Assembly: GCA_003553085.1 (NCBI GenBank) | Contig: PUPH01000066.1 | Span: 568 to 64,567, forward strand | Direction: 5' to 3' | From: Thermoplasmata archaeon | Lineage (GTDB): Archaea; Thermoplasmatota; Thermoplasmata; Halarchaeoplasmatales; Halarchaeoplasmataceae | Length of the DNA: 64,000 nt | In this document: positions 1-64,000 of the stretch, one piece after another | Numbering within the stretch: position 1 is the stretch's first letter | How the letters are laid out: every line of letters starts with the position of its first letter | Notes under the pieces: generated by a model | What the model saw: only the letters and a program-made list of their open reading frames with translations | Database searches by the model: none | Told to the model about the DNA's origin: nothing | Position numbers and translations under genes: made by a program

Positions 1-1281
1 CATGTACAGTTCTCCAGCGGTGAATTGTGCTGCTGTGAACGTACCGTCAACTGTCTTTATCGTCCTTGGAGAGAACACCTGTGACCATCCCGTAACACCA
101 TCAGTGGCGACTTCGGTAACACTGTCTCTGTTCAATGGGACAACTTCCTCTGAATTCTGCAGGAAAACACTTATGGACTGATACATACCGACATCTGTGA
201 TGTGCTCGATGTACTCCCAATATGTGTCCTCATCAGGCATCTGTCCACCCATCAGAGGTACCGCCCACTCGTTGAGCAATGCCGCTGCGTCATAATCTTT
301 GGAATCCCTTTGATGGAAGTATCTTGCATCTTCACCTATGATACCACCAGGCATGTAACCGAACCAATCGGTGTACATCTGTACTGGGGTCGAGTGTGCA
401 TATGCAACGGACGCGGATGCTATCCATCCACCGGTATAGAAACCCCATTGGAAATCAGCGGGGTCCGTGAAAAGCCATGTGTTTATAAGTGCCCTATCGG
501 CCACGTTTCTATCGACTTTGATACCAGCTTCTTCCAATGCATCAGCATATTCAAGACCTATGATTCCATCGTAGAATTCGATACGGATGAGACCTTCGAT
601 CTCGACGTCATCCCACTCTTCTCCTGGCGGTCGGTATTGCCAGAACTGTGTTGGCGAATCCTCAGGTGGTCTTAGTTCACCGGCGAGGTCAGGATTGTTC
701 ATTGCTTCTTCCATACCCTCACGGACTAATTGTATACCGTATTCCATATCGCCTTCATACTTCATCACGTGCTCTTCTTTAAGGTGGTGTAATCTATCGT
801 AGTATTGTGGGTTAGCAGGTCCGATAGCGCCGTACATTGGCTGAGCAAAACCGTCTAAGATATCTTCAACGATATCCTGTCTGCTTACCAACCAGTTGGT
901 TGCGTATCGTACTTCCCTTATAGAGTAGGGGTTGAGCCGTAGTGTTCCTGTTCCATCTATGTCTACCTCAACACCTGATTCCTCGGTATATGCAGAGTTG
1001 AAAGTCAACTCGTTGTAACTACCAAGACTCAGCAAAGGCGTGATCTGTGCCTTCCATTCTTCACTAACACCATCATAGATGGGGCCGTCTACTGCTTGTA
1101 GGAAAGCGTCCAGTGTGCCTGCGGCGGTGTCACCGACACCGACACTCTGTTCCATTCTTACTTCCAGTCTGATATGATCGACGTATTCATCCGCCGATAC
1201 TTGACTGCTTCCAAAGACTGCAAACAGGCTGCCGACTAAAACTGCAACCATTAGCAGACTTACTATCTTTTTCCATTTCAT
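1..1281 (-). CDS. ABC transporter extracellular solute-binding protein, family 5 (peptide/oligopeptide type). N-terminal 427 codons only; the C-terminus lies left of the window
   Basis: Own translation of the minus strand: ATG at 1281..1279, open to base 1 and in frame with the window edge. Absent from the supplied ORF track. The N-terminus MKWKKIVSLLMVAVLVGSLFAVFGSSQVSA looks like a signal peptide or anchor. The body (LNPYSIREVRYATNWLVSRQDIVEDILDGFAQPMYGAIGP, FQWGFYTGGWIAS) resembles SBP_bac_5 proteins. Confidence 0.6.
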   Translation of the reverse strand, partial: MKWKKIVSLLMVAVLVGSLFAVFGSSQVSADEYVDHIRLEVRMEQSVGVGDTAAGTLDAFLQAVDGPIYDGVSEEWKAQITPLLSLGSYNELTFNSAYTEESGVEVDIDGTGTLRLNPYSIREVRYATNWLVSRQDIVEDILDGFAQPMYGAIGPANPQYYDRLHHLKEEHVMKYEGDMEYGIQLVREGMEEAMNNPDLAGELRPPEDSPTQFWQYRPPGEEWDDVEIEGLIRIEFYDGIIGLEYADALEEAGIKVDRNVADRALINTWLFTDPADFQWGFYTGGWIASASVAYAHSTPVQMYTDWFGYMPGGIIGEDARYFHQRDSKDYDAAALLNEWAVPLMGGQMPDEDTYWEYIEHITDVGMYQSISVFLQNSEEVVPLNRDSVTEVATDGVTGWSQVFSPRTIKTVDGTFTAAQFTAGELYM

Positions 1282-1564
1282 GGTTATTCTACCTCTAACC
1301 CTACGAAGATTCTCAATGATATTTAAATGTTTTGTAATTTGGAGGTGAAATTCAACACAGTTTCAAAGAAAACTATCTACCATCTCGAATATCTAAAAGC
1401 CAAATCACACTTCAAGATAGGTGTTCAAGCAGAGATTTATCACTGTTATCAAATACATCCTGGATATAGCCAAATATGTAAATTTTGATCCCAAATATAC
1501 CAAAACAAAGACGGATTAACTCCATCAAAAAAGTTTATTAGAGTCTTACTAATGCCCTAACTGT

Positions 1565-2212
1565 ATGAATGGAATATTCGACTGGGGATATATCGTTTAT
1601 TATGTCTTGATGCCAGTTGCCATGCTAATACTAGGCTGGAAACTATGGAATAATGTGAAATTATTGGACGTAGTCAAAGATCATGGTTGGGAGACTGAGA
1701 AAAATAAAGAATACTCAAAATTAGATAAAAACATGAAAAAAACATTGGTTATCTTTATAGCGTTTTTATTTATTCTCCCTTTATGGGGTTTTTCCACATC
1801 ATCCATGGCAGAATTCCATATCCATCGTGAAAGGGTCGGCGGAGGTTTGTTCAACCCAAATATAATAGATCCCGTCATACACTCGATGGGACCTTCATAC
1901 GACACAGACCATATCATAGAACAGATGGAACAAGATCCGGATCGATGGCTTATAGAGGAGTTGGATGAACGGATAGATTTTGACGAGCTAACCTCTTTTC
2001 CGGGTAGGTTGGCTGTATATAGACTCAGTCGAGGAATTTTTGGTCCCAGGATGATCATTACTTACACCTACGTTTCACCTATACCCATAATGAGGGCATA
2101 TGGATTTCAATATGAAATCGTAGATGATGAGATCGTATTCATGGTTGAAAGGGAAAAAACGTATGTGTTTCCGATGATCGTTACGGATGCAGGGGATATT
2201 GCAGACTTCTGA
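1565..2212 (+). CDS. Hypothetical membrane protein (two N-terminal TM helices)
   Basis: 215-aa ORF in an otherwise non-coding slot, preceded by an AT-rich region. Hydrophobic segments YIVYYVLMPVAMLILGW and LVIFIAFLFILPLWGF. No recognisable family motif. Confidence 0.45.
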   Translation: MNGIFDWGYIVYYVLMPVAMLILGWKLWNNVKLLDVVKDHGWETEKNKEYSKLDKNMKKTLVIFIAFLFILPLWGFSTSSMAEFHIHRERVGGGLFNPNIIDPVIHSMGPSYDTDHIIEQMEQDPDRWLIEELDERIDFDELTSFPGRLAVYRLSRGIFGPRMIITYTYVSPIPIMRAYGFQYEIVDDEIVFMVEREKTYVFPMIVTDAGDIADF

Positions 2213-2309
2213 GTTGAAACCAAGGTTTGGACTCATTGGTGAGATCAAAACGATGAGGCGTTTGTAAATTAAAGACTAACTTTTAATAACATAACTAGAT
2301 TAAGAACCC

Positions 2310-3014
2310 ATGGTTAGAGTCTCGGTAATACTGGTGGAACCGAAGTTCACCGGAAACATCGGAGCCGTTGCAAGGGTTATGAAGAACTTTGGATTCACGG
2401 ATCTGATACTGATAGATCCTACAGAGTTGGATGACGAAGCTTTGTGCAGGGCGAAACACGCAGGAGATATATTGAAAGACGCCCAGAGGATCGACAGCCT
2501 AAAGGAGATAACCGGGAGATTCGATATGATGGTCGGAACAACGGGTATCGATACAGAGAAGGAAAAAGAAGTCCTACGCCAAACCGAAGAACCTTTCGAA
2601 TTCGCCCAGTCTATCTCTGACTACCGAGGTCACGTAGGACTGGTGTTCGGTAGGGAGGACTACGGGCTATACAACCACGAGCTCGCCCTGTGCGATAGAG
2701 TTGTGACCATACCTACCGCGCCGGAGTATCCCATATTGAACCTCTCGCACGCTGTGTGCGTATTGGTATATACTATATATATAGAGGAGTTAGGGAAGGA
2801 TACATCCGATGACGAAGGGGATTACATGGGAGATAACGAAAAGGAAAGGATGATCGAAATCTTCTCCGATATAATCGACAAGATCGATTACCCGGACTAC
2901 AAAAAGGAAAAGGCGGTGGTCACCCTGAGGAGGATATTCGGTAAAGGGAACGCCACGTTATGGGACTATCATCGTATAATGGGGGTACTATCCCGCATCG
3001 ATAAAAAGCTGTGA
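2310..3014 (+). CDS. SpoU/TrmJ-like tRNA 2'-O-ribose methyltransferase
   Basis: N-terminus VSVILVEPKFTGNIGAVARVMKNFGFTDLILIDP plus LVFGREDYGL and LNLSHAVCV are typical SPOUT (TrmJ/TrmH class) motifs. A TATA-like AACTTTTAATAAC lies about 25 nt upstream. Confidence 0.7.
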   Translation: MVRVSVILVEPKFTGNIGAVARVMKNFGFTDLILIDPTELDDEALCRAKHAGDILKDAQRIDSLKEITGRFDMMVGTTGIDTEKEKEVLRQTEEPFEFAQSISDYRGHVGLVFGREDYGLYNHELALCDRVVTIPTAPEYPILNLSHAVCVLVYTIYIEELGKDTSDDEGDYMGDNEKERMIEIFSDIIDKIDYPDYKKEKAVVTLRRIFGKGNATLWDYHRIMGVLSRIDKKL

Positions 3015-3019
3015 CGATT

Positions 3020-3550
3020 TCACTCTTTTAAACCGACTTTTTCAGCCATTACCTTCTTCAACTCATCCCGGTCTCTTGCCTCTAAGCCGAAGTACTCCTG
3101 GAATCTCGGACTCGTGCGTATGGAGTACGAACGACCGTCCCTTTCGAGGAGTATCAAACCCTTATCCTTCAGTTCGTCGATGTGCCTGTAAACCTTTTCA
3201 CCCAGTTTTTTCTTGAGCTCGCTCTGAAGTACCGGCTGATAATAAGCTATCAGGGCGGCTGTCTTGAGCAGATCTCCATCCATCTCGGATCCCTGTACCT
3301 GGACTCCGTATGTAGCGTATCCCGGCTGCAGCTGCATAGAGTACTTTGCACCTATCTTTTTTACCCCAACTGCTGACTTTCGGCTGTCATACATACGTTT
3401 CAACTTTTTTGTGGCGCTCCGTACTTCCTCACGGCTTATCCCGGTCATCTCTTCGATCTCTGGTATAGAAAGGGGCCTGCCTGCTGAAAACATCACGGCC
3501 TCAACGATCAGTTCTATTTCCTCATCGTCAACATCTTCTGACTTAACCAT
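3020..3550 (-). CDS. scpB: Segregation and condensation protein B (ScpB)
   Basis: IELIVEAVMFSAGRPLSIPEIEEMTGISREEV and a second winged-helix segment (LLKTAALIAYYQPVLQSELKKKLG), with a size of 176 aa, fit ScpB. Confidence 0.75.
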   Translation of the reverse strand: MVKSEDVDDEEIELIVEAVMFSAGRPLSIPEIEEMTGISREEVRSATKKLKRMYDSRKSAVGVKKIGAKYSMQLQPGYATYGVQVQGSEMDGDLLKTAALIAYYQPVLQSELKKKLGEKVYRHIDELKDKGLILLERDGRSYSIRTSPRFQEYFGLEARDRDELKKVMAEKVGLKE

Positions 3551-3604
3551 CGGTAAGGTGATTGGGTCATAATGTATAATAATGTAACGCAGCTTTGCCT
3601 ATCC

Positions 3605-3617
3605 AAAAAAATATATG
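3605..3617 (+). promoter_or_regulatory. TATA-box-like element upstream of pheT (leaderless or near-leaderless mRNA)
   Basis: AAAAAATATATG is centred about 29 nt upstream of the ATG at 3641, the usual archaeal TATA-to-start spacing. No SD-like motif lies in between. Confidence 0.35.
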
Positions 3618-3640
3618 CATCCTACGGATAACTTCATCTT

Positions 3641-5284
3641 ATGCCAGTTATAACGGCTAGTTTGAGTGAACTATCGGATATGTCAAAGACCGAGCCTGAT
3701 GAACTACTGGAACTTCTTCCTAAGATGGCGGTCGAGGTTGAAAAAATCGTTGGTGACGAGGTTTGGTTAGAGGTTTATCCTGATAGATGTGACATGTTAT
3801 CAGTCGAGGGCTTAGCTAGAGCGGTACGCGGATATACGGGAGTCGAAACCGGCATCATATATCATGAGCTCGGTGAAACGGATATCACGACCAACGTTGA
3901 ACTGAGTGTGCAGGATGTCAGACCGTATATCGTGACCGCAGTTGTAAAGGGCATCGATTTGGACGATAGGATCCTGAGATCTCTGATGAACGTTCAGGAA
4001 AAACTTCATCTAACCCTGGGTAGAGGGAGAGAAAAGGTTGCCATAGGGGTGCACGATCTTTCAAAAGTTAAACCCCCTTTCACTTACAAGGCAGTCAGCC
4101 CTACTTCTAGATCCTTCGTACCTCTACAATATCATCGAGAGATGACCCTGGAAGAGATCTTAGAAAAACATGATAAGGGAAAGGAGTACGCCCACATACT
4201 CGACGGAGCAGATAGATATCCATTGATCGTTGATACTGAAGACAACGTTCTTTCGTTTCCCCCTATAATAAACGGAGTATTGACAGAAGTGACCACTGAT
4301 TCTAAAGATCTCTTCATAGATATGACCGGGACCGATCTTAAAGCGCTGGAACAGAGTATGAACATATTGTGTACCATGTTCCTGGAAAGGGGGGCTGAAA
4401 TACACAGAACCGCCGTAGAGTACGGTACAAAACAAGTACGTTATCCAGACCTTACCCCTTCAGAGACGACCATAAGTATCGATGAGATCAGAAAACTGTT
4501 GGGGATAGACCTTGATGAGGAAGAGATCGATAAGATACTATCAAGGATGGGATATGAGATAAAAGATGTGGATGGTACATACCTGCACCTAAAATATCCT
4601 GCATATAGGCACGACATACTTCATCCCTGGGATGTTATAGAAGATGTCGCCATAGGATTCGATTACGACCGGTTCAAAGGCCGGATGCCAAACGAACCCA
4701 CTATTGGAAAACCCCTAAAGTCAAAAAAAATAGAAGAGGTCATGACCGAACTTATGATAGGCTTGGGCTTCAACGAGGTTATGAACCCCACACTGAGCAG
4801 CCCTTCGAAACAATTCGATCTCATGGAAAGGGTTAGAAACGACGAGTTTGTACGGATAAAGAACCCCGTGAGCGATGAAGGGTCATGCCTAAGAGAGTGG
4901 CTTTTACCTTCTCTGATGGATAACCTTAAAGAGAACCGAAATAACCCATTGCCCCAGAAGTTATTCGAAGTGGGGGATGTCGTCATCGATGGAACCCAAA
5001 GAACGCATATGGCTGCCGTTACACTTGGACCGGAGATCGGTTTTACCAAGATGAAATCCATGGTTGACGGGGTACTCAGAAGTGTGGATCTAGATTTCAC
5101 AGTAGATGTTAAAGAACATCCGACTTTCGTCCCGGGAAGGTGTGCAGCCATAATCTGTAACGATAAAGAGATCGGTTATTTTGGCGAGATCCATCCTGCA
5201 GTCCTCACTAACTTCGGATTGGAGCAGCCCGCTAGTGGGTGGGAACTATATCTCGGAGACATGATAGTAGATCCAAAGGCCTAG
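3641..5284 (+). CDS. pheT: Phenylalanine--tRNA ligase beta subunit, archaeal type
   Basis: 547 aa. The B3/4 and B5 domain pattern (LEVYPDRCDMLSVEGLARAVRGY, KVAIGVHDL, RYPLIVD, SFPPIINGV) and the C-terminal catalytic-like core (YEIKDV, PAYRHDILHPWDVIEDVAIGFDYD, NPVSDEGSCLREWLLPSLM, GRCAAI) are characteristic. Confidence 0.9.
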   Translation: MPVITASLSELSDMSKTEPDELLELLPKMAVEVEKIVGDEVWLEVYPDRCDMLSVEGLARAVRGYTGVETGIIYHELGETDITTNVELSVQDVRPYIVTAVVKGIDLDDRILRSLMNVQEKLHLTLGRGREKVAIGVHDLSKVKPPFTYKAVSPTSRSFVPLQYHREMTLEEILEKHDKGKEYAHILDGADRYPLIVDTEDNVLSFPPIINGVLTEVTTDSKDLFIDMTGTDLKALEQSMNILCTMFLERGAEIHRTAVEYGTKQVRYPDLTPSETTISIDEIRKLLGIDLDEEEIDKILSRMGYEIKDVDGTYLHLKYPAYRHDILHPWDVIEDVAIGFDYDRFKGRMPNEPTIGKPLKSKKIEEVMTELMIGLGFNEVMNPTLSSPSKQFDLMERVRNDEFVRIKNPVSDEGSCLREWLLPSLMDNLKENRNNPLPQKLFEVGDVVIDGTQRTHMAAVTLGPEIGFTKMKSMVDGVLRSVDLDFTVDVKEHPTFVPGRCAAIICNDKEIGYFGEIHPAVLTNFGLEQPASGWELYLGDMIVDPKA

Positions 5285-5326
5285 ATGGAGCGAAGATTTA
5301 TTTAATCTCTAATTGTTCACAGCTCG

Positions 5327-6862
5327 ATGTCACTACGTAATATACAAGATATTGCTAAAAAAAACCTAACGGTTTTTATGTTCGTGTACGTTCTCTTCTT
5401 GGGGATCGTGGATCATCTGCTAAAGTTTGTTTTAAACGGAAATATCAACCTTTCTCACATCCACTTTTTTGTAAATACCGTGGCCATCGGATCGCTATTT
5501 CTTCTGCTTATCTTAGTTCATTTTATCACACAAAAACGCTCTAGGTTAAACAGGGCGATCTTCGATGTGTCTTCCGTTTATTGGCCCATCGGCCTAGCCC
5601 CTTTGGTCACATACATTCTAAATGGGAGTCTGGCACCCTTGAATGTTTCGGAATTCAGCCAGATATTGGGTGTGATAACATTCGGTGAAGATATCAACTT
5701 GGGTCTATCCATTTTCATTCTTATTCCTTTATTACTGGTGTTGAAGAGACAGATCTCATATGGATCAGCGATGTTTGAGAACTTCATAGAGTCGCTGTCC
5801 TGTTTCGCCTTGTGCATGGCTTCGTTTATCGCGGTCTTCTCACATCTGAGCATATTTCCAGATATAGAAGCGTTGAATAATGTGGATCACAATCTTCACT
5901 TGAGTCTTTTATTTTGTATCTTGATCCTTGAGCTGGCTCTCATCACTTTTCTGTTGCTGTACTTGGGGAAAAGAGAAATGCTTCGTTCACATCTCTCCAA
6001 CCTGAAGGGGTTCCGTACGATGCACTTTGTGTCCATGACCATCGTCGGTTTTGTAGTCCTATCACAGATAGATAAATACGCTCTTGATTTCATCGACCCC
6101 TTGAACATACCCTTCTTTGTACTTATACCTCTAACCATGGCACTGACGTGGCAGTTTACAGCGATGGTTAACGACATATATGATATCAAGATAGATCGCT
6201 TGGTGCATCCCGACAGACCACTTGTAAAAGGTGAAATAGATGTCCGGTCGTACTGGAACATCGCCATCACTTTAGCACTTTTCTCTTTGTTCATCAGCCT
6301 GTTCTTCGGGCTGCTTTTGATGTTCCTTAACCTGACGTTCATGATCGCTGCTTTACTCTACTCGATCCCACCCGTTAGACTAAAAGAAAGACTATATGGA
6401 TATGTTTGTGTCGGGTATGCCAGTGTGGTGGCTTTCTTATCGGGGATTTATTCATCGGTTGTTTGGAATCTTAACGTGGAGTGGGGCATCATCGGTTCCA
6501 TAAGGTATATACCTCTTCTTCCGGATATTTTACCGATCTCTTTGATCATATTTGTCGTACTTTCGATTTCACCTTACATCAACGCTCTCCCGGACTATGA
6601 GGGGGATAAGGAATCTGGTGTCAAGAGTATTTACACAATTTACGGACTAGAACAAGGAAAAAAGATCGTATCCATACTTATAATCTTCCTATTTTTAAGC
6701 CCTCTGCCCCTGCTGCATGGGTCCATCGATATCTTAGTATTGACACCCATCTCGTTTTTTTCTGCATGGTTGTTTTATAGATATGAAGATCACAGATATA
6801 TATTCATGTTGTACTTTGTAGTCATACTGTATATCTTACTTAGATACACCGGGCAGATATGA
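5327..6862 (+). CDS. Polytopic membrane protein: unknown N-terminal multi-TM module (about 250 aa) fused to a UbiA-family prenyltransferase domain
   Basis: First Asp-rich UbiA motif NDIYDIKIDRLVHPDRPLVKGEI and second motif NALPDYEGDKESGVKS in the C-terminal half. Many TM helices throughout. The N-terminal half has no motif I recognise. Confidence 0.7.
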   Translation: MSLRNIQDIAKKNLTVFMFVYVLFLGIVDHLLKFVLNGNINLSHIHFFVNTVAIGSLFLLLILVHFITQKRSRLNRAIFDVSSVYWPIGLAPLVTYILNGSLAPLNVSEFSQILGVITFGEDINLGLSIFILIPLLLVLKRQISYGSAMFENFIESLSCFALCMASFIAVFSHLSIFPDIEALNNVDHNLHLSLLFCILILELALITFLLLYLGKREMLRSHLSNLKGFRTMHFVSMTIVGFVVLSQIDKYALDFIDPLNIPFFVLIPLTMALTWQFTAMVNDIYDIKIDRLVHPDRPLVKGEIDVRSYWNIAITLALFSLFISLFFGLLLMFLNLTFMIAALLYSIPPVRLKERLYGYVCVGYASVVAFLSGIYSSVVWNLNVEWGIIGSIRYIPLLPDILPISLIIFVVLSISPYINALPDYEGDKESGVKSIYTIYGLEQGKKIVSILIIFLFLSPLPLLHGSIDILVLTPISFFSAWLFYRYEDHRYIFMLYFVVILYILLRYTGQI

Positions 6863-6866
6863 TCTA

Positions 6867-7775
6867 TCATCTTAACCAGAGTAATCTGTGGGAACTCAAA
6901 CCCGCTGTTTTTTTCAAAAACTCTATAGCATCTAACCTCAATTTCATCGCTTGAGTTAACTCACCATAGCATCCCAGGCTGCATACATCACACCTGCACT
7001 CTTCGATCTGTTCGACGGTGCAACCCTGTCGGATGGTGGTGTCTGCATCAATAACTGTCGTCAAAAAAGATGGACAGTTCTTATTTTCCATTCCAACCGA
7101 ACGAAGATACGACTCCGAACTGATGATGTTGTTCTCCTCCTTTAATTGTATTATCTTTCGAGCGATCACCCTCTGCTCAGACGGGTTTAGGGCAATATCG
7201 TGAGCCTTCTTATAGGGGTACATAAAATTAAACCATACACCGTCGGTGATCGGTGAGAAGAAAGATGCGATCTCCTCCACCTGATCCATATTGTATCTGT
7301 TGATCGTAGCACCCACGATGATGTTCGCATCTCTGTTATTCTTGATGTTTTTGACGATCTTATCGAAGACTCCTCTTCCTCGATTTTTATCATGGGTATC
7401 ACCGACACCTTCGATGGATATCCAGTAACTATCGGGATGGTGTCGTTTAAGATCTCTGAGTCCGTTCGTTATCAGCATCACCAACATTCCCAGTTCTTTT
7501 GCATATGATATCAACTCGTCGATATCGTCTCTGGTAGTAGGCTCTCCTCCCTCGAGGACAAGATGTATCACACCTTGATCTCTTACGATTTTTAAAATTC
7601 TCTTCCACTCTTCAGTGCTGGCATCTTCGATATCTCTTCTCCACCAAGGACAGTGATCACAGCGCAGGTTACAATTGTTCGTTACTTTTGCAACAGCGGT
7701 CAATGGACTCCTGTTACCTAGCTTCCATCGAAGAAATCGATAAACATAATAAGGTTTGAACTGACCTGGGCGCAT
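6867..7775 (-). CDS. Radical SAM protein with C-terminal Cys-rich (SPASM/twitch-like) extension
   Basis: CNLRCDHCPWW (CxxxCxxC) near the N-terminus, GGEPT glycine motif, and a C-terminal cluster CPSF..GCTVEQIEECRCDVCSLGCYGE. Confidence 0.75.
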   Translation of the reverse strand: MRPGQFKPYYVYRFLRWKLGNRSPLTAVAKVTNNCNLRCDHCPWWRRDIEDASTEEWKRILKIVRDQGVIHLVLEGGEPTTRDDIDELISYAKELGMLVMLITNGLRDLKRHHPDSYWISIEGVGDTHDKNRGRGVFDKIVKNIKNNRDANIIVGATINRYNMDQVEEIASFFSPITDGVWFNFMYPYKKAHDIALNPSEQRVIARKIIQLKEENNIISSESYLRSVGMENKNCPSFLTTVIDADTTIRQGCTVEQIEECRCDVCSLGCYGELTQAMKLRLDAIEFLKKTAGLSSHRLLWLR

Positions 7776-7827
7776 CTAATGTAAAACATTTATCCAAATA
7801 TTTAACCTTTGGCAAAGCTAAAAGGAT

Positions 7828-9141
7828 TCAATAATCGATCTTTGTTTCGATCCCTTTGTTCGCTTTGATGAAGTTAGTTAGGAACCTTTTGACCGTGCCT
7901 TCATATCCGTACATATCTCGCCATCGTTTGAAGTATTTATGAGGCGATTTGATGAATTTCTTAGGAGAATAAGATATGTTAAATGCCCAGTCTAGTACCG
8001 AACTCATCTCTTCTGTTGAAATATTAGGGTGATCCCATACCAGGTGTTTGGTGTCCCAATGACTCCAGTCGTCATCGATTATCCCATATTTATCTGATAT
8101 TTCATCCCACAGAGGAGTCCTTGGAAAAGGTGTTATCACACAGACCTGAAGTAGATCTATCGAGTACTTATTTAACTCTTTTAAACTCTCTTTGATCTTA
8201 GGGATAGTATCTTCCTCGAAACCCAACATGTAATAGCCGATGACGAAGGCATTTATTTCCTCCAATCTCTTCAGTAGATCCAGGGTGATCTCAACATCGA
8301 TTTTTTTACCTACGTTATCCAGTGTGTCCTGCTGAAGACTCTCTATACCGATGAGTGTGCCGGAAAAGCCCCGTTCATACCAATCATCCAGGTTTTTGTC
8401 AAGTATATCCACCCGGGTCATCGGATGCCAGTTTATATCGTGTTCTACAAACAAGTCTATTACTCTGTCCCGGTGTTTTTTCCACATCCCAAAGTTTTCG
8501 TCCTCTATGACCACTTCGTTGACACCAGCTTCCTTGTAATCTTTGATCACCTGCTCGATGGATGATAGGGGTAATCGATATGGCTCAGAGCAAAAGACTG
8601 GGGTCTGACAGAACTTACACTGCTGGGTACATCCTCTATTAGTGAAAAGTACGCCGAGAGGAAAACCCTTTATCCCCCAAGGTGTGCCCACATAGTCAAT
8701 GATCATAGGATGCTTTATCTCTTCGACCTCCACACCGATTTCATCCGCCACTTCCATCTCCGAATACCCTAAGAACAATCTATCGAAGATGTCTTCCATG
8801 CCGTATGTCAGTGCACCGTAGTTACCACCCCAAAGTTCCGGCACCTTAGCCTTCTTCGCCGCTTCGACCATCTTCATGACACGGGGTACCTCGTATGTGA
8901 AAAAAGAGAAACCCACTATGTCGTATCCTTTCTTCAATGCATCCTGGTATTCATTCCAAGAAGGATACTCCAAAATATCGATCTGGGGTATATTCTTCTT
9001 TAAAAATCTAAGACCGTTAGAATTCCTCTTATCATAGGTGTATCTGACTACACCCTTAACGTTACTCCCCCAGTATTCATAAAAAGCCCCATCCTCTCGA
9101 TATGAGGTTGTTATCAAGATTTTCTTGTTCGGGTACTCCAT
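7828..9141 (-). CDS. B12-binding-domain (class B-like) radical SAM protein
   Basis: N-terminal Rossmann-like module (KILITTSY..YDIVGFSFFTYEVPRV..) followed by NRGCTQQCKFCQTP (CxxxCxxC). 437 aa, the typical layout of cobalamin-domain radical SAM enzymes. Confidence 0.75.
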   Translation of the reverse strand: MEYPNKKILITTSYREDGAFYEYWGSNVKGVVRYTYDKRNSNGLRFLKKNIPQIDILEYPSWNEYQDALKKGYDIVGFSFFTYEVPRVMKMVEAAKKAKVPELWGGNYGALTYGMEDIFDRLFLGYSEMEVADEIGVEVEEIKHPMIIDYVGTPWGIKGFPLGVLFTNRGCTQQCKFCQTPVFCSEPYRLPLSSIEQVIKDYKEAGVNEVVIEDENFGMWKKHRDRVIDLFVEHDINWHPMTRVDILDKNLDDWYERGFSGTLIGIESLQQDTLDNVGKKIDVEITLDLLKRLEEINAFVIGYYMLGFEEDTIPKIKESLKELNKYSIDLLQVCVITPFPRTPLWDEISDKYGIIDDDWSHWDTKHLVWDHPNISTEEMSSVLDWAFNISYSPKKFIKSPHKYFKRWRDMYGYEGTVKRFLTNFIKANKGIETKIDY

Positions 9142-9237
9142 TTACCGTTAAATCTGTTTTATCTGTATTAATAAATTTGGGTTACATTTCGGTTTTCTCT
9201 AGAAGATAATAAAAACAAAGGTCATGCTCGACAAGGG

Positions 9238-9246
9238 TTAAATATA
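9238..9246 (+). promoter_or_regulatory. TATA-box-like element upstream of tRNA-Ser
   Basis: TTAAATATA is centred about 40 nt upstream of the mature tRNA 5' end, consistent with a short leader removed by RNase P. Confidence 0.35.
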
Positions 9247-9281
9247 ACTAACTAACTGCCATTTCAAACCCTATTCCAACA

Positions 9282-9417
9282 GCCGAGGTAGCTAAGTCTG
9301 GACTACGGCGCCGGCCTTGAGAGCCGCTATATCGGGGACAGTCCTAACGGGCTGTTCCCGGCCCAAGCAAGCCGGTGGCGGACCCCCGCCACGGGAGTTC
9401 GAATCTCCCCCTCGGCG
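9282..9417 (+). tRNA. tRNA-Ser (anticodon UGA), class II, with a roughly 48-nt intron at the canonical 37/38 position
   Basis: Folded by hand. Acceptor GCCGAGG/CCTCGGC plus discriminator G. Anticodon stem CCGGC(9311-9315)/GCCGG(9371-9375), loop CTTGAG..A, anticodon TGA at 9318-9320. Long variable arm GGCGG-ACCC-CCGCC. T arm GGGAG-TTCGAAT-CTCCC. Intron about 9322-9369, with an internal hairpin. CCA is not encoded. Confidence 0.85.
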
Positions 9418-9661
9418 TTTTCATAACTTTTGAGCGGAGCGAGAAAGTTTGAAAATTGCGGGAATACTCGTATTCCCGCTAACTTCTAACATTGCGAGTT
9501 ACGAGTAATTTAGAAGCAAGAGATTCGCTTCTCGGGGGATATTCGAAAACTGTTAAGAATCTATGATTCTCAACGCTCGCCAGTAACATTTATCGAAAGT
9601 GATTTTGGGTTTGATTTTTTTTAGATAAGTTTAAATAGCAATTATATACTCATTCCACCTG

Positions 9662-10513
9662 GTGTCAGCCAAAATGAAGAGAGGACCCATCGCCACTCTC
9701 GGTGGTGGCGTGCCGTTAGACCCAAAGGAACCGATCTTTGTGGAAATCTTCCAAAGGGCAAAGAAGATAGCAAAAGGTAAGCCCAACATAGCCATAATAC
9801 CGACCGCCAGCCAGGATACGGAGAAAACAGGAAAGGATTACTCCATACTTTTTAGAGAGCTAGGCGCCGACGTGACCATCTTGAATCCTGATGTGCGAGA
9901 TAGTGCAAATCATAAGGACCTCGGTGATCTAGCAGAAAAGGTCGATGCCTTCTTCTTCACTGGCGGGAATCAACTCAGGATAACCACAATGCTCGGTGGA
10001 ACGAAATTATTGGAAAAGATAAAGATGAGATATCTTTCTGGAGCGATGGTCGCAGGAACCAGCGCAGGTGCAGCTTGTCTGACAGGGATAATGATCGCCC
10101 ATGGAGATAGTGAGGATGCATTACTAGCAGGAGAGCTGGAACTTTCGTCCGGTCTTAACTTTATAGATAACGTTGTCATAGACACTCATTTCACCGCTAG
10201 GGGTAGATTTCCAAGGTTGATACATGTTGTGGCCGAGAACCCGGGAATACTGGGTATCGGTATAGGAGAGCACACCGCCACGTTTTGGGACTTCAAAAAA
10301 TACGAGTTCGAAGTGATAGGTAACAGAAACCTAGTGGTGGTGGATGGAATCACCATCGGCGCCAGCAATAAAGCCGACATAAAGCCGGGTGAGCCATTAT
10401 GTGTGGAAAATATCACTCTTCATATACTTTCTAACGGTTCCACTTATGATCTAAAGGATAGAAAGGCTGTACTTCCTGATCGGGTCATAACTGAACCCGA
10501 TGTGGAGATTTAA
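9662..10513 (+). CDS. cphB: Cyanophycinase (peptidase S51, CphB-like)
   Basis: FFFTGGNQLRI, the nucleophile motif GTSAGA, and DTHF..RGRFPRL, with a size near 280 aa. The start may be GTG 9662 or ATG 9674 (MKRGPIATLGGG). A TATA-like TTTAAATA lies at about 9630. Confidence 0.8.
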   Translation: MSAKMKRGPIATLGGGVPLDPKEPIFVEIFQRAKKIAKGKPNIAIIPTASQDTEKTGKDYSILFRELGADVTILNPDVRDSANHKDLGDLAEKVDAFFFTGGNQLRITTMLGGTKLLEKIKMRYLSGAMVAGTSAGAACLTGIMIAHGDSEDALLAGELELSSGLNFIDNVVIDTHFTARGRFPRLIHVVAENPGILGIGIGEHTATFWDFKKYEFEVIGNRNLVVVDGITIGASNKADIKPGEPLCVENITLHILSNGSTYDLKDRKAVLPDRVITEPDVEI

Positions 10514-13190
10514 CTTCCTTCGGTTTTTGATTTGGCCCCTCTGTTATAGCATCTGTTATTTTACACAATTGTTCATATGTATAATCCAGATCTACAAGGG
10601 CGATCAGATCCCCTTCTTTGGAGGCCTGTAACGCATGCGATACGGCTTCATCCATGTCCTCGATAACTATAGCATCGCCCCTGTTGGATTCGACACCCTG
10701 AAAGATCAGGCTGGAGACTTCTTCAGCTTTACGTCCTCGTCTTTGTCCCGGATACTCGGTGATGATTATATCATCAAACCCACCGGATATCACTTCACCA
10801 CTCTTGACTAGATCCTCATCCCTTCTATCACCCACACCGGCGAACACTATGGTTTTTCTGTCGCAATCCATGGTGGAAACATACTCACCCAGTGATCTCA
10901 ATGCATCCGGATTGTGGGCATAGTCCAACAATATCTTCCTTCCATCCCATCCGTACATGTTCAACCTACCTGGATTGGTCCTCTCGGTACTCCGGAACGA
11001 TTTCAGTGCATCAGCGATAGCCTCCCCAGAGATCCCACTGCATCGTGCCGCAGCCACTGCAGCAAGCGTGTTTTCCACCATCATCCTGACTCCACCCCGT
11101 AAGTAATTCACCTCGTGGACGGAAACGATCCTTTCTTTTTTTCCTCCCGAATACATGACCAGGTCGTCACCTTCTTTTAGGAAAACTTTATCTCCACTTT
11201 CTATGAACCTGTCGGTTATCTCGTTTTCCTCTACCGCGAACAGTACGGGCTTACCTTTTGCCCGCTCTAACAATCTTTCTGCGAAATCATCGTTAGCATT
11301 GATCACGCAGTGACCGTTCTTTTCTGTAGCCTCGACCACTACTGACTTTATCCAGAATATATCCTCCACACCCGATATCTCGTCCACACCTATATGATCC
11401 TCACCGATATTCGTAACCACACTAACGCTACATCTATCGAAACCCATACCTCGTCTCAGGATACCGCCCCTTGCTGTCTCTAACACCGCATATTCAACGG
11501 ATGAGTCCTGTAACACCTTCTGGGCACTCCATGGCCCTGTGGTATCCCCTTCGATGACCTTTTGCCCTTTGATGTATATTCCACCGGTAACCGCTAAACC
11601 GGTCCTGTGTCCTCGACTCCTGATGATCCAATCTATTATACGGCAGGTAGTGGTCTTACCATTTGTGCCTGTTACCGCTATCACCGGTATCCTTCCATCG
11701 CCTTCCGGGTAGAGATGATCCACAATGTGCTTACCTACCGGTATAGGATCGCCAACGTTGGGAGATAGGTGCATCCTCAACCCTGGGCTTGCGTTCGCCT
11801 CGATTATAGCCCATTCCGTCTGATCTTCTGGAACAGTGATATCCTCACAGATTATGTCTATACCCACAAGATCCATGTCCAAGGCTCGACTTGCCCTCTC
11901 TATCTGTACTCTGAATGAAGGGTGCACTTTCTCGGTAAAATCCTCCGCTATACCGCCGGTACTCAAGTTCGCACCACCTCTCAGATAGACTGTTTCGCCT
12001 TCCTTGGGAACCTTATTTAGTCCGCTGCCGTGCCGTTTTAGGTAAGATCGCTCCACATCGCTTATCTCGATCCTCGTTAGCGATGATACGTGTCCATTAG
12101 CCCTCCTGGGATCCTTGTTGACCTCCTCTATCAACTCCTCGACTGTGGATTTTCCATCACCGACCACATGGGCCGGGATCCTTTTAGCTACCGCTACGAC
12201 TTTATTATCGACCACGAGGAACCGGTAATCGTGGCCTTTGATATGTTCCTCTACCAATATATCACTAGACTCTCTAGACGCTATCTTGAATGCTTTCTTC
12301 ACCTCTTTGCCATCCCTGAGATCTACCAATACGCCCTTTCCATGGTGTCCGCTTTCGGGTTTCAAAACCACCGGGTATCCTATCATATCGGCATATTTTA
12401 CAGCACTATCAACCCGAGTCACAACTCTTCCTCTAGGTACAGTTAGCCCATGATCTTCCAGGACCTTTTTACACAGATTTTTGTCCTGCACCAGATCAGC
12501 ACCGATGGAAGGTGTCAATGAGGTGACCGGACCCCATATCGCCTTTTTGTTCACACCCCATCCGAGGTAAAATAAGCTGTATTTCGGAAGAATCCTTCGA
12601 TAGGGTATATTACGTTCTTTGGCCACAGTTATGATAGCCGAAGTACTGGGACCCATCCGTTCCTCCAGAAGAGCGCTCCGTTTCATACTATCCAAAGACT
12701 GTTTTACATCGGATTCGAGTTCCTCCCAGCTCATCTCGTCGTGGAGCATATTATTTAACATATCTACGCAGAACCTCAGGGCTGAGGAAGCGACCTTCTC
12801 TACTTCATAGTCAGTGACTATCATATACCTGGAACCATTGATATTCCTTGCCTTTCCAAAACTGACTGAACAGCCGAATTTGTTCTGTATCGCGATCACA
12901 CAATGTTCGATTATATGGGCTGGATATGTTCCCTCGTTCAAACGTTTGATGAATCCACCGGGTTCCTCGTAAGAACACTTATGAGCCTCCAGTTCGGGCA
13001 ATAGAGATGATAATTTATCGGCGAATTCCGGATCGGAAGGAGTATCTACCCACGATCCCAGATCGACTTCTGCTTCCATCACCGGAAAAAGGGCGTGAAT
13101 ATTTGGCCCTCTTAAGAATTTTATTTCGATCACTTTGATGTCTTTTGGATCGCCGGATCCTTTTAAGTTCATTGACATTTTTTCCACCAT
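10485..13190 (-). CDS. cphA: Cyanophycin synthetase (CphA-type: N domain + ATP-grasp domain + Mur-ligase-like domain)
   Basis: 901 aa. ATP-grasp region (YPVVLKPESGHHGKGV, EEHIKGHDYRFLVVDNKVVAV, IIEANASPGLRMH). Mur-ligase P-loop IPVIAVTGTNGKTTT, then the DYAHNPDAL motif. The domain order matches CphA. Confidence 0.9.
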   Translation of the reverse strand: MVEKMSMNLKGSGDPKDIKVIEIKFLRGPNIHALFPVMEAEVDLGSWVDTPSDPEFADKLSSLLPELEAHKCSYEEPGGFIKRLNEGTYPAHIIEHCVIAIQNKFGCSVSFGKARNINGSRYMIVTDYEVEKVASSALRFCVDMLNNMLHDEMSWEELESDVKQSLDSMKRSALLEERMGPSTSAIITVAKERNIPYRRILPKYSLFYLGWGVNKKAIWGPVTSLTPSIGADLVQDKNLCKKVLEDHGLTVPRGRVVTRVDSAVKYADMIGYPVVLKPESGHHGKGVLVDLRDGKEVKKAFKIASRESSDILVEEHIKGHDYRFLVVDNKVVAVAKRIPAHVVGDGKSTVEELIEEVNKDPRRANGHVSSLTRIEISDVERSYLKRHGSGLNKVPKEGETVYLRGGANLSTGGIAEDFTEKVHPSFRVQIERASRALDMDLVGIDIICEDITVPEDQTEWAIIEANASPGLRMHLSPNVGDPIPVGKHIVDHLYPEGDGRIPVIAVTGTNGKTTTCRIIDWIIRSRGHRTGLAVTGGIYIKGQKVIEGDTTGPWSAQKVLQDSSVEYAVLETARGGILRRGMGFDRCSVSVVTNIGEDHIGVDEISGVEDIFWIKSVVVEATEKNGHCVINANDDFAERLLERAKGKPVLFAVEENEITDRFIESGDKVFLKEGDDLVMYSGGKKERIVSVHEVNYLRGGVRMMVENTLAAVAAARCSGISGEAIADALKSFRSTERTNPGRLNMYGWDGRKILLDYAHNPDALRSLGEYVSTMDCDRKTIVFAGVGDRRDEDLVKSGEVISGGFDDIIITEYPGQRRGRKAEEVSSLIFQGVESNRGDAIVIEDMDEAVSHALQASKEGDLIALVDLDYTYEQLCKITDAITEGPNQKPKEVKSPHRVQL

Positions 13191-13316
13191 TTGCAGCTTA
13201 TATAAACCATAACCCTTCTAGGACATATAATATAGTAACAAGGTATATATGAAACTATCGTTAACAACGGATACATAGCAAATTTTATACCGACCGATCG
13301 ACCTTTAGATGATCCT

Positions 13317-14297
13317 ATGAGGGGACTGTTCATAGGCAGGTTCCAACCCTTCCACAAAGGTCATCTGACCATCGTAAAACGCATGGCTGAAGAATGCGAT
13401 GTCGTGATTCTAGGTGTAGGTAGCGCCCAGCATGAGCACACAGTCACCGATCCATTATCGGGTTCAGAGAGGATAGTTATGATCGGAGATACGCTGAAAA
13501 AAGAGGGGATAACTAACTTCGAGATATACCCTGTACCGGATATCAACTGCTATCCCGCATGGCCCCATTATGTGAGGAGCATCCTTCCACCATTCGACAG
13601 GATATATACCAATTCAAAGGTGGTAAAACGTTTATTCAGAGATATCCGGGTCAAGGTAGTTGATGTCGAACCGGTGAACAGAGATCAGTGGAGAGGGGAG
13701 GAGATAAGACGCAGGATAAGAGAAAGTGAGGAATGGAAAGAACTGGTTCCAACCTATGTAGCAGAATATTTGGAGAAGATCGATATGAAAGACAGGATCA
13801 AACCGATTTTTGGGATGAGCGAAGAAACAGAAAAAGAAGTTGCGCATCTGCTAACTAAAAAAGATTTGACGATAGCCACCGCAGAATCATGCTCAGGAGG
13901 ATTGGTGGCACACCGCCTAACGAACGTTCCAGGATCATCCATGTATTTTATCACAGGGATGATAACTTACAGCAACCAGTCGAAGATCGAACTTCTTGAG
14001 GTGGATGAGGAGGATCTGATAGAATACGGGGCTGTCAGCCCGGTGATCGCAGAGCAGATGGCCCAAGGGGTGAGGAAAAAAACAGGTTCCGATATCGGTC
14101 TGAGTACAACAGGTATAGCCGGACCGGGTGGGGGGACAAAAGAGAAAAAGGTGGGTACCGTATATATAGGGATATCCATCGGAGACGAGGTTAAGGTTGA
14201 GAAATTCCATTTCAATGGGGACCGATGGCAGGTTAAAGAGCAGACTTCCGAATCTGCATTACGATGTTTGAGAGAGATACTAGAGGCTACCCATTGA
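13317..14297 (+). CDS. Fusion protein: archaeal nicotinamide-nucleotide adenylyltransferase (NadM-type) + CinA C-terminal/PncC NMN-amidohydrolase domain
   Basis: The N-terminal half (MRGLFIGRFQPFHKGHL..GVGSAQ..WRGEEIRRRI) closely parallels archaeal NMNAT. The C-terminal half (TIATAESCSGGLVAHRLTNVPGSS..TGIAGPGGGTKEKKVGTVYIG) is the CinA/PncC domain. Junction near 13824. Confidence 0.8.
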   Translation: MRGLFIGRFQPFHKGHLTIVKRMAEECDVVILGVGSAQHEHTVTDPLSGSERIVMIGDTLKKEGITNFEIYPVPDINCYPAWPHYVRSILPPFDRIYTNSKVVKRLFRDIRVKVVDVEPVNRDQWRGEEIRRRIRESEEWKELVPTYVAEYLEKIDMKDRIKPIFGMSEETEKEVAHLLTKKDLTIATAESCSGGLVAHRLTNVPGSSMYFITGMITYSNQSKIELLEVDEEDLIEYGAVSPVIAEQMAQGVRKKTGSDIGLSTTGIAGPGGGTKEKKVGTVYIGISIGDEVKVEKFHFNGDRWQVKEQTSESALRCLREILEATH

Positions 14298-14634
14298 GGT
14301 TCGATACCGCTTTGTTCAAATACTTGAAAAGTGGTGCCAACTCAAAGGTTGAATCTACCACTACGGAAAGTATATTTTTTGGCCCTGCAGTGACCACGAC
14401 GACCCGACCCTCGGGTGAATCGACTATAACCTTGGATGGGGTGCTGCGATCCAATTCTGAATTCGCCGCCTTGGCCGCACCGACCATGGTTGCCACCATG
14501 ATCCCAAATGTTTCTTGATGGACTCCGACGGGAAGGTCTGAATATTGAACCATACCTTCTCTACTAACCAAAGCTGCGCCGAGTACTCCGTGTCTGTTCA
14601 ATTCACTAAAAATGTCTTCATATTCTTTATTCAA
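14287..14634 (-). CDS. Roadblock/LC7 (MglB-like) domain protein
   Basis: 115 aa. LNRHGVLGAALVSREGMVQYSDLP..VATMVGAAKAA..VVDSPEGRVVVVTAG fits the Robl/LC7 fold pattern. Confidence 0.7.
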   Translation of the reverse strand: MNKEYEDIFSELNRHGVLGAALVSREGMVQYSDLPVGVHQETFGIMVATMVGAAKAANSELDRSTPSKVIVDSPEGRVVVVTAGPKNILSVVVDSTFELAPLFKYLNKAVSNLNG

Positions 14635-14646
14635 ATTATTTCCTCC

Positions 14647-15063
14647 TTAAAATCCCTTGATCTCTATCTCAAATTCGCATCGTTCATTACCCAGACTCTG
14701 ACATCCTGTTTCCTTAACATCCACCATCTTCCCGGTCTTCTGTTCATATACGCTGGAGATGATACCTCTCAATCTATGGCATGTTTTGGTGGCGGATGTG
14801 TCATCCACCTCTACACTTCCATCGGCATAGGCTTTCTCATCCTCTAAGGAGAGGTCTGTTACCCATCCTCTGGCTTGTACCAGTTTCTCCGCCCGGTTCA
14901 TGAAGCCGTCATCAGCGTCCAGCACTTCGATTATACCTTTACCGATCACTTTACCTTCTCTATAGAACAGTCCTTCGTAAGCGGTGGCCATGACACCCTC
15001 ATAGAATTTGGCCATCTCTTTGAGTTCCTTTTGTGATATTTTGACGAATTTCATGTTTGTCAA
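14647..15063 (-). CDS. V4R (4-vinyl-reductase-like) small-molecule-binding domain protein
   Basis: 138 aa. The C-terminal ETGCQSLGNERCEFEIEIK is the typical V4R Cys..Cys signature. It sits directly upstream of the Roadblock gene on the same strand. Confidence 0.6.
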   Translation of the reverse strand: MTNMKFVKISQKELKEMAKFYEGVMATAYEGLFYREGKVIGKGIIEVLDADDGFMNRAEKLVQARGWVTDLSLEDEKAYADGSVEVDDTSATKTCHRLRGIISSVYEQKTGKMVDVKETGCQSLGNERCEFEIEIKGF

Positions 15064-15069
15064 CTCATA

Positions 15070-15636
15070 TTATCTGTGGCATTCAGGACACAGTAGTTGC
15101 CCTTCGGAAGACGTTAATCGTTCTGAAAAAACAGAACAGCTCTCGCAATAACCCGATATCTCGATCACGCTTGGTTCCTGGTATCTTTCGATATCCTCGG
15201 GATAACGTATCCGAGCGTATTCACGAGTTATATCTAACAGTGCTGGAGAAAGTTCGATTATATCGTTTTCGGTAATCAGACCTATCATATTACCGTCTCT
15301 CATGACTGGCAGTCGTCTTATTCCGAGTTCGGCCATGGTCTCCGCAGCATCTCTGACGCGCTTGTTTCCAGATATGGTATTTACCGGTGTGGACATGATG
15401 TCCGCTACTATAGTATCGTTGAGATCCAGTCCTTCTGCAACCGCTTTGAAGACTATATCCATCTCTGTTATTATGCCTTCGATCTCTCCGCGTTCATCCA
15501 GAACGATCAAGCTTCCCACATCGGATTCTTTCATCAGAGAGGCTGCCTTACGTACGGATTCCGTTCTCTTGATTATGGTCGGCGTTACAGACATCACGTC
15601 TTGAATTCTTATGTCCGGGTCTTCAAAACTTTGCAT
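15070..15636 (-). CDS. CBS-domain pair protein with C-terminal zinc ribbon
   Basis: Two CBS repeats (VMSVTPTIIKRTESVRKAASLMKESDVGSLIVLDERGEIEGIITEMDI and IMSTPVNTISGNKRVRDAAETMAELGIRRLPVMRDGNMIGLITENDI), then CESC..x17..CPEC. I chose the start at internal Met 15636. The longer ORF to 15744 would overlap serS. Confidence 0.75.
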   Translation of the reverse strand: MQSFEDPDIRIQDVMSVTPTIIKRTESVRKAASLMKESDVGSLIVLDERGEIEGIITEMDIVFKAVAEGLDLNDTIVADIMSTPVNTISGNKRVRDAAETMAELGIRRLPVMRDGNMIGLITENDIIELSPALLDITREYARIRYPEDIERYQEPSVIEISGYCESCSVFSERLTSSEGQLLCPECHR

Positions 15637-15742
15637 GGTTGATCCCGGACTTATAATATTTAAGTATATGTTAAATCTTTCGAAAATCTTTGAAAGGAGA
15701 AAATGTTTATTATGACCCCTCGGATTGCACCTTCGATCAAAC

Positions 15743-17257
15743 ATGATCTTCGAACTGGAATGTTATCTGCGATTCAGCGGTACCATCGCTGACAAAGAAG
15801 AATTCATATCGGATCTACTTTCAGAAGCTGACGACGACCTACTGAAGAGAGGTGTACCCCATGGTATGGAAGGGGGTGCATCCATAGATTATGTTGAATT
15901 CCATGAAGACAACATCAAATTGAAGCTGATTTCAGACCGTTATGTCAGGGCTCATGACGCTGTGCTTAGATTGAAAAAGATGTTGAGCCAAAATATGGGT
16001 AAAGAATTCCATATAGGTGTGAGGGGGGTTGAAATAGGATCCTATGTAGTCGAATTTAAATGCGATCACGAACCCATGGAAGATATCGATCTGCCATTTA
16101 CTAATGATATCGAATTCAAGGGCGATATCTGCATATTGAACGTAGGTGAATTATCCCATGAACAGTTGGCGAACAACTACGTTGACAGGATGATCAATAG
16201 AGTTAAAGAGAAAGTTAACGCACAACATTACGAAGGTAAGAAGGAGCAGTGGAACCTGATCTGGAGATCCCAACAGAAAAAGATGGTATGGGATAAGGAT
16301 CCCACAGAGGAGATGGAAAAACGTGGATGGCTCATGAAGGGACCCACAAAAGGAAAGTGGTTCTATCGCCCAGAGGCCGCGAAGATCCTAAGAACCATGG
16401 AAAGGATCGCCATCGAAGAGGTTTTAAAACCTTCAGGATTCCAGGAGATCATAGAGTCCATGATGGTGCCCTTCGACGTATGGATAGATACGGGCCATAT
16501 GGAGGGGGTACCTAACGAGATGTACTATGTTTCAGAGCCGGTGACGAGAGATCCCGAGGAATGGGAACGATTTATAGACCATGTAAAGATCGCGAAGGAA
16601 GTACCCATGGACTTATTCAAGGAGTTGGTTTCAGAACCGAAGAGCGGTATATGTTACGCACAATGTCCTGTAGTATATTGGTCGCTCCGAAACCAAACCA
16701 TAGCCGATGACAGCCTTCCTCTGCTGGTTTACGATAAAACTTCACCCAGTGCTAGGTATGAGTCCGGTGGAAGACATGGGATCGAGAGGGTGGACGAGTT
16801 TCATCGCATCGAGCCGGTATATATCGGAACAAAAGATCAGTTGATGAAGTTGAAGGAAGATATGATCGATAGGTACAAACACGTTTTCGAAGATATCCTT
16901 GAGCTGGAGTGGAGGATGGCCGAGGTAGAACCGTTCTATCTCCAGCAGTCCGGGGGTGGAACTGCGGAGGAGGGAACTGAAGAGGGCACCGTCGATTTCG
17001 AAGCATACCTTCCATACCGGGGCGATAGGGAGGAGAGCGAATGGCTCGAATTCCAGAACCTCAGCATATTCCGAAAGTACACCAAGGCATTCAATATCAA
17101 ATCCCAGACTAAGGAATTATATTCCGGTTGCTCTGGGATCGGTCTAGAGAGGTGGACCGCCGCCTTCCTGGCCCAAAAGGGATTAGAACCTTCGAAATGG
17201 CCCAAGGGATTCAAAGAAAGGTACGGCGAACCACCGAAAGGTTTAAAACTACTGTAA
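15743..17257 (+). CDS. serS: Serine--tRNA ligase, type 2 (methanogen type)
   Basis: Collinear with my memory of Methanosarcina barkeri methanogen-type SerRS: RYVRAHDAVLRLKK, HIGVRGVEI, EQWNLIWR, GICYAQCPVVYW, RYESGGRHGIERVDEFHRIE, EWLEFQNLSI, YSGCSGIGLERWTAAFLAQKGLEP, PKGLKLL. The start at MIFELECYL matches the M. barkeri N-terminus better than the track start at 15725. Confidence 0.9.
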   Translation: MIFELECYLRFSGTIADKEEFISDLLSEADDDLLKRGVPHGMEGGASIDYVEFHEDNIKLKLISDRYVRAHDAVLRLKKMLSQNMGKEFHIGVRGVEIGSYVVEFKCDHEPMEDIDLPFTNDIEFKGDICILNVGELSHEQLANNYVDRMINRVKEKVNAQHYEGKKEQWNLIWRSQQKKMVWDKDPTEEMEKRGWLMKGPTKGKWFYRPEAAKILRTMERIAIEEVLKPSGFQEIIESMMVPFDVWIDTGHMEGVPNEMYYVSEPVTRDPEEWERFIDHVKIAKEVPMDLFKELVSEPKSGICYAQCPVVYWSLRNQTIADDSLPLLVYDKTSPSARYESGGRHGIERVDEFHRIEPVYIGTKDQLMKLKEDMIDRYKHVFEDILELEWRMAEVEPFYLQQSGGGTAEEGTEEGTVDFEAYLPYRGDREESEWLEFQNLSIFRKYTKAFNIKSQTKELYSGCSGIGLERWTAAFLAQKGLEPSKWPKGFKERYGEPPKGLKLL

Positions 17258-17344
17258 TATACGCTTAAAACCTCCATGAGTGAACCAAAAAGTTGTTATA
17301 GCATATGGAGATAGCAACAATCCAAGTTAATCAGGGGAATCATA

Positions 17345-18244
17345 ATGGCAAGGCGAAAGTCCAGACGAGCATCCAGACGTGTAAAAGACAAATGGAAGTC
17401 AAAGAGCTGGTACACTATAGTGGCACCAGATATGTTCGAAGGTGCGAAGGTAGGAGAAACTCCCGCTGCGGAACCCGAGCTGCTATTAGGTAGGGTTTCT
17501 GAGATCAGTCTTCAGGATCTAGCCGGAGATTTTTCCAAAGTGCATGTTAAGATCAAACTCAGGGTCAATGCCGTAAGAGGTGGAGAATGTAGAACCCAGT
17601 TCTATGGGCATGATATGACCTCAGACTTTATCAGAAGGTTGACAAGGAGAAGACGTTCGAAGATAGAGCCGGCCTTCGAAGTGAGCACCAAAGAAGGATA
17701 TCGGCTAAGAGTCAAAGTACTCTCAGTTACCAATAAAAGGATAAATTCATCCATAAAGAAATCCTTGAGGGAAAAACAGAGAGAGATCATCGAAGAGATG
17801 GCAGCCAAGTCCACACTGTCTCAGTTCGTGCAAAAGATGCTCTTCGGTTCACTTGTGAGCAGTATAAAGAGGGAATGTAAAACCATATATCCGCTCAGGA
17901 CTGTCGAGATATGTAAATCCAAGATCATTTCCATCCCAGAAGATGAAGATGTTGAAGATCTCATATTGACGGAAGAAGAGCTTGAAGAGGAAGAAGAGGA
18001 AGAGATGGTGGAAGAAGAGGAAGAAGAAGCGGAACCGGAGAAAGGGACCTCCAAACCAGAGGTTATGGAGGAATTCCAAAAGATCGATGGTGTCGGCCCC
18101 ACCATGGCTGAAAAGCTCTATGACGGAGGATTCAGGACCCTGGATCAACTAAAAGAGGCTTCAGAAGAAGACTTGACCCAGATAGACGGAGTGGGAGCCG
18201 CCTTTTCTAAGAAGATACATAAAGCACTGCACGAAGGTGAATGA
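17345..18244 (+). CDS. rps3ae: 30S ribosomal protein S3Ae (eS1) with an unusual C-terminal poly-Glu linker and two helix-hairpin-helix motifs
   Basis: MARRKSRRASRRVKDKWKSKSWYTIVAPDMF is the hallmark eS1 N-terminus. The body runs to about residue 200. Then EEELEEEEEEEMVEEEEEEAE, followed by IDGVGPTMAEKLYDGGFRTLDQL and IDGVGAAFSKKIHKAL (HhH GxG hairpins). Confidence 0.85.
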   Translation: MARRKSRRASRRVKDKWKSKSWYTIVAPDMFEGAKVGETPAAEPELLLGRVSEISLQDLAGDFSKVHVKIKLRVNAVRGGECRTQFYGHDMTSDFIRRLTRRRRSKIEPAFEVSTKEGYRLRVKVLSVTNKRINSSIKKSLREKQREIIEEMAAKSTLSQFVQKMLFGSLVSSIKRECKTIYPLRTVEICKSKIISIPEDEDVEDLILTEEELEEEEEEEMVEEEEEEAEPEKGTSKPEVMEEFQKIDGVGPTMAEKLYDGGFRTLDQLKEASEEDLTQIDGVGAAFSKKIHKALHEGE

Positions 18245-18257
18245 TCCCCACCAAAAT

Positions 18258-18354
18258 GTCGGGGTAGCTCAGCCTGGTGGAGCGCTAGACTCATAGGGAA
18301 ATCAAGCGTTCCTGGGACATCTAGAGGCCGCGGGTTCAAACCCCGCCCCCGACA
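18258..18354 (+). tRNA. tRNA with anticodon CAU (elongator Met or Ile2) and a roughly 23-nt intron at 37/38
   Basis: Folded by hand. Acceptor GTCGGGG/CCCCGAC plus A. D stem GCTC/GAGC. Anticodon stem CTAGA(18285-18289)/TCTAG(18320-18324), loop CTCATA..A, with CAT at 18292-18294. 5-nt variable loop. T arm GCGGG-TTCAAAC-CCCGC. Intron about 18296-18318. G1-C72 argues against an initiator. Confidence 0.85.
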
Positions 18355-18431
18355 TCTGTGTTTATTTTATTTGATGTTTGAACCGCGGGTTCACGAGAAA
18401 AATACGAAGTATCGATATATCGATTACAGAT

Positions 18432-19889
18432 TCAACACTGCTTGATCTTGGCCTTTTTAGTCGAGGGGTCGTAAAGTACAACCTTTCCTGGATCCGGTTG
18501 GATATCCCTCATCTTCTGATAGTCTGTCTGACCCTGCCAGGTAGATGCGTTGATCATTATGGTGTTGTGATGCGTTTTAACGTCTGTTTTATGTATATGC
18601 CCGGTGACGAATACGTCTGGGACCTCCTCGATGACCAGAAGATCTTCCTTTTCGGGAGCTATGGGTGTTTTTTTACCGTACACCGGTACGAGATGCCTTC
18701 GTTCGAGCATCTCTCTCATAGCGGAGCATGGTTCGTCGGAATCTACACCTGTAAGCAGATCTGAAAGATCATTGATGCTCCCACCGTGATAAGCGAGTAT
18801 CTTCAACTCACCTATACGTATCATCGATGGGTTTCCGCAAAAAGTTACGTTTTTGGGGAACAGCTTCTGTACATCCTCGGTAAGAGCGGGTTGTGGCTCC
18901 ATGTTCCGTACTATATCGTGGTTGCCGGGGATGGCGATCACCTTTATGTGAGATGGTATCCTCTTCATCATCTCACCGAGTACCCTATACTGTTCATATA
19001 CGTCTTTTATCTCTAATTCATCTTCCTGGTTCGGATATATACCGATACCGTCGATCAGATCACCTGCTATAACAAGGTATCTTATATCCTCAGATCCGTC
19101 GGTACCCGACTCCATCCAGTTTAGGAAATTCTCCCATTTATCCTTCAAGAAGGTGGTGCTGCCGACATGGATATCGCTGATGAAGGCAACTTTACCGTCG
19201 AAATCTGAGATCATCCTTCTACCGTTTTTTGGTACACTAGGCCGAACTATATTATCTATAGATAGTGTAGTATCGTAGCCGTTCTTTTTCTCCCATATCC
19301 TTCCGATGGCGATTATCACTTCGTCTTCGATTATCTCCTGTTCGAAAGCCTCGCTTTCCGAAGATACGAAACCCCGTATCATGCCGGTCGGGTCTTCGAG
19401 TGTTAAAAACTTGTTCCCGTTTGAGGTGGTGCTAACATCGGACACCATGGCGATTATCCTGGCATCGCCTTTTCGTTTCTTTACACTGCGGATGTTCATA
19501 ACGCCTTTCGCCTCACGGCGTCGGCTTAGTATATTCCGCAATTTCTCAAATCGGTTCAAAAAATGACCTGTGAAATCCGATAATTCGCCTGTACACAATG
19601 AATTTCCGGTTATATCACAAACTATGTCCACATCCAAACTTTCTACACATGATTTGGTAGGTACCTTGATCGGGGTGTCTGACGGTTCTTCAGCTGTTTC
19701 AACGAACGATACAAGACAATCACGCCCCACGGGGAAAGGTAGCTCTTTAGAACTGTTGATCATATCTCTTACTACGTGCAGAGGTTTATCCATTGAATCC
19801 AAGTACTTCCACGCCCCCGGTGTGAGCAATGTATTTTTTTCCGCTAACTCTTTCAGAATGGCCTCGCGCATCCCAATCATAACTACCAT
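18432..19889 (-). CDS. DNA polymerase II (PolD) small subunit DP1
   Basis: Calcineurin-like phosphoesterase motifs in DP1 order: FISDIHVGS, VIAGDLIDGIGIY, IPGNHD, AYHG, VTGHIHK. An OB-fold-like middle region. 485 aa. Confidence 0.85.
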   Translation of the reverse strand: MVVMIGMREAILKELAEKNTLLTPGAWKYLDSMDKPLHVVRDMINSSKELPFPVGRDCLVSFVETAEEPSDTPIKVPTKSCVESLDVDIVCDITGNSLCTGELSDFTGHFLNRFEKLRNILSRRREAKGVMNIRSVKKRKGDARIIAMVSDVSTTSNGNKFLTLEDPTGMIRGFVSSESEAFEQEIIEDEVIIAIGRIWEKKNGYDTTLSIDNIVRPSVPKNGRRMISDFDGKVAFISDIHVGSTTFLKDKWENFLNWMESGTDGSEDIRYLVIAGDLIDGIGIYPNQEDELEIKDVYEQYRVLGEMMKRIPSHIKVIAIPGNHDIVRNMEPQPALTEDVQKLFPKNVTFCGNPSMIRIGELKILAYHGGSINDLSDLLTGVDSDEPCSAMREMLERRHLVPVYGKKTPIAPEKEDLLVIEEVPDVFVTGHIHKTDVKTHHNTIMINASTWQGQTDYQKMRDIQPDPGKVVLYDPSTKKAKIKQC

Positions 19890-20068
19890 GGAACATCATG
19901 TATTAATTATTTTTTAAATTCCGGGGATCCATATCAAAATGATACGGACCGTTCTAGAATATTCATATAGAGTAAATATTGCTTATAAAGGGCAAAATAC
20001 TTTATACTGTCTTGATGATTAAGGGCTAATTCTAGTAGAAACTCATGAACATTACCTGGTGAGGAAAA

Positions 20069-23000
20069 ATGTCGAGCAGAAACATATCTATAAACAAGGT
20101 TTTCGGGCTGGCGATAGTGATTTTGATTTTGATAGGGACCCTGACTCCCGCGTATTCGGTGATAGGTGGGGAGACCAACGAGGATAGTTCATCTCGATCA
20201 GACGAGTTGTTCTCTCCAACGATAATCGGTAACACGTGGTACATCGACGGGCATGAAACACTAGAGGGGTCTCCCGATCGTGATGAGTTCCCTCTGGACG
20301 CGAACATCCAGATCAACGATTCAGCATCTTTGACGATCAACGATGCGACACTGAGTCTTTTGATAGACGGATTCCATCCATGGAGGATAACGCTGATGGA
20401 TAATGCCGAGCTGACACTCAACAATGCGACCATAACAACAACTATGAGAGGAGAAGGACTGTTGAGACCTTTCTTGAAAACAAATGTTTCTGCGTTCGCT
20501 GGTTCATCGATCAATATGTACGATAATTCTTCTTTCCAATTCCCTGGTTGGGTATATTTAGAGAACTCGGAACTAAACATGGTAAACTCTCGCTTCGAAC
20601 CCCTTGAGCACGTACCAGAGTTCGATTATACATGGGGAGAGTCCGAAAGAAGCATAGGTATCGAGGACAACAACGACTGTCCAAGATTGATCGCCAGTGA
20701 TGGATCATACATACACTTGGAAGACTCGGAGATCAATAACCAGTACAGAAACAACCTCATAGGCCACATGGAATGGGAACCAGATTCCATCGATGGTGAT
20801 TATCACATCAATGAAGATGGACATATAGTGATAGAAGCAGGTGGCAATATAGAGGTGGATGTATGGGAATATATGAATCCGAGATTCCCCGGTCCGGATA
20901 GATACCCTTACTTTAATCCATTCAACAGGATAAGCGCTCTTTACATAGAGATGGATTATCGAACTGGAGAAAATTATACTGCAAACGACCCTGTAGAATA
21001 TGAGACTCCGGAAGAAACTAAAGAAGCATTCAACTTGGAACGTAGAGATTCTTTCGGAACTGACGGTGCGGAGATTTTTGAAACCAGTATCAGCACCTTC
21101 GGGAACGATGGAGATAGGTTCATCAAGAATTTGACGGTCAATTTGTTCAACCACGATGATCCAGATGATAATCAAACAGACATATTCATACGATCATTCA
21201 GGATGTTTTCTGCATTCGATAACGATATACATATTTGGAATTCAGAGATGGTGGCGATAAACAGTGTTATCGATGTTGATTTCAACCCCTCGGATGTCGA
21301 TCCGAGACCTGGTTTCACTCAGGCAACAGACAACACCAACTGGATGGCGAATGCCGACCAGGATCACAGGGTCATAAGGCTCCTTGAAGGATCGACTTTC
21401 AGAGGCTATGGATTCCAGCCCACCGACCTTGAACCTCAACCGGACGGAGATCCTATCTTCGTTACGGATGGAGATTCAGGAGTGGAGATATATCGATGGG
21501 CTACCGTCACACCGAAGGACCTGACAGGTACGCCGATATCCGGGACCAACATAACCTTCTCCAAGGGAGCATTGACTTACAATAACCCTGACGAGAATCC
21601 GGAAGCCTTGGATTACCTAGAAAGAAACTTCGGAGTGATATACGATTCAACCAATGGACATTATGTAACCGACCATAGAGGTCAAACGACCATGTTCCTA
21701 AGGAGTGATAACATAACACATCCTGAGGATTGGCCAAACAGTGAATATACGGGAGAATACACACTTCAAGCGATCTATGAAGATCCTGAAAGGGGTGTAG
21801 ATCTCAATGAAACAGCCCGTTCCATAAGCTTCTCAGCATTCCCTAACTTTGATGAAGAGGCGAATCACATGTTCTTTGACCTGGGATTCGATATGGAGAT
21901 CCCACATCCGGATCTAACGATATCCGAAGAAGACATCCACTTCCAGGTAGATGGAAATCCTGTCACCTATGTGACCAATGAAACCGAAGTCACCATAGAA
22001 GTTACAGTACATAATATAGGTACCTTAGAGGCCGAGGATGTACTCATACATTACTATATAGAAGATGAAGGAGCGGCCCCGGCCGAACTGCTACCTCCTG
22101 ATGTGATCAAGATCGGCGAATCAACCATAGACTACATAGACGAAGGCGATTCTGTACAGACGAACATAACATGGACCCCGGAGCTTCCGGGATTGTATGA
22201 GATATTCGTGTACGTAGATCCTTACGAAGATATCATCGAGCTCGATGATACGAACAATGTTGCCTCTAACACGTTGTGGGTAGGGGAAAAGGCCAACCTG
22301 TACGCAGAGGGCGTATTCTTCCTGCCTTCTGACGAGGTCGTCAACGGAACCCATGTGGAGATATATTCTGAAATAGTCAACTATGGAGGCACCGACGTTC
22401 ATGACGTAGAAGTGGCGTTTTACCTAGGGGATGAATATGGTGACCTTATAGGAACCAGCGTGATCGATATCCCAGGTAACGGAACACGTGTTATGACCGA
22501 GCCTATCCACTGGGAGTACCCTGGACCCGGTAACTATGACATCACCGTAGTGGCGGATCCAGACGGACTCGTCGATAGAGTACATACGGACATGAACAAA
22601 TTCACCAATGATATCAGTATATACACAGAACCTGACTTTGAAATAGACTATCTGAATATCAGCTCTGATGAGGTATATGATGGAGAAGAATTGACCATAT
22701 ATACGATGGTTAGTAACGTTGGAGAGTGGACCTCTTCGCAGACCGATGTTCGGTTCTATGTTGATCATGGTACAGACCATGAAGAGTTCATCGGATCTGT
22801 AACGGTACCATCCCTGCAGGGTGGAGAAAGCACTGAAGAACTGTCCATGGATTGGACCGCTAATATGGTTGAATCCGAACTCAGTGAGGTAAGGACGATC
22901 ACCGCAGTTGTCAACGAGGACTACGATGAAGAATTAGAGGTGAATCGTGATAACAATTATGCTGATGTTGACGTAGAGATAATGAATCCAGCAGAGTTAT

Positions 23001-25957
23001 CCATCATGCCTGAGGACATCACATTCGATACAGAATTAGCTGAGGTGGATGAACAACTCACCATCTTTGCCGAAGTTTATAACCATGGTGGAGAAGATGT
23101 CACGATCACCGTACGATTTTTCGAAGGTGAGGAAGTCATCGGAGAGGATGTGATAACCGTTGAAGCGGAAGGAGAAAGTGCTACAGCATCTGTATCTTGG
23201 ACTCCGACCCGTAGAGGAAATCACGAGATAAGGGTGGTTGTGGATCCCGACGAAGAGATATACGAAGTCGATCGACGCTTCAATGAGGCGAGCGTTATCA
23301 AACCCATCTTCAGTGATGGACTCAGACATGATCTGATCGTGGATGGTAATGATGTTGAAACCCGAGGTTCTTATCGATCTTCAGGGTACGTTGTCGTTAT
23401 GGACGGCGGAGAGCTGACCATAAGAGGTGAAGGAGATAGAGCATCTTTCGAGATGACACAGAGCAGGGACAACCAGTATAGCATAATCGTGAGAGACCAG
23501 GGTAGATTGGTCATCGAGAACACCATGATCTTTTCGGACTACGATATATCTATAATCGTATCTGATTCAGCCACACTCGAGGTCATCGACGATGGGATAC
23601 TCTATGATATGGTCAAATTAGAGGCCGTGGACGACTGCTTGGTCAATATCGAAGATTCGAGTATAAGGGGACCTGTAGAGATATCTTCAGGAACATTTAG
23701 AACTCATGAGAGTCAATTCACATCCACAGATACATTCATCAGCCCCAGTGAGATATACGGTGTAAATACTACATTCGAGAGCAACCTCGACGATTTCCAT
23801 GATACAACAGGTGCATTGACCGCTGTACAAACGGATTCTATCACCATGACCGGAGATTCCGAGATCGATATATTGATATGGTTGAGAGCACATACGGTCA
23901 GTCAAGGTAATATCCCTCTGGGAGGAACCCGTGTAGAGATAAACAGTTTGAACATTGACTATAGTGCTTCAGGTATAACGGATGATCAAGGAAGCGTATA
24001 TCTACCCGCATTGACCAATATACTGACACCGGGGGCAGATGACTACGTCGGCAATTATGAGATCGAGGCTGAGTACGTCTGGGGTGAGATGATTTATTCT
24101 TTCGGTCCCATCACAGAACCATTCCCTGGATACACCGACGGACAATACCTGATAGAGAGAACCCTCAGATTTGAAGACCTTATGATCCCTGATCTAGCTA
24201 TCACAGATGGTGATGTTCATACCGATGTGGACGACGTGGCCTCTGGAGAACAGGTCCGGATAACTGTAGAGGTACACAATCTTGGTATGGCCGATGCAGA
24301 GGATGTAAACGTAGAATTCTATCTGATAGGACCAGAAGATGAAGAACTTATAGACATATACACTATCGACGGCATCCAGAGTATGGAATCTGAGACCGCT
24401 GAGATATACTGGACCGCTTCTTTGAGCGATACAGGTCTCAGAGAAGAAGTTAGACAGATCCGTGTTTGGGTGAACCCCGATGTTTCACCATTGCCAGATC
24501 CACAGTTGGATAACAACGAAGCATTCACCCAGGTAACGGTCAGAGCCGTTCCCATGCCTGAGTTCTATTCAGACGATGTGATCATCACTGTGGATGGCAG
24601 TCCCATCGAAAACAACACGGTCCTCGAAAGAGATGACCTGGATATCAGCGTTCATGTTGTGAACAACGGCGGCACTATAATGAGAAATGCCACAATAGAG
24701 TTCTTCTACAACGGAGAAACTATCGGACAGAACATAACGGATATGCCGGTCGATGAAGTATTGAATATCACAGAACCGTGGACGGCTACCGTAACAGGTG
24801 AAGTGACCATCGAGGTCGTGCTATATGCATCCGATGGAAACCTAACTGTGTCCAGGAACATCATAATCGAAGAGATGACACCTATGTTCATAGGCATATC
24901 GATACCACTTGATGACATGGATATGGGAGAACCTTTTACCGTACTGGGAGATCTGGTCAGATCCGTCGACGAAAAACCTATCAGCGGTATGACGGTTAGA
25001 GCTCAACTCATCGACGAGGACGGAACCACTGTAGATGAAGGGACTGCGGTTACAGGTGACGGCGGCTCATTCGTTATCGATCTGGTCACTCCTGATAGAG
25101 GCGGTGATTTCTACGTCAGATTGACTCCTGACCATCCCCGAGGAGAAGAACTAGATACCCAGCAATTTTCAGTCATCGATCCGGCCGAAGGCATACCACT
25201 CTGGATGTTCGCATTGATCATAGTGGTTGTAGTCGCCGGTGGTTTGGTGGGCATGATCCTCTACCTCAAGTACAAAGGAGAAGGTGAGTGGGTCGAGTGC
25301 GGTGAGTGTGGTTCGACCATACCTGCAGAATCCACCAGCTGTCCGAAGTGTAACACTGAATTCGAGATGGGTACTGTGAAATGCAGTGAATGCGGCGAAT
25401 GGATCTCGGGAGATGCTGCTGAATGTCCACATTGTGGAGTAGAGTTCATCACTACCGGTAAAGACGTCGAAGATTACTCTGAATCCATGAAACGGCAGTA
25501 CGAGGCTTATGTGGAGAAGAACAAGAGATGGGCTAGAGAAGAACTAGGTGACAAGTTCACCGAGGAGGAGTTCATGGAATGGTGGTCAGAGCAGCCGAGT
25601 TACCTGACCTTCGACGACTGGCTAGAGCAGGAAGAGGCCAGGCGTAAGAAAGGAGGCGTCGAGTGTCCGCAGTGCGATGCACTGAACAGTGTTGACGACG
25701 CCCTCTGTCAGAAGTGTGGTACAACGTTGATACAATTCACACAGAAGACCGAGGAGGAAGAAGAGGAGGAAGAAGAGATGCCACTCTTAGGCCTGGACGA
25801 CATCGAGAAGTTAGGTGATGAAGAGGAACCTGAAGAAGAGATGGAAGAGGACGAAGAGCCTGAGAGGAAGGTCGTTAAGAAGGTGAAGAAACGACCGAAG
25901 AGAGTGGCTAAAAGGGTGAAAAAGAAGGTCGTGAAAAAGCCGGATGAAGAAGAGTGA
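20069..25957 (+). CDS. Giant (1962 aa) acidic surface protein: N-terminal signal/anchor, parallel beta-helix-like regions, multiple CARDB-like Ig modules, one C-proximal TM helix and a cytoplasmic tail with zinc ribbons and charged tracts
   Basis: N-terminus KVFGLAIVILILIGTL, with SD-like GGTGAGG upstream. Beta-helix-like repeats (SLTINDATLSL..AELTLNNATITT, and GGELTIRG..GRLVIENTMI..ATLEVIDD). CARDB-like modules (e.g. DLTISEEDIHFQVDG..TIEVTVHNIGTLEAEDVLIHYY; DLAITDGDVH..VRITVEVHNLGMADAEDVNVEFY). TM helix IPLWMFALIIVVVVAGGLVGMILYL at about 25192-25270. Tail with CGECG..CPKC, CSECG..CPHCG, CPQC..CQKCG, E9 and KVVKKVKKRPKRVAKRVKKKVVKK. Confidence 0.8.
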   Translation: MSSRNISINKVFGLAIVILILIGTLTPAYSVIGGETNEDSSSRSDELFSPTIIGNTWYIDGHETLEGSPDRDEFPLDANIQINDSASLTINDATLSLLIDGFHPWRITLMDNAELTLNNATITTTMRGEGLLRPFLKTNVSAFAGSSINMYDNSSFQFPGWVYLENSELNMVNSRFEPLEHVPEFDYTWGESERSIGIEDNNDCPRLIASDGSYIHLEDSEINNQYRNNLIGHMEWEPDSIDGDYHINEDGHIVIEAGGNIEVDVWEYMNPRFPGPDRYPYFNPFNRISALYIEMDYRTGENYTANDPVEYETPEETKEAFNLERRDSFGTDGAEIFETSISTFGNDGDRFIKNLTVNLFNHDDPDDNQTDIFIRSFRMFSAFDNDIHIWNSEMVAINSVIDVDFNPSDVDPRPGFTQATDNTNWMANADQDHRVIRLLEGSTFRGYGFQPTDLEPQPDGDPIFVTDGDSGVEIYRWATVTPKDLTGTPISGTNITFSKGALTYNNPDENPEALDYLERNFGVIYDSTNGHYVTDHRGQTTMFLRSDNITHPEDWPNSEYTGEYTLQAIYEDPERGVDLNETARSISFSAFPNFDEEANHMFFDLGFDMEIPHPDLTISEEDIHFQVDGNPVTYVTNETEVTIEVTVHNIGTLEAEDVLIHYYIEDEGAAPAELLPPDVIKIGESTIDYIDEGDSVQTNITWTPELPGLYEIFVYVDPYEDIIELDDTNNVASNTLWVGEKANLYAEGVFFLPSDEVVNGTHVEIYSEIVNYGGTDVHDVEVAFYLGDEYGDLIGTSVIDIPGNGTRVMTEPIHWEYPGPGNYDITVVADPDGLVDRVHTDMNKFTNDISIYTEPDFEIDYLNISSDEVYDGEELTIYTMVSNVGEWTSSQTDVRFYVDHGTDHEEFIGSVTVPSLQGGESTEELSMDWTANMVESELSEVRTITAVVNEDYDEELEVNRDNNYADVDVEIMNPAELSIMPEDITFDTELAEVDEQLTIFAEVYNHGGEDVTITVRFFEGEEVIGEDVITVEAEGESATASVSWTPTRRGNHEIRVVVDPDEEIYEVDRRFNEASVIKPIFSDGLRHDLIVDGNDVETRGSYRSSGYVVVMDGGELTIRGEGDRASFEMTQSRDNQYSIIVRDQGRLVIENTMIFSDYDISIIVSDSATLEVIDDGILYDMVKLEAVDDCLVNIEDSSIRGPVEISSGTFRTHESQFTSTDTFISPSEIYGVNTTFESNLDDFHDTTGALTAVQTDSITMTGDSEIDILIWLRAHTVSQGNIPLGGTRVEINSLNIDYSASGITDDQGSVYLPALTNILTPGADDYVGNYEIEAEYVWGEMIYSFGPITEPFPGYTDGQYLIERTLRFEDLMIPDLAITDGDVHTDVDDVASGEQVRITVEVHNLGMADAEDVNVEFYLIGPEDEELIDIYTIDGIQSMESETAEIYWTASLSDTGLREEVRQIRVWVNPDVSPLPDPQLDNNEAFTQVTVRAVPMPEFYSDDVIITVDGSPIENNTVLERDDLDISVHVVNNGGTIMRNATIEFFYNGETIGQNITDMPVDEVLNITEPWTATVTGEVTIEVVLYASDGNLTVSRNIIIEEMTPMFIGISIPLDDMDMGEPFTVLGDLVRSVDEKPISGMTVRAQLIDEDGTTVDEGTAVTGDGGSFVIDLVTPDRGGDFYVRLTPDHPRGEELDTQQFSVIDPAEGIPLWMFALIIVVVVAGGLVGMILYLKYKGEGEWVECGECGSTIPAESTSCPKCNTEFEMGTVKCSECGEWISGDAAECPHCGVEFITTGKDVEDYSESMKRQYEAYVEKNKRWAREELGDKFTEEEFMEWWSEQPSYLTFDDWLEQEEARRKKGGVECPQCDALNSVDDALCQKCGTTLIQFTQKTEEEEEEEEEMPLLGLDDIEKLGDEEEPEEEMEEDEEPERKVVKKVKKRPKRVAKRVKKKVVKKPDEEE

Positions 25958-25971
25958 AAAACTCTAACTTG

Positions 25972-25999
25972 AAACCCCTTCCCTTTTTTTACATTTTTC
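25972..25999 (+). terminator. Oligo-T archaeal terminator candidate with a conserved C-rich prefix
   Basis: AAACCCCTTCCCTTTTTTTACATTTTTC lies 15 nt after the stop of the 1962-aa gene. The same AAACCCCTTC..T7..AC motif follows two other plus-strand genes (38541, 48590). Confidence 0.4.
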
Positions 26000-26265
26000 T
26001 ACCATCGATCTGAGGTTATACAATTCTTGAGATGCCTCAAGTGGTGTTTACTTTTAAATACAATCGATAAGAACCATGTAGGTACTTGATAGATGAGTAT
26101 TATCAAGGTAATGATGAACGGTTTTTTGATGATGAAAAACACCTGTCAATATGAGTAAGCTGAAGTGTTATCATAAAATAAGATATCGAACAAGGAAAAA
26201 TTGAGTCAATAAACTATGTTTGAGCTATGTTATTCAAGATTATGGGAAGTACAGGACCCAAAAAG

Positions 26266-26612
26266 AATAGATCCTACCACATCGCAGAGCCGTGGGCTTC
26301 CCTACCGACAGGATGAAAACATCCTGTCCCTTTGGTCACCTAAGGTTTACGACCGACGGGAGAAGGCAGTGCCAAGCTACCATTACTCATATCCATGAGG
26401 ATTCTGAGTCATCTCGTTTTACGTCGGCAAATGGTTCATGCTTACTTTTGTTAAAGCGGACACCTACCGCTAATTTGAATCAAGTCGCCGAGAGGTCATC
26501 TCGACTAACAGATATACATACGGTGGTGAGGATATCTAACTCACTATCGGTATTCACCACCACAGTAGGACTGCGGGGTTCTCTACCACAGAACAGTATA
26601 GATCCTACCGGT
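26266..26612 (-). ncRNA. Candidate structured non-coding RNA of unknown class (weak resemblance to the Alu-domain twin hairpins of SRP RNA). Boundaries approximate
   Basis: It sits inside a 750-bp gene-free interval. Perfect or near-perfect stems: GACAGGATG/CATCCTGTC (26308-26329), GGTGGTGA/TCACCACC (26523-26562), CCGACG(26354-26359)/CGTCGG(26423-26428), GCGG/CCGC (26457-26471), CTCAT/ATGAG (26387-26400). On the minus strand the segment ends in UUCUUUUU. Near the minus-strand 5' end there are GUUCU-GUGGUA-GAGAAC and CCGCAG-UCCUA-CUGUGG hairpins. The strand call rests only on the T-run. Confidence 0.3.
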
Positions 26613-26708
26613 TAAAAGATATGTGTTCAGTATAGAATACATGTGACTGTGTACATAGCTTAGATATACCTAAACGGATACTTGCTCAAGATTCTATATG
26701 ATGATCGA

Positions 26709-27533
26709 TCATACGGATAGCTTGATATCGAACCTTGCCCGGGTCACCGATAAATTAGATACACTATTTAATTCGATGTTGAGTTGATTACCATCTATTT
26801 CTAAATCCCCAACATCAGTATTCTCTTCGAACCATCTCTGCCATGCAGCAGGATAGGCGGTCTCTAAACTGATGGTGACGTTTTCTGGGTTGGTAAAGTC
26901 TCTTTCCGTGGTACTGAAGAGTTCCGTAGTGATACCCACAACACCACTACCTCCTGCAGATATCCTCTGAGAGTTGCTGATATCGATCATGGTCAATGAG
27001 ACAGAATACTCTCCTCCGTCCTCCTCGATCCTTATGTGGGGTGGTGCACGGACAACGGCTCCTTGCGGTTGCTCCAGAATTATCGCACCGTGCTCATAAA
27101 CAACTGTCTGCTCCTCAAAGTACCTGTTCTGTACATTCAAAGATATGTTACCCTGACCCTGGAAGGTCCTCGGCTGCCCATCCTCGGTCAATTCTAGAGT
27201 CATCTCGCCCCATCTTGGGGTGACCCTCATCGCCCCCTGTGTTGCACTGGCGAACATCGGTACGCCTTCAGCACCGAGACGAGCTGTGGAGAACATCGGG
27301 TAATCCATCCTATTGTTCATGATCAATGTGTCTATATTACCCTTCATTGAAGAGAACTGAGTCATCACTTCTTCCATGTGATATGCCTCGTTATCTTCCA
27401 TCCATACGGGTACGTACTGCTGAGTGATCAGAGATAGTAAACTAAGGAATACCAGTAAGGCCATTATGGTCCCCACGGTGGTGGCGACACCCTCGTCGGA
27501 ATCCCTCAAAGCTCTTTTAGATAATCGTTTCAT
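26709..27533 (-). CDS. Class-III-signal-peptide (archaeal type IV pilin-like) protein, 274 aa
   Basis: N-terminus MKRLSKRALRDSDEGVATTVGTIMALLVFLSLLSLITQQYV: a charged stretch, Gly, then a long hydrophobic helix, as in archaeal prepilins. It is the last gene of the secretion-ATPase operon, with a 4-nt overlap. Confidence 0.55.
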   Translation of the reverse strand: MKRLSKRALRDSDEGVATTVGTIMALLVFLSLLSLITQQYVPVWMEDNEAYHMEEVMTQFSSMKGNIDTLIMNNRMDYPMFSTARLGAEGVPMFASATQGAMRVTPRWGEMTLELTEDGQPRTFQGQGNISLNVQNRYFEEQTVVYEHGAIILEQPQGAVVRAPPHIRIEEDGGEYSVSLTMIDISNSQRISAGGSGVVGITTELFSTTERDFTNPENVTISLETAYPAAWQRWFEENTDVGDLEIDGNQLNIELNSVSNLSVTRARFDIKLSV

Positions 27534-29170
27534 CTTCTACCCTCCTCCTCTAGGTACTCACGTACCATCTCCATAACAGAGGCTTTGTCCCTGTAATAAG
27601 AAGAAGTTATATGTGCGAAGTCGCGATAGTTGGTGATACCTTTATTGTCCATGTACTCGAGCACCATCTTGCGTCTTTTCACTTCTTTCTCCATCTCACG
27701 TGAAGTCCAGCTCTTCTGTTGAGCCACCCTGCTGTAAACGTAGCTGTGACCGCTGTAATTGAACGAATCATCGGCAGGATTCCATGTGTAAGCTTTGTTC
27801 GTTATCAACTCATTGGTATCGGGATCTACGCCCACAACTTCTGTGATGGCCTTTATCCTTCTGACCATCTTTGTACCGACCTTAACCTTACCTTGCAGCA
27901 GTACGATGTCCAAGGCACCAACGAGAGCTCTTGGTAGGTTGATAGGATCGTTTTCCATCCTATTCACCATGGTCTGAACGTCATCGGCGTGGAAGGTTGT
28001 GTAAGCACTCTTACCCGTGGCCATGGCCTGGAAAACAACGTAGGCTTCGGCACCTCTTACCTCCCCCACCATGAGATACTGTGGACGCTGACGGAGTGCA
28101 GCCTGAAGCAGTTCGAACATGTCTATCTCCCCGGCCTTTTTACCGGATTCATCAGTCTCTCCGAAACCGCTCCGGGTCAGTAGTGGTACCCAATTATCGT
28201 GGGGTAGATTCAACTCTCGTGTATCCTCTATACTCACGATCTTCATCTGTGGTGGTATGAACAGCAGTAGAGCGTTCAGTGTTGTGGTCTTACCAGAAGC
28301 AGTACCTCCACATATCAGCATGGACTGACCGGTCTCTATGGCGATCCACGCATAGGCCATCATCTCTGGGTTGAACGTCTTGAAATGGATCAGATTTATG
28401 GGTGTATAAGGCTCTTCCTCAAAACGCCTTATGGTGAACGATGAACCCTTTTGTGTAACGTGAGTTCCCAGGGTTTCTTGAAGCCTGGATCCGTCGGGCA
28501 TGGTTGCATCGAGCATTGGGTCTGCCACAGAGATGTGTTTACCACTACGTTGGGCTATCCATATAACGAAGTTGTCGAGTTCGGCTTCATCCTCAAACAC
28601 CACATTAGATTTCATGGAACCGTACTTTCTGTGGAAAACGAATATCGGTATCCCCACACCATCGCACGAGATATCCTCCGGATTCACGTCGTTCATGATC
28701 ACGTGTATAGGTCCAAAACCGAGGAAATCCCTTTTGATGTAATAGTGAATCCGTTTTTCAGATACAGGTCGCAGTCTTATATCTAAGTCTTTAAAGATCT
28801 CCCGCACCTTATCGGCCAGATATTTCTGTCTTTCCTCTTTCTCTTCGATCTCAACGAGTTCAAGATCATCGATGAGCCTATCCTTTACCGTTTCGAGCAG
28901 TGCTTCCTCATCCTCATCCAACTCGGGTTCGATGACCTCGTAAATGTATTCGTTGGTCTTGTTGTCGTACAGTATCCTTACATAAGAATAGGGTTCCTCT
29001 ACACTGGTAGTCTCTATCTCCTTGACACTCTCCTCTCTGATCTTGGGTATGGGTGTGATCTCGTTGGATTTGGATCCGTCTTTCTGAGATGGCATGTAGA
29101 TCTTCTTGGGCTTGCCGTTCACCGTTATGTCCTTAAACTTATCCTTGATTTTATCTCCTATCGCTGCCAT
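27530..29170 (-). CDS. Type II/IV secretion-family ATPase (FlaI/PilB/TadA-like), copy 2
   Basis: YSYVRILYDNKTNEYIYEVIEPEL N-domain, Walker A CGGTASGKTTTLNA, Asp box SIEDTRELNL, Walker B/His box YLMVGEVRGAEA..TGKSAYTTFHADD. Confidence 0.85.
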   Translation of the reverse strand: MAAIGDKIKDKFKDITVNGKPKKIYMPSQKDGSKSNEITPIPKIREESVKEIETTSVEEPYSYVRILYDNKTNEYIYEVIEPELDEDEEALLETVKDRLIDDLELVEIEEKEERQKYLADKVREIFKDLDIRLRPVSEKRIHYYIKRDFLGFGPIHVIMNDVNPEDISCDGVGIPIFVFHRKYGSMKSNVVFEDEAELDNFVIWIAQRSGKHISVADPMLDATMPDGSRLQETLGTHVTQKGSSFTIRRFEEEPYTPINLIHFKTFNPEMMAYAWIAIETGQSMLICGGTASGKTTTLNALLLFIPPQMKIVSIEDTRELNLPHDNWVPLLTRSGFGETDESGKKAGEIDMFELLQAALRQRPQYLMVGEVRGAEAYVVFQAMATGKSAYTTFHADDVQTMVNRMENDPINLPRALVGALDIVLLQGKVKVGTKMVRRIKAITEVVGVDPDTNELITNKAYTWNPADDSFNYSGHSYVYSRVAQQKSWTSREMEKEVKRRKMVLEYMDNKGITNYRDFAHITSSYYRDKASVMEMVREYLEEEGRR

Positions 29171-29176
29171 GTTTTT

Positions 29177-30100
29177 TCACCCCATCAATTCTAATCCTCC
29201 GAACAGTATCCGCAGCGCAACAAACCCCATCAATGTCAGGATGAAGCTGTGCTGCATACCGCTAGCTATCTTTCCATTTTGCAGTACCCCCGCTACTATA
29301 CCGTCTCCGACCCCGTGGGCGAACACTGCGAGTACGAATATGAATTCGATAACAGGTATGGCTTCTACGTCTATCTGAGCAGCATCCGCTCCGCCGGTAT
29401 CGACATCTACATCGCCCGGATCCATGGCTTCTCCCGCTTCTTCCATCTGTGCGAGGAACTGTGTGCTCAAGATGATTATAACCACGATGAAGACAGCGAA
29501 CGATATATAGATGACCGCAAGATAAGATGTCATTGCGATCTTTTGTTCGTCCTCAGAAAGATGTATCTGTTTAGTATCTTGGGACACCATGCTCAGTACG
29601 TCAGCAACGTTACCGCCGGCATCATTTGCCTTTATTATTATCGCAACGACCCTGTTGACAAGCGGTGTATCCACACGGCCTGCAAAGAGGGTAAGAGCTT
29701 CAGATGCCGGGACTCCCCAGTATATCTGAGCGGCCATCTTCTTTATCTCAGGGGTCAAACGACCGTACCTTCCAGAAGCTGATACAACGATTGCGTCTGC
29801 AAGTGTCATACCGAACCTACCGGCTTCGGCCACGTCACGGAGGAAATCGGGGAGGCGTCTTTCGATCTTCTCGATCTCACTCTGTTTATAATTTATGTAA
29901 AAGCCTGCTGGGCCGAAGAAACCCAACGCTGCTATCATAGCCCAATCTATGGGATCTAACGGAATGGGAGCTGCATCCAGTATGTTCAGCACCATTATGA
30001 ACGCCGCCACTGCAGCTATGACTGAAGAAACTATCAGTACTTCTTTTGTTTTGCCGACCTTCAGCATCTTTTCAAATTGACTTTCTTGTTCCTGCGGCAT
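29177..30100 (-). CDS. Single-domain T2SS-F/TadC/FlaJ-like platform membrane protein (307 aa)
   Basis: LPDFLRDVAEAGRFGMTLADAIVV..LTLFAGRVDTPLVNRVVAIIIKANDAGGNVADVL followed by TM helices. One T2SSF repeat only. Confidence 0.75.
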   Translation of the reverse strand: MPQEQESQFEKMLKVGKTKEVLIVSSVIAAVAAFIMVLNILDAAPIPLDPIDWAMIAALGFFGPAGFYINYKQSEIEKIERRLPDFLRDVAEAGRFGMTLADAIVVSASGRYGRLTPEIKKMAAQIYWGVPASEALTLFAGRVDTPLVNRVVAIIIKANDAGGNVADVLSMVSQDTKQIHLSEDEQKIAMTSYLAVIYISFAVFIVVIIILSTQFLAQMEEAGEAMDPGDVDVDTGGADAAQIDVEAIPVIEFIFVLAVFAHGVGDGIVAGVLQNGKIASGMQHSFILTLMGFVALRILFGGLELMG

Positions 30101-30107
30101 TTTATCA

Positions 30108-31133
30108 CTAATCCTGGTTTATCAACCAAATTATAAATATGAATCCAACCTGGGCGCCCGGTATCATGATACCAACTACGCCATATAAAAGGGGTATGGG
30201 GTCGCCGGCACCCATGCCCGCCATTATGGCCATTATGGCCATGATAACTACTAAGAAGAGGGGAAAAGCAACTACGACAGTGACGAATGACTCCGCCATC
30301 ATGCCGAGGGTCTCCATCTTCTGCTGTACCACCAATTTACGACTGTCTTGGTATTCTTTCAATTTTGATGTGAAGTAAGGTTTTAACTTACCACCTGAAC
30401 TGGAGGTTGTGATCACACCTTGTATAAAATCTCTGAATGCCTCTGAAGGAGTCCTGTCTGCAGCCCTCTGCAGAGCGTTCAGTATATCTATACCCAGCAG
30501 CTCGGTATCCCGGGTGATCCATTCCGCCTCCTCCCTAACCTCACCATACAGAGGTTGTTTTGATAACTCTTTGAATATCAGATCCACGTTCACGTCGGCT
30601 GAAGACATGGCAGCGATGAAACTCATCGCATCAGGTAATTTCTTATCGATCTTCTTACCCCTAGAACTAGCAGTCATACCTGGTGCTGCTTTCAAACCGA
30701 AATAAGTGGCGATAGGTGTTACAACTGCCACTAGCATACCTGATCCATACAGCAACCAACCCATCCCTAACATGGCATCGAGTACAGGCCCAATGAATAT
30801 GGCGGCGACGACACCGAAGACAGCCGCTATCAAGGTACTCATCCACACGTAGGCAAGATATTCCTCAGATCTGATCTTCATGTGCGCTGCCAGCAGGTCT
30901 TTTTCCAGATTCTCATCCCTAATACCCTTCTGTTTGACTATTGGTCCCATTAACCGCCAACACAGTTGCTTGTAAGGTGATAAATTCAGATATTCTGGTA
31001 CAGCGGATTTCGGTAATCGAACGATATGTGGACCATAGGTCTCAAGTCTATCGCTGGGTTTCGCACGTTTTGTGGATAAGAATTTGTCCTTTTTAAAACG
31101 CAATTTTTCGAAGCTATCTTGTATCTCCACCAT
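30108..31133 (-). CDS. Single-domain T2SS-F/TadB/FlaJ-like platform membrane protein (341 aa)
   Basis: LPDAMSFIAAMSSADVNVDLIFKEL..RDFIQGVITTSSSGGKLKPYF..METLGMMAESFVTVVVAFPLFLVVI. One T2SSF repeat plus flanking TM helices. Its start abuts the stop of the upstream ATPase. Confidence 0.75.
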   Translation of the reverse strand: MVEIQDSFEKLRFKKDKFLSTKRAKPSDRLETYGPHIVRLPKSAVPEYLNLSPYKQLCWRLMGPIVKQKGIRDENLEKDLLAAHMKIRSEEYLAYVWMSTLIAAVFGVVAAIFIGPVLDAMLGMGWLLYGSGMLVAVVTPIATYFGLKAAPGMTASSRGKKIDKKLPDAMSFIAAMSSADVNVDLIFKELSKQPLYGEVREEAEWITRDTELLGIDILNALQRAADRTPSEAFRDFIQGVITTSSSGGKLKPYFTSKLKEYQDSRKLVVQQKMETLGMMAESFVTVVVAFPLFLVVIMAIMAIMAGMGAGDPIPLLYGVVGIMIPGAQVGFIFIIWLINQD

Positions 31134-32837
31134 CTAGATCTCACCCCTTATCCTTGCCAACGTCTCTTCCGGTTCTTTGTAATACGATGTGACTATCTTT
31201 GAGATCTCCTTATAATCGATGTCCCCCTGTTCCAGTAGATACTCCACGATCTCAACACGGTTGTTGAATTCGTTGTTCATTTCCTCCTGAGTCATATTTT
31301 TCATTTCGTTTATGATATCTTGATTATAACTGTGTCCTTTGTAAATGAAGCTATCGGATTTTCGATCCCAATCGAATACGGTGTTAGTCACGAGTTCGTC
31401 GCTTTCAGGCTCAAAACCGACGAGTTCTGTTATCTCCTGGATACGTCGTACCTCTTCATCGTCCACCCGGGCAAAGGTTTGTATTATCACGAATGACAGA
31501 GCCGTGAGCAGAACTCGAGGACAGTTGATGGGAGGGTTCTCCAATCTGTGCACCATGGATTCCACGGAATCGGCGTGCATGGTGCTGTACGTCGTATGGC
31601 CTGTAGCCATAGCCTGGAACATGGTATTGGCCTCCTTGCCTCGGACCTCACCAACGATTATGTAATCGGGCCTCTGCCTCAGAGCGTTCCTTACAAGATC
31701 GTACATGGTCACTTCTCCCGCTGCTTTACCCGTTGAACTCTTCTTCTCTCCGCTACCGGTCCGGGTAGTGCTGGGTATCCAGTTTTCGTGGGGAAGATTG
31801 ATCTCTCTGGTATCTTCCAGCGAAACTATCTTTTGACCTGGAGGTATGAATAGTGTAGCGGCATTCAAAGTTGCGGTTTTACCACAAGCTGTGCCTCCGG
31901 CGATTATCATGGACATACCGTTTTCCACCATGAGCCACATATATGCGATCATCTCGGGTGAAGCGGTGTTATACTGTATCAGCTTCACCGGGGTGAACGG
32001 TTCTTTTTTGAAACGTCTGATGGTGATGGACGAACCTCGTGTAGACACCTCGGTCGCATACGTTGCCTGAACACGGTGACCCTCCCGGGTAGTGCCGTCC
32101 AATATGGGGTTGGATACGGATACCTGTTTTCCACATCTTTGGCCAAGTTGGATTATGAACGAATTGAGTATTTTTTCGTCTTCGAATCTAACGTCGGTCT
32201 TTATGGACTCGTATTTAGCATGATATATGAACAAAGGTATGTCGACACCATCGCAAGAGATATCTTCCACCATATCGTCGCTCATGATCACATCGACATG
32301 ACCGTATCTTACGTAATCTCTCAAAATATAATATATCAGCCGCTTCCTTGATTTTTTCTCTATGTTAAGGCCCCGGCTTCTGATGTAACTCTCCACACAC
32401 TCTTCGATGTACTCCTCCTTGTCTTTACGTGCCATGTGTTCCCAATCATAAGAAAGGGTACGATCGAGTGTGTCTTTTATGAGTTCTAGCCACTCTTCCT
32501 CTTTAGATGTCAAGGTGGGTTCTATGGCCTGATATATGTACTCCTTTGATTCGTCGTTATAGATCACCCTCGCATAACTGAACGGAGGGCGTATCTCATA
32601 TATGTCTTCCACCCTTATCGATTCGCTATCTATCTCTGGAAGCTGGGTATATTCAGAGATCCATCCACCTTCCCCTGCCCGTACCCTATCTCTGTTCTCT
32701 ATGTCACTCTTGGAGAGCATCACCCGTCGAGGTTTTTTTGAAAATCTCAAAGGAGATTTGATCATATTTGTAATATTTGTAAGAGCATTACCTTTTTTAT
32801 CCGGAGTGGATTTGCCTGTTTCGGCCATATAAATCAC
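31134..32837 (-). CDS. Type II/IV secretion-family ATPase (FlaI/PilB/TadA-like), copy 1
   Basis: FSYARVIYNDESKEYIYQAIEPTL, Walker A AGGTACGKTATLNA, SLEDTREINL, YIIVGEVRGKEA..TGHTTYSTMHADS. A paralogue of the 27530..29170 product. Confidence 0.85.
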   Translation of the reverse strand: MIYMAETGKSTPDKKGNALTNITNMIKSPLRFSKKPRRVMLSKSDIENRDRVRAGEGGWISEYTQLPEIDSESIRVEDIYEIRPPFSYARVIYNDESKEYIYQAIEPTLTSKEEEWLELIKDTLDRTLSYDWEHMARKDKEEYIEECVESYIRSRGLNIEKKSRKRLIYYILRDYVRYGHVDVIMSDDMVEDISCDGVDIPLFIYHAKYESIKTDVRFEDEKILNSFIIQLGQRCGKQVSVSNPILDGTTREGHRVQATYATEVSTRGSSITIRRFKKEPFTPVKLIQYNTASPEMIAYMWLMVENGMSMIIAGGTACGKTATLNAATLFIPPGQKIVSLEDTREINLPHENWIPSTTRTGSGEKKSSTGKAAGEVTMYDLVRNALRQRPDYIIVGEVRGKEANTMFQAMATGHTTYSTMHADSVESMVHRLENPPINCPRVLLTALSFVIIQTFARVDDEEVRRIQEITELVGFEPESDELVTNTVFDWDRKSDSFIYKGHSYNQDIINEMKNMTQEEMNNEFNNRVEIVEYLLEQGDIDYKEISKIVTSYYKEPEETLARIRGEI

Positions 32838-32939
32838 TTGTTTGTATACATTTACTGACGATGTTCTAGCATAACTTGCAGAGATTTACTCATCCGACTG
32901 CCTTTTGATGATGTATCAAATGCTATTTATAAGTGTTGG

Positions 32940-33500
32940 TTATTTTCCCTTTATCCAAGGCGCTATTATCTTTTCACTGTCTGCAGGCCCCCTTGCATAG
33001 AGTATATCTCCGCCGCTTATCGTTGTACCTTCGTCGGGGCCGTAGATCCAATCGTATCCTCTTCTGATAGCGATCACCCATACTCCGGTTTCGGTAGCCA
33101 GTTTTATTTCTCCGAGTGTTTTTCCATGAAGAAGGGAACCGTTCTCGACGACATGCTTCTGGATGACCACGTCTGAATCCTCTAGACTTTTCTTCACCAC
33201 AGGATGGAGTTCGATATCCCGGAGTACGACATCTGCGATATCCAAAGCGGCATCAGCTATGCGCTCTATGGAATCGGAGATCTTTATCATGATCAAGCTG
33301 CGATCGAAATTTTTTGGTTCTTTACTCTTGCCCAGGGCGGAACGTATTATCGCTTCGTGCAGCCTATCCACACGATCTTCCAGTTCGATGACCTCTTTAG
33401 CAATCACTTTGTTTTGGTATATCAAGGATGAGTAAGCCAGGTCAAGCATGAGTTCGGAGGTGTTTTTCATCTCCAGCAGTCTTCTGTCGTCTTCGTTCAA
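32940..33500 (-). CDS. PhoU-like helical domain + TrkA-C (RCK_C) domain protein
   Basis: N-terminal helical PhoU-like repeat (ELMLDLAYSSLIYQNKVIAKEVIELEDRVDRLHEAI..ISDSIERIADAALDIADV). C-terminal RCK_C pattern (LHGKTLGEIKLATETGVWVIAIRRGYDWIYGPDEGTTISGGDILYARG). Confidence 0.65.
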   Translation of the reverse strand: MNEDDRRLLEMKNTSELMLDLAYSSLIYQNKVIAKEVIELEDRVDRLHEAIIRSALGKSKEPKNFDRSLIMIKISDSIERIADAALDIADVVLRDIELHPVVKKSLEDSDVVIQKHVVENGSLLHGKTLGEIKLATETGVWVIAIRRGYDWIYGPDEGTTISGGDILYARGPADSEKIIAPWIKGK

Positions 33501-34141
33501 TGTACCACCTCCGACCAGGGTATCTCGGCATGGGCCACCTCACGTACCTCCCTATAACCGGATTCCACACCTCGTACGATCATCAGGTCGTTGGGGAAAA
33601 GTTTTGTGTTGGCATCAGGTCCGAATATCCATCGGTTCTGCCTTCTCACGGCTATCAGTCTGACTCCGGTGTAAGACTCCATCATCAACTGGCCTATGGT
33701 TTTTCCAACCATGTCGGATCCGGGGTAGATAGCGATGGTATGTATCTTCTCATCGGCTTCGGATAAGATGTGAGGGAGTATGGCTCTCAGCTCTAGATCC
33801 ATATCCAGCAATTTGACCATGTCCTCGGCCGCATCAGATATCTTTTCGGTGGCCGAAGCTACCTGAAGGATACCGGTCATCTGTTCTGCTGCCTCCATGT
33901 TCCTGGCACCGAGCATACACTTCAATCGGATCTGGTACATCATCTTGTCCATCTCGGATTCGAGATGCCTGACTTCTTCAGCCAACTCGTCGTTTTCGAA
34001 CGCCGCCGCTGCGTAGGCTAAATCGGTTATCAGTTCCGTGGTATCCTTCATCAAAGTGAGGAGTTCCCTCACCGAAGTCTGTTCGTATGGGATCTCCCCA
34101 TGCTCTTCCTTAAGCTCCTTTTCCAATCTTGCTCTTCTCAA
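33497..34141 (-). CDS. PhoU-like helical domain + TrkA-C (RCK_C) domain protein (paralogue)
   Basis: Same layout as 32940..33500 (TELITDLAYAAAAFENDELAEEVRHLESEMDKM..; MVGKTIGQLMMESYTGVRLIAVRRQNRWIFGPDANTKLFPNDLMIVRG). 4-nt overlaps with both neighbours. Confidence 0.65.
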   Translation of the reverse strand: MRRARLEKELKEEHGEIPYEQTSVRELLTLMKDTTELITDLAYAAAAFENDELAEEVRHLESEMDKMMYQIRLKCMLGARNMEAAEQMTGILQVASATEKISDAAEDMVKLLDMDLELRAILPHILSEADEKIHTIAIYPGSDMVGKTIGQLMMESYTGVRLIAVRRQNRWIFGPDANTKLFPNDLMIVRGVESGYREVREVAHAEIPWSEVVH

Positions 34142-34689
34142 ATTATCACCAACCAGATCATGAACACCAATGCGACGATGCCTATGAAGTCGCAGGCGGT
34201 GGTCACGATGGGTATCACTACGTTGTCCGGGTCCATGTTCTTATTATATGAATATAAAGTAGTAAAGACAGTAATAAATGTGATGGATACGGTGGTTATC
34301 ACACCGGCCCCGAGGACTATCAATATCAGCTGAATGAATGTTAAACCCAAGGGTATAGCAAAGGAGGAGAGGGAAACTCCGATTGCTAGACCTCCAAAAA
34401 CCATCCCACCCATCAACAGGGTCATCAACAGGTTTTCCTTCACCTCTTCATCTAAATAATCCGCCTCGATGTAACCGGTATGTAATCCGGAGGATAATCG
34501 AGCGCCTAACACCGCACCAAGATTTCCTCCGACACCGTTCAAGATGGGTACCAAAAAAAGCAGGATGGGAAACAATATCAGTTGTTCTTCTATGGATTCT
34601 AACACATGCCCTCCTGCGATCCCGATAAAAGCCATCAATGCTAAGATCCCTGCGCTTTCTTTGAATATGTTCTTCCAATGGTATTTCAT
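34138..34689 (-). CDS. MgtE-type divalent-cation transporter, membrane domain only (183 aa)
   Basis: LVPILNGVGGNLGAVLGARLSSGLHTG and DPDNVVIPIVTTACDFIGI are the conserved MgtE TM-domain motifs. No N-terminal or CBS cytosolic domains. Confidence 0.7.
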   Translation of the reverse strand: MKYHWKNIFKESAGILALMAFIGIAGGHVLESIEEQLILFPILLFLVPILNGVGGNLGAVLGARLSSGLHTGYIEADYLDEEVKENLLMTLLMGGMVFGGLAIGVSLSSFAIPLGLTFIQLILIVLGAGVITTVSITFITVFTTLYSYNKNMDPDNVVIPIVTTACDFIGIVALVFMIWLVII

Positions 34690-35249
34690 AGGAATAAACC
34701 TCCAAAGAATGTTGCGAAACCGAACATTATGATCAAGGTTGCTATATCACCAACTGTCGTGAGTACGGGACCACTCACGTTGTCGGGATCTATATTGAAC
34801 TTTATCGAGAGCAATATGATCAGGAAAGTCACCAACAACAGTACTACAGCTGAGGTAACACCGGTCGAAACGGATATCAATGCAATGACACCAAGAACCC
34901 GCCAGGTGACTGAAAATGGTAAGAAAAAGCTTGTGATCAACAGGAAGATAGGAAATAGTAACGAAACAAAGAAACTCAACGACATCGTGCCTTTAAAGTT
35001 TTCAAGCGTGATGTCAGACGTCAGACCCTCCTCGAGAAGGCCAAGGTGCATAGCGGAACCTAGACGTGAACCGAGGGCTGAACATATATTCCCCCTCATG
35101 TCTATAATGGCGGGAACGATGATGATCAAACCCGGTATGAGTTCGAATATCTCAGTCATACTACCGAGAAAGTAACCTGCCAAGCTTCCGCCTAGAACAC
35201 AAAGAAACAAGACTGGAAGCGTCTCCACCAGCACCTTTCTACGGTCCAT
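34686..35249 (-). CDS. MgtE-type divalent-cation transporter, membrane domain only (187 aa, paralogue)
   Basis: IVPAIIDMRGNICSALGSRLGSAMHLG and DPDNVSGPVLTTVGDIATL. First gene of the four-gene minus-strand operon. Confidence 0.7.
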   Translation of the reverse strand: MDRRKVLVETLPVLFLCVLGGSLAGYFLGSMTEIFELIPGLIIIVPAIIDMRGNICSALGSRLGSAMHLGLLEEGLTSDITLENFKGTMSLSFFVSLLFPIFLLITSFFLPFSVTWRVLGVIALISVSTGVTSAVVLLLVTFLIILLSIKFNIDPDNVSGPVLTTVGDIATLIIMFGFATFFGGLFL

Positions 35250-35287
35250 GTATCTTTAGTGATATTTATTATAAAAAGGTTTTTGGG

Positions 35288-35509
35288 TCACTTCCATGAG
35301 AGCTGTCTGGCTTCCCGCTCCTCCTTTGTACTCTTTTTGTATTCCTTCCAGTGCTTTTTACACAGATACGCGTTGGGCCCGTCTGCATCGATGTCCAAAC
35401 CTGCTTTACTGGATGCCTTTCCAGCAGGTACAGACTGCTTCTTTTTCCCATCGCATCCCTTAACGTCGCACGTTTTCTTTCTCCTCTTGCTTTTTCGTTC
35501 GTGCTTCAT
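35288..35509 (-). CDS. Small (73 aa) lysine-rich protein with a C-x4-C..C-x2-H pattern (possible zinc-binding, nucleic-acid-binding)
   Basis: MKHERKSKRRKKTCDVKGCDGKKK..YLCKKHWKEYKKSTKEEREARQ. It is the only ORF in this spacer with a plausible composition. AT-rich TATA-like sequence lies upstream on the minus strand. No family recognised. Confidence 0.4.
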   Translation of the reverse strand: MKHERKSKRRKKTCDVKGCDGKKKQSVPAGKASSKAGLDIDADGPNAYLCKKHWKEYKKSTKEEREARQLSWK

Positions 35510-35660
35510 ATTATTACCTATACATAATCATGACCAAGATTATTATAGTTTGCCCCAGATGGACAGGGAGTCCACTGCAAAAATATTTATATTAGCACCC
35601 CTAATGCCGTGGGTAAATCCATAGTATTATACAGTATAATGTTCCAAGGAGGAACCACAT

Positions 35661-38534
35661 ATGAAACCAAAAACAGCAGGCAAATTGGCTACCGGCCTGA
35701 TGGTGCTTTTACTAGTGCTGTCAGGTGCGATGGTACTGCAATGGAATGCGCGAGCAGAAGAACGCCACGTAGGAACAGTCGAGGGTATCGTACAGGCTGA
35801 AGATGGAAGCCTAATTCCAGAAGGATTCAATATCAAACTTGAGGATCTCAACGAGGAAATAACCATAGAATCACAAACTCACAAAGGTGGATACTTCCAG
35901 TTCTCAGACCTTGATGTAGGTCATTATCAAATATCCGTACCTTCTCAGACCCATGATAGAGCATATCATGGAACTGGATCCGGTGTTCTAGAAGTAACGA
36001 GAGATGCATCGGTTTATGAGGAGCTCACGGTCGTTTCTAGGGTAAGAGAGCACACAGTTAACGGTACTGTGTTGGATGAACTAGGAGAGGTCGTGGAAGA
36101 TGCACAGATCCATCTGTTTGATGGTGATTATCATTTCCAGACCGGGATCGATAACGTAACTTCCGGTGAATTCGAGTTCAAGGCTTACAACGGAACGTTC
36201 GACCTCAGAGTCGAGGCAGAAGATCATGCACCATATATGGTCCATGATCTTGTGATCAACCAAACTACGACCATAGATTTGGTATTGAAGGATACCCCGC
36301 ATGTCAGTGGACACTTGTGGTCCACAGATGGATATGGTATCACTTCTCAGATCGAAGTCACGCTTATCGATCAACATACATCCGATATGCTACGGGCCAC
36401 TATGCCCGAAGGTAACCCATGGTTCACTATCGGTGCATCTACCGGAGAATATACATTGATAGTTTCAGCGGATGGTTACAAACCATATATAAACGAAAAT
36501 ATCGAAATAGTCGATGAATACAGCAATGTTCCCCTGGGTAGAAGGTTCGTAGATAGGTCCGAAACCGAGAAGATAACAACAGACATAACCTTCGAGGATT
36601 GGAACTCCCTCACGGTGACCCGTGAAAGGACACTGGAGATCAACAGTCGAATGATGGGATTGGATCACTGGTATCTGGGTAACCTACGTATGCAGATAGA
36701 CATGGTGTTCGGAAACGGAGACGGAGTCGTTACTGAATCAGATGTTGAAGAATTCAGAGATTGGTTGGAGTACAGAGAAGCAAACCATCTGACGACCCAG
36801 AGGATGCTTTGGTTGGAAGACTCGGTTTATGAATTGGAAGAAAATTATTCCTTCGATTCTGATGATCTCGATGCTCTTGTCGGTGAGGTTACCGATCTAG
36901 ACGTGGACACCATGACCATAACAAGTGAGAAGGAGTACGCCGCAGAAGACATGGAATTCCCCGAGGATGGATCACTTTTGATCAACATGGGATTGAAGAA
37001 TGATGTCGTTGTAGGTAATTACCGTGACTATTCATACCAGCTAAACATCCCTGAAGGGTTCGAAAGGGTTCCAACGGCACAGCAAGAGATCCCTGATGAT
37101 GTAACAATCGAAGGTCACACACAGATGTCTATCGACACACCCGAAGGCGTCGGACGCTCATATCTGACACTTGATGTCCATATGTCAGAACAGGGAGAAG
37201 CTTCTGTTATACTGGTTGAAGATGTCAACGTTTACGAAATGGATGACAAATATTACGCCGTCAGGCAGGATACAGAAGTGACCATCAGAGCGGAACTCAC
37301 CGATCCGGTGGGCAGGGAAGAGGACGCAAACTTCACATGGCTCATCGATGGTACAGAGATCGGCAAATACGGTAGTGAGATAGTCCATACATTCACGGCT
37401 GAAGATGAAGTGAACCTCACAGTCAGTGTTAAACAGGCAGGTGGATTGATCGTAACATCCTATGCGAACGTGTTGATAGATGGAACAGGACCACAAGGAG
37501 ATATCGAAGTCGATGAAACTGTGATAGATGAAAGGGAAGAGATCATGTTCTCAGCATACAACTTCACCGACGAAAGTGGCGTCAGAGAATTCACCTGGAA
37601 CTTCAGTGACGGAACCGACTATGTAACAGGCACCAACGTGACGCATTCATTCGAACTGTACGGTGTTTACGAAGTAACCGTGAACGCTACCGATGTTGTT
37701 GGTAACTGGAACCTAGAAACAATAGAGATAGAGGTAAGGGACGTTACACCTCCGGTCGCTCGGTTCGTGGCCACATATGACGACGAAGAGGTGGAAAGTG
37801 ACAATATAACCGCTCCAGTGCGCCTAGAACGGGGACAGGAGTTCTCTTTGGACGCAAGCATCTCTTATGACCCTGAAGGATTCGACGGCGAAGAATCGGA
37901 TATAAGCGTTGTATGGTGGTTCAGCAGAGTCGATTACCGCAGCGAAGAGTTCGAGATCTTGAACTACTCCTTCACCGAACTAGGTACGTACGACATAACT
38001 CTTAACGTCACAGACGAAGCAGGCAATTACGACAACATCACGAGGACCCTTGAGATCGTTCCTGGACCAAGCCCGAACATAGAGATCGTTGATGTATCAC
38101 TTGCAGAAGACAGAGTCAGAGCAGGTGATACGGTACAGGTAGTAGCCAACGTGACCAACTACGGAACCGCCAATGCCACCAGCGTTAGTGTTCTGTTCCG
38201 TGTCGACGGCGAGCCGGTAACTATCACCCCAGGATTCTACTATGTAGACAACGAAGAGGCACCGGATAACACGATACCCATGGATGAGTACCGGTTGATA
38301 AAGTTCGATTGGGAAGCAGATGATTCTGGTGAACATACGTTGACGGTGAACGTAACCGATGCAGAGGAACCGGCGGCTTGGCAATACGATAACGAGATGG
38401 ATCTTACTGTGAACGTCGATCCACCTCAATGGAGGACGATGATAGGCTACATACTAGTACCAGTCATCATAATCGGTGTTGCGGTAGGTCTATACCTGAA
38501 CAAAGATAAAGTTCAGGGAATGCTCAAGAAGTAA
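35661..38534 (+). CDS. 957-aa acidic surface protein: signal/anchor, carboxypeptidase-regulatory-like, PKD-like and CARDB-like Ig modules, C-terminal TM anchor
   Basis: SD AGGAGG 9 nt upstream. KLATGLMVLLLVLSGAMVL. GTVEGIVQAEDGSLIPEGFNIKLEDL (CarboxypepD_reg-like). PKD-like FTWNFSDGTDYVTGTNVTHSFELYGVYEVTVNATDVVGN and YSFTELGTYDITLNVTDEAGN. CARDB-like VRAGDTVQVVANVTNYGTANATSVSVLFRVDG. C-terminal IGYILVPVIIIGVAVGLYL. Confidence 0.8.
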   Translation: MKPKTAGKLATGLMVLLLVLSGAMVLQWNARAEERHVGTVEGIVQAEDGSLIPEGFNIKLEDLNEEITIESQTHKGGYFQFSDLDVGHYQISVPSQTHDRAYHGTGSGVLEVTRDASVYEELTVVSRVREHTVNGTVLDELGEVVEDAQIHLFDGDYHFQTGIDNVTSGEFEFKAYNGTFDLRVEAEDHAPYMVHDLVINQTTTIDLVLKDTPHVSGHLWSTDGYGITSQIEVTLIDQHTSDMLRATMPEGNPWFTIGASTGEYTLIVSADGYKPYINENIEIVDEYSNVPLGRRFVDRSETEKITTDITFEDWNSLTVTRERTLEINSRMMGLDHWYLGNLRMQIDMVFGNGDGVVTESDVEEFRDWLEYREANHLTTQRMLWLEDSVYELEENYSFDSDDLDALVGEVTDLDVDTMTITSEKEYAAEDMEFPEDGSLLINMGLKNDVVVGNYRDYSYQLNIPEGFERVPTAQQEIPDDVTIEGHTQMSIDTPEGVGRSYLTLDVHMSEQGEASVILVEDVNVYEMDDKYYAVRQDTEVTIRAELTDPVGREEDANFTWLIDGTEIGKYGSEIVHTFTAEDEVNLTVSVKQAGGLIVTSYANVLIDGTGPQGDIEVDETVIDEREEIMFSAYNFTDESGVREFTWNFSDGTDYVTGTNVTHSFELYGVYEVTVNATDVVGNWNLETIEIEVRDVTPPVARFVATYDDEEVESDNITAPVRLERGQEFSLDASISYDPEGFDGEESDISVVWWFSRVDYRSEEFEILNYSFTELGTYDITLNVTDEAGNYDNITRTLEIVPGPSPNIEIVDVSLAEDRVRAGDTVQVVANVTNYGTANATSVSVLFRVDGEPVTITPGFYYVDNEEAPDNTIPMDEYRLIKFDWEADDSGEHTLTVNVTDAEEPAAWQYDNEMDLTVNVDPPQWRTMIGYILVPVIIIGVAVGLYLNKDKVQGMLKK

Positions 38535-38540
38535 AACCCA

Positions 38541-38567
38541 AAACCCCCTTCTTTTTTTACCTTTTTT
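38541..38567. terminator. Bidirectional oligo-T/oligo-A terminator candidate between convergent genes
   Basis: AAACCCCCTTCTTTTTTTACCTTTTTTT lies between the stop of the 957-aa gene (38534) and the stop of argS (38568). The reverse strand reads ..GGGGGTTTTGGGTTTT. Confidence 0.4.
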
Positions 38568-40247
38568 TCACATATATTCTGGTGCAGCTATGCCCAGTGC
38601 ATCCAATATATCTTCCATCAACTTTTTGAACGAAAGTACAATGGCGAGTCTTTCTTTTTTGTTTTCTTCTGCTTTTAGTACTGGATAGTCCCGGTAAAAC
38701 TGATGAAACTCAGCGGCCAATTTAACGGCATAATTGGCGAGTAGATGAGGAGATGTGGTTGATTCTTGGATAACCATGGGATACTTCGCCATGGTCTTCA
38801 CCAATCCGACCTCACCTTTTGATCCCAGGGAAGACGGATCAACCGTCTTCAGCTGCTCTGTATCTTCACCCCATCTTCGTAGTATGCTTGCCGCCCGGGC
38901 ATGAGAGTACTGAACGAAGGGGGCGCTGCTGCCTTGGAAGTTCAAAGCCTCGTCCCATCGAAAATCGATGGGTTTCTCCGGCTGCACCTTTATGATGTTG
39001 AACCTCACAGCTCCCATACCCACCTTCTCAGCTATATCTTCCACTTCATCGGGTGTGAGGTCTTCTCTTCTCTGTAATATCTCTTCCCTAGCCCGTTCTT
39101 TTGCACTTTCCATCAATCCATCGAGCCACACGGACCTTCCGGACCTGGTTGACATCTTCTCCCCTTCCAGCGAAACAAATGAATAGAAAATGAAATCCGG
39201 CGCCGGCGATGCTTTCAAAGCCTCCATGGCCTTCCGTATGGAGAGTGCATGCATCTTATGATCCTCTCCCAGTACATCCAATATTATATCGGTTCGATCC
39301 GCTTTTCCCATATGATAGGCTATATCTCGGGCAGGGTAGAGACTGGTACCGTCACTTCTTGTAAGATAAACTCTGTGGTCATCCCATCCCATGTAAAGAG
39401 CGCCTTCGTCGTCTCCACAAACAGAAAGCGGTCGCAGTGCTTCGACGGCTTCCCTCACCTTCCCATCTATCACCAAAGATGATTCAGATTTGTAGCTGTC
39501 GTGTGTGATGTTAAGTCGTTCGAGGGATGATATATGTCCGGAAAGTACCTTCCTGGAGTTTTCCTGGAAGGAGCCTACCACTCCTTCATCCCCTGATTCC
39601 ATCTGCTGGATGATCTCCTGGATGCCTTCCTGTACACCCTCATCCTCCTCCATCATGGCCGATGCTCTTTGGTAGTACACCGAGAGTTCATGATCCGGCT
39701 TCTCCAACTCTACATCCCCAACATCAGAGGGATCTAGATTTTTTAACCCCCAAGTCAGGATAGCTACCTGACGACCCATGTCATCGACGTAATATTCCGT
39801 GGTGACGTCATACCCAAGGCGTTTGAATATCCTAGCCACGGTGTCCCCTATGATAGGGTTCCGGGCATTACCTACATGGAGCGGTGCATTGGGGTTGGCA
39901 CTGGTATGTTCGATCAATATCTTTTCATCTACAGGGTCGAACCATCCAAATCTACCTTCTATACACGAATCCACTGTATTTTTTAAAACGTACTCGTCAT
40001 CGATGATGAAATTGACATATGGACCTGCCTGCTCAACGGTTCCCAGAGATAGGTCTATCTTCGCTACTATATCTGAAGCTATCTCCTGAGGCGGTTTCTT
40101 TAGTCTTGATGAGAATACAAAACACGGTACCGCATAATCTCCCCGTTCTTCAGACGGTATCTCCAGCGGTATCTCTATATCGTCGCCCAGTACCCTCTTC
40201 AACTCGCTCTTTATCTCTTTTTCGAATTCCATGAACGCGTACTTCAT
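38568..40247 (-). CDS. argS: Arginine--tRNA ligase
   Basis: 559 aa. HTSANPNAPLHVGNARN (HIGH-type), the class I core, MSTRSGRSV (KMSKS-type) and a C-terminal DALR-like anticodon-binding region (VGMGAVRFNIIK..APFVQYSHARAASILR). Confidence 0.9.
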   Translation of the reverse strand: MKYAFMEFEKEIKSELKRVLGDDIEIPLEIPSEERGDYAVPCFVFSSRLKKPPQEIASDIVAKIDLSLGTVEQAGPYVNFIIDDEYVLKNTVDSCIEGRFGWFDPVDEKILIEHTSANPNAPLHVGNARNPIIGDTVARIFKRLGYDVTTEYYVDDMGRQVAILTWGLKNLDPSDVGDVELEKPDHELSVYYQRASAMMEEDEGVQEGIQEIIQQMESGDEGVVGSFQENSRKVLSGHISSLERLNITHDSYKSESSLVIDGKVREAVEALRPLSVCGDDEGALYMGWDDHRVYLTRSDGTSLYPARDIAYHMGKADRTDIILDVLGEDHKMHALSIRKAMEALKASPAPDFIFYSFVSLEGEKMSTRSGRSVWLDGLMESAKERAREEILQRREDLTPDEVEDIAEKVGMGAVRFNIIKVQPEKPIDFRWDEALNFQGSSAPFVQYSHARAASILRRWGEDTEQLKTVDPSSLGSKGEVGLVKTMAKYPMVIQESTTSPHLLANYAVKLAAEFHQFYRDYPVLKAEENKKERLAIVLSFKKLMEDILDALGIAAPEYM

Positions 40248-41476
40248 ACCAGTCCCTCGTCTATCCTGAATCTTAATATCGCCGCGATCCCACCGAAGGC
40301 CTTCAGAAGTAGTTCCCCTTCCTCGGATTCGTCTGATATGAGTTCTACCGAGGAACCGGTATTCTCGGCCTGCTCATAAAGCTCATCAATGATATCCCGT
40401 TTGTTCTCGACTTCCATGTAGGAACCACATTCGGGACATTCAGGCTCCTTTGCAGGTGGTGTCAAAGAGAACTCGTCCTCATGTCCACATTCACCGCAGA
40501 CCGCTTCGACCTGTTTTTTGTTTATCCCATCTGAAATCAACAGTGTATCTACCGCACCTATCATCAGTGCTTTCTTAACCTGCTCCTCTCCATAGGTCGC
40601 TAGGCCACCGTTCGGTTTACGAATCTCCTCCAGCAGTTTATTCACCAGCTTCTTCTCCTTCACCACTTCCAGGTCGGAGAGTGTGTCTTCGGCCATCTTC
40701 ACCAGTTCCCGCAGACCGTACTCGTCGGTGTAACCGGTGTTGAACCGATCGACCACTTTTTTCTGTAGTTCGTGGTGTAGATAATCACCGTCGGCGAATT
40801 CGTCCTTGGTGGCACCAGGACCGCCGAGTATCAGACCCTCTATGTTCTCATCGAGTAGGAGTCTGTTGGCCTTGTCACCCACCTTTTTAAAATATTGGTG
40901 TGCGGCACCCTCTATGAGCCTCTCGAACCTCTGGGCGGACTGACCTCCTTTGGAGTGTTTGCTGGGTATCAGTGATTGAACGTTGGTCAGAGTTTCCACC
41001 CGATTACCGTTCAACAGACCGATGGTTGCTTCGCTCCGGTCCACGACGACCAGTCCGTATTTCTTCCTTTCTCCCACCATATTTCTTAACGGTTCTAGGT
41101 AGAACTCCGAATCACACCGGTACATGAAAGTCTCTATGGGGGACGGTGGTTCTATGGTCTCGGATATCATCTCGGTTTGATCGCCCGCTGCGGATACATG
41201 CCCTACGAAGAAAACTAAACCGTTCTCGGGTGGTTTTTTGAAGTATTTCAATTTGGATAATATCGATTTCAATGCGGCTTGAACGTGTTTCTTGGTGGAC
41301 TTCGATTTGATATTGGAGCTCTGAGACATCTCCTCCCTGAGGTAAGATGCTACATCAGATATCTGTTTGTCTGGTGGTACGTATAGTGAAATAAGTTCCG
41401 TCCCACGACCTTTTAGCTCCTGTATTTTCTCAAGTGCCTTCTTGAACTCGTACTCTTGTTTTTTGGACATATCCAT
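40244..41476 (-). CDS. prf1: Peptide chain release factor aRF1
   Basis: NIKS (SSNIKSKSTKK) and GGQ (HSKGGQSAQRF) motifs. C-domain with an inserted CxxC..CxxC ribbon (CGECG..CPECG, about 40427-40498). I chose the start at MDMSKKQEYEFKKALE (41476) rather than the track start at 41677. 4-nt overlap with argS. Confidence 0.9.
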   Translation of the reverse strand: MDMSKKQEYEFKKALEKIQELKGRGTELISLYVPPDKQISDVASYLREEMSQSSNIKSKSTKKHVQAALKSILSKLKYFKKPPENGLVFFVGHVSAAGDQTEMISETIEPPSPIETFMYRCDSEFYLEPLRNMVGERKKYGLVVVDRSEATIGLLNGNRVETLTNVQSLIPSKHSKGGQSAQRFERLIEGAAHQYFKKVGDKANRLLLDENIEGLILGGPGATKDEFADGDYLHHELQKKVVDRFNTGYTDEYGLRELVKMAEDTLSDLEVVKEKKLVNKLLEEIRKPNGGLATYGEEQVKKALMIGAVDTLLISDGINKKQVEAVCGECGHEDEFSLTPPAKEPECPECGSYMEVENKRDIIDELYEQAENTGSSVELISDESEEGELLLKAFGGIAAILRFRIDEGLV

Positions 41477-41596
41477 GGAGACCAATTCCGGAATCCAAAC
41501 AAATCCGGTGCGATAAATATGTTTTGTGGATTCAAACCGGGTAGATAATAAATTGAGCACTGAGAATAAGAGTAAGTTATAAATATAAGTTAAGTA

Positions 41597-42088
41597 GTGG
41601 TTAACAACATGGTGAACGACGAACTTACCGGTAGGGATAGAGAATACCTTCGGGCTTTGTTCCTTTTGAAAGCACATGAAGGGCCGGTCGGTCCCGCTGA
41701 AATAGCTAAAGTGATGGATGTTTCACGTGTGGCCGCACTCAAGAAGATGAGACGGTTAGAGTACCTGGGCTATGGAGAGTATATCACTAGAAAAGGACTG
41801 AAGATAAATAGTGAAGCCGAGGAGCTTGTGCAGCAGGATATACGTAAACATCATCTTCTGGAAAAGTTCCTAGAGGCCACTTTGGACATGGGATCTGAAG
41901 AAGCTTGTGATGAATCGGCGGCATTGGACATCTCGGTTAGCGGTAACCTATTGGAGAAGATGGATTCTAAATACGGCAGCGATCTGCATTGTGACTGTGG
42001 ATGCTGTATTTCAACCGACTATGAACCTGAGGATCTTTACGATTGCCACTGGTATCAGAAACAGTTCTCCATTGGAATCAATTGGTGA
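41597..42088 (+). CDS. DtxR/MntR-family metal-dependent transcriptional repressor with a Cys-rich C-terminal tail
   Basis: Winged-helix N-domain (REYLRALFLLKAHEGPVGPAEIAKVMDVSRVAALKKMRRLEYLGYGEYI) and dimerisation/metal region (RKHHLLEKFLEATLDM..CDESAALD). Tail HCDCGCCISTDYEPEDLYDCHWY. Directly upstream of the Znu-like operon. Confidence 0.75.
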   Translation: MVNNMVNDELTGRDREYLRALFLLKAHEGPVGPAEIAKVMDVSRVAALKKMRRLEYLGYGEYITRKGLKINSEAEELVQQDIRKHHLLEKFLEATLDMGSEEACDESAALDISVSGNLLEKMDSKYGSDLHCDCGCCISTDYEPEDLYDCHWYQKQFSIGINW

Positions 42089-42092
42089 TGAT

Positions 42093-44102
42093 ATGAAAGA
42101 TCAAATGATGATCTTGGGCGTTGTGTTTTTACTGATCATGACTGTGTTTTCTACCGGCTGTATCGATGATGACGACGGTGAATACGATCTGCGAGTCGCT
42201 GTCACCATACCGCCGCAAAGGGAGTGGGTAGAACGGATAGGCGGAGATAACATAGACGTGGTCGTTATGGTGCCTCCAGGAGAAGATCCACATACCTTCG
42301 AGCCCGATCCAGGATTGATGCAGAAGTTGAGCGATGCAGACATCTATTTCAAGTTGGGTTCTGGTATGGAATTCGAAGAAAGATATATGGACAATATCAA
42401 GGATCAGAACCCTGACATGGTTGTCGTCGATGCAAGCGAAGCTATAAATCTAAGACATTTTGGTGATACGCATGTACAAGAGATCGGAAAATTCGAGATC
42501 GTAGATAGAAGTGTTGGCGATATCGCCGCTTATGTCCACTCGGACCATTGGCACGGAAGTTTACCGGAAGTTCGTGTAGGAGAGCATATTTCACTCGGGG
42601 CAAACATTGAAGATGACGAAGGAAACGAAATAATCCTCGATGGTAATGACTACGAACTCAAGGTAGATCTGGCCGGAGGTGCAAACGAAGGGGTAGTGAG
42701 TTTCCATCAGCATACGGATCATGTACACATCGTAGGAGAGACCCAGGGACACACAAGGGTGGTTTTCCAACTGTGGGATCACGATCGTGTGGAATACCAG
42801 ACTCCTTCTATAGCCGTGTTCGTGGGTGAGGGAGAACATGAAGACGATATCAGTGAGTTCAAGATCATAGATAGGAGTAAGGATGAAGTCACTGCTTACG
42901 TACATGGTGATCATTGGCACGGGAGTTTACCAGAAGTTAATGTAGAAGAGCATATTTCACTCGGCGCAAACATTGAAGATGCGGAAGGAAACGAAATAAT
43001 CCTCGACGGCGATCACTACGAACTCAAGGTAGATCTGGCCGAAGGTGCAGACGAAGGGATAGTGAGTTTCCACCAGCACACGGACCACGTTCACATCGTA
43101 GGTGATACCGAAGGACAAACCGAGGTGGTTTTCCAGCTTTGGCATGACGGTCATGTGGAATATGAGACCCCTTCTATAGCCGTGTTCGTGGAAGATGAGC
43201 AGAAGATGGTACATGGAACCTTTTCTTTAACATCTCATGATCACAACGAAGGGGCGGATCCTCACACATGGATGTCACTCACAAAGGCTGAGAAGATGAT
43301 AGAACATCTGGTCGAGACGGTCGTGGAGTTAGATCCTGATAATGAAGAATTGTACAGAGAGAATGCCGCTGATTACATCGCTGAACTTCAAGGTCTACAT
43401 CAAAAAATCAGTGAGAAGATGGCCCCTTATCGAGGAGAAAAGTTCTTGACATATCATCCCTCCATGGGCTATTTCGCAGACGATTACCGCCTTGTACATC
43501 TTGCCATCGAGATCGAAGGAGAGGATCCTGGTCCAGGACAGATCGCCGGGATCATCGATATCGCGAAAGAAGAAGATATCAGGATCATCTTCGTTTCACC
43601 TCAGTTCGACGACAGCGCAGCTAAGACCATAGCTGAAGAGATCGATGGCGAAGTTAAATCTCTCAACCCGTTGTCCGATGGCTATCTGGATAATATCGAA
43701 CAAATTGCTCGATCTCTTGTGGAATCTTTTGGTGAAGAGGAACATGAAGACGATATCAGTGAGTTCGAGATCATAGATAGGAGTAAGGATGAAGTCACTG
43801 CTTACGTACATGGTGATCATTGGCACGGAAGTTTACCAGAAGTTCGTGTAGGAGAGCATATATCACTCGGGGCAAACATTGAAGATGCGGAAGGAAACGA
43901 AATTCCCCTCGACGGTGATCACTACGAACTCAAGGTCGAGCTAGCCGAAGGTGCTAACGAAGGTATAGTAAGTTTCCATCAGCACACGGATCATGTGCAC
44001 ATCGTAGGAGAGATGGAAGGAGGAACCGAAATAGTTTTCCAGTTACGGCATCAAGATCATATAAAATATGAAACTCCGCCTATAGCTGTGGTGGTCGAAT
44101 GA
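42093..44102 (+). CDS. ZnuA/TroA-family (cluster A-I) metal ABC substrate-binding lipoprotein carrying three copies of a roughly 120-aa His-rich (HxxHxH) module
   Basis: MKDQMMILGVVFLLIMTVFSTGC (lipobox-like). N-lobe VTIPPQREWVERIGGDNIDVVVMVPPGEDPHTFEP. C-lobe DPHTWMS..FLTYHPSMGYFADDY..IRIIFVSPQFDDSAAKTIAEEI. Two modules are inserted between the lobes and one is appended at the C-terminus. Each module has YVHGDHWHGSLPEV and HQHTDHVHIVGE. Confidence 0.8.
   Translation: MKDQMMILGVVFLLIMTVFSTGCIDDDDGEYDLRVAVTIPPQREWVERIGGDNIDVVVMVPPGEDPHTFEPDPGLMQKLSDADIYFKLGSGMEFEERYMDNIKDQNPDMVVVDASEAINLRHFGDTHVQEIGKFEIVDRSVGDIAAYVHSDHWHGSLPEVRVGEHISLGANIEDDEGNEIILDGNDYELKVDLAGGANEGVVSFHQHTDHVHIVGETQGHTRVVFQLWDHDRVEYQTPSIAVFVGEGEHEDDISEFKIIDRSKDEVTAYVHGDHWHGSLPEVNVEEHISLGANIEDAEGNEIILDGDHYELKVDLAEGADEGIVSFHQHTDHVHIVGDTEGQTEVVFQLWHDGHVEYETPSIAVFVEDEQKMVHGTFSLTSHDHNEGADPHTWMSLTKAEKMIEHLVETVVELDPDNEELYRENAADYIAELQGLHQKISEKMAPYRGEKFLTYHPSMGYFADDYRLVHLAIEIEGEDPGPGQIAGIIDIAKEEDIRIIFVSPQFDDSAAKTIAEEIDGEVKSLNPLSDGYLDNIEQIARSLVESFGEEEHEDDISEFEIIDRSKDEVTAYVHGDHWHGSLPEVRVGEHISLGANIEDAEGNEIPLDGDHYELKVELAEGANEGIVSFHQHTDHVHIVGEMEGGTEIVFQLRHQDHIKYETPPIAVVVE
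42471..42830 (+). repeat. His-rich module, copy 1 (coding repeat inside ZnuA-like gene)
   Basis: Encodes HVQEIGKFEIVDRSVGDIAAYVHSDHWHGSLPEVRVGEHISLGANIEDDEGNEIILDGNDYELKVDLAGGANEGVVSFHQHTDHVHIVGETQGHTRVVFQLWDHDRVEYQTPSIAVFV. Aligns along its full length with copies 2 and 3. Confidence 0.9.
42834..43193 (+). repeat. His-rich module, copy 2
   Basis: Encodes HEDDISEFKIIDRSKDEVTAYVHGDHWHGSLPEVNVEEHISLGANIEDAEGNEIILDGDHYELKVDLAEGADEGIVSFHQHTDHVHIVGDTEGQTEVVFQLWHDGHVEYETPSIAVFV. The first roughly 105 nt are almost identical to copy 3. Confidence 0.9.
43740..44099 (+). repeat. His-rich module, copy 3 (C-terminal)
   Basis: Encodes HEDDISEFEIIDRSKDEVTAYVHGDHWHGSLPEVRVGEHISLGANIEDAEGNEIPLDGDHYELKVELAEGANEGIVSFHQHTDHVHIVGEMEGGTEIVFQLRHQDHIKYETPPIAVVV. 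Confidence 0.9.
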
Positions 44103-44110
44103 ATATCTGA

Positions 44111-44911
44111 GTGATTACTTTGGTAAAAGAAGATAATAGAGTTGAAAGTGGTTTGAACGCACTGGATATCAGGGACCTTTCCGTTAAATTGGGTAATGCT
44201 GAAGTCCTTAAGAACGTTAACCTACAGCTGGAAAGAGGAGATTTTCTAGGTATAATCGGCCCTAACGGCGGGGGTAAAACCACGCTGCTCAAAGTCATAC
44301 TGGGTTTGTTGAAGCCGGATGAAGGCGAAGTAACGATCTTCGGCAGAGAACCAAAAAAAGCGAGAGATAAAGTCGGTTACGTTCCTCAGTACACCGATTT
44401 CGATTCACAGTTCCCTATCGATGTGATGAACGTAGTGCTCATGGGTAGAGTGGGAAAACTGGGATTTAGACCGTTCTTCTCCGATGAAGACAAAAAGATC
44501 GCCCTTAGGGCGCTGGAAAGAGTTGAGATGAAAGATTACAAAGAACGTAAGATATCGGATCTGTCGGGTGGCGAACAACAGAGGGTCCTTCTTGCCAGAG
44601 CTCTTACCACTCGACCGGAGGTCCTTTTACTCGATGAGCCGACGGCTAGTGTGGACGAAAGGATCAAAACTAGCATATACAAACTATTGAAAAAACTAAA
44701 TCGGGAGGAAGGTACCACTATAATAATCGTGTCACACGACATCGGTTTTCTTTCATCCTATGTAGAGAAACTTGCTTGTCTTAATAGAGATTTGATCTAC
44801 CATGGCGGTTCAGAACTCACCCATGAAATGATCGAAGAATCTTATGGATGTAAGATGGATCTGATAGCACATCATCATCATACCGAGGTAGAGGGAGGAC
44901 ATAAGACATGA
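44111..44911 (+). CDS. Metal (Zn/Mn-type) ABC transporter ATP-binding protein, ZnuC-like, with a His-rich C-terminus
   Basis: Walker A GPNGGGKTTL, signature LSGGEQQR, Walker B LLLDEPTASVD, H-loop VSHD. Tail LIAHHHHTEVEGGHKT. GTG start as in the track. Confidence 0.85.
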   Translation: MITLVKEDNRVESGLNALDIRDLSVKLGNAEVLKNVNLQLERGDFLGIIGPNGGGKTTLLKVILGLLKPDEGEVTIFGREPKKARDKVGYVPQYTDFDSQFPIDVMNVVLMGRVGKLGFRPFFSDEDKKIALRALERVEMKDYKERKISDLSGGEQQRVLLARALTTRPEVLLLDEPTASVDERIKTSIYKLLKKLNREEGTTIIIVSHDIGFLSSYVEKLACLNRDLIYHGGSELTHEMIEESYGCKMDLIAHHHHTEVEGGHKT

Positions 44912-45759
44912 TCGATACCATTGCTTCATTTTTGTACGGTTTCTTAGAGATGTTCCAATATACCTTCTGGAGAAGGGCGATCTATACAGGTATCCTTGCT
45001 TCCATATTGTTCGGTATAGTCGGAACCTATGTGGTCATCAAGCGTATCGTTTTCATAAGTGACGGCATCGCTCATGCCTCTTTTGGAGGGATCGGTCTTG
45101 CAATCTTCGTCAGTTACTACTTTTTCACACTCGATCCTTTGCTGGGTGCCGCGATATTTGCTTTACTTTCAGCGGTAGGTATAGGGATCATGAGCAAAGA
45201 GAAGGTCCAGAGAGAAGATACCGCTATAGGCATAATATGGGTGATGGGGATGGCAGTAGGAGCCCTTTTCTACCGAATTACTCCTGGATATAAACCTTCG
45301 ATGGACAGCTTCCTTTTTGGTAATATATACATGATCGGAAGTACTGACATATACCTGCTCGTGTTTTTGGTGATCGGAGTTTTGATAACTGTGGTTCTTT
45401 TTTACTATGAACTACAGGCAGTTAGTTTCGACGACGAGTTCGCTAAGATAGCCGGACTCAACACAGATGCGATATACATCTTTCTGCTCATACTCGTTGC
45501 CTTGTCGATAGTTTTCCTTTTGAGGTTTGTCGGTATAATACTGGTGATAGCTATGCTCACCATCCCAGCCTCGATCTCCAGTGGGATAAGCAACGATATC
45601 AAAAAGATAATGTTTTACTCTTGCATCCTGTCATTGGTTTTCGTCTTATGCGGTCTATCGCTTTCCTATGTTTTCAATACCCCTGCAGGCCCGAGTATAA
45701 CTCTTTTTGCAGGAGGCGTTTTCGTGATAGATATGATCAAGAAAAAAGTAAAAACATGA
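44908..45759 (+). CDS. Metal ABC transporter permease (ABC-3/ZnuB-like)
   Basis: 283 aa with 8-9 TM helices. FLFGNIYMIG and LTIPASISS motifs are typical of ABC-3 permeases. 4-nt overlap with the ATPase gene. Confidence 0.85.
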   Translation: MIDTIASFLYGFLEMFQYTFWRRAIYTGILASILFGIVGTYVVIKRIVFISDGIAHASFGGIGLAIFVSYYFFTLDPLLGAAIFALLSAVGIGIMSKEKVQREDTAIGIIWVMGMAVGALFYRITPGYKPSMDSFLFGNIYMIGSTDIYLLVFLVIGVLITVVLFYYELQAVSFDDEFAKIAGLNTDAIYIFLLILVALSIVFLLRFVGIILVIAMLTIPASISSGISNDIKKIMFYSCILSLVFVLCGLSLSYVFNTPAGPSITLFAGGVFVIDMIKKKVKT

Positions 45760-45779
45760 TGGACCTTATCTTTGAATCG

Positions 45780-46331
45780 TCATCTTCTTGATCTCTTTTT
45801 CTTTTGATTCACGGTGTAAAGCACTACAGCTGCCAACAAGCCTACAGACGAATAAAATAGACCTGGGAAGGGGGTATCTTCATCATCCTGCTCCCCTTCA
45901 TCGGTTTCATCTCCAAGATAACGTGCCTCGGCTTCATCCATGTCTGATAGCAGTTCTTCCGTACTTCGATATCCTACTTCACGCAGGAGCTCGTCACCTT
46001 CAGGAGTCAAGAACACTATGGTTGGAACGTACTGTATCTCCAGCTGTTGAGCTATTTCCACATCTGAAGCCGAATCAACTTTTACCGTGACGAAATCCCG
46101 CATCGCCTGGATCACATCTTTGTCCGTGAACACTTCCTGTTCCATCAGGACACAGAAGCTGCATGTATCCGTGCCCGCGTAAAGTAAGATCAACTTATCA
46201 CGGTTCTCCGCTCTCTCAATACCTCGTTCGTAGGACATCCAAGTGATATCTGCGGCTGCGCCCTGTAACGATGTGATCAGTATCATCGTGGTCAGTAAAA
46301 GGACCATGATCATGTACTTGTGTTTTTGCAT
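45780..46331 (-). CDS. Secreted/membrane-anchored thioredoxin-fold protein (CxxC = CSFC)
   Basis: MQKHKYMIMVLLLTTMILITSLQGAAA signal. KLILLYAGTDTCSFCVLMEQEVF..YVPTIVFLTPEG thioredoxin-like core. Acidic linker and C-terminal TM LFYSSVGLLAAVVLY plus KKKRSRR. I chose the start at internal Met 46331. Confidence 0.6.
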   Translation of the reverse strand: MQKHKYMIMVLLLTTMILITSLQGAAADITWMSYERGIERAENRDKLILLYAGTDTCSFCVLMEQEVFTDKDVIQAMRDFVTVKVDSASDVEIAQQLEIQYVPTIVFLTPEGDELLREVGYRSTEELLSDMDEAEARYLGDETDEGEQDDEDTPFPGLFYSSVGLLAAVVLYTVNQKKKRSRR

Positions 46332-46710
46332 CAATAATACATAACCTGTTGGTGTTATATATTTTTCGGATGGGGGGCTTGTGTTATTCTCCAAAAATTT
46401 CGTCAAGATATAAGTACAGTCTTCATAGGTCGTTTGTCGTTCAAAAATTACCTCGCCATACCAAATCCTTTTTCGATTGTCGATCCATCCAAAGAAGATC
46501 ATCAAAAAGAAACTGAGGTACCTATGGAAGCAGGTGAATATCAGAGGTGACGGGCATGCCTACTTAGCATAGAACTTCATTAATAATATATACAAATGGT
46601 CGCATGAAGATATTGGAATTTTGGACTCGCGCTGCCCTATATATTCAATAGTAGCACTTTTTCTTAGTAAATCTTAAATAAAGTATGCAAGTCTCCGATT
46701 AGTGATAAAC

Positions 46711-48591
46711 ATGTCGGGACATTGGGGAAAGTTATTAAGGATAAATCTGGACGATAACGAAGTGAAGACCGAAGAACTTTCGGATAGTTTTCTGAGGAGG
46801 TACGTTGGTGGAGCCGGTTTCACAGGACGGATACTTTACGAAGAAGTAGGGGCAGAGGTGGATCCATTATCACCTGAGAACAAACTGATAATGGCACCCG
46901 GTCTGCTACTTGGACCAAAGGTACCCACCGCTTCAAAAACCGCATTCGGTTTCAAGAGTCCACTCACCGGAGGATACGGTAAGGCCATAGTCGGCGGCTG
47001 GATCGGAGATCGTTTGAAAAAAGCAGGATACGATGTACTAGTGATCGAAGGAAAGGCGAAGGAGCCCTCCGTGGTCGTGATCGAAGATGATGAAGTGAAG
47101 ATCGAAAGCGCCGAAGATCTGTGGGGTATGGATACCCACGAGACCGGGGAAGCTTTGAAGGAAAGATACGGTAAAGTCAAGACCGCTGTCATCGGACCTG
47201 CCGGAGAAAAGCTATCTAAGATCTCGATGATCGAATGTGACGAGAGGCAGGCAGGCCGTGGTGGACCCGGTGCGGTCATGGGCAGTAAAAACCTCAAAGG
47301 CATCGCGATAGAGGGTACAAAGGATTATCCGGTATATGATCAAGAGAAACTGGACGAGTTGAATTCCAAGTTCAGGAAGGAGACCGTTGAACAGGGGAAA
47401 ACAGATATGGACCTAGGTACCGGTTCTGCTATCCATCCTCTGAACGTGGAGATAGGAGCCTTCCCATCAAAGAACTGGGAGGCGGGTTACTTCAAAGAAG
47501 CTTATGAAAAACTCGACGATCCTCAGGAGGGCAGGATAGAACTGGATCCCAACGTTTGGGTGGAGAAGTACAGGGACGGAAGAAGACCTTGCCCGTACTG
47601 TACAAAACCATGCAGCCAATTCTTCGTGGCGGAAGATACGCCCTACGGTGATATTGCCATCGACGGGCCGGAGTACGAAACACAGTATTCTCTGGGAGGC
47701 TGCTGCGGAGTGGAAGACGTTGAGGCGGTCACCAAGGCCAATGAGATCTGTGACAAACTGGGGATCGATACCATATCAGCAGGTGTCACCGTCGCTTGGG
47801 CCATGGAAGCCTACGAAAAAGGACTGTTGGAACTGGATGATATGGAGCTGAACTTCGGGAACGCCCACGCCATGATCGAAGCCGTCAGGCAGATGGGCGA
47901 TAAAGAAGGAGAACTGGGAGAGCTGCTGTTCAACGGTGTTAAAGAAGCCGCGGAAACACTAGGTAAAGGTTCTGAGAAGTTCGCCATACACATCAAAGGT
48001 ATGGAGCCTCCGGGATACGAAGCTAGAGGCATGTTCGGTATGGGTCTTGCACTAGCAGTGGCACCGAGAGGCGCAGACCACCTGACGTCCTGTGAGTATG
48101 CCTTGGACTACGGAGGAAGCTTCTGGCACTTCGAAGACTACGCGAGGGACGACATCGTATCCAAGGGATTCCCGCTGAAGTGCATGGAGGATCTCATGAT
48201 GTTGTACGATATGACCGGGATGTGCAAGTTCTCTAGAGGTATCTTCCTGGATAAGCCCCTTCTGAAGCTCATCAACGCCATAACTGGATGGAACATGTCC
48301 ATAGGAGAACTGTTGACCGCCGGAGAAAGGGGGCACAACCTGGCAAAGGCGTACAACGTTAGAGAAGGTTTCTCACGAGAAGACGATATACTTCCAGATA
48401 GGGTTATGAAGGAAGAGGTACCTTACGGACCCAACAAAGGAAGAAAGATCCCAAGAAGGGAACTGGAGATGGCCCTGGACCGTTACTATACCGCTAGAGG
48501 CTGGGACCTGGAAGGAGTACCCACCAAGGCAAAGCTTCAGGTATTGGACCTGGAAGATGTGGCCGACGAGGTCGGCTCCACCAAACAATAA
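46711..48591 (+). CDS. aor: Aldehyde:ferredoxin oxidoreductase family (tungstopterin enzyme)
   Basis: MSGHWGKLLRINL..YVGGAGFTGRILYEE N-domain. 4Fe-4S ligands RRPCPYCTKPCS. DGPEYETQYSLGGCCGV, DTISAGVTVAWAMEAYEKG, ARGMFGMGLALAVAPRGADH. Length about 626 aa. TATA-like TCTTAAATAAAG lies about 34 nt upstream. Confidence 0.85.
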   Translation: MSGHWGKLLRINLDDNEVKTEELSDSFLRRYVGGAGFTGRILYEEVGAEVDPLSPENKLIMAPGLLLGPKVPTASKTAFGFKSPLTGGYGKAIVGGWIGDRLKKAGYDVLVIEGKAKEPSVVVIEDDEVKIESAEDLWGMDTHETGEALKERYGKVKTAVIGPAGEKLSKISMIECDERQAGRGGPGAVMGSKNLKGIAIEGTKDYPVYDQEKLDELNSKFRKETVEQGKTDMDLGTGSAIHPLNVEIGAFPSKNWEAGYFKEAYEKLDDPQEGRIELDPNVWVEKYRDGRRPCPYCTKPCSQFFVAEDTPYGDIAIDGPEYETQYSLGGCCGVEDVEAVTKANEICDKLGIDTISAGVTVAWAMEAYEKGLLELDDMELNFGNAHAMIEAVRQMGDKEGELGELLFNGVKEAAETLGKGSEKFAIHIKGMEPPGYEARGMFGMGLALAVAPRGADHLTSCEYALDYGGSFWHFEDYARDDIVSKGFPLKCMEDLMMLYDMTGMCKFSRGIFLDKPLLKLINAITGWNMSIGELLTAGERGHNLAKAYNVREGFSREDDILPDRVMKEEVPYGPNKGRKIPRRELEMALDRYYTARGWDLEGVPTKAKLQVLDLEDVADEVGSTKQ

Positions 48592-48613
48592 ACCCCTTCC
48601 TTTCTTTTTTTAC
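48590..48613 (+). terminator. Oligo-T terminator candidate (same motif family as 25972 and 38541)
   Basis: AAACCCCTTCCTTTCTTTTTTTAC overlaps the last base of the aor stop codon (TAA 48589-48591) and runs downstream. Confidence 0.4.
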
Positions 48614-48627
48614 AGCTGCAGACAATA

Positions 48628-48640
48628 ACATATAAATATG
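48628..48640 (+). promoter_or_regulatory. TATA-box-like element upstream of rpl10e
   Basis: ACATATAAATATG is centred about 30 nt upstream of ATG 48664. That spacing favours 48664 over the track start at 48649. Confidence 0.35.
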
Positions 48641-48663
48641 TAGTACTCATGGATGTGATTCAC

Positions 48664-49167
48664 ATGGCTAAAAAACCAGGTAGTATGTACAGAGAAGTCA
48701 AGGGTCAAGCCTACACCCGTAAGAAGTACATCGGAGGTGTACCTCACGTTAGAGTAGGTCAGTTCATGATGGGTAACAGGACCCGGGAGTTCGACTTAGA
48801 GCTCGAGCTGATCGCAGAAGAGAAATGTCAGATAAAAGACAACGCCCTGGAATCTGCCCGTGTAGTACTTACGAGGTTTTTAACCAGAAGACTCGGTGAT
48901 AAGAACTTCCGCGCACAAATACTTGTGTATCCACATCATGTTTTGAGAGAGAACAAACAGGCAACCGGTGCAGGTGCAGATAGGTTGTCGGAAGGTATGC
49001 GCAGGTCCTTTGGGAAAAAAGTCGGAAACGCCGCCAGAGTCAAATCGGATCAACCAGTTATACGGGTTTGGGTAAATGAGAAGGACTTCGATATAGGAAA
49101 AGACGCACTTAGAAGGGCGTCGATGAAGTTACCTACTCCATGCAGGCAACGTGTGAATGAGAATTGA
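48664..49167 (+). CDS. rpl10e: 50S ribosomal protein L10e (uL16)
   Basis: MAKKPGSMYREVKGQAYTRKKYIGGVP..LRENKQATGAGADRLSEGMRRSFGK is the typical L10e pattern. Confidence 0.9.
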   Translation: MAKKPGSMYREVKGQAYTRKKYIGGVPHVRVGQFMMGNRTREFDLELELIAEEKCQIKDNALESARVVLTRFLTRRLGDKNFRAQILVYPHHVLRENKQATGAGADRLSEGMRRSFGKKVGNAARVKSDQPVIRVWVNEKDFDIGKDALRRASMKLPTPCRQRVNEN

Positions 49168-49168
49168 G

Positions 49169-49609
49169 TCACTCATCCTTACAGTAGCTTCCCTTGACCA
49201 CCGCGACGGTGCATCTAGCATTCTTTAACACTTTATCCGTAGTGCTGCCCAGGAAAAATTTTGTGAATCCAGATGCACCATGACTGCTTATGTATATTAT
49301 ATCATCACCGTTCGCCATATCGGTTATGACTTTGTATGGTATCCCTTCTTTGATTTCAGTTTTGATCTCAACACCTTTGGTGGACGCGTATTCTTTCAAT
49401 TTAATCAACGTCTTCGTTCCCGTTTGCTTGAAACCCGTCCTTGCGGAGTCCTTTATGGAATGGTGATGCAGACCCTCATATTCCTTCACATCTATCACAT
49501 ATAGGGCCACAACGGGCAACCCTAACCGACGAGCAAACTCTAGGCCTTCACGTACTCCAGCTTGAGCGCATCTCGAACCGTCCGTAGGTACTATAACCCT
49601 CTGGTACAT
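49169..49609 (-). CDS. Universal stress protein (UspA family)
   Basis: YQRVIVPTDGS..VVALYVIDV..IYISSHGASGFTKFFLGSTTDKVLKNARCTVAVVK (ATP-binding G-x2-G-x9-GS motif). I chose the start at internal Met 49609. Confidence 0.75.
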   Translation of the reverse strand: MYQRVIVPTDGSRCAQAGVREGLEFARRLGLPVVALYVIDVKEYEGLHHHSIKDSARTGFKQTGTKTLIKLKEYASTKGVEIKTEIKEGIPYKVITDMANGDDIIYISSHGASGFTKFFLGSTTDKVLKNARCTVAVVKGSYCKDE

Positions 49610-49706
49610 GGTCAGATAAGACGGGGCAATGTATAAAAAATTCACCCCGATGGCTCGACGTATTCCACCGAAAGCATAAATTGACCTACTTCGTTCTCCT
49701 TTTCAT

Positions 49707-50531
49707 ATGAAGGTACTGCACGTTTGCTCAGAGAAGGCCGTCCCCATGCACAATATAATCGATCTGTATGGAAAAGAGTTGAGTTCACTCGGGATAGAGG
49801 TGGTGAAAGATACAACGGGCAGTATAGATCAGGACTACGACATCATCCACGGACACTATGCCCTAACCAGACCCGTGCTGAAGGCTTTCTTCAAAGCCCG
49901 TGCAAAGAGGATTCCTTTCATCATCCATCATCACGGTAGTGACATAAGGAGGATAGATGACCGGGGTGCGGTACCGATACTACCTCATCACAGAGCTATC
50001 TGTTCAGCTGTCCGCAGAGGTGCCGATATGGCTCTGTTGAGCACTCCAGATCTGCTGGAATGGGTCAACGGGTTCTATATCCCGAACCCTGTGGATCTAG
50101 ATAGATTTAAACCTATGAACATAGAAAAAACACACCGTACACTATTGTTCGGAAGGTTCGCCTCGCGTGAACTGCTACTACCGTTGTTGGATAAAGATAA
50201 GGAGTACGATATGTTGAACTGGGGAGTGGATATGAAACTCCCGAAGAACGTCAGGAAGATACCGTTCCAGCCCAACGAACGATTGCCGGATCTTTTCAAC
50301 CGATATGAGAAGATGATAGGTCCGCTCACCGACCCGGTCTCACTTGGCAGACTAGAGGCCATGGCCTGCGGACTGAAAACTTATACCGACTTCCCGAAAA
50401 AGTACACGGTATTCTATGGTTTCGAGGATCCTGATGAAGTGGATGATCCCAGAAGGTTCGTCCAGAAGTACCACTCACCTAAAGCAGTAGCGGACATCCT
50501 CGTATCCGTGTATAAGGAACTCATCCGGTGA
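49707..50531 (+). CDS. Short GT-B (GT4-like) glycosyltransferase-like protein
   Basis: MKVLHVCS..DIIHGHY..IHHHGSD N-half, and SLGRLEAMACGLK (EX7E-like region) in the C-half. It is shorter (274 aa) than typical GT4 enzymes, so function is uncertain. Confidence 0.5.
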   Translation: MKVLHVCSEKAVPMHNIIDLYGKELSSLGIEVVKDTTGSIDQDYDIIHGHYALTRPVLKAFFKARAKRIPFIIHHHGSDIRRIDDRGAVPILPHHRAICSAVRRGADMALLSTPDLLEWVNGFYIPNPVDLDRFKPMNIEKTHRTLLFGRFASRELLLPLLDKDKEYDMLNWGVDMKLPKNVRKIPFQPNERLPDLFNRYEKMIGPLTDPVSLGRLEAMACGLKTYTDFPKKYTVFYGFEDPDEVDDPRRFVQKYHSPKAVADILVSVYKELIR

Positions 50532-51585
50532 TTATATTGACTATGCGCTCGGATGCTCGTCCATCACCGTAAGGACAGTCTTCCGGTTTCCATCCGTCCT
50601 GTTCGAACCTGTCTATTGCGTTCAAAATATCATCACTGTTTGTACCGACTACTTCTGCAAATCCCGCATCAACGGCCTCCGGACGTTCGGTGGATTCACG
50701 CAGAACGAACACTTTTTTCTTTATGTTGGGCGCAGTGGCTTCCTCCTGGATCCCTCCGGAATCCGTTAGAATATATCGGGCATTCTTCATCAGCATCAAA
50801 AATTCCAGGTAACCTTGAGGTTTCATCAGCTTCATGCCGGTGATATCCTTCAACTTACTGTACAGACCAGTATGTTTGAACATCTTCTCCGCCCGGGGAT
50901 GGATGGGGTACACTTTGGTACCCGGGATGTTCTCGAAGACATCTAGGAACTGTTTCAGAACACTTCTATCATCAACGTTTTCCGCCCGATGGGCGGTTAC
51001 TAGGACGTACTCACCGGGTATGTCCACCCTGGATTTTTCCTGGGCGATCTCCATGTTCTGCATGCAGGCGTCGATAACTGTGTTACCGGTGACGTGTATG
51101 TCTCCCCAGACTTTCTCTCCACGCAGTATCTCCGCACTCTTCTCCGTTGGAGCGAACAGATGATGGGAACAGTGATCTGTCAGTCTGCGATTGTGTTCCT
51201 CAGGCATCCTCAGATCGTAGCTCCTTAAACCTGCCTCGACGTGTCCGACCTTCAGATCCATCTTCACTGCGGCTAAGGCCCCTGCCAATACCGTATTGGT
51301 ATCACCCTGCACCAGCACTATGTCCGAGCCCAGAGTCGCATATGCCTTTTCCAACCCCATCAGAGCTTTACCGGTCTGCTCGGCCTGAGATCCCGAGCCC
51401 ACACCGATGTGTTCTTCCGGTGGAGAAAGGTTCAATTCCTTGAAGAATATCTCCGACACCTCGTGATCATAATGCTGCCCAGTATGGATCACATCGTATG
51501 GGATATCTCGATCTTTAAGTTCTCTTATCAATGGACTCATCTTGATTATTTCAGGTCTGGTACCCAGTACGACTGCCACTCTCAT
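50521..51585 (-). CDS. wecB: UDP-N-acetylglucosamine 2-epimerase (non-hydrolysing, WecB-type)
   Basis: MRVAVVLGTRPEIIKMSPLI..IHTGQHYD..VLVQGDTNT..GHVEAGLRS..PEE.NRR..TDSGGIQEEA. 354 aa. Confidence 0.85.
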   Translation of the reverse strand: MRVAVVLGTRPEIIKMSPLIRELKDRDIPYDVIHTGQHYDHEVSEIFFKELNLSPPEEHIGVGSGSQAEQTGKALMGLEKAYATLGSDIVLVQGDTNTVLAGALAAVKMDLKVGHVEAGLRSYDLRMPEEHNRRLTDHCSHHLFAPTEKSAEILRGEKVWGDIHVTGNTVIDACMQNMEIAQEKSRVDIPGEYVLVTAHRAENVDDRSVLKQFLDVFENIPGTKVYPIHPRAEKMFKHTGLYSKLKDITGMKLMKPQGYLEFLMLMKNARYILTDSGGIQEEATAPNIKKKVFVLRESTERPEAVDAGFAEVVGTNSDDILNAIDRFEQDGWKPEDCPYGDGRASERIVNIITG

Positions 51586-51679
51586 GATAAAGGGAATGCG
51601 TTGCGCTTATAAAAACAATCTGCCGACACAATAGTTATAATAACGCTACTTATTCTCCAATCCATAAAGGAGGATCAAA

Positions 51680-52843
51680 ATGAACGAAGTAGTTATCGTC
51701 TCCGCCGTGAGAACGCCCATAGGGAAGTACTTGGGTAGCTTAAAAGATATCAGAGCGCCGAAATTAGGCAGTTTAGTGATCGAAGAGGCCGTTAAAAGAG
51801 CGGGCATCGAAGATGAAGATGTGCAGGAAGTGCTCATGGGATTGGTGATCTCAGCAGGTCTGGGTCAGAACCCTGCCAGACAGGCGGCCCTGGGTGCCGG
51901 AATACCGGTCACATCGGGAGCAACCACCATAAATAAGGTATGCGGCTCAGGTTTGAAGTCCATAATGATGGCTGCGAACTCCATAAAGGCAGGTGAGTAT
52001 GATGTGATCGCCGCCGGTGGTATGGAGAACATGAGCGGTGCACCACATATATTGAGGAAAGCTAGACAGGGATACCGTCTGGGGAACGGAGAACTGGTCG
52101 ATGCCATGGTATTCGACGGACTCTGGGAGATATACAACGATTACCACATGGGAATGACGGGAGAGAGGATAGCAGAGAGGTTCGGTTTAACGCGTGAGGA
52201 GATCGATTCGTTCGCAGTCAGGAGTCACAAACTTGCACACGAAGCCACGGAGAACGGATGGTTCGACCATGAGATAATTCCGGTAGAGCACAGGAGGGGT
52301 ACGTTGGAGGAAGATGAAGGAATAAGAGCGGACAGTACTGTGGAAAAACTGTCCAAGCTGAAACCGGTCTTCAAGAAGGACGGTATGGTCACTGCGGGGA
52401 ACGCTTCCCAGCTGTCTGACGGTGCTTCAGCGGTCGTGGTCATGAGTGGAACTAAAGCCGAATCTTTAGGCCTGGAACCCATGGCACGGATAGTGGATTA
52501 CCACACATCAGGTGTAAAACCAGAGAACATAATGGAGGCCCCGATACCTACCACTAGAGAACTAATGGAGAGGAACGACCTCAGCGTCGATGACATAGAT
52601 CTGATAGAGCACAACGAAGCCTTTGCTTCCGCTTCAGTGGCGGTTCAACAGGAATTCGATATACCTGAGGATAAATTCAACATCCACGGAGGCGCCGTGG
52701 CTCTGGGACATCCCATAGGATGTTCCGGTGCAAGAGTACTGACTACGTTACTGTATGCGATGAAAAGACGTGACGCTCACAGAGGGTTAGCTACACTTTG
52801 TTTGGGCGGAGGCAACGCTGTTTCTATGATAGTGGAGATGTGA
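51680..52843 (+). CDS. Acetyl-CoA C-acetyltransferase (thiolase II, bacterial-type)
   Basis: [14 protein letters not shown], active-site [56 protein letters not shown] upstream. Confidence 0.9.
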
Positions 52844-52848
52844 TACAG

Positions 52849-53691
52849 ATGAAGAAGATAGGAGTATTAGGTGCGGGTACCATGGGCGGCGGGATAGCAC
52901 TGGCAGCTGCCCAGAGCGGTTATCGAGTGTTGATACGAGATATAGAAGAGAGTTTCCTGGAAGGTGGTATGGAAAGGATCGAGAGATCTCTGTCCAAAGC
53001 CGTCTCCAAGGAGAAGATATCCGAGGATGAGAAGGAAGAAGTGCTGGGAAGGTTGGACACCACATTGGAATTGGAAGACATGGAAGGATGTGACATCATC
53101 ATCGAAGCGGTGGTGGAGGACCTTGATATAAAAACAGATGTCTTCAAAAAGCTGGACGATATCTGTGGTCCGGACACGATCTTCGCTTCCAACACCTCGA
53201 CCATACCCATCACCAAGTTGGCCTCTGCAACGGATAGGCCGGAGAAGTTCATAGGTATGCACTTCTTCAACCCCGTGCAGTACATGAAACTGGTGGAAGT
53301 GATCAAGGGTATGCACACATCCGAAGAGACCGTTGAGGATGTGATCGGATTGGCGGAGGATCTCGGCAAGGAACCCGTTTGTATAGAGGATTCACCCGGC
53401 TTCGCCGTCAACAGACTTCTGATACCCATGATCAACGAAGCGGTGTTCGCTCTGCAAGAAGGTGTGGCGGAAAGAGAAGACATAGACAAAGTGATGAAAT
53501 TAGGAGCAAATCACCCCATGGGACCCCTTGCATTGGCGGATCTGATTGGTCTCGATGTGTGCTTGAACATCATGGATGTTCTATACCAAGAGTTCGGCGA
53601 TCCGAAGTACCGCCCCTGTCCACTGCTTAACAAGATGGTGCGTGCGGGACTGCTGGGACGTAAGACAGGAGAGGGTTTCTACGAATATTGA
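52849..53691 (+). CDS. hbd: 3-hydroxybutyryl-CoA / 3-hydroxyacyl-CoA dehydrogenase
   Basis: [17 protein letters not shown] (Rossmann), [58 protein letters not shown]. The start at 52849 sits inside the longer track ORF. Confidence 0.9.
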
Positions 53692-53703
53692 TGGTGATAC
53701 TAC

Positions 53704-54459
53704 ATGATAGAAGTATCAAAAGAGGATCACGTTACAGTGATAAAACTGGATCGTCCACCGGTCAATGCATTGTGCACCGAGATGCTGGATGAGCTGGAGG
53801 ATTCATTGGAGGATCTGTCTGATGCACGATGTGTGGTGATCACAGGCGAAGGAAAGGCCTTCGTCGCAGGTGCCGATATATCAGAGATGAAGGATATGAC
53901 CCCGGAGGAGGCTCATGAATTTTCTCGCAAAGGGCATGGAGTGTTTGGAAAAATACGGGAGTTACCGATACCCGTGATCTCCGCTGTAAACGGATACGCA
54001 CTGGGCGGCGGATTGGAACTGGCAATGACTGCGGATATGATAGTGGCATCAGATCGGGCGCAGTTCGGACAGCCGGAAGTCGGACTGGGTATAATACCCG
54101 GGTTCGGAGGAACACAGATGCTCAGCAGGTTGGTCGGTCCCAGCCATGCAAAAGAGCTGATATTTACTGGTAAAACCATCGACGCCCAGCGTGCACTAGA
54201 GATCGGCCTGGTTAACAAAGTGGTTCCCGGAGAAGAGCTGATGGATACGGTGATGAATATTGCAAAAACAATCTCGTCCAACGGTCCTGCCGCAGTATCC
54301 TTGGCCAAATCATCTATCGATGACGGTTTAGAACTGGTCATGGACGAAGCACTCGAATTGGAAGCATCGAATTTTGAGAGATGCTTCTCTACAGAAGATC
54401 AGAAGGAAGGTATGGAAGCCTTCCTATCCAAAAGGAAGCCCGAATTCAAAGGTGAGTGA
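53704..54459 (+). CDS. crt: Enoyl-CoA hydratase (crotonase family)
   Basis: LDRPPVNAL, VITGEGKAFVAGADI, AVNGYALGGGLELAMTADM, FGQPEVGLGIIPGFGGTQ, EGMEAFLSKRKPEFKG. Confidence 0.9.
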   Translation: MIEVSKEDHVTVIKLDRPPVNALCTEMLDELEDSLEDLSDARCVVITGEGKAFVAGADISEMKDMTPEEAHEFSRKGHGVFGKIRELPIPVISAVNGYALGGGLELAMTADMIVASDRAQFGQPEVGLGIIPGFGGTQMLSRLVGPSHAKELIFTGKTIDAQRALEIGLVNKVVPGEELMDTVMNIAKTISSNGPAAVSLAKSSIDDGLELVMDEALELEASNFERCFSTEDQKEGMEAFLSKRKPEFKGE

Positions 54460-54463
54460 ATCA

Positions 54464-55234
54464 TCACCAGGGTCTTCTTCTTCTCTTTCTCTTTTTTAGA
54501 TAATAGAACACGAAGAATACAGCGGCTGCTATGATGATTATCGGTATCGCGAACCTCCAAGCACTGGGTTCGCCTTCCACATAGAACTCTTTCGTCAGGA
54601 GCTCTTCACCGAATTCTGGTTCTTCGTGCAGCCCGAAGTCCGCTCGTATCTCCAGCCTGTGTTTTCCAGCCTCCAGGTCCTCTTTGATCCACATGAATTC
54701 GACTGTTTTTGTCTCGTTCACTTCGAGTTTGTCTATGGTCTTAGTTTGCACCAATTCCCCGTCGATGAACAAGCCCACCAGCACATCTTCTAGATCATAA
54801 CCAGAGGTGTTCTCCACCTCAACGCTGGTCTCTATCGGTTTGTGGGAAGTCAGTTCGAATGTGGACTCGCGATACCTGGTCTCCTCATCATCAGAACAAT
54901 ACCCGACGATGGTGAATGAGAATGTTCCGGTGGTCGTTGCAGTCACCGTGAACTCGAATCTGTTTGTTTCTGAAGATTCATCCTCTACCGGATCTATATA
55001 CAACTCCAAGGGCACATCGACTATCTCATAGCTCCAATTTGTTGCCTCTTCCGAGAAACTGCCACGGATCTCCACTGCAAAATCCTCGGTCTCCTCTACG
55101 AACACATTATCTGGTCCATCTATATACAGGCTCACTCCGGTCTGGCTCATGGAGCCCTGTACCAAGGGTGTGAATAAGGAAGCCAAGAACAGTAGTGATA
55201 CTGTGATGACGATCATCCTTTTCATCAGTACCAC
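54464..55234 (-). CDS. 256-aa secreted, C-terminally TM-anchored protein with a CARDB-like module, co-transcribed with the giant aglB
   Basis: Signal MIVITVSLLFLASLFTPLVQG. CARDB-like ETSVEVENTSGYDLEDVLVGLFIDGELVQTKTIDKLEVNETKTVEFMW. TM WRFAIPIIIIAAAVFFVFYYL plus KKRKRRRRPW. Its start overlaps the aglB stop by 10 nt. Confidence 0.55.
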   Translation of the reverse strand: MVLMKRMIVITVSLLFLASLFTPLVQGSMSQTGVSLYIDGPDNVFVEETEDFAVEIRGSFSEEATNWSYEIVDVPLELYIDPVEDESSETNRFEFTVTATTTGTFSFTIVGYCSDDEETRYRESTFELTSHKPIETSVEVENTSGYDLEDVLVGLFIDGELVQTKTIDKLEVNETKTVEFMWIKEDLEAGKHRLEIRADFGLHEEPEFGEELLTKEFYVEGEPSAWRFAIPIIIIAAAVFFVFYYLKKRKRRRRPW

Positions 55235-58200
55235 CTCTTCTTTCTGATGTAGTATAGGGCTCCGAGTAATGCCAGTATGATTATCACTACCCAGTAACTG
55301 GTGCGCATCTCGAAGGTATCTTCCTCGAGTAAGATCCTCTCTCCGGTTAGCATGAGAGAATCGGGAGAGGTGAACAGATATGGTTTATCGATCTGGTAGG
55401 ATTCATGATCTTCAACCGTTGAGTCTCCACGGGACGTCGCCCGGACTTCTACAACGGGATCCGGAGTGGGGCTTCTTGTCCGTGCCTCTAGTGTTATCCT
55501 CACCTCTACTTTGCTGTCCTCGCTCACTTCATCGGTGCTGGATTCGATTGACACATCCCAACCCTGTTCTTCCAGTTCTACCATGTTCCGGATCTGAAGA
55601 TCGAACACATCGATACCATTACCAGTATTGTGAACTTGTATCGTATGTATCAGTCGCCCTCCGGAGATGGACTTCCGACTCGTACCGGGGATCAGTTCTA
55701 CACCGTAGTGCTGTTCTACATCGACACCCAATTCACCAGTGGTAGATTCATCGGAATTGAGTGATTCCACCTCGAACTCCATGGGTGGGTGATTGACGAT
55801 GGCGTCATCCGGTACGTGTAGAGTTATGCTTACCGTTGTGGACTCCTTTGGTCCTAATGATATCCTCGAAGGTTCGAACTCCATGTCCCAAACCGCTTTT
55901 GGTGCAGATAACCTGAATTCATCATCGGTGTTACCGGTGTTCGTTATGGTTACATCGTAATGTAAAGTGTCTCCTAGCTGTGCATCCTGGGTGATGATAT
56001 CACCTATGGAGGCACCGTATTCCTTTACCATGTTCAACTCGATATCTTTTTGTCGGTTGTAACTTAGATCGACCCTGTCATCAAACCTATACCGGACCTC
56101 GCCCAATAGATCATCATCTACACTGGTCTCAGTCGTGACTTGGTACAGTCCTTCAGGCAGCAGCAAGGTGTAGCTGCCGTCGTCCATGGAGGGACGCTCG
56201 ATCTCAAGTCTTTCATCGACTCGTACCACGTTCAACGTCGATGGAGTCTTTTCGCCCCTACGGATGATGTCCCCGGTGAGTCTGTATGCGGGTTCAAGAG
56301 TTATGTTGAGCGTATCGTCGGTCTCGCCCATAGCGAAGGATTCCAGTACCGCATAGGGTCTCCTTACACCTTCATATTCTATGTGTATCGAGTATAATCC
56401 TTTTGACAATGGAACCGAGTATGTACCATCTGATGAGGTTTCGACTGATGTAGAAACCGCCTCAGGTGATTGTGCGGTGAACCTGATCTCAACGTCAGGT
56501 ATCAACTCGCCGTCCAACCTGAGTTCACCACTAAGGGTGGGATATACCATCTCTCTCTCCAGGGCTATATGTGGTGAAGTAGAGACCGTGAGATCGTAAA
56601 CATCTGTGTAATGATATCTAACATCCCTCATTATCCCATCGATGGGTTCCGTGGTCTCATGATCAACACTCACTTCGTATTCACCGGGTGCTAGATTAAC
56701 CGTGAACGAGCCGTCCTCGTCAGTTGTTCGCGTTATACTGTAACCGCTATCGAGGTTTTCAAACGTCATATCGATGTTCTCTCTGGGCTCACCTGCATAA
56801 GTGACTAATGGTGAAAATACCGCCGCGGATTCCAGTGTGATATTGTGTTCTACGGGACCCTCTACAACCAATCTTTCACTGGCTGCTAGATCCCCATCTC
56901 TATCCGCTACCCATATGGAGTAAGTACCCAAAGGTAGCTGGATATCATAAGTACCGTTCTCAAGTACGACCTCCTTCTCCCTGGGTCCTTGGATAGATAT
57001 GGTGGCAGGGGTTTCCTGTCCCGCTTCATCTAATATGGAACCGTGTACTCGTACCGCGTGTTCCGCATCAAGATCGATCTCTACCGAACTGTCGGTCGGT
57101 TCGATCTCGACTCTTTTTTCCACGTAGTATCGGGCACCATCGTCTACGGGATGATCAATGATGATATCGTAAACCCCGGGCTGTACATGCATCTCGTATG
57201 TACCATCCACGATGCTGGCTTCGGTATCTACAGCCCCTTCTCCTACCGCTTCGAATTGTACCTCCGAAGTGTCCGGCATCACCGAACCGTTAACGGTCAC
57301 GCTCCCATGGACGTGTACATCCTTTGCCTCCAAAGCGAAGAGGGGTCCGAATTCATCTTCAGGATGGTAGGATATCACTTTTTCGTGGAATCCTTCCTTG
57401 GTGAAGCGTATCTCGACTTCTTCGTTGGGAAGCACTCCTGTGAACCTTCCAGTCGGAGATGAGATCATCCTTATCGAATGACCGTCGGTGATGACTTCGA
57501 TCATGGCGGATACGCCTTCTCCTTCGTCATACTCTTCATCGAAGTCCATATCTCTATATGTTCGTCCCTCGACTGCATGACCAACTGAAGGTGAGATCGT
57601 GAATGTTCTGTCCGAGTCCAATGTGAATGAGGTCCTGTAATAATGAGCAACGGCTAAGTCCATCTTCCAGCCGTAAGCTGTGTAAGAGTCCTTGGGTAAG
57701 TACAGACTAACCCGACCTTCGGCGTTGCTCTTCGTCTCGATTATGGTCCCGTCGGCCGTAGCGAACTCAAGGTTGAATGATTCCACTGGTTCGTCGTCCA
57801 TCTCCACATCTGCCCGGATCCGGTGACCCTTTTCAAACTGGGCAACATAATCCAGATCTTCGGGTACGGTGAGCATGCCGAGATGTACTATCCTCTCTGA
57901 TCCTCTCTGTGAAGTACCGTGAACTGTGTAAACACCTGCGGGCAGTTTCACATGGAATACACCATCTGAATCGGTAACAACAGATTGAGAGTAGGTTCTA
58001 CCCAAGGCACCGGTTAGGGATATCCTTTGACTCGCTAATGTCGAACCGGAACTGTCTTCAGCTACACCGGATACCCAATGTGCATGAGTAACGTTCAGAT
58101 CCCGTTCTTCGGTCATCCCAGCTTCTAATTCAAAGGTCTGTGGACCCTGGGTCAGAGTGTATTCATCCTGTTCAGCTCCTAACTGGTATTCACCTGGTAA

Positions 58201-61200
58201 GATGTGTGAGAAGGTATAGTTACCATCGATATCCAAGGTTTCCGTGAATCGCTCTCCGGTCAGTTTATGTTCTAGATACAGTACTACGTTCTGAATGTCT
58301 GGATCATCAATGGAGGCCATCCCTGTCAACGTTGATGTTTCAACCTCGATATCCCAGGACACCTCTTCTCCAGGCTCGATACTTATATCCTCGGCAGGGG
58401 TTCCTGGTATATCGGATTCTAGTACATATGAACCGGGTATCAACCCAGTGAACGTATAACTACCTTCAGTCTCCACTTCGTATTCATAACCGTAACGTTC
58501 ACTGGTAAGTGTTAACGTGGAAGGTACGAGGGTGTCGTTAGCAGGTGTATAATCTCCGCTATCGTCCTTGTCGATGAAAACATTGGCCGTCAATTCTCCT
58601 GTTTCGACCTCAATATCCTTGTTTATCAAGTAATCCCAACGGCCATCACCTGTGCGATCCGTCCTCCTTCTCATGGATTGATCTCGAGAAACCTCCAGAG
58701 ATTCGATGCCTAGAGGAACAGATTCGGTCTTAGTGAGAGTGTCTTCGTCTTCACCGGTGGATATGACAAGAGTCAATTCACCGGCCGGTGCTTTGATCTC
58801 ATAACGTCCTTCATCGTCTGTATATGTCACCTGGTGAGGAGTACCCATCTCATCAAGGATGGTGACTCGTGCGTCAGGTACTGGTTCGCCTCCTTCGGTG
58901 GCCACGGTTCCAGAAACCAAAGCTCCGTGGAAGTACTCTATGAAGACGACACCTTGACGTAAGTAGCTTCCTGCGCTGAGATCCACCGTTCCTTCCTCCT
59001 GCTCTTGATATCTGATGGCATCTTGTAGAGATACAGCTCTCCAATCTTCAGGATGATCCCTAACCGTTTCCTCGGGGTGTGGATTCCAATAAGCAGTCCT
59101 CGTTGCTATACGGAAATTTTCCATACCCCAAGCGGGTAAGGGTTGTTGTTGGGGGTCGTCTATCCCCGGTATACCCTCATCAGGTGTTGCACCGGTGGGG
59201 TTGGCTCCCGGGTTTGTAGTCGTCATGTCACCCATGGCATGATCTTGGAACATGTTACCCTCTTCGAACTCTATATCCTCCATGTCAAAATCTTCGGGAT
59301 CTATTTCTGGATCCATACCAGGGTCCATACCAGGGTCCATACCAGGGTCCATACCGGGATCAGGCACTTGCTCCGGAACATCTACTTCATGAAGTCCATA
59401 CCCCACGAAGGTTCGGAATAGAGTAGTGTTGAAAAATTCAGGTTTGTGATTCAGTTTGAAATCATGTATCTGGACTTCTGGAGGTATATCGTCAGGATCT
59501 TCGTACTCGTTACCCTCCGCATCTACATATACTATATTATAGAAGTCGATGGGAGTACGTTCGAACCGTTCCTCACCTATACGATACCCTGCTAATTTTG
59601 CAGGTGCATAGAAGATGCCCGTCTGTCTCGCATCGAAGGGGAACAATCTCGTATCGACTGCGATGTATTTTATCAAGGTGTCCGTTTCTTCCGTCAGATC
59701 GTAATATAACTCCACCAGAGTATCCAATTGTTCGTGGGACAGTTCACCCATCAGTTTGGCATACATCACATTTTCAGGGTGGATGTCGTCAGCCCGTGGA
59801 TGGTATCTGTCTGGATTGGCGAGGACTTCGTCCGTGTAATCTTCCCGGTTCAAGAACACATCTTCCACTAGATCTGTCTTTTCCTCCCCTAAGTGGTCTA
59901 CTAGGATGTTGCGTATCTCTCCAGCGATACCGTCATCTTCTCGTACCGGCGGTTCTAGAGTTCTTACTATGAGCAGTGAAAGCAGCTGTGATTCGTTTTG
60001 AGACATCAGCACGTTACCGGCTATGCGGTGACCTGTAAGGAAATTGTCGGCAACACTTGGATGTTGAGCTCTCTGTACGGCTTCGAACCCATAATCCCAC
60101 CAACTGAGGAATCCTGGACGTTTCTCTGGCGGTAGGTGCGAATTCTCCTCCTTCAGCCATTCCCATGCTGCAGGCCAGTAATCGGTCGGTTTATCTAAGC
60201 CGAAGCCGAAGGCCCCTAGGTGCCAATTCTGCGCCTGGTCTTCATCAAAATCCTCGGGCTGAAGTGCACCAGGTATGACCCTATTGATCTGCCTATCGTA
60301 TTGATTCTTTGTTTCGAAGGGGATGCCCGCGTCGAAGCCGTAAAGTACGTTGGGCATCACCAGTAAGAAGGCTATGAACAGAACAACCAGCACATGAGAT
60401 ACTTTGATACTCCGTTTCAAACCCATGAACACATCGCCTCTGAATCCTTTAAGACGACGGTAAATCATATGGAATTGAGCTTTATCCGCTACCAATGCAC
60501 CAACCCAACCTGCCATCAGGGCGAAAGCGGGTGCACCGTTGAAGATGAACCTAGCTGCAGATGTGGCCATGTATATAGCAAAAGCCGCCCAGATAAGGAT
60601 GAACAGGAAATTTGTAGTCCATTTGCCCCATGTATACCATAGACCTAGAGCGATACCCGCGATGGATAAAAAGAATGTAGCTGGACCGAACGAAAGCACT
60701 AGATTGCTGAATTCGGGTGCTTGCGCCTCGGCGATGGTCTCCATGGCCTTGGTCCGTGTGAAGTATCCTGCACCAGTGGTGAGTGCTTCCATGAAACCTG
60801 GTGAAAAATAAACTGCATATATCAATAGTCCAGCAACTAGTACGGCTAGTGCAGAGAAAACAAGTATCCATGGATAATCTCTGGTCACAGTAAGTATGAC
60901 CCCACCGATAAGACCTATGGTGATTATGATCAACGGAACGTCAAACCAGATACCTACGCTTTGTGGCAGATTGGCACCAAGACCGGTTGCAAGGTAGAAC
61001 GGTGCTGCTACGGTTATACCGATGACTAGAGTTACCATCACACAGGCTGTTACACCGAGTGAATCCCGATAACGGAATTTGTCTAGTAATAATTGTATAT
61101 AGTAATAAGCAAGTATTATAACAACAACATAGGCAAAACCCTGCCAGCTCAGTGCGACAGTTGCAACACACATACCTGCCATTGCGGAGTAAAGGATCGA

Positions 61201-61896
61201 CTTTTTATTTTCACGGATAAAAGTTGAGAGACCCTCTCTGATGGACGAACGTTCCGTCCAATCCGTCACCCATTTCCTGTGTTCTGGGATATATTTTAGG
61301 GCCTTCATAAGGAAGTAGAAACCCGTTATGGCAAAGAACAGATATATGGCATCGTGATCCGCGTTACCTATGGGACTTCTCTGCATATGACCTGCGCTTA
61401 TGGCCAGAAGGAAAGCTGCAAACATCCCCGCCTTTTTCCCAAAGGTATCTCTACCGAGTAGATAAACCGGGAATATGGTCAGAGCTCCCCAGAATCCCGT
61501 GGATAGGATCAGTGAATAGTGAACGGACTGGGTGAGATCTCCAACCAGAGGAGCGAATAAACGTCCAGTCAGCGCTACTGTCCAACCATAAAATGGAGGA
61601 CGGGGATTGATACGGCCTATGGGATAATTCAGTAAGTTATCGTGATAAAGATGTCTGCTATTGAATGCGATATATTCTACGATCCTCTCATAATAATACG
61701 CGTCGGAACCACCTGTCAGTAGATACGGGGTTCCAAACTTGGTCGACATTTCAAACGCAAAGTATGTTCGGATGAAGAAAGCTAGAACGAAGATCGCACC
61801 AAGGCAGATCGCAGTACTCCATCTATCCTCGAGCATCGATCCGTCCTGTGAAGCGTCGTCCTGCTTACTTCGTATTTTGGGCATACGTAACCTCAT
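55225..61896 (-). CDS. aglB: Archaeal oligosaccharyltransferase AglB/STT3 (residues about 1-995) fused to about 1230 aa of carboxypeptidase-regulatory-like Ig repeats, CARDB/NEW3-like modules and a C-terminal TM anchor (2223 aa in total)
   Basis: The multi-TM N-domain has an EL1 acidic motif (TGGSDAYYYE) and the catalytic WWDYG motif (PGFLSWWDYGFEAV, residues 599-603). From about residue 996 there are repeated modules of the type GTVATEGGEPVPDARVTILDEMGTPHQVTYTDDEGRYEIKAPAGELTLV. Near the C-terminus, YDVTITNTGNTDDEFRLSA and IQVHNTGNGIDVFDLQIRN. The final TM is YWVVIIILALLGALYYI plus RKKRWY. Confidence 0.85.
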   Translation of the reverse strand: MRLRMPKIRSKQDDASQDGSMLEDRWSTAICLGAIFVLAFFIRTYFAFEMSTKFGTPYLLTGGSDAYYYERIVEYIAFNSRHLYHDNLLNYPIGRINPRPPFYGWTVALTGRLFAPLVGDLTQSVHYSLILSTGFWGALTIFPVYLLGRDTFGKKAGMFAAFLLAISAGHMQRSPIGNADHDAIYLFFAITGFYFLMKALKYIPEHRKWVTDWTERSSIREGLSTFIRENKKSILYSAMAGMCVATVALSWQGFAYVVVIILAYYYIQLLLDKFRYRDSLGVTACVMVTLVIGITVAAPFYLATGLGANLPQSVGIWFDVPLIIITIGLIGGVILTVTRDYPWILVFSALAVLVAGLLIYAVYFSPGFMEALTTGAGYFTRTKAMETIAEAQAPEFSNLVLSFGPATFFLSIAGIALGLWYTWGKWTTNFLFILIWAAFAIYMATSAARFIFNGAPAFALMAGWVGALVADKAQFHMIYRRLKGFRGDVFMGLKRSIKVSHVLVVLFIAFLLVMPNVLYGFDAGIPFETKNQYDRQINRVIPGALQPEDFDEDQAQNWHLGAFGFGLDKPTDYWPAAWEWLKEENSHLPPEKRPGFLSWWDYGFEAVQRAQHPSVADNFLTGHRIAGNVLMSQNESQLLSLLIVRTLEPPVREDDGIAGEIRNILVDHLGEEKTDLVEDVFLNREDYTDEVLANPDRYHPRADDIHPENVMYAKLMGELSHEQLDTLVELYYDLTEETDTLIKYIAVDTRLFPFDARQTGIFYAPAKLAGYRIGEERFERTPIDFYNIVYVDAEGNEYEDPDDIPPEVQIHDFKLNHKPEFFNTTLFRTFVGYGLHEVDVPEQVPDPGMDPGMDPGMDPGMDPEIDPEDFDMEDIEFEEGNMFQDHAMGDMTTTNPGANPTGATPDEGIPGIDDPQQQPLPAWGMENFRIATRTAYWNPHPEETVRDHPEDWRAVSLQDAIRYQEQEEGTVDLSAGSYLRQGVVFIEYFHGALVSGTVATEGGEPVPDARVTILDEMGTPHQVTYTDDEGRYEIKAPAGELTLVISTGEDEDTLTKTESVPLGIESLEVSRDQSMRRRTDRTGDGRWDYLINKDIEVETGELTANVFIDKDDSGDYTPANDTLVPSTLTLTSERYGYEYEVETEGSYTFTGLIPGSYVLESDIPGTPAEDISIEPGEEVSWDIEVETSTLTGMASIDDPDIQNVVLYLEHKLTGERFTETLDIDGNYTFSHILPGEYQLGAEQDEYTLTQGPQTFELEAGMTEERDLNVTHAHWVSGVAEDSSGSTLASQRISLTGALGRTYSQSVVTDSDGVFHVKLPAGVYTVHGTSQRGSERIVHLGMLTVPEDLDYVAQFEKGHRIRADVEMDDEPVESFNLEFATADGTIIETKSNAEGRVSLYLPKDSYTAYGWKMDLAVAHYYRTSFTLDSDRTFTISPSVGHAVEGRTYRDMDFDEEYDEGEGVSAMIEVITDGHSIRMISSPTGRFTGVLPNEEVEIRFTKEGFHEKVISYHPEDEFGPLFALEAKDVHVHGSVTVNGSVMPDTSEVQFEAVGEGAVDTEASIVDGTYEMHVQPGVYDIIIDHPVDDGARYYVEKRVEIEPTDSSVEIDLDAEHAVRVHGSILDEAGQETPATISIQGPREKEVVLENGTYDIQLPLGTYSIWVADRDGDLAASERLVVEGPVEHNITLESAAVFSPLVTYAGEPRENIDMTFENLDSGYSITRTTDEDGSFTVNLAPGEYEVSVDHETTEPIDGIMRDVRYHYTDVYDLTVSTSPHIALEREMVYPTLSGELRLDGELIPDVEIRFTAQSPEAVSTSVETSSDGTYSVPLSKGLYSIHIEYEGVRRPYAVLESFAMGETDDTLNITLEPAYRLTGDIIRRGEKTPSTLNVVRVDERLEIERPSMDDGSYTLLLPEGLYQVTTETSVDDDLLGEVRYRFDDRVDLSYNRQKDIELNMVKEYGASIGDIITQDAQLGDTLHYDVTITNTGNTDDEFRLSAPKAVWDMEFEPSRISLGPKESTTVSITLHVPDDAIVNHPPMEFEVESLNSDESTTGELGVDVEQHYGVELIPGTSRKSISGGRLIHTIQVHNTGNGIDVFDLQIRNMVELEEQGWDVSIESSTDEVSEDSKVEVRITLEARTRSPTPDPVVEVRATSRGDSTVEDHESYQIDKPYLFTSPDSLMLTGERILLEEDTFEMRTSYWVVIIILALLGALYYIRKKRWY
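59309..59358 (-). repeat. 12-bp tandem repeat x4 inside aglB, encoding (DPGM)4
   Basis: Plus strand: GGATCCATACCA GGGTCCATACCA GGGTCCATACCA GGGTCCATACCG. Translated on the minus strand this gives PDPGMDPGMDPGMDPGMDPEIDPEDFD. Confidence 0.85.
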
Positions 61897-61989
61897 TAGT
61901 ATTCACCTGAATCAACGTGTGGAACAATCTCATGAAGCCTCTACTATTTATAGATTATTCATGCCCGTGTAGGAGCCCAGATGGAAAAT

Positions 61990-63120
61990 TCAGTCTTTGA
62001 GTAAAAATTCTTCCAATCTGTCCCTTGCTCTCTCTCTCCGTTCTTGATGTTTCTTCAAAAATGATCTGATCTTTTCTTTCAACAATCCCTTGCATTCTCC
62101 ACAGAGCAGATCGCCCCTCCTACATCTATCGGCGATATCGGCGACCCGTTCATCATCCTCTTCGAAAAGATAATATCTGTAGTTCTGAACCGCACATATA
62201 TCCGGGTTCCCGCCCTTCTCCCTCTGTTCCTTTGCAGACATCCTACCTCCGGTGAAAGCCTCTGATATCTTTGCATCTACATCTTCCGGTGTATCCGTGG
62301 TGAAGATGGTGGTCTTAGGTATACTCGCAGACATCTTCCCAGTACCATCTAAGGAAGGGGCTAATTTGTTGTGTAATAATGCCGGTTTATGGTAGCCTAT
62401 GGTCTCTGCTACGTCCCTGGTAACTCTGAAGTGTGCGTCCTGATCGATCCCGCAGGGGATCAACACGGGGACCTTTCTACCCTCTCTGTCTGACGGCAGA
62501 AAACAAGGGGCGGATTGCATGGAGGTGTAAAATATGCTGCCTACGTTGGCTGAGTTATCGAAACCGAACACTGCCTTTACCGTTGAAAAATTTACACGCT
62601 TCGCTACTTTCAGAGCTAATGGATATAATGTATGTATATAATCCGTATCAGCGAAAATGAAGGTCTTCTCTGGGTCGAATCCTAGTGCGATTATGTCCAA
62701 GGCGTTCTCCATGGCATAGGAGTAGGTATCCTCCATCTCCAGATCGAAGTTGAATAGGTATTTCTCGTCGTCGGTCAATTGAAAGTATAGATCGACACCG
62801 AACTTATCCTGCATCCATCTGGCGAATATCCAAGGCATAAGATGACCGACGTGGGTGTGACCCGATGGTCCACGGCCGGTGTATAGTGCGAACTTGTTCC
62901 CCTTCTCGTACTGGTCTAAGATCCATTTTAGATCTCTATGAGAATAGAATATGTTCCTACGCAGCATGAAGTGTACTTCTCCAGCTATATTTTCTATACG
63001 CTGTTTCAACTCTTCATCGACCCTGGATGTGCCAAACCGCTCTACCAATTCGTCGTAATCTATATTACCGCTGACTTCCCAAGGCGTGAGGACGTACTCT
63101 TCTTTATCCGACCGGGTCAT
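61990..63120 (-). CDS. trpS: Tryptophan--tRNA ligase (archaeal/eukaryotic type)
   Basis: YTGRGPSGHTHVGHLMPW (HIGH-type), KMSAS (GKMSASIP), 376 aa. C-terminal Cys4 cluster C-x23-C-x6-C-x2-C. Confidence 0.9.
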   Translation of the reverse strand: MTRSDKEEYVLTPWEVSGNIDYDELVERFGTSRVDEELKQRIENIAGEVHFMLRRNIFYSHRDLKWILDQYEKGNKFALYTGRGPSGHTHVGHLMPWIFARWMQDKFGVDLYFQLTDDEKYLFNFDLEMEDTYSYAMENALDIIALGFDPEKTFIFADTDYIHTLYPLALKVAKRVNFSTVKAVFGFDNSANVGSIFYTSMQSAPCFLPSDREGRKVPVLIPCGIDQDAHFRVTRDVAETIGYHKPALLHNKLAPSLDGTGKMSASIPKTTIFTTDTPEDVDAKISEAFTGGRMSAKEQREKGGNPDICAVQNYRYYLFEEDDERVADIADRCRRGDLLCGECKGLLKEKIRSFLKKHQERRERARDRLEEFLLKD

Positions 63121-63216
63121 GTTAACAGCAGACTGCGTACGACTATAAAAAATCTATCACTTTCAGCTACCCCCTTATACAATATATTTATACAAAGACT
63201 GGTTTAAAGTGGTGTC

Positions 63217-63606
63217 ATGCGTAAAAATACTCACATCGTCGGTGGTATCCTTTTCGGGTTCATGGGGCTGTTGATACTCGAATCTTTCAAAAGAGGAGCA
63301 CTGCCTCACATCGGATGGTCCCTTGAGTCCATACTGCACATGTCTTTCATATCCATATTCCTCATGGCAGCTATGTCCATCTTCGGAGCCATACTTCCGG
63401 ATATCATCGACCCCCCTTTTACTGCAAAACACCGACGGTTCGCCCACTCTAAAGCGCTTCTGTTCATACTGTTGGTCCTTTGGGCGATAAGTTTTATCTC
63501 CCTGTTGGATAGATCCTCCTTGGGGGTCCTAGCGATCTATTATTTTTTACTCGGATACATATCTCACCTAGCACTCGACTCGCTTACACCAAGTGGTCTG
63601 TGGTGA
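63217..63606 (+). CDS. Membrane-bound metal-dependent hydrolase-like protein (YdjM/DUF457 family)
   Basis: 129 aa with 4 TM segments. HIVGGILFG, LPDIIDPPF, HRRFAHS and HLALDSLTPSGL motifs are typical of the family. Confidence 0.6.
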   Translation: MRKNTHIVGGILFGFMGLLILESFKRGALPHIGWSLESILHMSFISIFLMAAMSIFGAILPDIIDPPFTAKHRRFAHSKALLFILLVLWAISFISLLDRSSLGVLAIYYFLLGYISHLALDSLTPSGLW

Positions 63607-63761
63607 GTGAGCATTTAGTGGGTAAAATTTTCTCCATACTTCGATCTGATAGATATCTGTAAAAATATATCCATACGCAGACCTAGTACCAAATGATCGA
63701 AAGATGTGAAAAAGAAAAAGATTTCCACACGCAGACCTGTCTGATGACCAATCCGAAATGT

Positions 63762-64000
63762 AAACTGCAATCCGGACGCTTAGTAACCGTGGGCTGAATA
63801 CGTCGCCGAAGCTTCGTACTTACACCCCGGTTCTATCAAACCCGTCTTCCACGGGAGTCCTCAGGTACCTCGTTTCAGGAAAAGTTTCAGGCTTAGATGC
63901 TTTCAGCCTTTATCTTCATACAGCGTGGCTACCCAGCGTGTGCCCTACCGGACAACTGGTAAACTAGTGGCTGCGAAACCCTGTTCCTCTCGTACTAAGG
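63762..64000 (-). rRNA. 23S rRNA, 3'-terminal about 240 nt (the gene continues right of the window). The 3' boundary is approximate
   Basis: The reverse complement contains the sarcin-ricin loop CCTTAGTACGAGAGGAACAGGG (window end), GCTGAAAGCATCTAAGC (63891-63907), and a 3' region alignable by eye to the E. coli 23S end (GAAGACGGGTTTGATAGAACCGGGGTGTAAG..ACGGTTACTAAGCGTCCGG). Confidence 0.85.

Follow-up and report, generated by a model that had tools for sequence, protein, structure and literature searches.

The locus at positions 26709-32837 of the window (i.e., the whole stretch of 64,000 nucleotides, or 64 kb, that was analysed) raises two questions: which machine is encoded by an operon in which two full-length secretion ATPases surround a platform protein in two pieces, and what would two ATPases do in it. 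Five genes follow each other on the minus strand: (i) ATPase-1 (A1, 31134-32837, 567 aa), a secretion ATPase of the FlaI/VirB11 family; (ii) F1 (30108-31133, 341 aa) and (iii) F2 (29177-30100, 307 aa), the N-terminal and C-terminal halves of a platform, with one T2SSF domain each; (iv) ATPase-2 (A2, 27530-29170, 546 aa), a paralogue of A1; and (v) P5 (26709-27533, 274 aa), a pilin-like DUF7289 protein. From the coordinates, the gaps A1-F1, F1-F2 and F2-A2 are 0, 7 and 6 nt, and A2 and P5 overlap by 4 nt. The positions, sizes and order given in the initial annotation are exact, as are its junctions, and its description of a single tight operon resembling a type IV pilus locus, whose paralogous ATPases both look active and whose platform takes up two genes, is borne out. 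Together, the five genes would encode a two-ATPase, split-platform version of the membrane motor that drives type IV pili in archaea; the link to a filament in the source organism is one that we infer from sequence.

Upstream of A1, a region of 102 nt (32838-32939, minus strand) extends to the stop codon of the preceding gene (32940-32942). Direct reading of the sequence finds a TATA-like TTATAAAT at 32925-32932, and the region is a probable promoter. The 567-aa frame of A1 begins with GTG, while an ATG at 32828 gives 564 aa. Since the orthologues of A1 are 563-566 aa long, this ATG is probably the true start.

Pfam T2SSE is found in both ATPases (A1, E 6.5e-36; A2, E 7.8e-31, together with PilB3_C, E 2.8e-9) and T2SSF in both middle proteins (F1, E 1.6e-12; F2, E 1.3e-17), in agreement with the families first assigned to them. 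The two ATPases have the Walker A motifs GGTACGKT and GGTASGKT, the Asp boxes LEDTRE and IEDTRE, the Walker B motif VGEVRG and the His boxes TMHAD and TFHAD. Among 79 orthologues of ATPase-1 and 62 of ATPase-2, the conservation of these catalytic motifs is 90% or more, and the Walker B Glu of the window corresponds in the alignment to E336 of FlaI from S. acidocaldarius, which is mutated in PDB 4IHQ. The claim that neither ATPase is degenerate is upheld: the loss of catalytic residues in one of them, which the initial annotation had allowed for, is not observed, and both ATPases look functional. A1 and A2 share 47% identity over 509 aa with 2 gaps only, and their N- and C-terminal domains are common to both. 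The closest solved relative of A2 is the archaeal afGspE (PDB 2OAP, 426 bits), before FlaI (293 bits) and CpaF (148 bits). The A1 and A2 lineages form separate monophyletic clades, each with 100/100 bootstrap, and the duplication is thus old; it is also an independent event inside the FlaI/afGspE-like family of archaea. The two lineages evolve slowly and at comparable rates (mean evolutionary distances of 0.47 and 0.43).

The platform is truly split, F1 and F2 being the N-half and the C-half of one protein of the FlaJ/PilC type, since F1 matches positions 4-243 and F2 positions 265-540 of the 555 positions of the NCBIfam ArlJ/FlaJ model. The published CdiPFa,b sequence from Cuniculiplasma divulgatum gives the same division: F1 aligns with residues 39-313 (35% identity, E 3e-40) and F2 with residues 354-608 (33% identity, E 1e-39). 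The two-gene platform proposed at first is thereby confirmed. On the contrary, the suggestion of two fused ancestral modules fails, the platform genes being halves of one FlaJ-type protein and not two complete copies. F1 is found at this place of the gene order in 78 of 81 loci. According to Denise et al. 2019, split platforms result from gene fission, TadC being the N-half and TadB the C-half; in this mapping F1 corresponds to TadC and F2 to TadB. The bacterial Tad systems (TadA/CpaF, TadB, TadC) and the Epd pilus of Methanococcus likewise have a platform encoded by two genes with a single T2SSF domain each, but only one ATPase. A further difference is that the window lacks a second NTPase of the TadZ/FlaH kind, a secretin and short pilins of the Flp type. 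The term «Tad-like» is thus appropriate for the split platform and not for the ATPases, which are archaeal (afGspE 426 vs. CpaF 148 bits; NCBIfam TadA model 144-146 bits vs. a cut-off of 373).

P5 matches Pfam DUF7289 (E 3.2e-14, 53.5 bits vs. a cut-off of 27). Its N-terminal motif is [D/E]-G|V-A-[S/T]-T-V-G-T-I-M-A-L-L-V-F-L, near-invariant from G-V-A onwards in 69 orthologues. The AlphaFold2 model (67-sequence alignment, pLDDT 93.4) has a 60-residue N-terminal helix (13-73) followed by an all-beta head. Both the motif and the model support the proposal that the last product of the operon is pilin-like. The class-III-type signal peptide attributed to it is retained in part: the motif is class-III-like, but position -2 is acidic in place of the usual K/R, hence processing by prepilin peptidase is uncertain. 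No solved relative of P5 was found, by structure or by sequence. Its probable role is that of a pilin, minor or priming, or of a pseudopilin associated with the platform.

The layout of two ATPases and a split platform is already published and is not new. Golyshina et al. 2016 (PMC5155288) described the C. divulgatum ATPases CSP5_0712 and CSP5_0715 flanking the TadC genes CSP5_0713-14 and likened the arrangement to that of Aciduliprofundum. Makarova et al. 2016 (PMC4858521) reported that one A. boonei locus holds two distinct ATPases, and that euryarchaeal loci often have two tadC genes; one pilA-like pilin gene is reported in the A. boonei locus, which is compared here with the window by its published description. 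In 2025 the Cuniculiplasma system was named CdiPE1/E2 and CdiPFa/Fb, i.e., the CdiP pilus machinery (PMC12448462). The initial annotation implied novelty, while granting that the gene order might prove to be catalogued, which is the case for Cuniculiplasma and Aciduliprofundum.

The order T2SSE-T2SSF-T2SSF-T2SSE was seen directly on contigs of Cuniculiplasma and other Thermoplasmatales. The CdiP genes (CSP5_0712-0715; CdiPE1, CdiPFa, CdiPFb, CdiPE2) have the gene order of the window, with overlapping junctions, a platform split at the same point and, as in the window, no major pilin adjacent to the machinery genes; the proteins are only 33-45% identical. A1 matches best the first Cuniculiplasma ATPase (409 bits vs. 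350-363 for the second) and A2 the second (439-444 bits vs. 389-397 for the first). The matches are reciprocal, and each ATPase of the window is, by position, the orthologue of its counterpart in Cuniculiplasma (CdiPE1/CdiPE2). The hosts differ: the window comes from a Thermoplasmata archaeon of a haloalkaliphilic lineage, whereas Cuniculiplasma is an acidophile. Unlike the Cuniculiplasma-type operons, the window has a translationally coupled DUF7289 gene and a conserved giant CARDB/zinc-ribbon neighbour; on the contigs examined, neither adjoins the Cuniculiplasma-type operons. For P5, this observation counts against a CdiP-type reading. Likenesses to the Clade 2 euryarchaeal pili (Haloferax PilB3/PilC3-type; Archaeoglobus afGspE) are the afGspE match and the PilB3_C domain of A2. 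Many Clade 2 loci also contain two tadC genes and a pilin-like «signature» protein of 250-550 aa (arCOG02911), set beside DUF7289 by description, and their major pilins are frequently supplied in trans; these loci have one ATPase per platform and the window has two.

The operon probably supplies the core, in the cytoplasmic membrane, of an adhesive pilus: an archaeal type IV pilus of the same type as CdiP of Cuniculiplasma. In the proposed working, (i) F1 and F2 would assemble into one pseudo-symmetric membrane platform; (ii) A1 and A2, taken from their motifs as catalytically competent, full-length ATPases of the FlaI/afGspE type, would form hexamers docking under it; (iii) ATP would drive pilin subunits from the membrane into the filament; (iv) the DUF7289 protein, encoded with the motor, would serve as a pilin, minor or priming, or as a pseudopilin bound to the platform; and (v) genes for the major pilins and for the prepilin peptidase would lie at other sites of the genome, as they do in C. 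divulgatum and Haloferax. In C. divulgatum the pilins lie ~500 kb from the machinery operon, which was assigned to the CdiP pilus by homology and expression, not by genetics (PMC12448462). As to the two ATPases, the preferred reading, tentatively held, is that of one cooperating motor on the shared platform, either a hetero-oligomer or an alternating pair.

The conservation of synteny, proposed at first as a check, is complete: the order A1-F1-F2-A2 is kept in 80/80 related Thermoplasmatota loci, wherever the contig is long enough, and these loci with the four-gene core include Methanomassiliicoccales. The DUF7289 gene always adjoins the core in the loci of the genome scan, downstream of A2 in the clade of the window and upstream of A1 elsewhere. 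All five proteins give distance matrices that correlate with one another (r = 0.86-0.95), the highest value being that of A1-A2 (0.95; partial 0.68), and the mirror-tree analysis finds no specific A1-F1 or A2-F2 pairing. The A1-A2 signal may merely reflect the rate patterns shared by one family. One metagenomic contig carries two full ATPase modules fused in a 1154-aa protein beside a T2SSF gene; it is a single 5-kb contig with ~32% identity, and the fusion could be a gene-calling artefact.

These comparisons bear on a division of labour in which separate homohexamers would serve different pilin sets or steps on the shared platform, e.g., priming by one of them, with DUF7289 or minor pilins, and elongation by the other, with the major pilin. 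The presence of a DUF7289 gene with the operon and the remoteness of the major pilins are in its favor. Nevertheless, every locus has only one split platform per ATPase pair, the mirror-tree analysis links P5 no more closely to one ATPase than to the other, and P5 adjoins A2 in one clade and A1 in others, which makes this division unlikely.

A pair for extension and retraction, one ATPase polymerising the pilus and the other depolymerising it like PilB/PilT of the bacterial type IVa pili, is less likely than the cooperating motor and is, on the whole, quite improbable. It would account for two conserved, apparently active ATPases in one operon and for the conserved substitutions that distinguish A1 from A2 orthologues near the His box and elsewhere. 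The bacterial type IVa systems (PilB/PilT(/PilU)) likewise have more than one hexameric ATPase serving one machine. PilT has an N-terminally truncated architecture, which neither ATPase of the window resembles: the two paralogues are full-length and collinear, their duplication is independent of that of PilB/PilT, and the NCBIfam PilT-family models give ~42 bits vs. a cut-off of 319. The idea was raised by the authors of PMC12448462; however, C. divulgatum, which has the orthologous operon, was seen by them to adhere and not to twitch. Moreover, according to PMC11178785 and PMC10418518, the Aap pili of S. acidocaldarius retract with a single ATPase.

The flanks of the operon bear on a further reading, a machine other than a pilus motor. 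Large surface proteins are encoded on both sides, as first noted of very large adhesin-like proteins: a giant membrane protein in convergent orientation (20069-25957, plus strand, 1962 aa, with a signal peptide and Pfam CARDB (five), DZR and Zn_ribbon domains) and a PKD/CARDB protein (35661-38534, 957 aa, Pfam). According to the hydropathy scan, the giant protein crosses the membrane once (helix 1702-1737) and ends in ~226 aa of cytoplasmic tail, whose six CxxC motifs correspond to zinc ribbons. Giant CARDB/zinc-ribbon homologues are convergent to the operon in 33/42 loci with enough downstream DNA, with both operon arrangements, and the C-terminal transmembrane helix is retained in every one of the 38 homologues, as is a tail bearing 5-8 CxxC motifs. 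No prepilin peptidase and no KaiC/FlaH was found by Pfam scans of the large ORFs of the 64 kb window other than that at 61990-63120, and the signal-motif scan of its ORFs of at least 60 aa found no small or major pilin gene and no other class-III-like ORF; the absences claimed at first for the locus thus hold throughout the window scans. The operon could then be a device derived from type IV filaments for the giant protein (surface display, anchoring or a bindosome-like pseudopilus), with DUF7289 as its sole pilin-like subunit. This is very improbable: cells with the orthologous Cuniculiplasma-type operons are heavily piliated (PMC12448462) without a giant neighbour, in a further locus from Thermoplasmatales a Pilin_N gene lies 2 kb upstream, the NCBIfam bindosome ATPase model gives 185-204 bits vs. 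a cut-off of 1000, and convergent neighbours are not co-transcribed. The giant CARDB/zinc-ribbon protein is retained as a candidate partner of the pilus system.

A reduced archaellum, i.e., a rotary swimming motor, is scarcely credible: the best NCBIfam models are FlaI for both ATPases and ArlJ/FlaJ for both platform halves, and homologues are listed as «flagellar protein FlaI» or «FlaJ» in some databases, but the scores remain below the cut-offs (A1 410.6 and A2 440 bits vs. 550 for FlaI; 48-75 bits, far under 400-570, for ArlJ), afGspE is a far closer relative than FlaI, the Pfam and signal-motif scans of the operon and the window described above find no gene for FlaH/KaiC, FlaF/G, FlaC/D/E or an archaellin, and C. 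divulgatum is non-motile and has no archaellum genes (PMC5155288).

What is added here to the published layout is modest: the DUF7289 gene that always accompanies the core, the conserved giant neighbour, and the absence of major pilin, prepilin peptidase and FlaH genes from the scanned ORFs of the window. The A1-F1-F2-A2 layout is common across the phylum Thermoplasmatota, and A1 and A2 appear to be a pair of ancient origin, whose members are not redundant and are in every case inherited jointly.

The operon occupies positions 26709-32837 of the minus strand and consists of five genes, all on that strand: A1, an ATPase (31134-32837, 567 aa from a GTG start); F1, the N-half of the platform (30108-31133, 341 aa); F2, its C-half (29177-30100, 307 aa); A2, a second ATPase (27530-29170, 546 aa); and P5, a DUF7289 protein (26709-27533, 274 aa). 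The gaps between successive genes are 0, 7, 6 and −4 nt; the five ORFs and their junctions are found exactly where the initial annotation had placed them. An alternative ATG at 32828 leads to an A1 of 564 aa, in line with the length of its orthologues (563-566 aa). Pfam profile search identifies T2SSE in A1 and A2, one T2SSF domain in each of F1 and F2, and DUF7289 in P5 (53.5 bits for a cut-off of 27).

On the NCBIfam model of ArlJ/FlaJ (555 positions), F1 covers positions 4-243 and F2 positions 265-540. Since they map to its N- and C-halves, the two T2SSF genes correspond to a single platform cut in two and not to two platforms, which agrees with the split platform first proposed. The two-T2SSF-domain platform of type IV pili (PilC/FlaJ/TadBC) is represented here by two adjacent single-domain genes, and the VirB11/FlaI-family secretion ATPase with all four motifs is present twice. 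A1 and A2 share 47% identity across 509 residues (two gaps), and both have Walker A, Asp box, Walker B and His box. In the alignment, the Glu of Walker B falls on E336 of S. acidocaldarius FlaI, which is mutated in PDB 4IHQ. Conservation of the catalytic motifs reaches 90% or more in 79 orthologues of A1 and 62 of A2, in which paralogue-specific fixed differences are found beside the conserved motifs. The view that neither ATPase is degenerate is thus upheld.

The operon is distinct from the archaellum and from the bacterial Tad system. The FlaI model gives 410.6 and 440.1 bits for the two ATPases, below its cut-off of 550, and the ArlJ models give 48-75 bits for the platform halves, for cut-offs of 400-570. 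Neither the operon nor its flanks nor the remainder of the window yielded any of the archaellum genes (FlaH (KaiC-like), FlaF/G, FlaC/D/E, FlaX and archaellins). In the same manner, the TadA model (TIGR03819) gives 146 and 144 bits for a cut-off of 373, and CpaF structures give 148 bits as compared with 426 for afGspE, the Archaeoglobus ATPase of PDB 2OAP. The split TadB + TadC platform is shared by the window (two single-T2SSF genes), but this is an architectural resemblance only. Single-domain platform pairs (TadB/TadC, Epd) have been attributed to gene fission (Denise et al. 2019).

The closest described system is the pilus of Cuniculiplasma divulgatum. In this organism the secretion ATPases CSP5_0712 and CSP5_0715 are clustered with the TadC genes CSP5_0713-14, and the cluster is said to resemble that of Aciduliprofundum (Golyshina et al. 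2016, PMC5155288). For A. boonei, a locus with two different ATPases has been reported, and many euryarchaeal loci contain two tadC genes and a pilin-like signature protein of 250-550 aa, arCOG02911 (Makarova et al. 2016, PMC4858521). The C. divulgatum pilus has since been solved and its machinery named CdiPE1, CdiPE2, CdiPFa and CdiPFb; the two ATPases were termed unique and enigmatic, and the operon a unique outlier (2025 ISME J, PMC12448462).

The concatenated CdiPFa,b sequence was rebuilt from the supplement of PMC12448462. It is matched by F1 at residues 39-313 (35% identity, E 3e-40) and by F2 at residues 354-608 (33% identity, E 1e-39), thus the platform of the window is split at the same point as CdiPFa/CdiPFb. 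All contigs with close CdiPFa homologues (among them Cuniculiplasma sp. SKW4 and other Thermoplasmatales MAGs) have the arrangement T2SSE-T2SSF-T2SSF-T2SSE with overlapping junctions. This order, i.e., ATPase, platform N-half, platform C-half, ATPase, is that of the window in five Cuniculiplasma/Thermoplasmatales-type contigs (L081-L084 and L086) and in CSP5_0712-0715. The CdiPFa relatives of 535-538 aa were considered as unsplit platforms and rejected, the second T2SSF gene and the second ATPase being still in the locus. A1 scores 409 bits with the first Cuniculiplasma-type ATPase and 350-363 with the second, and A2 scores 439-444 bits with the second and 389-397 with the first; each is orthologous to its positional counterpart. 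Some 2 kb upstream of the operon in a Thermoplasmatales MAG, there is a Pilin_N (PF07790) gene for a protein of 177 aa (L084:2773-3306), a candidate for the cognate pilin of such two-ATPase machineries. The gene identities initially given therefore stand; the implied novelty of the layout does not, since the gene order was already catalogued (PMC5155288, PMC4858521, PMC12448462). The window adds no new system type.

A scan of species-representative genomes gave at least 576 matching stretches, from which 80 loci were kept; their synteny was established by tblastn, with the five proteins of the operon as queries. The order and strand of A1-F1-F2-A2 are constant in every locus long enough, including Methanomassiliicoccales and two complete chromosomes. 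The nearest homologues are in Thermoplasmata MAGs (Ca. Saliniplasma, Ca. Haladaptatiplasma, Ca. Natronoplasma and «Thermoplasmata archaeon» bins). The ATPases evolve at slow and similar rates (mean distances 0.47 and 0.43), followed by the platform halves (0.64-0.65) and by DUF7289, the fastest (1.23). The distance matrices of the five proteins are mutually correlated at r = 0.86-0.95, thus the five-gene set is inherited as a unit.

A neighbour-joining (distance) tree was built with A1, A2, 119 library representatives, afGspE and FlaI. For 20 loci, the A1 clade and the A2 clade are each recovered with a bootstrap of 100/100; the paralogues as initially distinguished are thus well separated, but their sisterhood is recovered at 12% only. 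Since each window ATPase best matches its positional Cuniculiplasma-type counterpart, the duplication is older than the split between Thermoplasmatales and the lineage of the window. Two kinds of longer relatives were encountered. On one metagenomic contig of 5 kb, a protein of 1154 aa (P0247, at L087:264-3728) contains two complete tandem FlaI-like ATPase modules (158-633 and 687-1148), and its gene precedes a T2SSF gene; either an ATPase pair was naturally fused, or this is an artefact of gene calling. Several relatives of 1000-1300 aa (P0288, P0290, P0335, P0346, P0351, P0368, P0375 and P0380) are single interrupted ATPases. Each insertion comprises some 450-550 aa and in most cases is located in the Walker A region or immediately behind it (query positions about 288-317), so that these insertions look like putative inteins.

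P5 homologues are named «DUF7289 family protein» by NCBI. With a 67-sequence alignment, AlphaFold2 gives for P5 a model with pLDDT 93.4 (40, i.e., unusable, for the single sequence), in which a helix (13-73) is followed by an all-beta head; the predicted fold has the «lollipop» plan of pilins. Variation is almost absent from the N-terminus, [D/E]-G|V-A-[S/T]-T-V-G-T-I-M-A-L-L-V-F-L, and the head is only 30-65% identical. Since an acidic residue usually occupies position −2 in place of K/R, P5 would be a plausible but atypical substrate of a prepilin peptidase. The 274-aa protein is thus pilin-like as first thought, with a signal that is class-III-like only. Foldseek of the model against the PDB gives no match at E ≤ 0.001, and the P5-family HMM against PDB sequences gives chance-level matches only (E ≥ 0.08, ribosomal protein eL15). 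P5 may act as a pilin, either minor or priming, or as a pseudopilin associated with the platform, and DUF7289 is likely equivalent to arCOG02911. In these loci the gene is always present, on the same strand and adjoining the core. It is downstream of A2 in the halophilic clade of the window (L001-L020 and L027) and upstream of A1 in the Methanomassiliicoccales-type loci (L028-L080); the gene has moved within the module.

P5, with its atypical position −2, is the sole pilin-like product of the window. Scans of the large ORFs (ORF 61990-63120 excepted) and of all ORFs from 60 aa upwards give no KaiC/FlaH, archaellin or PilA-type pilin, and no CdiPB-like pilin gene is found in the 64 kb. A prepilin peptidase (Peptidase_A24-type; PibD/FlaK/EppA) has no match among the scanned ORFs, i.e., those other than 61990-63120. 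The first reading of the window, without peptidase, FlaH/KaiC gene or small pilin genes, is thus confirmed for the scanned ORFs. The prepilin peptidase gene is often encoded elsewhere in the genome, so its absence from the window says nothing on the genome.

Directly upstream of the operon (32940-35249, minus strand), Pfam identifies two PhoU/TrkA-C genes and two half-size MgtE genes, which resemble a split Mg2+-transporter-like system. These were considered as pilins and rejected; they are syntenic only in the 16 closest loci and lie outside the system. The window is ordinary chromosome, with aminoacyl-tRNA synthetases, eRF1, ribosomal proteins, the PolD small subunit and the archaeal 23S rRNA 3' end, which crosses the window edge (63760-64000, minus strand). 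Two over-long tRNA matches at 9282-9417 (plus strand, 136 nt) and 18258-18354 (plus strand, 97 nt) probably contain introns; ARAGORN recovers the latter alone, anticodon not named. A 2223-aa protein (55225-61896, minus strand) has an N-terminal STT3/AglB-type oligosaccharyltransferase domain fused to an extended series of CarboxypepD_reg and Ig-like domains; a 256-aa CARDB protein (54464-55234, minus strand) is encoded directly downstream and overlaps its 3' end. Within 9662-13190, two genes converge with a slight overlap: one is cyanophycin-synthetase-like (901 aa, with Cyanophycin_syn, ATP-grasp and Mur ligase domains) and the other encodes a Peptidase_S51 (cyanophycinase-family) protein, a pair which is probably unusual in an archaeon.

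On the other side, the operon is convergent with the gene of a giant protein (20069-25957, plus strand, 1962 aa). Five CARDB domains are present in this protein, together with a signal peptide and only one transmembrane helix (1702-1737); its cytoplasmic tail, about 226 aa long, bears six CxxC motifs (zinc ribbons). The helix and the zinc-ribbon tail are kept in 38/38 homologues (loci L001-L076, cluster 9), and the convergent orientation in 33 of 42 related loci, across both DUF7289 arrangements. The giant protein is not found beside Cuniculiplasma-type operons. The 750-bp non-coding gap between the two convergent units (25958-26708) contains no Rfam family at gathering score (a sot0042 match at 26298-26414, minus strand, reaches 31 bits for a gathering score of 88), and its conservation is not found in related loci.

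One multifunctional ATPase has long been thought to power archaeal pili and archaella. The present module has two, catalytically intact as judged by their motifs, slowly evolving and always co-inherited, with one platform in two halves and one pilin-like protein. F1 and F2 would form one pseudo-symmetric platform, beneath which the ATPases would dock and drive the extraction of pilins to build an adhesive filament; major pilins and peptidase would act in trans. The reading placed first, though tentatively, is that of a cooperating motor on one platform, as a mixed ring or as alternating rings. It is slightly favoured by the strongest co-evolution being that of A1 with A2 (partial r 0.68) and, to a similarly small extent, by the fused double-ATPase protein of the metagenomic contig. 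The mirror-tree test of the pairing of each ATPase with its adjacent platform half gives no specific signal (partial correlations: A1-F1 0.22, A2-F2 0.18, A2-F1 0.18, A1-F2 −0.17). Specialisation of the two ATPases by substrate or by phase comes second and is rather unlikely. An extension/retraction pair, ranked third, is more doubtful still: the paralogues are full-length and collinear, C. divulgatum shows adhesion and no twitching (PMC12448462), and a single ATPase serves the retracting Aap pili of Sulfolobus (PMC11178785, PMC10418518). Also unlikely is a six-gene adhesion module found across Thermoplasmatota and hitherto undescribed as such (motor, DUF7289 and giant CARDB protein with its cytoplasmic triple zinc-ribbon tail docked on the motor), with the second ATPase coupling motor to giant, or an obligate hetero-oligomer of the ATPases; in either case the motor would be arranged as in no known type IV filament system.

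Beyond the published description, the only leads are the DUF7289 partner and the conserved giant neighbour. Three points can be considered as modestly new: (i) the giant CARDB/zinc-ribbon protein is a conserved neighbour; (ii) DUF7289 is the constant companion of the module outside Thermoplasmatales; (iii) the module is phylum-wide and not a Cuniculiplasma curiosity. On the basis of the sequences compared, the two-ATPase layout is not peculiar to one acidophile and is an ancient Thermoplasmatota module, including halophilic lineages and Methanomassiliicoccales. The question of the two ATPases thus becomes general, with many natural variants for testing.

Follow-up and report, generated by a model that had tools for sequence, protein, structure and literature searches.

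Archaeal AglB, eukaryotic STT3 and bacterial PglB share the GT-C fold (CAZy GT66), with a 13-TM domain, an Asp residue in EL1 and the D-x-D/H, TIXE and WWDYG motifs. Characterised AglBs are about 600-1050 aa long, and in the solved AglB structures the C-terminal domain is extracellular. To our knowledge, the enzymes behind all structural and genetic work on AglB are roughly 600-1050 aa long and come from lineages other than the one considered here. Characterised AglBs are regarded as single-subunit enzymes (PMC2952790). Another described system close to this locus is NOMO (Nodal modulator), a BOS complex subunit in the ER multipass translocon. It is a rod that measures about 27 nm, is built from 12 prealbumin-like domains and has a C-terminal TM, and its length sets the ER intermembrane distance (PMC8327139, PMC11186639).

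The window (the whole 64,000-nt stretch of Thermoplasmata archaeon DNA that was analysed) contains a giant ORF whose product likewise has the 13-TM domain and the motifs listed above, and shares the extracellular C-terminal core of the solved AglBs (A. fulgidus AglB-L, 3WAJ/5GMY; AfAglB-S1/S2, 3VU0/3VGP). In contrast to known AglBs, it adds about 1100-1200 residues, comprising 10-11 beta-sandwiches, two CARDB-like modules (together referred to here as the arm) and a second TM anchor, and it has an obligately linked partner gene. The features of the locus are the following:

61945..61952, (-) strand: candidate promoter of the two-gene unit, TATA-box-like TATAAATA, about 50 nt 5' of the ATG (inferred from reading the sequence)
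61903..61907, (-) strand: Shine-Dalgarno-like GGTGA, 6 nt 5' of the giant ORF ATG (sequence reading)
55225..61896, (-) strand: giant ORF for AglB, arm and second anchor; ATG start, 2223 aa (full-length homologues, 30-68% identity)
60322..61896, (-) strand: AglB/STT3 multi-TM (GT-C) domain, residues 1-525, with D65, D180-H181-D182, T387-I-A-E390 and R449 (Pfam STT3; 3WAJ alignment)
58927..60321, (-) strand: extracellular AglB core and peripheral domain, residues 526-990, with WWDYG at 599-603 (nt 60088-60102; alignment to 3VU0 and 3VGP)
59182..59361, (-) strand: lineage-specific acidic low-complexity insert, residues 846-905 (95% gaps in other aligned family members)
58561..58926, (-) strand: module R1 and linker, residues 991-1112, the best-conserved beta-sandwich (Pfam, iterative profile search)
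56029..58560, (-) strand: modules R2-R11, residues 1113-1956, ten transthyretin/CarboxypepD_reg-like beta-sandwiches (Pfam, profile search, AlphaFold2)
55387..56028, (-) strand: two CARDB/FixG_C/DUF11-like modules, residues 1957-2170, with invariant N-x-G-N motifs (Pfam FixG_C, NCBIfam choice_anch_T)
55228..55386, (-) strand: stalk, second TM helix (2196-2219, nt 55240-55311) and basic cytoplasmic tail RKKRWY (hydropathy)
55231..55236, (-) strand: AGGTGG, Shine-Dalgarno-like for the partner, in the last codons (Arg-Trp) of the giant gene (same layout in related loci)
54464..55225, (-) strand: partner gene, 253 aa, with signal peptide, two beta-sandwich domains (the second a CARDB), TM helix and tail KKRKRRRRPW (Pfam, orthologues, AlphaFold2)
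50521-51585: WecB (Epimerase_2, E 1e-101)
49707-50531: 'GT-like' gene (sub-threshold match, 20 bits versus a cut-off of 29.7)

Continuity and distribution of the giant AglB gene

An ORF of this length could arise from an assembly or frameshift artefact uniting two genes, and short-read assemblies of the organism do break inside the gene, at a perfect 12-nt tandem repeat (3.7 copies, 59312-59355, coding for GMDP units; Tandem Repeats Finder) within the acidic insert, at which three independent assemblies break. However, the break sits 5' of the point where AglB passes into the arm, and the repeat unit preserves the reading frame. From the break to past the stop of the giant ORF, the three assemblies of the same organism were 100% identical, including the AglB-to-arm transition, where neither a stop nor a frameshift was found. 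The same continuous architecture was present in more than 100 protein clusters and in related loci, the frame being unbroken (2085-2343 codons) in 72 of the 72 loci with enough sequence to be counted. These data exclude the artefact for practical purposes, and the single-ORF fusion of AglB to a beta-sandwich ectodomain and a second TM, as proposed in the original prediction, is genuine.

The same prediction had regarded the fusion as exceptional in length, which does not apply within its clade. Relatives, with a median length of 2170 aa, are encoded in at least 580 GTDB species genomes and span Thermoplasmata, Methanomassiliicoccales, DHVE2 and halophilic lineages; the best 120 of 406 database clusters were all about 2100-2400 aa, with 30-68% identity and 95-100% coverage. 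A length of about 2150-2250 aa appears from these sequences to be the standard for AglB across Thermoplasmatota. The long form is therefore common in this clade, but a literature search found no paper describing a giant AglB with arm and partner. In the majority of public records these proteins are labelled 'carboxypeptidase regulatory-like domain-containing protein', 'GT39 family' or 'hypothetical', and the oligosaccharyltransferase (OST) of the phylum can thus escape automated surveys.

The AglB/STT3 catalytic part

Residues 63-508 matched Pfam STT3 (PF02516) with 51.5 bits versus a cut-off of 24.5, and residues 41-488 of A. fulgidus AglB-L (3WAJ) were aligned to the multi-TM domain. In the first external loop, G62-G63-S64-D65 aligned with GGND, placing the invariant D65 on D47 of AfAglB-L. 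The second D-x-D/D-x-H motif was found in N178-A-D180-H181-D182, with D180-H181-D182 on D161/H163 of AfAglB-L; H181 and D182 do not vary in the family alignment, and conservation of D180 is at least 90%. The TIXE motif of EL5 (T387-I388-A-E390) fell on TIAE360 of AfAglB-L and is invariant, and R449, itself invariant or nearly so, aligned on R426. The WWDYG motif lies exactly where it had been predicted (W599-W600-D601-Y602-G603) and shows no variation among the 20 sequences of the family alignment.

Two observations could speak for a degenerate AglB part, a pseudo-enzyme serving as a mere membrane anchor for a surface protein while another OST glycosylates. The Ser/Thr-pocket position, aligned to DAAKFFTA of AfAglB-S2, reads I625-A-G-N-V-L-M-S (family consensus x-A-G-N-F-L-M) and, unlike that of known AglBs, is by sequence alignment neither a canonical DK (DxxKxxxM/I) nor a canonical MI (MxxIxxxI/V/W) motif. 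In addition, the match to TIGR04154 archaeo_STT3 (archaeosortase-A-associated AglB subfamily), which spans residues 30-1035, reached 237.7 bits, below the cut-off of 450. This alternative is nevertheless very improbable: D65, D180/H181/D182, TIAE390 and WWDYG are invariant or nearly so across sequences about 30% identical, and conservation is highest in the TM domain and the core, with a mean pairwise identity of 0.44-0.50 in the core and peripheral region (residues 526-990). The gene is predicted to code for the N-oligosaccharyltransferase AglB of this organism, with its catalytic motifs intact.

The arm and the second membrane anchor

More than ten carboxypeptidase-regulatory-like modules, two CARDB-like modules, a terminal TM and a basic tail had been proposed for the remainder of the protein, and were found as 11 modules, two modules, TM 2196-2219 and RKKRWY. 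Pfam CarboxypepD_reg matched from residue 994 onward (155 bits), and the iterative profile search located the 11 CarboxypepD_reg-like modules at residues 991-1078, 1113-1184, 1188-1273, 1272-1352, 1357-1439, 1454-1513, 1527-1616, 1614-1693, 1692-1783, 1786-1874 and 1871-1956, some of the R2-R11 modules having SdrD_B-type acidic loops. Identity over R1 plus linker was 0.42 and 0.39, versus 0.23-0.30 in later modules; R1 may be part of the canonical AglB peripheral region (compare the TIGR04154 match up to residue 1035). The CARDB-like pair contains NTGN motifs, of which N1986/G1988/N1989 and N2090/G2092/N2093 are invariant, and residues 2056-2166 matched choice-of-anchor T (NF041740) with 66.7 bits, just under the cut-off of 70. 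An AlphaFold2 model of the arm was all-beta with a pLDDT of 89, and its pTM of 0.46 means that the relative placement of the modules is not readable from the model; Foldseek searches with the arm gave generic multi-Ig matches only (TM-scores of 0.11 or less). The KKRW[IFLY] motif of the C-terminal tail is kept in related proteins. The protein is predicted to re-enter the membrane through the second TM helix, with the basic tail in the cytoplasm; the extracellular location of the C-terminal domain of AglB and the basic tails of both the giant protein and its partner fit such a positive-inside topology.

Module number was fixed, with a gap fraction of 0.03 or less in every module among sequences about 30% identical, and 6-12 of the 13 modules matched best at the same position in homologues of about 30% identity. 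This argues against a variable adhesin or S-layer repeat array. The 'S-layer/adhesin-like' label first given to the ectodomain was also a poor fit to its 7 sequons in 1205 aa, which represent no enrichment, and to NOMO as its best solved relative (see below).

Many Thermoplasmatota have no recognised S-layer. The arm could still be a major envelope coat (S-layer-like or glycocalyx), fused to AglB for glycosylation in cis and tethering. In favour of this are the size, the acidity (pI 4.2) and the all-beta nature of the ectodomain; in addition, NCBIfam gave weak matches to choice-of-anchor T and to a putative S-layer protein of the PACE-CTERM type, and an 'STT3 subunit' of Picrophilus torridus has been found in an experimental secretome (PMC8345856). 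The giant protein also shares a C-terminal hydrophobic helix and a basic tail with archaeal surface glycoproteins that are PGF-CTERM/archaeosortase A substrates, and 7 of 185 family members have at the C-terminus a PGF-CTERM-like archaeosortase signal, typical of such glycoproteins. In contrast to these, the tail of the window protein contains no PGF motif, the length of the array is fixed, and the N-terminus is an enzyme instead of a signal peptide. We consider a coat rather unlikely, since throughout the phylum the modules keep a strictly fixed number and order, which typical arrays of coats or adhesins do not, since there is no enrichment of sequons, and since an enzyme-stoichiometric fusion would be an odd route to an abundant lattice protein. 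Moreover, no solved S-layer protein was matched in Foldseek and PDB profile searches, and the cultured Cuniculiplasma has AglB and no S-layer by electron microscopy (PMC5155288).

The secretome peptides of Picrophilus would also suit a polyprotein, in which the arm is cut off from AglB once the protein is in the membrane, the fusion serving only co-expression and co-localisation of AglB with a separate surface protein; in the lineage of the window, the acidic low-complexity linker 846-905 precedes the junction. However, this insert is missing from 95% of the aligned relatives, and the junction (residues 906-990; identity 0.50, as conserved as the catalytic core) and R1 are among the best-conserved parts of the protein, which suggests a folded interface and not a cleavable linker. 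A total of 108 representatives matched the arm at E<=1e-30, and among the best 150 arm matches listed most were full-length fusions of about 2000-2700 aa. Many listed matches were shorter; the eight inspected begin inside the junction or R1 and have no signal peptide of their own, and thus look like fragments, no free-standing arm with its own signal peptide being found among them. Cleavage of the arm is quite improbable on this evidence.

The best PDB match of the family profile was NOMO2 (9C7V; E 6e-25 and 3.7e-33), and Pfam NOMO_5th (38 bits versus a cut-off of 27), NOMO_3rd and NOMO1-like_9th also matched. The match is at domain level and may reflect only a shared domain type: it is not collinear (R2-R4 matched NOMO 131-247, 344-509 and 884-1080), and a single-sequence phmmer search gave no NOMO match. 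In design, the roughly 12 transthyretin/prealbumin-like modules of NOMO are followed by a single TM at the C-terminus and a short tail in the cytosol, and the giant protein resembles it with its 11 + 2 modules and TM. Both arrays lie on the non-cytoplasmic side of the membrane, which in the case of NOMO bears the translocon and OST, and the spacer/ruler role of NOMO suits a fixed module number such as that of the arm (PMC8327139). They differ in that NOMO is a stand-alone type-I protein with a signal peptide and has nicalin and TMEM147 as partners, whereas the array described here is fused to AglB, in the CARDB-like nature of its last two modules, and in the host lineage, which is Thermoplasmatota and not the Asgard relatives of eukaryotes.

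The partner gene and a proposed two-protein OST

The gene downstream of the giant gene had been predicted to code for a 256-aa protein with signal, CARDB and TM anchor, overlapping by 10 nt and forming a functional pair with it. The gene and its design are real, but the GTG at 55234, which would give that overlap, is a less likely start than ATG 55225 (253 aa), to which gene callers and orthologues point and which leaves an overlap of 1 nt between the giant stop and the partner start (TGATG). CARDB (PF07705) matched residues 128-199 with 36 bits versus a cut-off of 22.7, the partner profile matched the archaeal CARDB structures 3IDU and 2KL6, and the AlphaFold2 model had a pLDDT of 88.5. The partner lies directly downstream of the giant gene in 72 of 72 loci, and in 59 of 60 the offset between its start and the giant stop is -4 to +3 nt, with Shine-Dalgarno-like sequences in the last codons of the giant gene. 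This synteny and conserved translational coupling bear out the functional pair more strongly than the original prediction could know. The two genes are predicted to be co-transcribed and translationally coupled, and the partner to be a type-I membrane protein.

The partner is the sole neighbour conserved across the family. WecB and a GT-like gene had also been placed nearby; WecB was confirmed and the GT remained sub-threshold, a convergent beta-oxidation-like cluster stands between them and the giant-partner pair, and neither is conserved as a neighbour in related loci.

Ost1/ribophorin I, a non-catalytic subunit of the eukaryotic OST, and the translocon-associated proteins TRAP alpha/beta have a signal peptide, one or two lumenal beta-sandwiches and one TM that ends in a short, basic tail. 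The partner shares this general design, which is by analogy only, as no sequence or fold match to Ost1/ribophorin I or TRAP was found. Part of this description of the Ost1/TRAP design comes from PMC11186639.

From synteny and coupling, we infer that the giant protein and its partner may form a stoichiometric complex, which would make the OST of this lineage a two-protein machine. The reading that we consider slightly more probable than not is that of an AglB in its standard Thermoplasmatota form, acting in a two-protein OST complex with a spacer or scaffold arm of fixed geometry. The arm, pinned at both ends, would form an arch or rod on the outer face of the membrane, a structural element comparable to the ER-lumen spacer NOMO of eukaryotes and not a variable adhesin, and it would keep the catalytic site in a defined position within the cell envelope and/or offer it nascent exported proteins. 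A more far-reaching version, which is distinctly unlikely, would be an obligate two-protein envelope machine in which the NOMO-like arm is a molecular ruler setting or sensing extracellular or pseudo-periplasmic width; in members with two membranes, such as Methanomassiliicoccus, the second anchor could even extend to the outer one. If true, this would set a precedent in prokaryotes for an arrangement known from the ER translocon of eukaryotes, where STT3 is physically coupled to Ig-array and single-pass accessory proteins (NOMO/BOS, TRAP, ribophorins).

The textbook archaeal AglB is a single-subunit enzyme, whereas a whole phylum, including gut methanogens (Methanomassiliicoccales), the deep-sea DHVE2 and halophilic or soda-lake Thermoplasmata, uses an enzyme of about 2200 aa that carries a fixed arm of 13 modules and a second anchor and is invariably coupled to a partner protein. 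This raises the questions of whether the archaeal OST may have an accessory subunit, what purpose the arm serves in organisms that often have no S-layer, and whether a NOMO-like spacer joined to STT3 bears on the origin of the OST accessory proteins.

Architecture and integrity of the AglB fusion protein

The giant, a fusion of AglB (the archaeal oligosaccharyltransferase, OST) with a long ectodomain termed here the arm, was parsed with Pfam and NCBIfam, and residues 991-1078 served as the seed of an iterative profile search that located arm modules R1-R11:

55225..61896, minus strand: giant ORF, ATG start, 2223 aa
Residues 63-508: STT3 (Pfam), 51.5 bits, cut-off 24.5
Residues ~588-637: weak AglB_core-like match (Pfam)
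Residue 994 onward: strong CarboxypepD_reg match (Pfam), 155 bits
Residues 991-1956: 11 CarboxypepD_reg/transthyretin-like modules (iterative profile search)
Residues ~1957-2170: two CARDB/DUF11-like modules with invariant N-x-G-N motifs
Residues 2196-2219: hydrophobic helix, then the C-terminal tail RKKRWY

SdrD_B, NOMO_5th and FixG_C were also matched in Pfam. In NCBIfam, TIGR04154 (archaeo_STT3), which has a cut-off of 450 bits, scored 238 bits over residues 30-1035, and 'choice-of-anchor T' gave a near-threshold match at residues 2056-2166. Pfam parsing, proposed as a check with the original prediction, retrieved STT3 followed by the CarboxypepD_reg array, and every structural detail of the predicted anatomy was correct.

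A search of 5.8 billion proteins yielded 406 matches to the giant. The best 120 of these, from Thermoplasmata, Thermoplasmatota, Ca. Saliniplasma and Methanomassiliicoccales, were 2028-2384 aa long with the exception of three partial sequences, and for most of them the alignment took in 94-100% of the query, with identities of 30-63%. At all 72 loci of relatives that were left once those cut by a contig end had been set aside, a single frame ran without interruption for 2085-2343 codons, confirming a single-ORF fusion and not a split gene pair. At least three independent assemblies of the same organism exist (JGI 3300000557, SRR490150, SRR13089369), and three contigs from them matched the window at 100% identity between ~47.7 kb and 59341 or 59355, so that residues ~848-2223, including the AglB-to-arm transition, were covered. 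Continuity of the ORF in independent assemblies, another check proposed, held across this transition. All three contigs ended inside the following repeat:

59312-59355: perfect 12-nt x 3.7 tandem repeat coding for GMDP units, inside an acidic insert at 59182-59361

This low-complexity insert (residues 846-905) was lineage-specific, with 95% gaps among aligned relatives. Since three short-read assemblies all stop at the repeat, the number of GMDP copies that the window shows is uncertain; the repeat unit equals four codons, and therefore a copy-number error cannot break the frame. A frameshift or misassembly of the giant was ruled out by the full identity of the independent assemblies over the transition, the sole break being the in-frame 12-nt repeat. 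The closest relatives and the identical contigs came from hypersaline soda-lake sediment metagenomes (JGI SL_5KL/8KL_010_SED; CSSed, B1Sed10 and HAP MAG series).

The catalytic part and the arm

A phmmer search against the PDB aligned residues 59-519 of the giant with residues 41-488 of Archaeoglobus fulgidus AglB-L (3WAJ). In this alignment G62-G63-S64-D65 was placed on GGND (D47), N178-A-D180-H181-D182 on the D161/H163 motif, T387-I-A-E390 on TIAE (E360), and R449 on R426. For the region of the WWDYG core, the aligned structures were the AfAglB-S1 and AfAglB-S2 C-terminal domains. The catalytic and metal-motif residues and WWDYG were invariant or nearly so in a 20-sequence alignment (30-67% identity), and the transmembrane (TM) domain and extracellular core were the best-conserved parts of the protein (mean pairwise identity 0.46-0.50). 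The sole irregular feature was the Ser/Thr pocket: opposite DAAKFFTA of AfAglB-S2 the giant has I-A-G-N-V-L-M (family consensus x-A-G-N-F-L-M), which is neither a canonical DK nor an MI sequence. A pseudo-enzyme was considered and given lower weight; based on the conserved catalytic residues and the conservation of the TM domain and core, the AglB part is predicted with high confidence to be functional.

The arm had been read in the original prediction as an S-layer- or adhesin-like array, and this reading was not upheld. The gap fraction was 0.03 or less in each module, although sequences were only 23-30% identical there; 6-12 of the 13 modules found their best match at the same position in homologues of ~30% identity, and paralogue scores between modules within the giant were low. 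Sequons, whose enrichment would have pointed to a heavily glycosylated coat, were not enriched in the arm (7 in 1205 aa), and the ectodomain contained no cysteines. Fixed module number, positional orthology and the lack of sequon enrichment and of cysteines set the arm apart from an adhesin or S-layer array; the related possibility that the arm is the envelope coat itself was likewise given lower weight. The ectodomains have a pI of ~4.2, which is consistent with a halophilic Thermoplasmata archaeon. The junction (residues 906-990), R1 and the following linker showed identities of 0.50, 0.42 and 0.39, markedly above those of R2-R11. Since these segments are better conserved and the TIGR04154 match reaches residue 1035, the true add-on to AglB probably begins around residue 1113.

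Residues 985-2184 were modelled with AlphaFold2 (48 sequences). The model was all-beta with a mean pLDDT of 89 and a pTM of 0.46, so that each module is predicted clearly but their placement relative to one another is not. Foldseek comparison of this model with the PDB gave only generic multi-beta-sandwich matches (alpha-2-macroglobulins, HYDIN, BaTIE and pilins; TM-scores of 0.11 or less). For the family profiles, the best PDB entry was human NOMO2 in the BOS complex (9C7V), with E-values of 6e-25 for the full-length and 3.7e-33 for the arm-only profile; only profiles reached NOMO, as phmmer of the arm against the PDB gave nothing. NOMO, a eukaryotic ER protein, has 12 prealbumin-like domains and one C-terminal TM segment, forms a rod of ~27 nm and sits at the translocon, and the ER lumen becomes wider when additional Ig folds are inserted into NOMO (PMC8327139, PMC11186639). 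In design it comes closest to the arm, a module array followed by a C-terminal TM segment; a single query region, R2-R4, aligned with three different NOMO segments, indicating that the relation is at the domain level and not collinear.

In a Rosetta-stone search for an unfused arm among 1.84 billion representatives, 108 matches were obtained at E<=1e-30, and most of the best 150 listed were full-length fusions of ~2000-2700 aa. Many of these 150 were shorter; eight were inspected, all beginning inside the junction or R1 and lacking a signal peptide, and these look like fragments. No evidence of a free-standing arm was found in this search and inspection. A PGF-CTERM-like C-terminus was present in 7 of 185 relatives, all more distant (2234-2675 aa), which suggests that an archaeosortase processes the second anchor in some lineages and puts a lipid anchor in its place. 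The C-termini of these seven (P0236, P0265, P0273, P0279, P0285, P0312 and P0344) consist of PGFE, a hydrophobic stretch and a basic tail. In the cultured Thermoplasmatales species Picrophilus torridus, the STT3 subunit PTO0786 was detected in the experimental secretome (PMC8345856). An enzyme that is purely integral would not be expected there, and the detection could mean that the ectodomain is large or is shed. Post-translational cleavage of the arm from AglB was given lower weight than a permanently attached arm.

The partner gene and its locus

Directly downstream of the giant gene lies that of a small membrane protein, the partner:

55225 to 54464, minus strand: partner ORF, 253 aa, most probably starting at the ATG at 55225

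The original prediction was right about an adjacent gene; its 256 aa and 10-nt overlap were replaced by this probable start, where the giant's stop and the partner's start overlap as TGATG. The partner consists of a signal peptide, two beta-sandwiches (the second a CARDB), a TM helix and the tail KKRKRRRRPW, and its AlphaFold2 model had a pLDDT of 88.5. A homologue of 236-272 aa started -4 to +3 nt from the giant's stop in 59 of 60 related loci, and profile search of the translated downstream DNA found the partner in 72/72, bearing out the proposed pairing. It was the sole neighbour conserved across the family, the next-best gene cluster occurring in 32/72 loci.

All database relatives of the partner are annotated as hypothetical or CARDB proteins. 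A paralogous relation to the CARDB modules at the giant's C-terminus was not supported, BLASTP similarity being restricted to the TM helix and tail (E 6e-4). A fold search with its model gave only generic tandem-Ig matches, and structure searches with partner and arm matched none of the OST accessory subunits. Among the last codons of the giant gene, AGG-TGG (Arg-Trp) provides a Shine-Dalgarno-like AGGTGG (55231-55236) for the partner. The conserved tail KKRW[IFLY] of the giant shares this AGGTGG, so that protein tail and ribosome-binding site are jointly constrained; the partner's tail also ends in RRPW, though no gene comes after it.

A TATA-like box and a Shine-Dalgarno sequence were read upstream of the pair, which lies between a Tyr/Trp-tRNA synthetase gene and a convergent cluster. 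This compact cluster (51680-54459, plus strand) encodes a thiolase, a 3-hydroxyacyl-CoA dehydrogenase (HCDH) and an enoyl-CoA hydratase (ECH), of beta-oxidation-like or butyrate type. The WecB gene predicted nearby was found, but this cluster lies between WecB and the pair, and WecB is not conserved in relatives; a glycosylation gene cluster was discarded. Elsewhere in the window, an aldehyde:ferredoxin oxidoreductase gene lies at 46702-48591 and the 3' end of an archaeal 23S rRNA gene (63760-64000, minus strand) runs off the end. Rfam tRNA matches at 9282-9417 and 18258-18354 (plus strand) span 136 and 97 nt, much more than 76 nt, which suggests intron-containing archaeal tRNAs; ARAGORN reported only the latter, with no anticodon assigned.

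Distribution and proposed function

When one genome was scanned for each GTDB species, at least 580 genomes carried a relative of the giant, and the best 80 loci included Methanomassiliicoccales (RumEn M1, Methanomassiliicoccus sp.), DHVE2, Ca. Halarchaeoplasma, Natronoplasma and Saliniplasma. The median length of retrieved relatives bearing WWDYG was 2170 aa (5th-95th percentile 1728-2476). The ~2200-aa form is therefore the normal AglB within the phylum Thermoplasmatota and not the outlier first supposed. Such sequences are abundant in databases and not unique to the window, and they are inconsistently annotated ('carboxypeptidase regulatory-like domain-containing protein', 'STT3 domain-containing protein', 'glycosyltransferase family 39 protein', 'hypothetical protein'; in JGI, 'dolichyl-diphosphooligosaccharide--protein glycosyltransferase'). 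In a full-text literature search, no account of either the architecture or the partner came to light; a passing mention in a phylogenetic survey may still exist. Reviews as late as 2024 do not mention the ~2200-aa form (PMC11407970). The giant represents a form of AglB with a fused arm that is shared across the phylum and undescribed, and with an obligate partner; as far as we found, it is uncharacterised.

Comparison across the family showed intact AglB catalytic motifs, a covalently attached ectodomain of fixed module number, a predicted second TM anchor and an invariably coupled, predicted type-I partner. The observation behind the original prediction was thus confirmed, and its interpretation was supported only in part. 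The topology is consistent with the ectodomain lying outside and the basic tails of both proteins inside. We propose that giant and partner would form a stoichiometric complex, in which the arm, tethered at both ends, may be an arch or rod of defined size and, by analogy with NOMO, may serve as a structural element, spacer or scaffold at the site of N-glycosylation. This architecture would surprise a glycobiologist. Reviews treat AglB as an enzyme of one subunit (PMC2952790), and with the giant and its partner it becomes directly testable if this holds for every archaeal OST.
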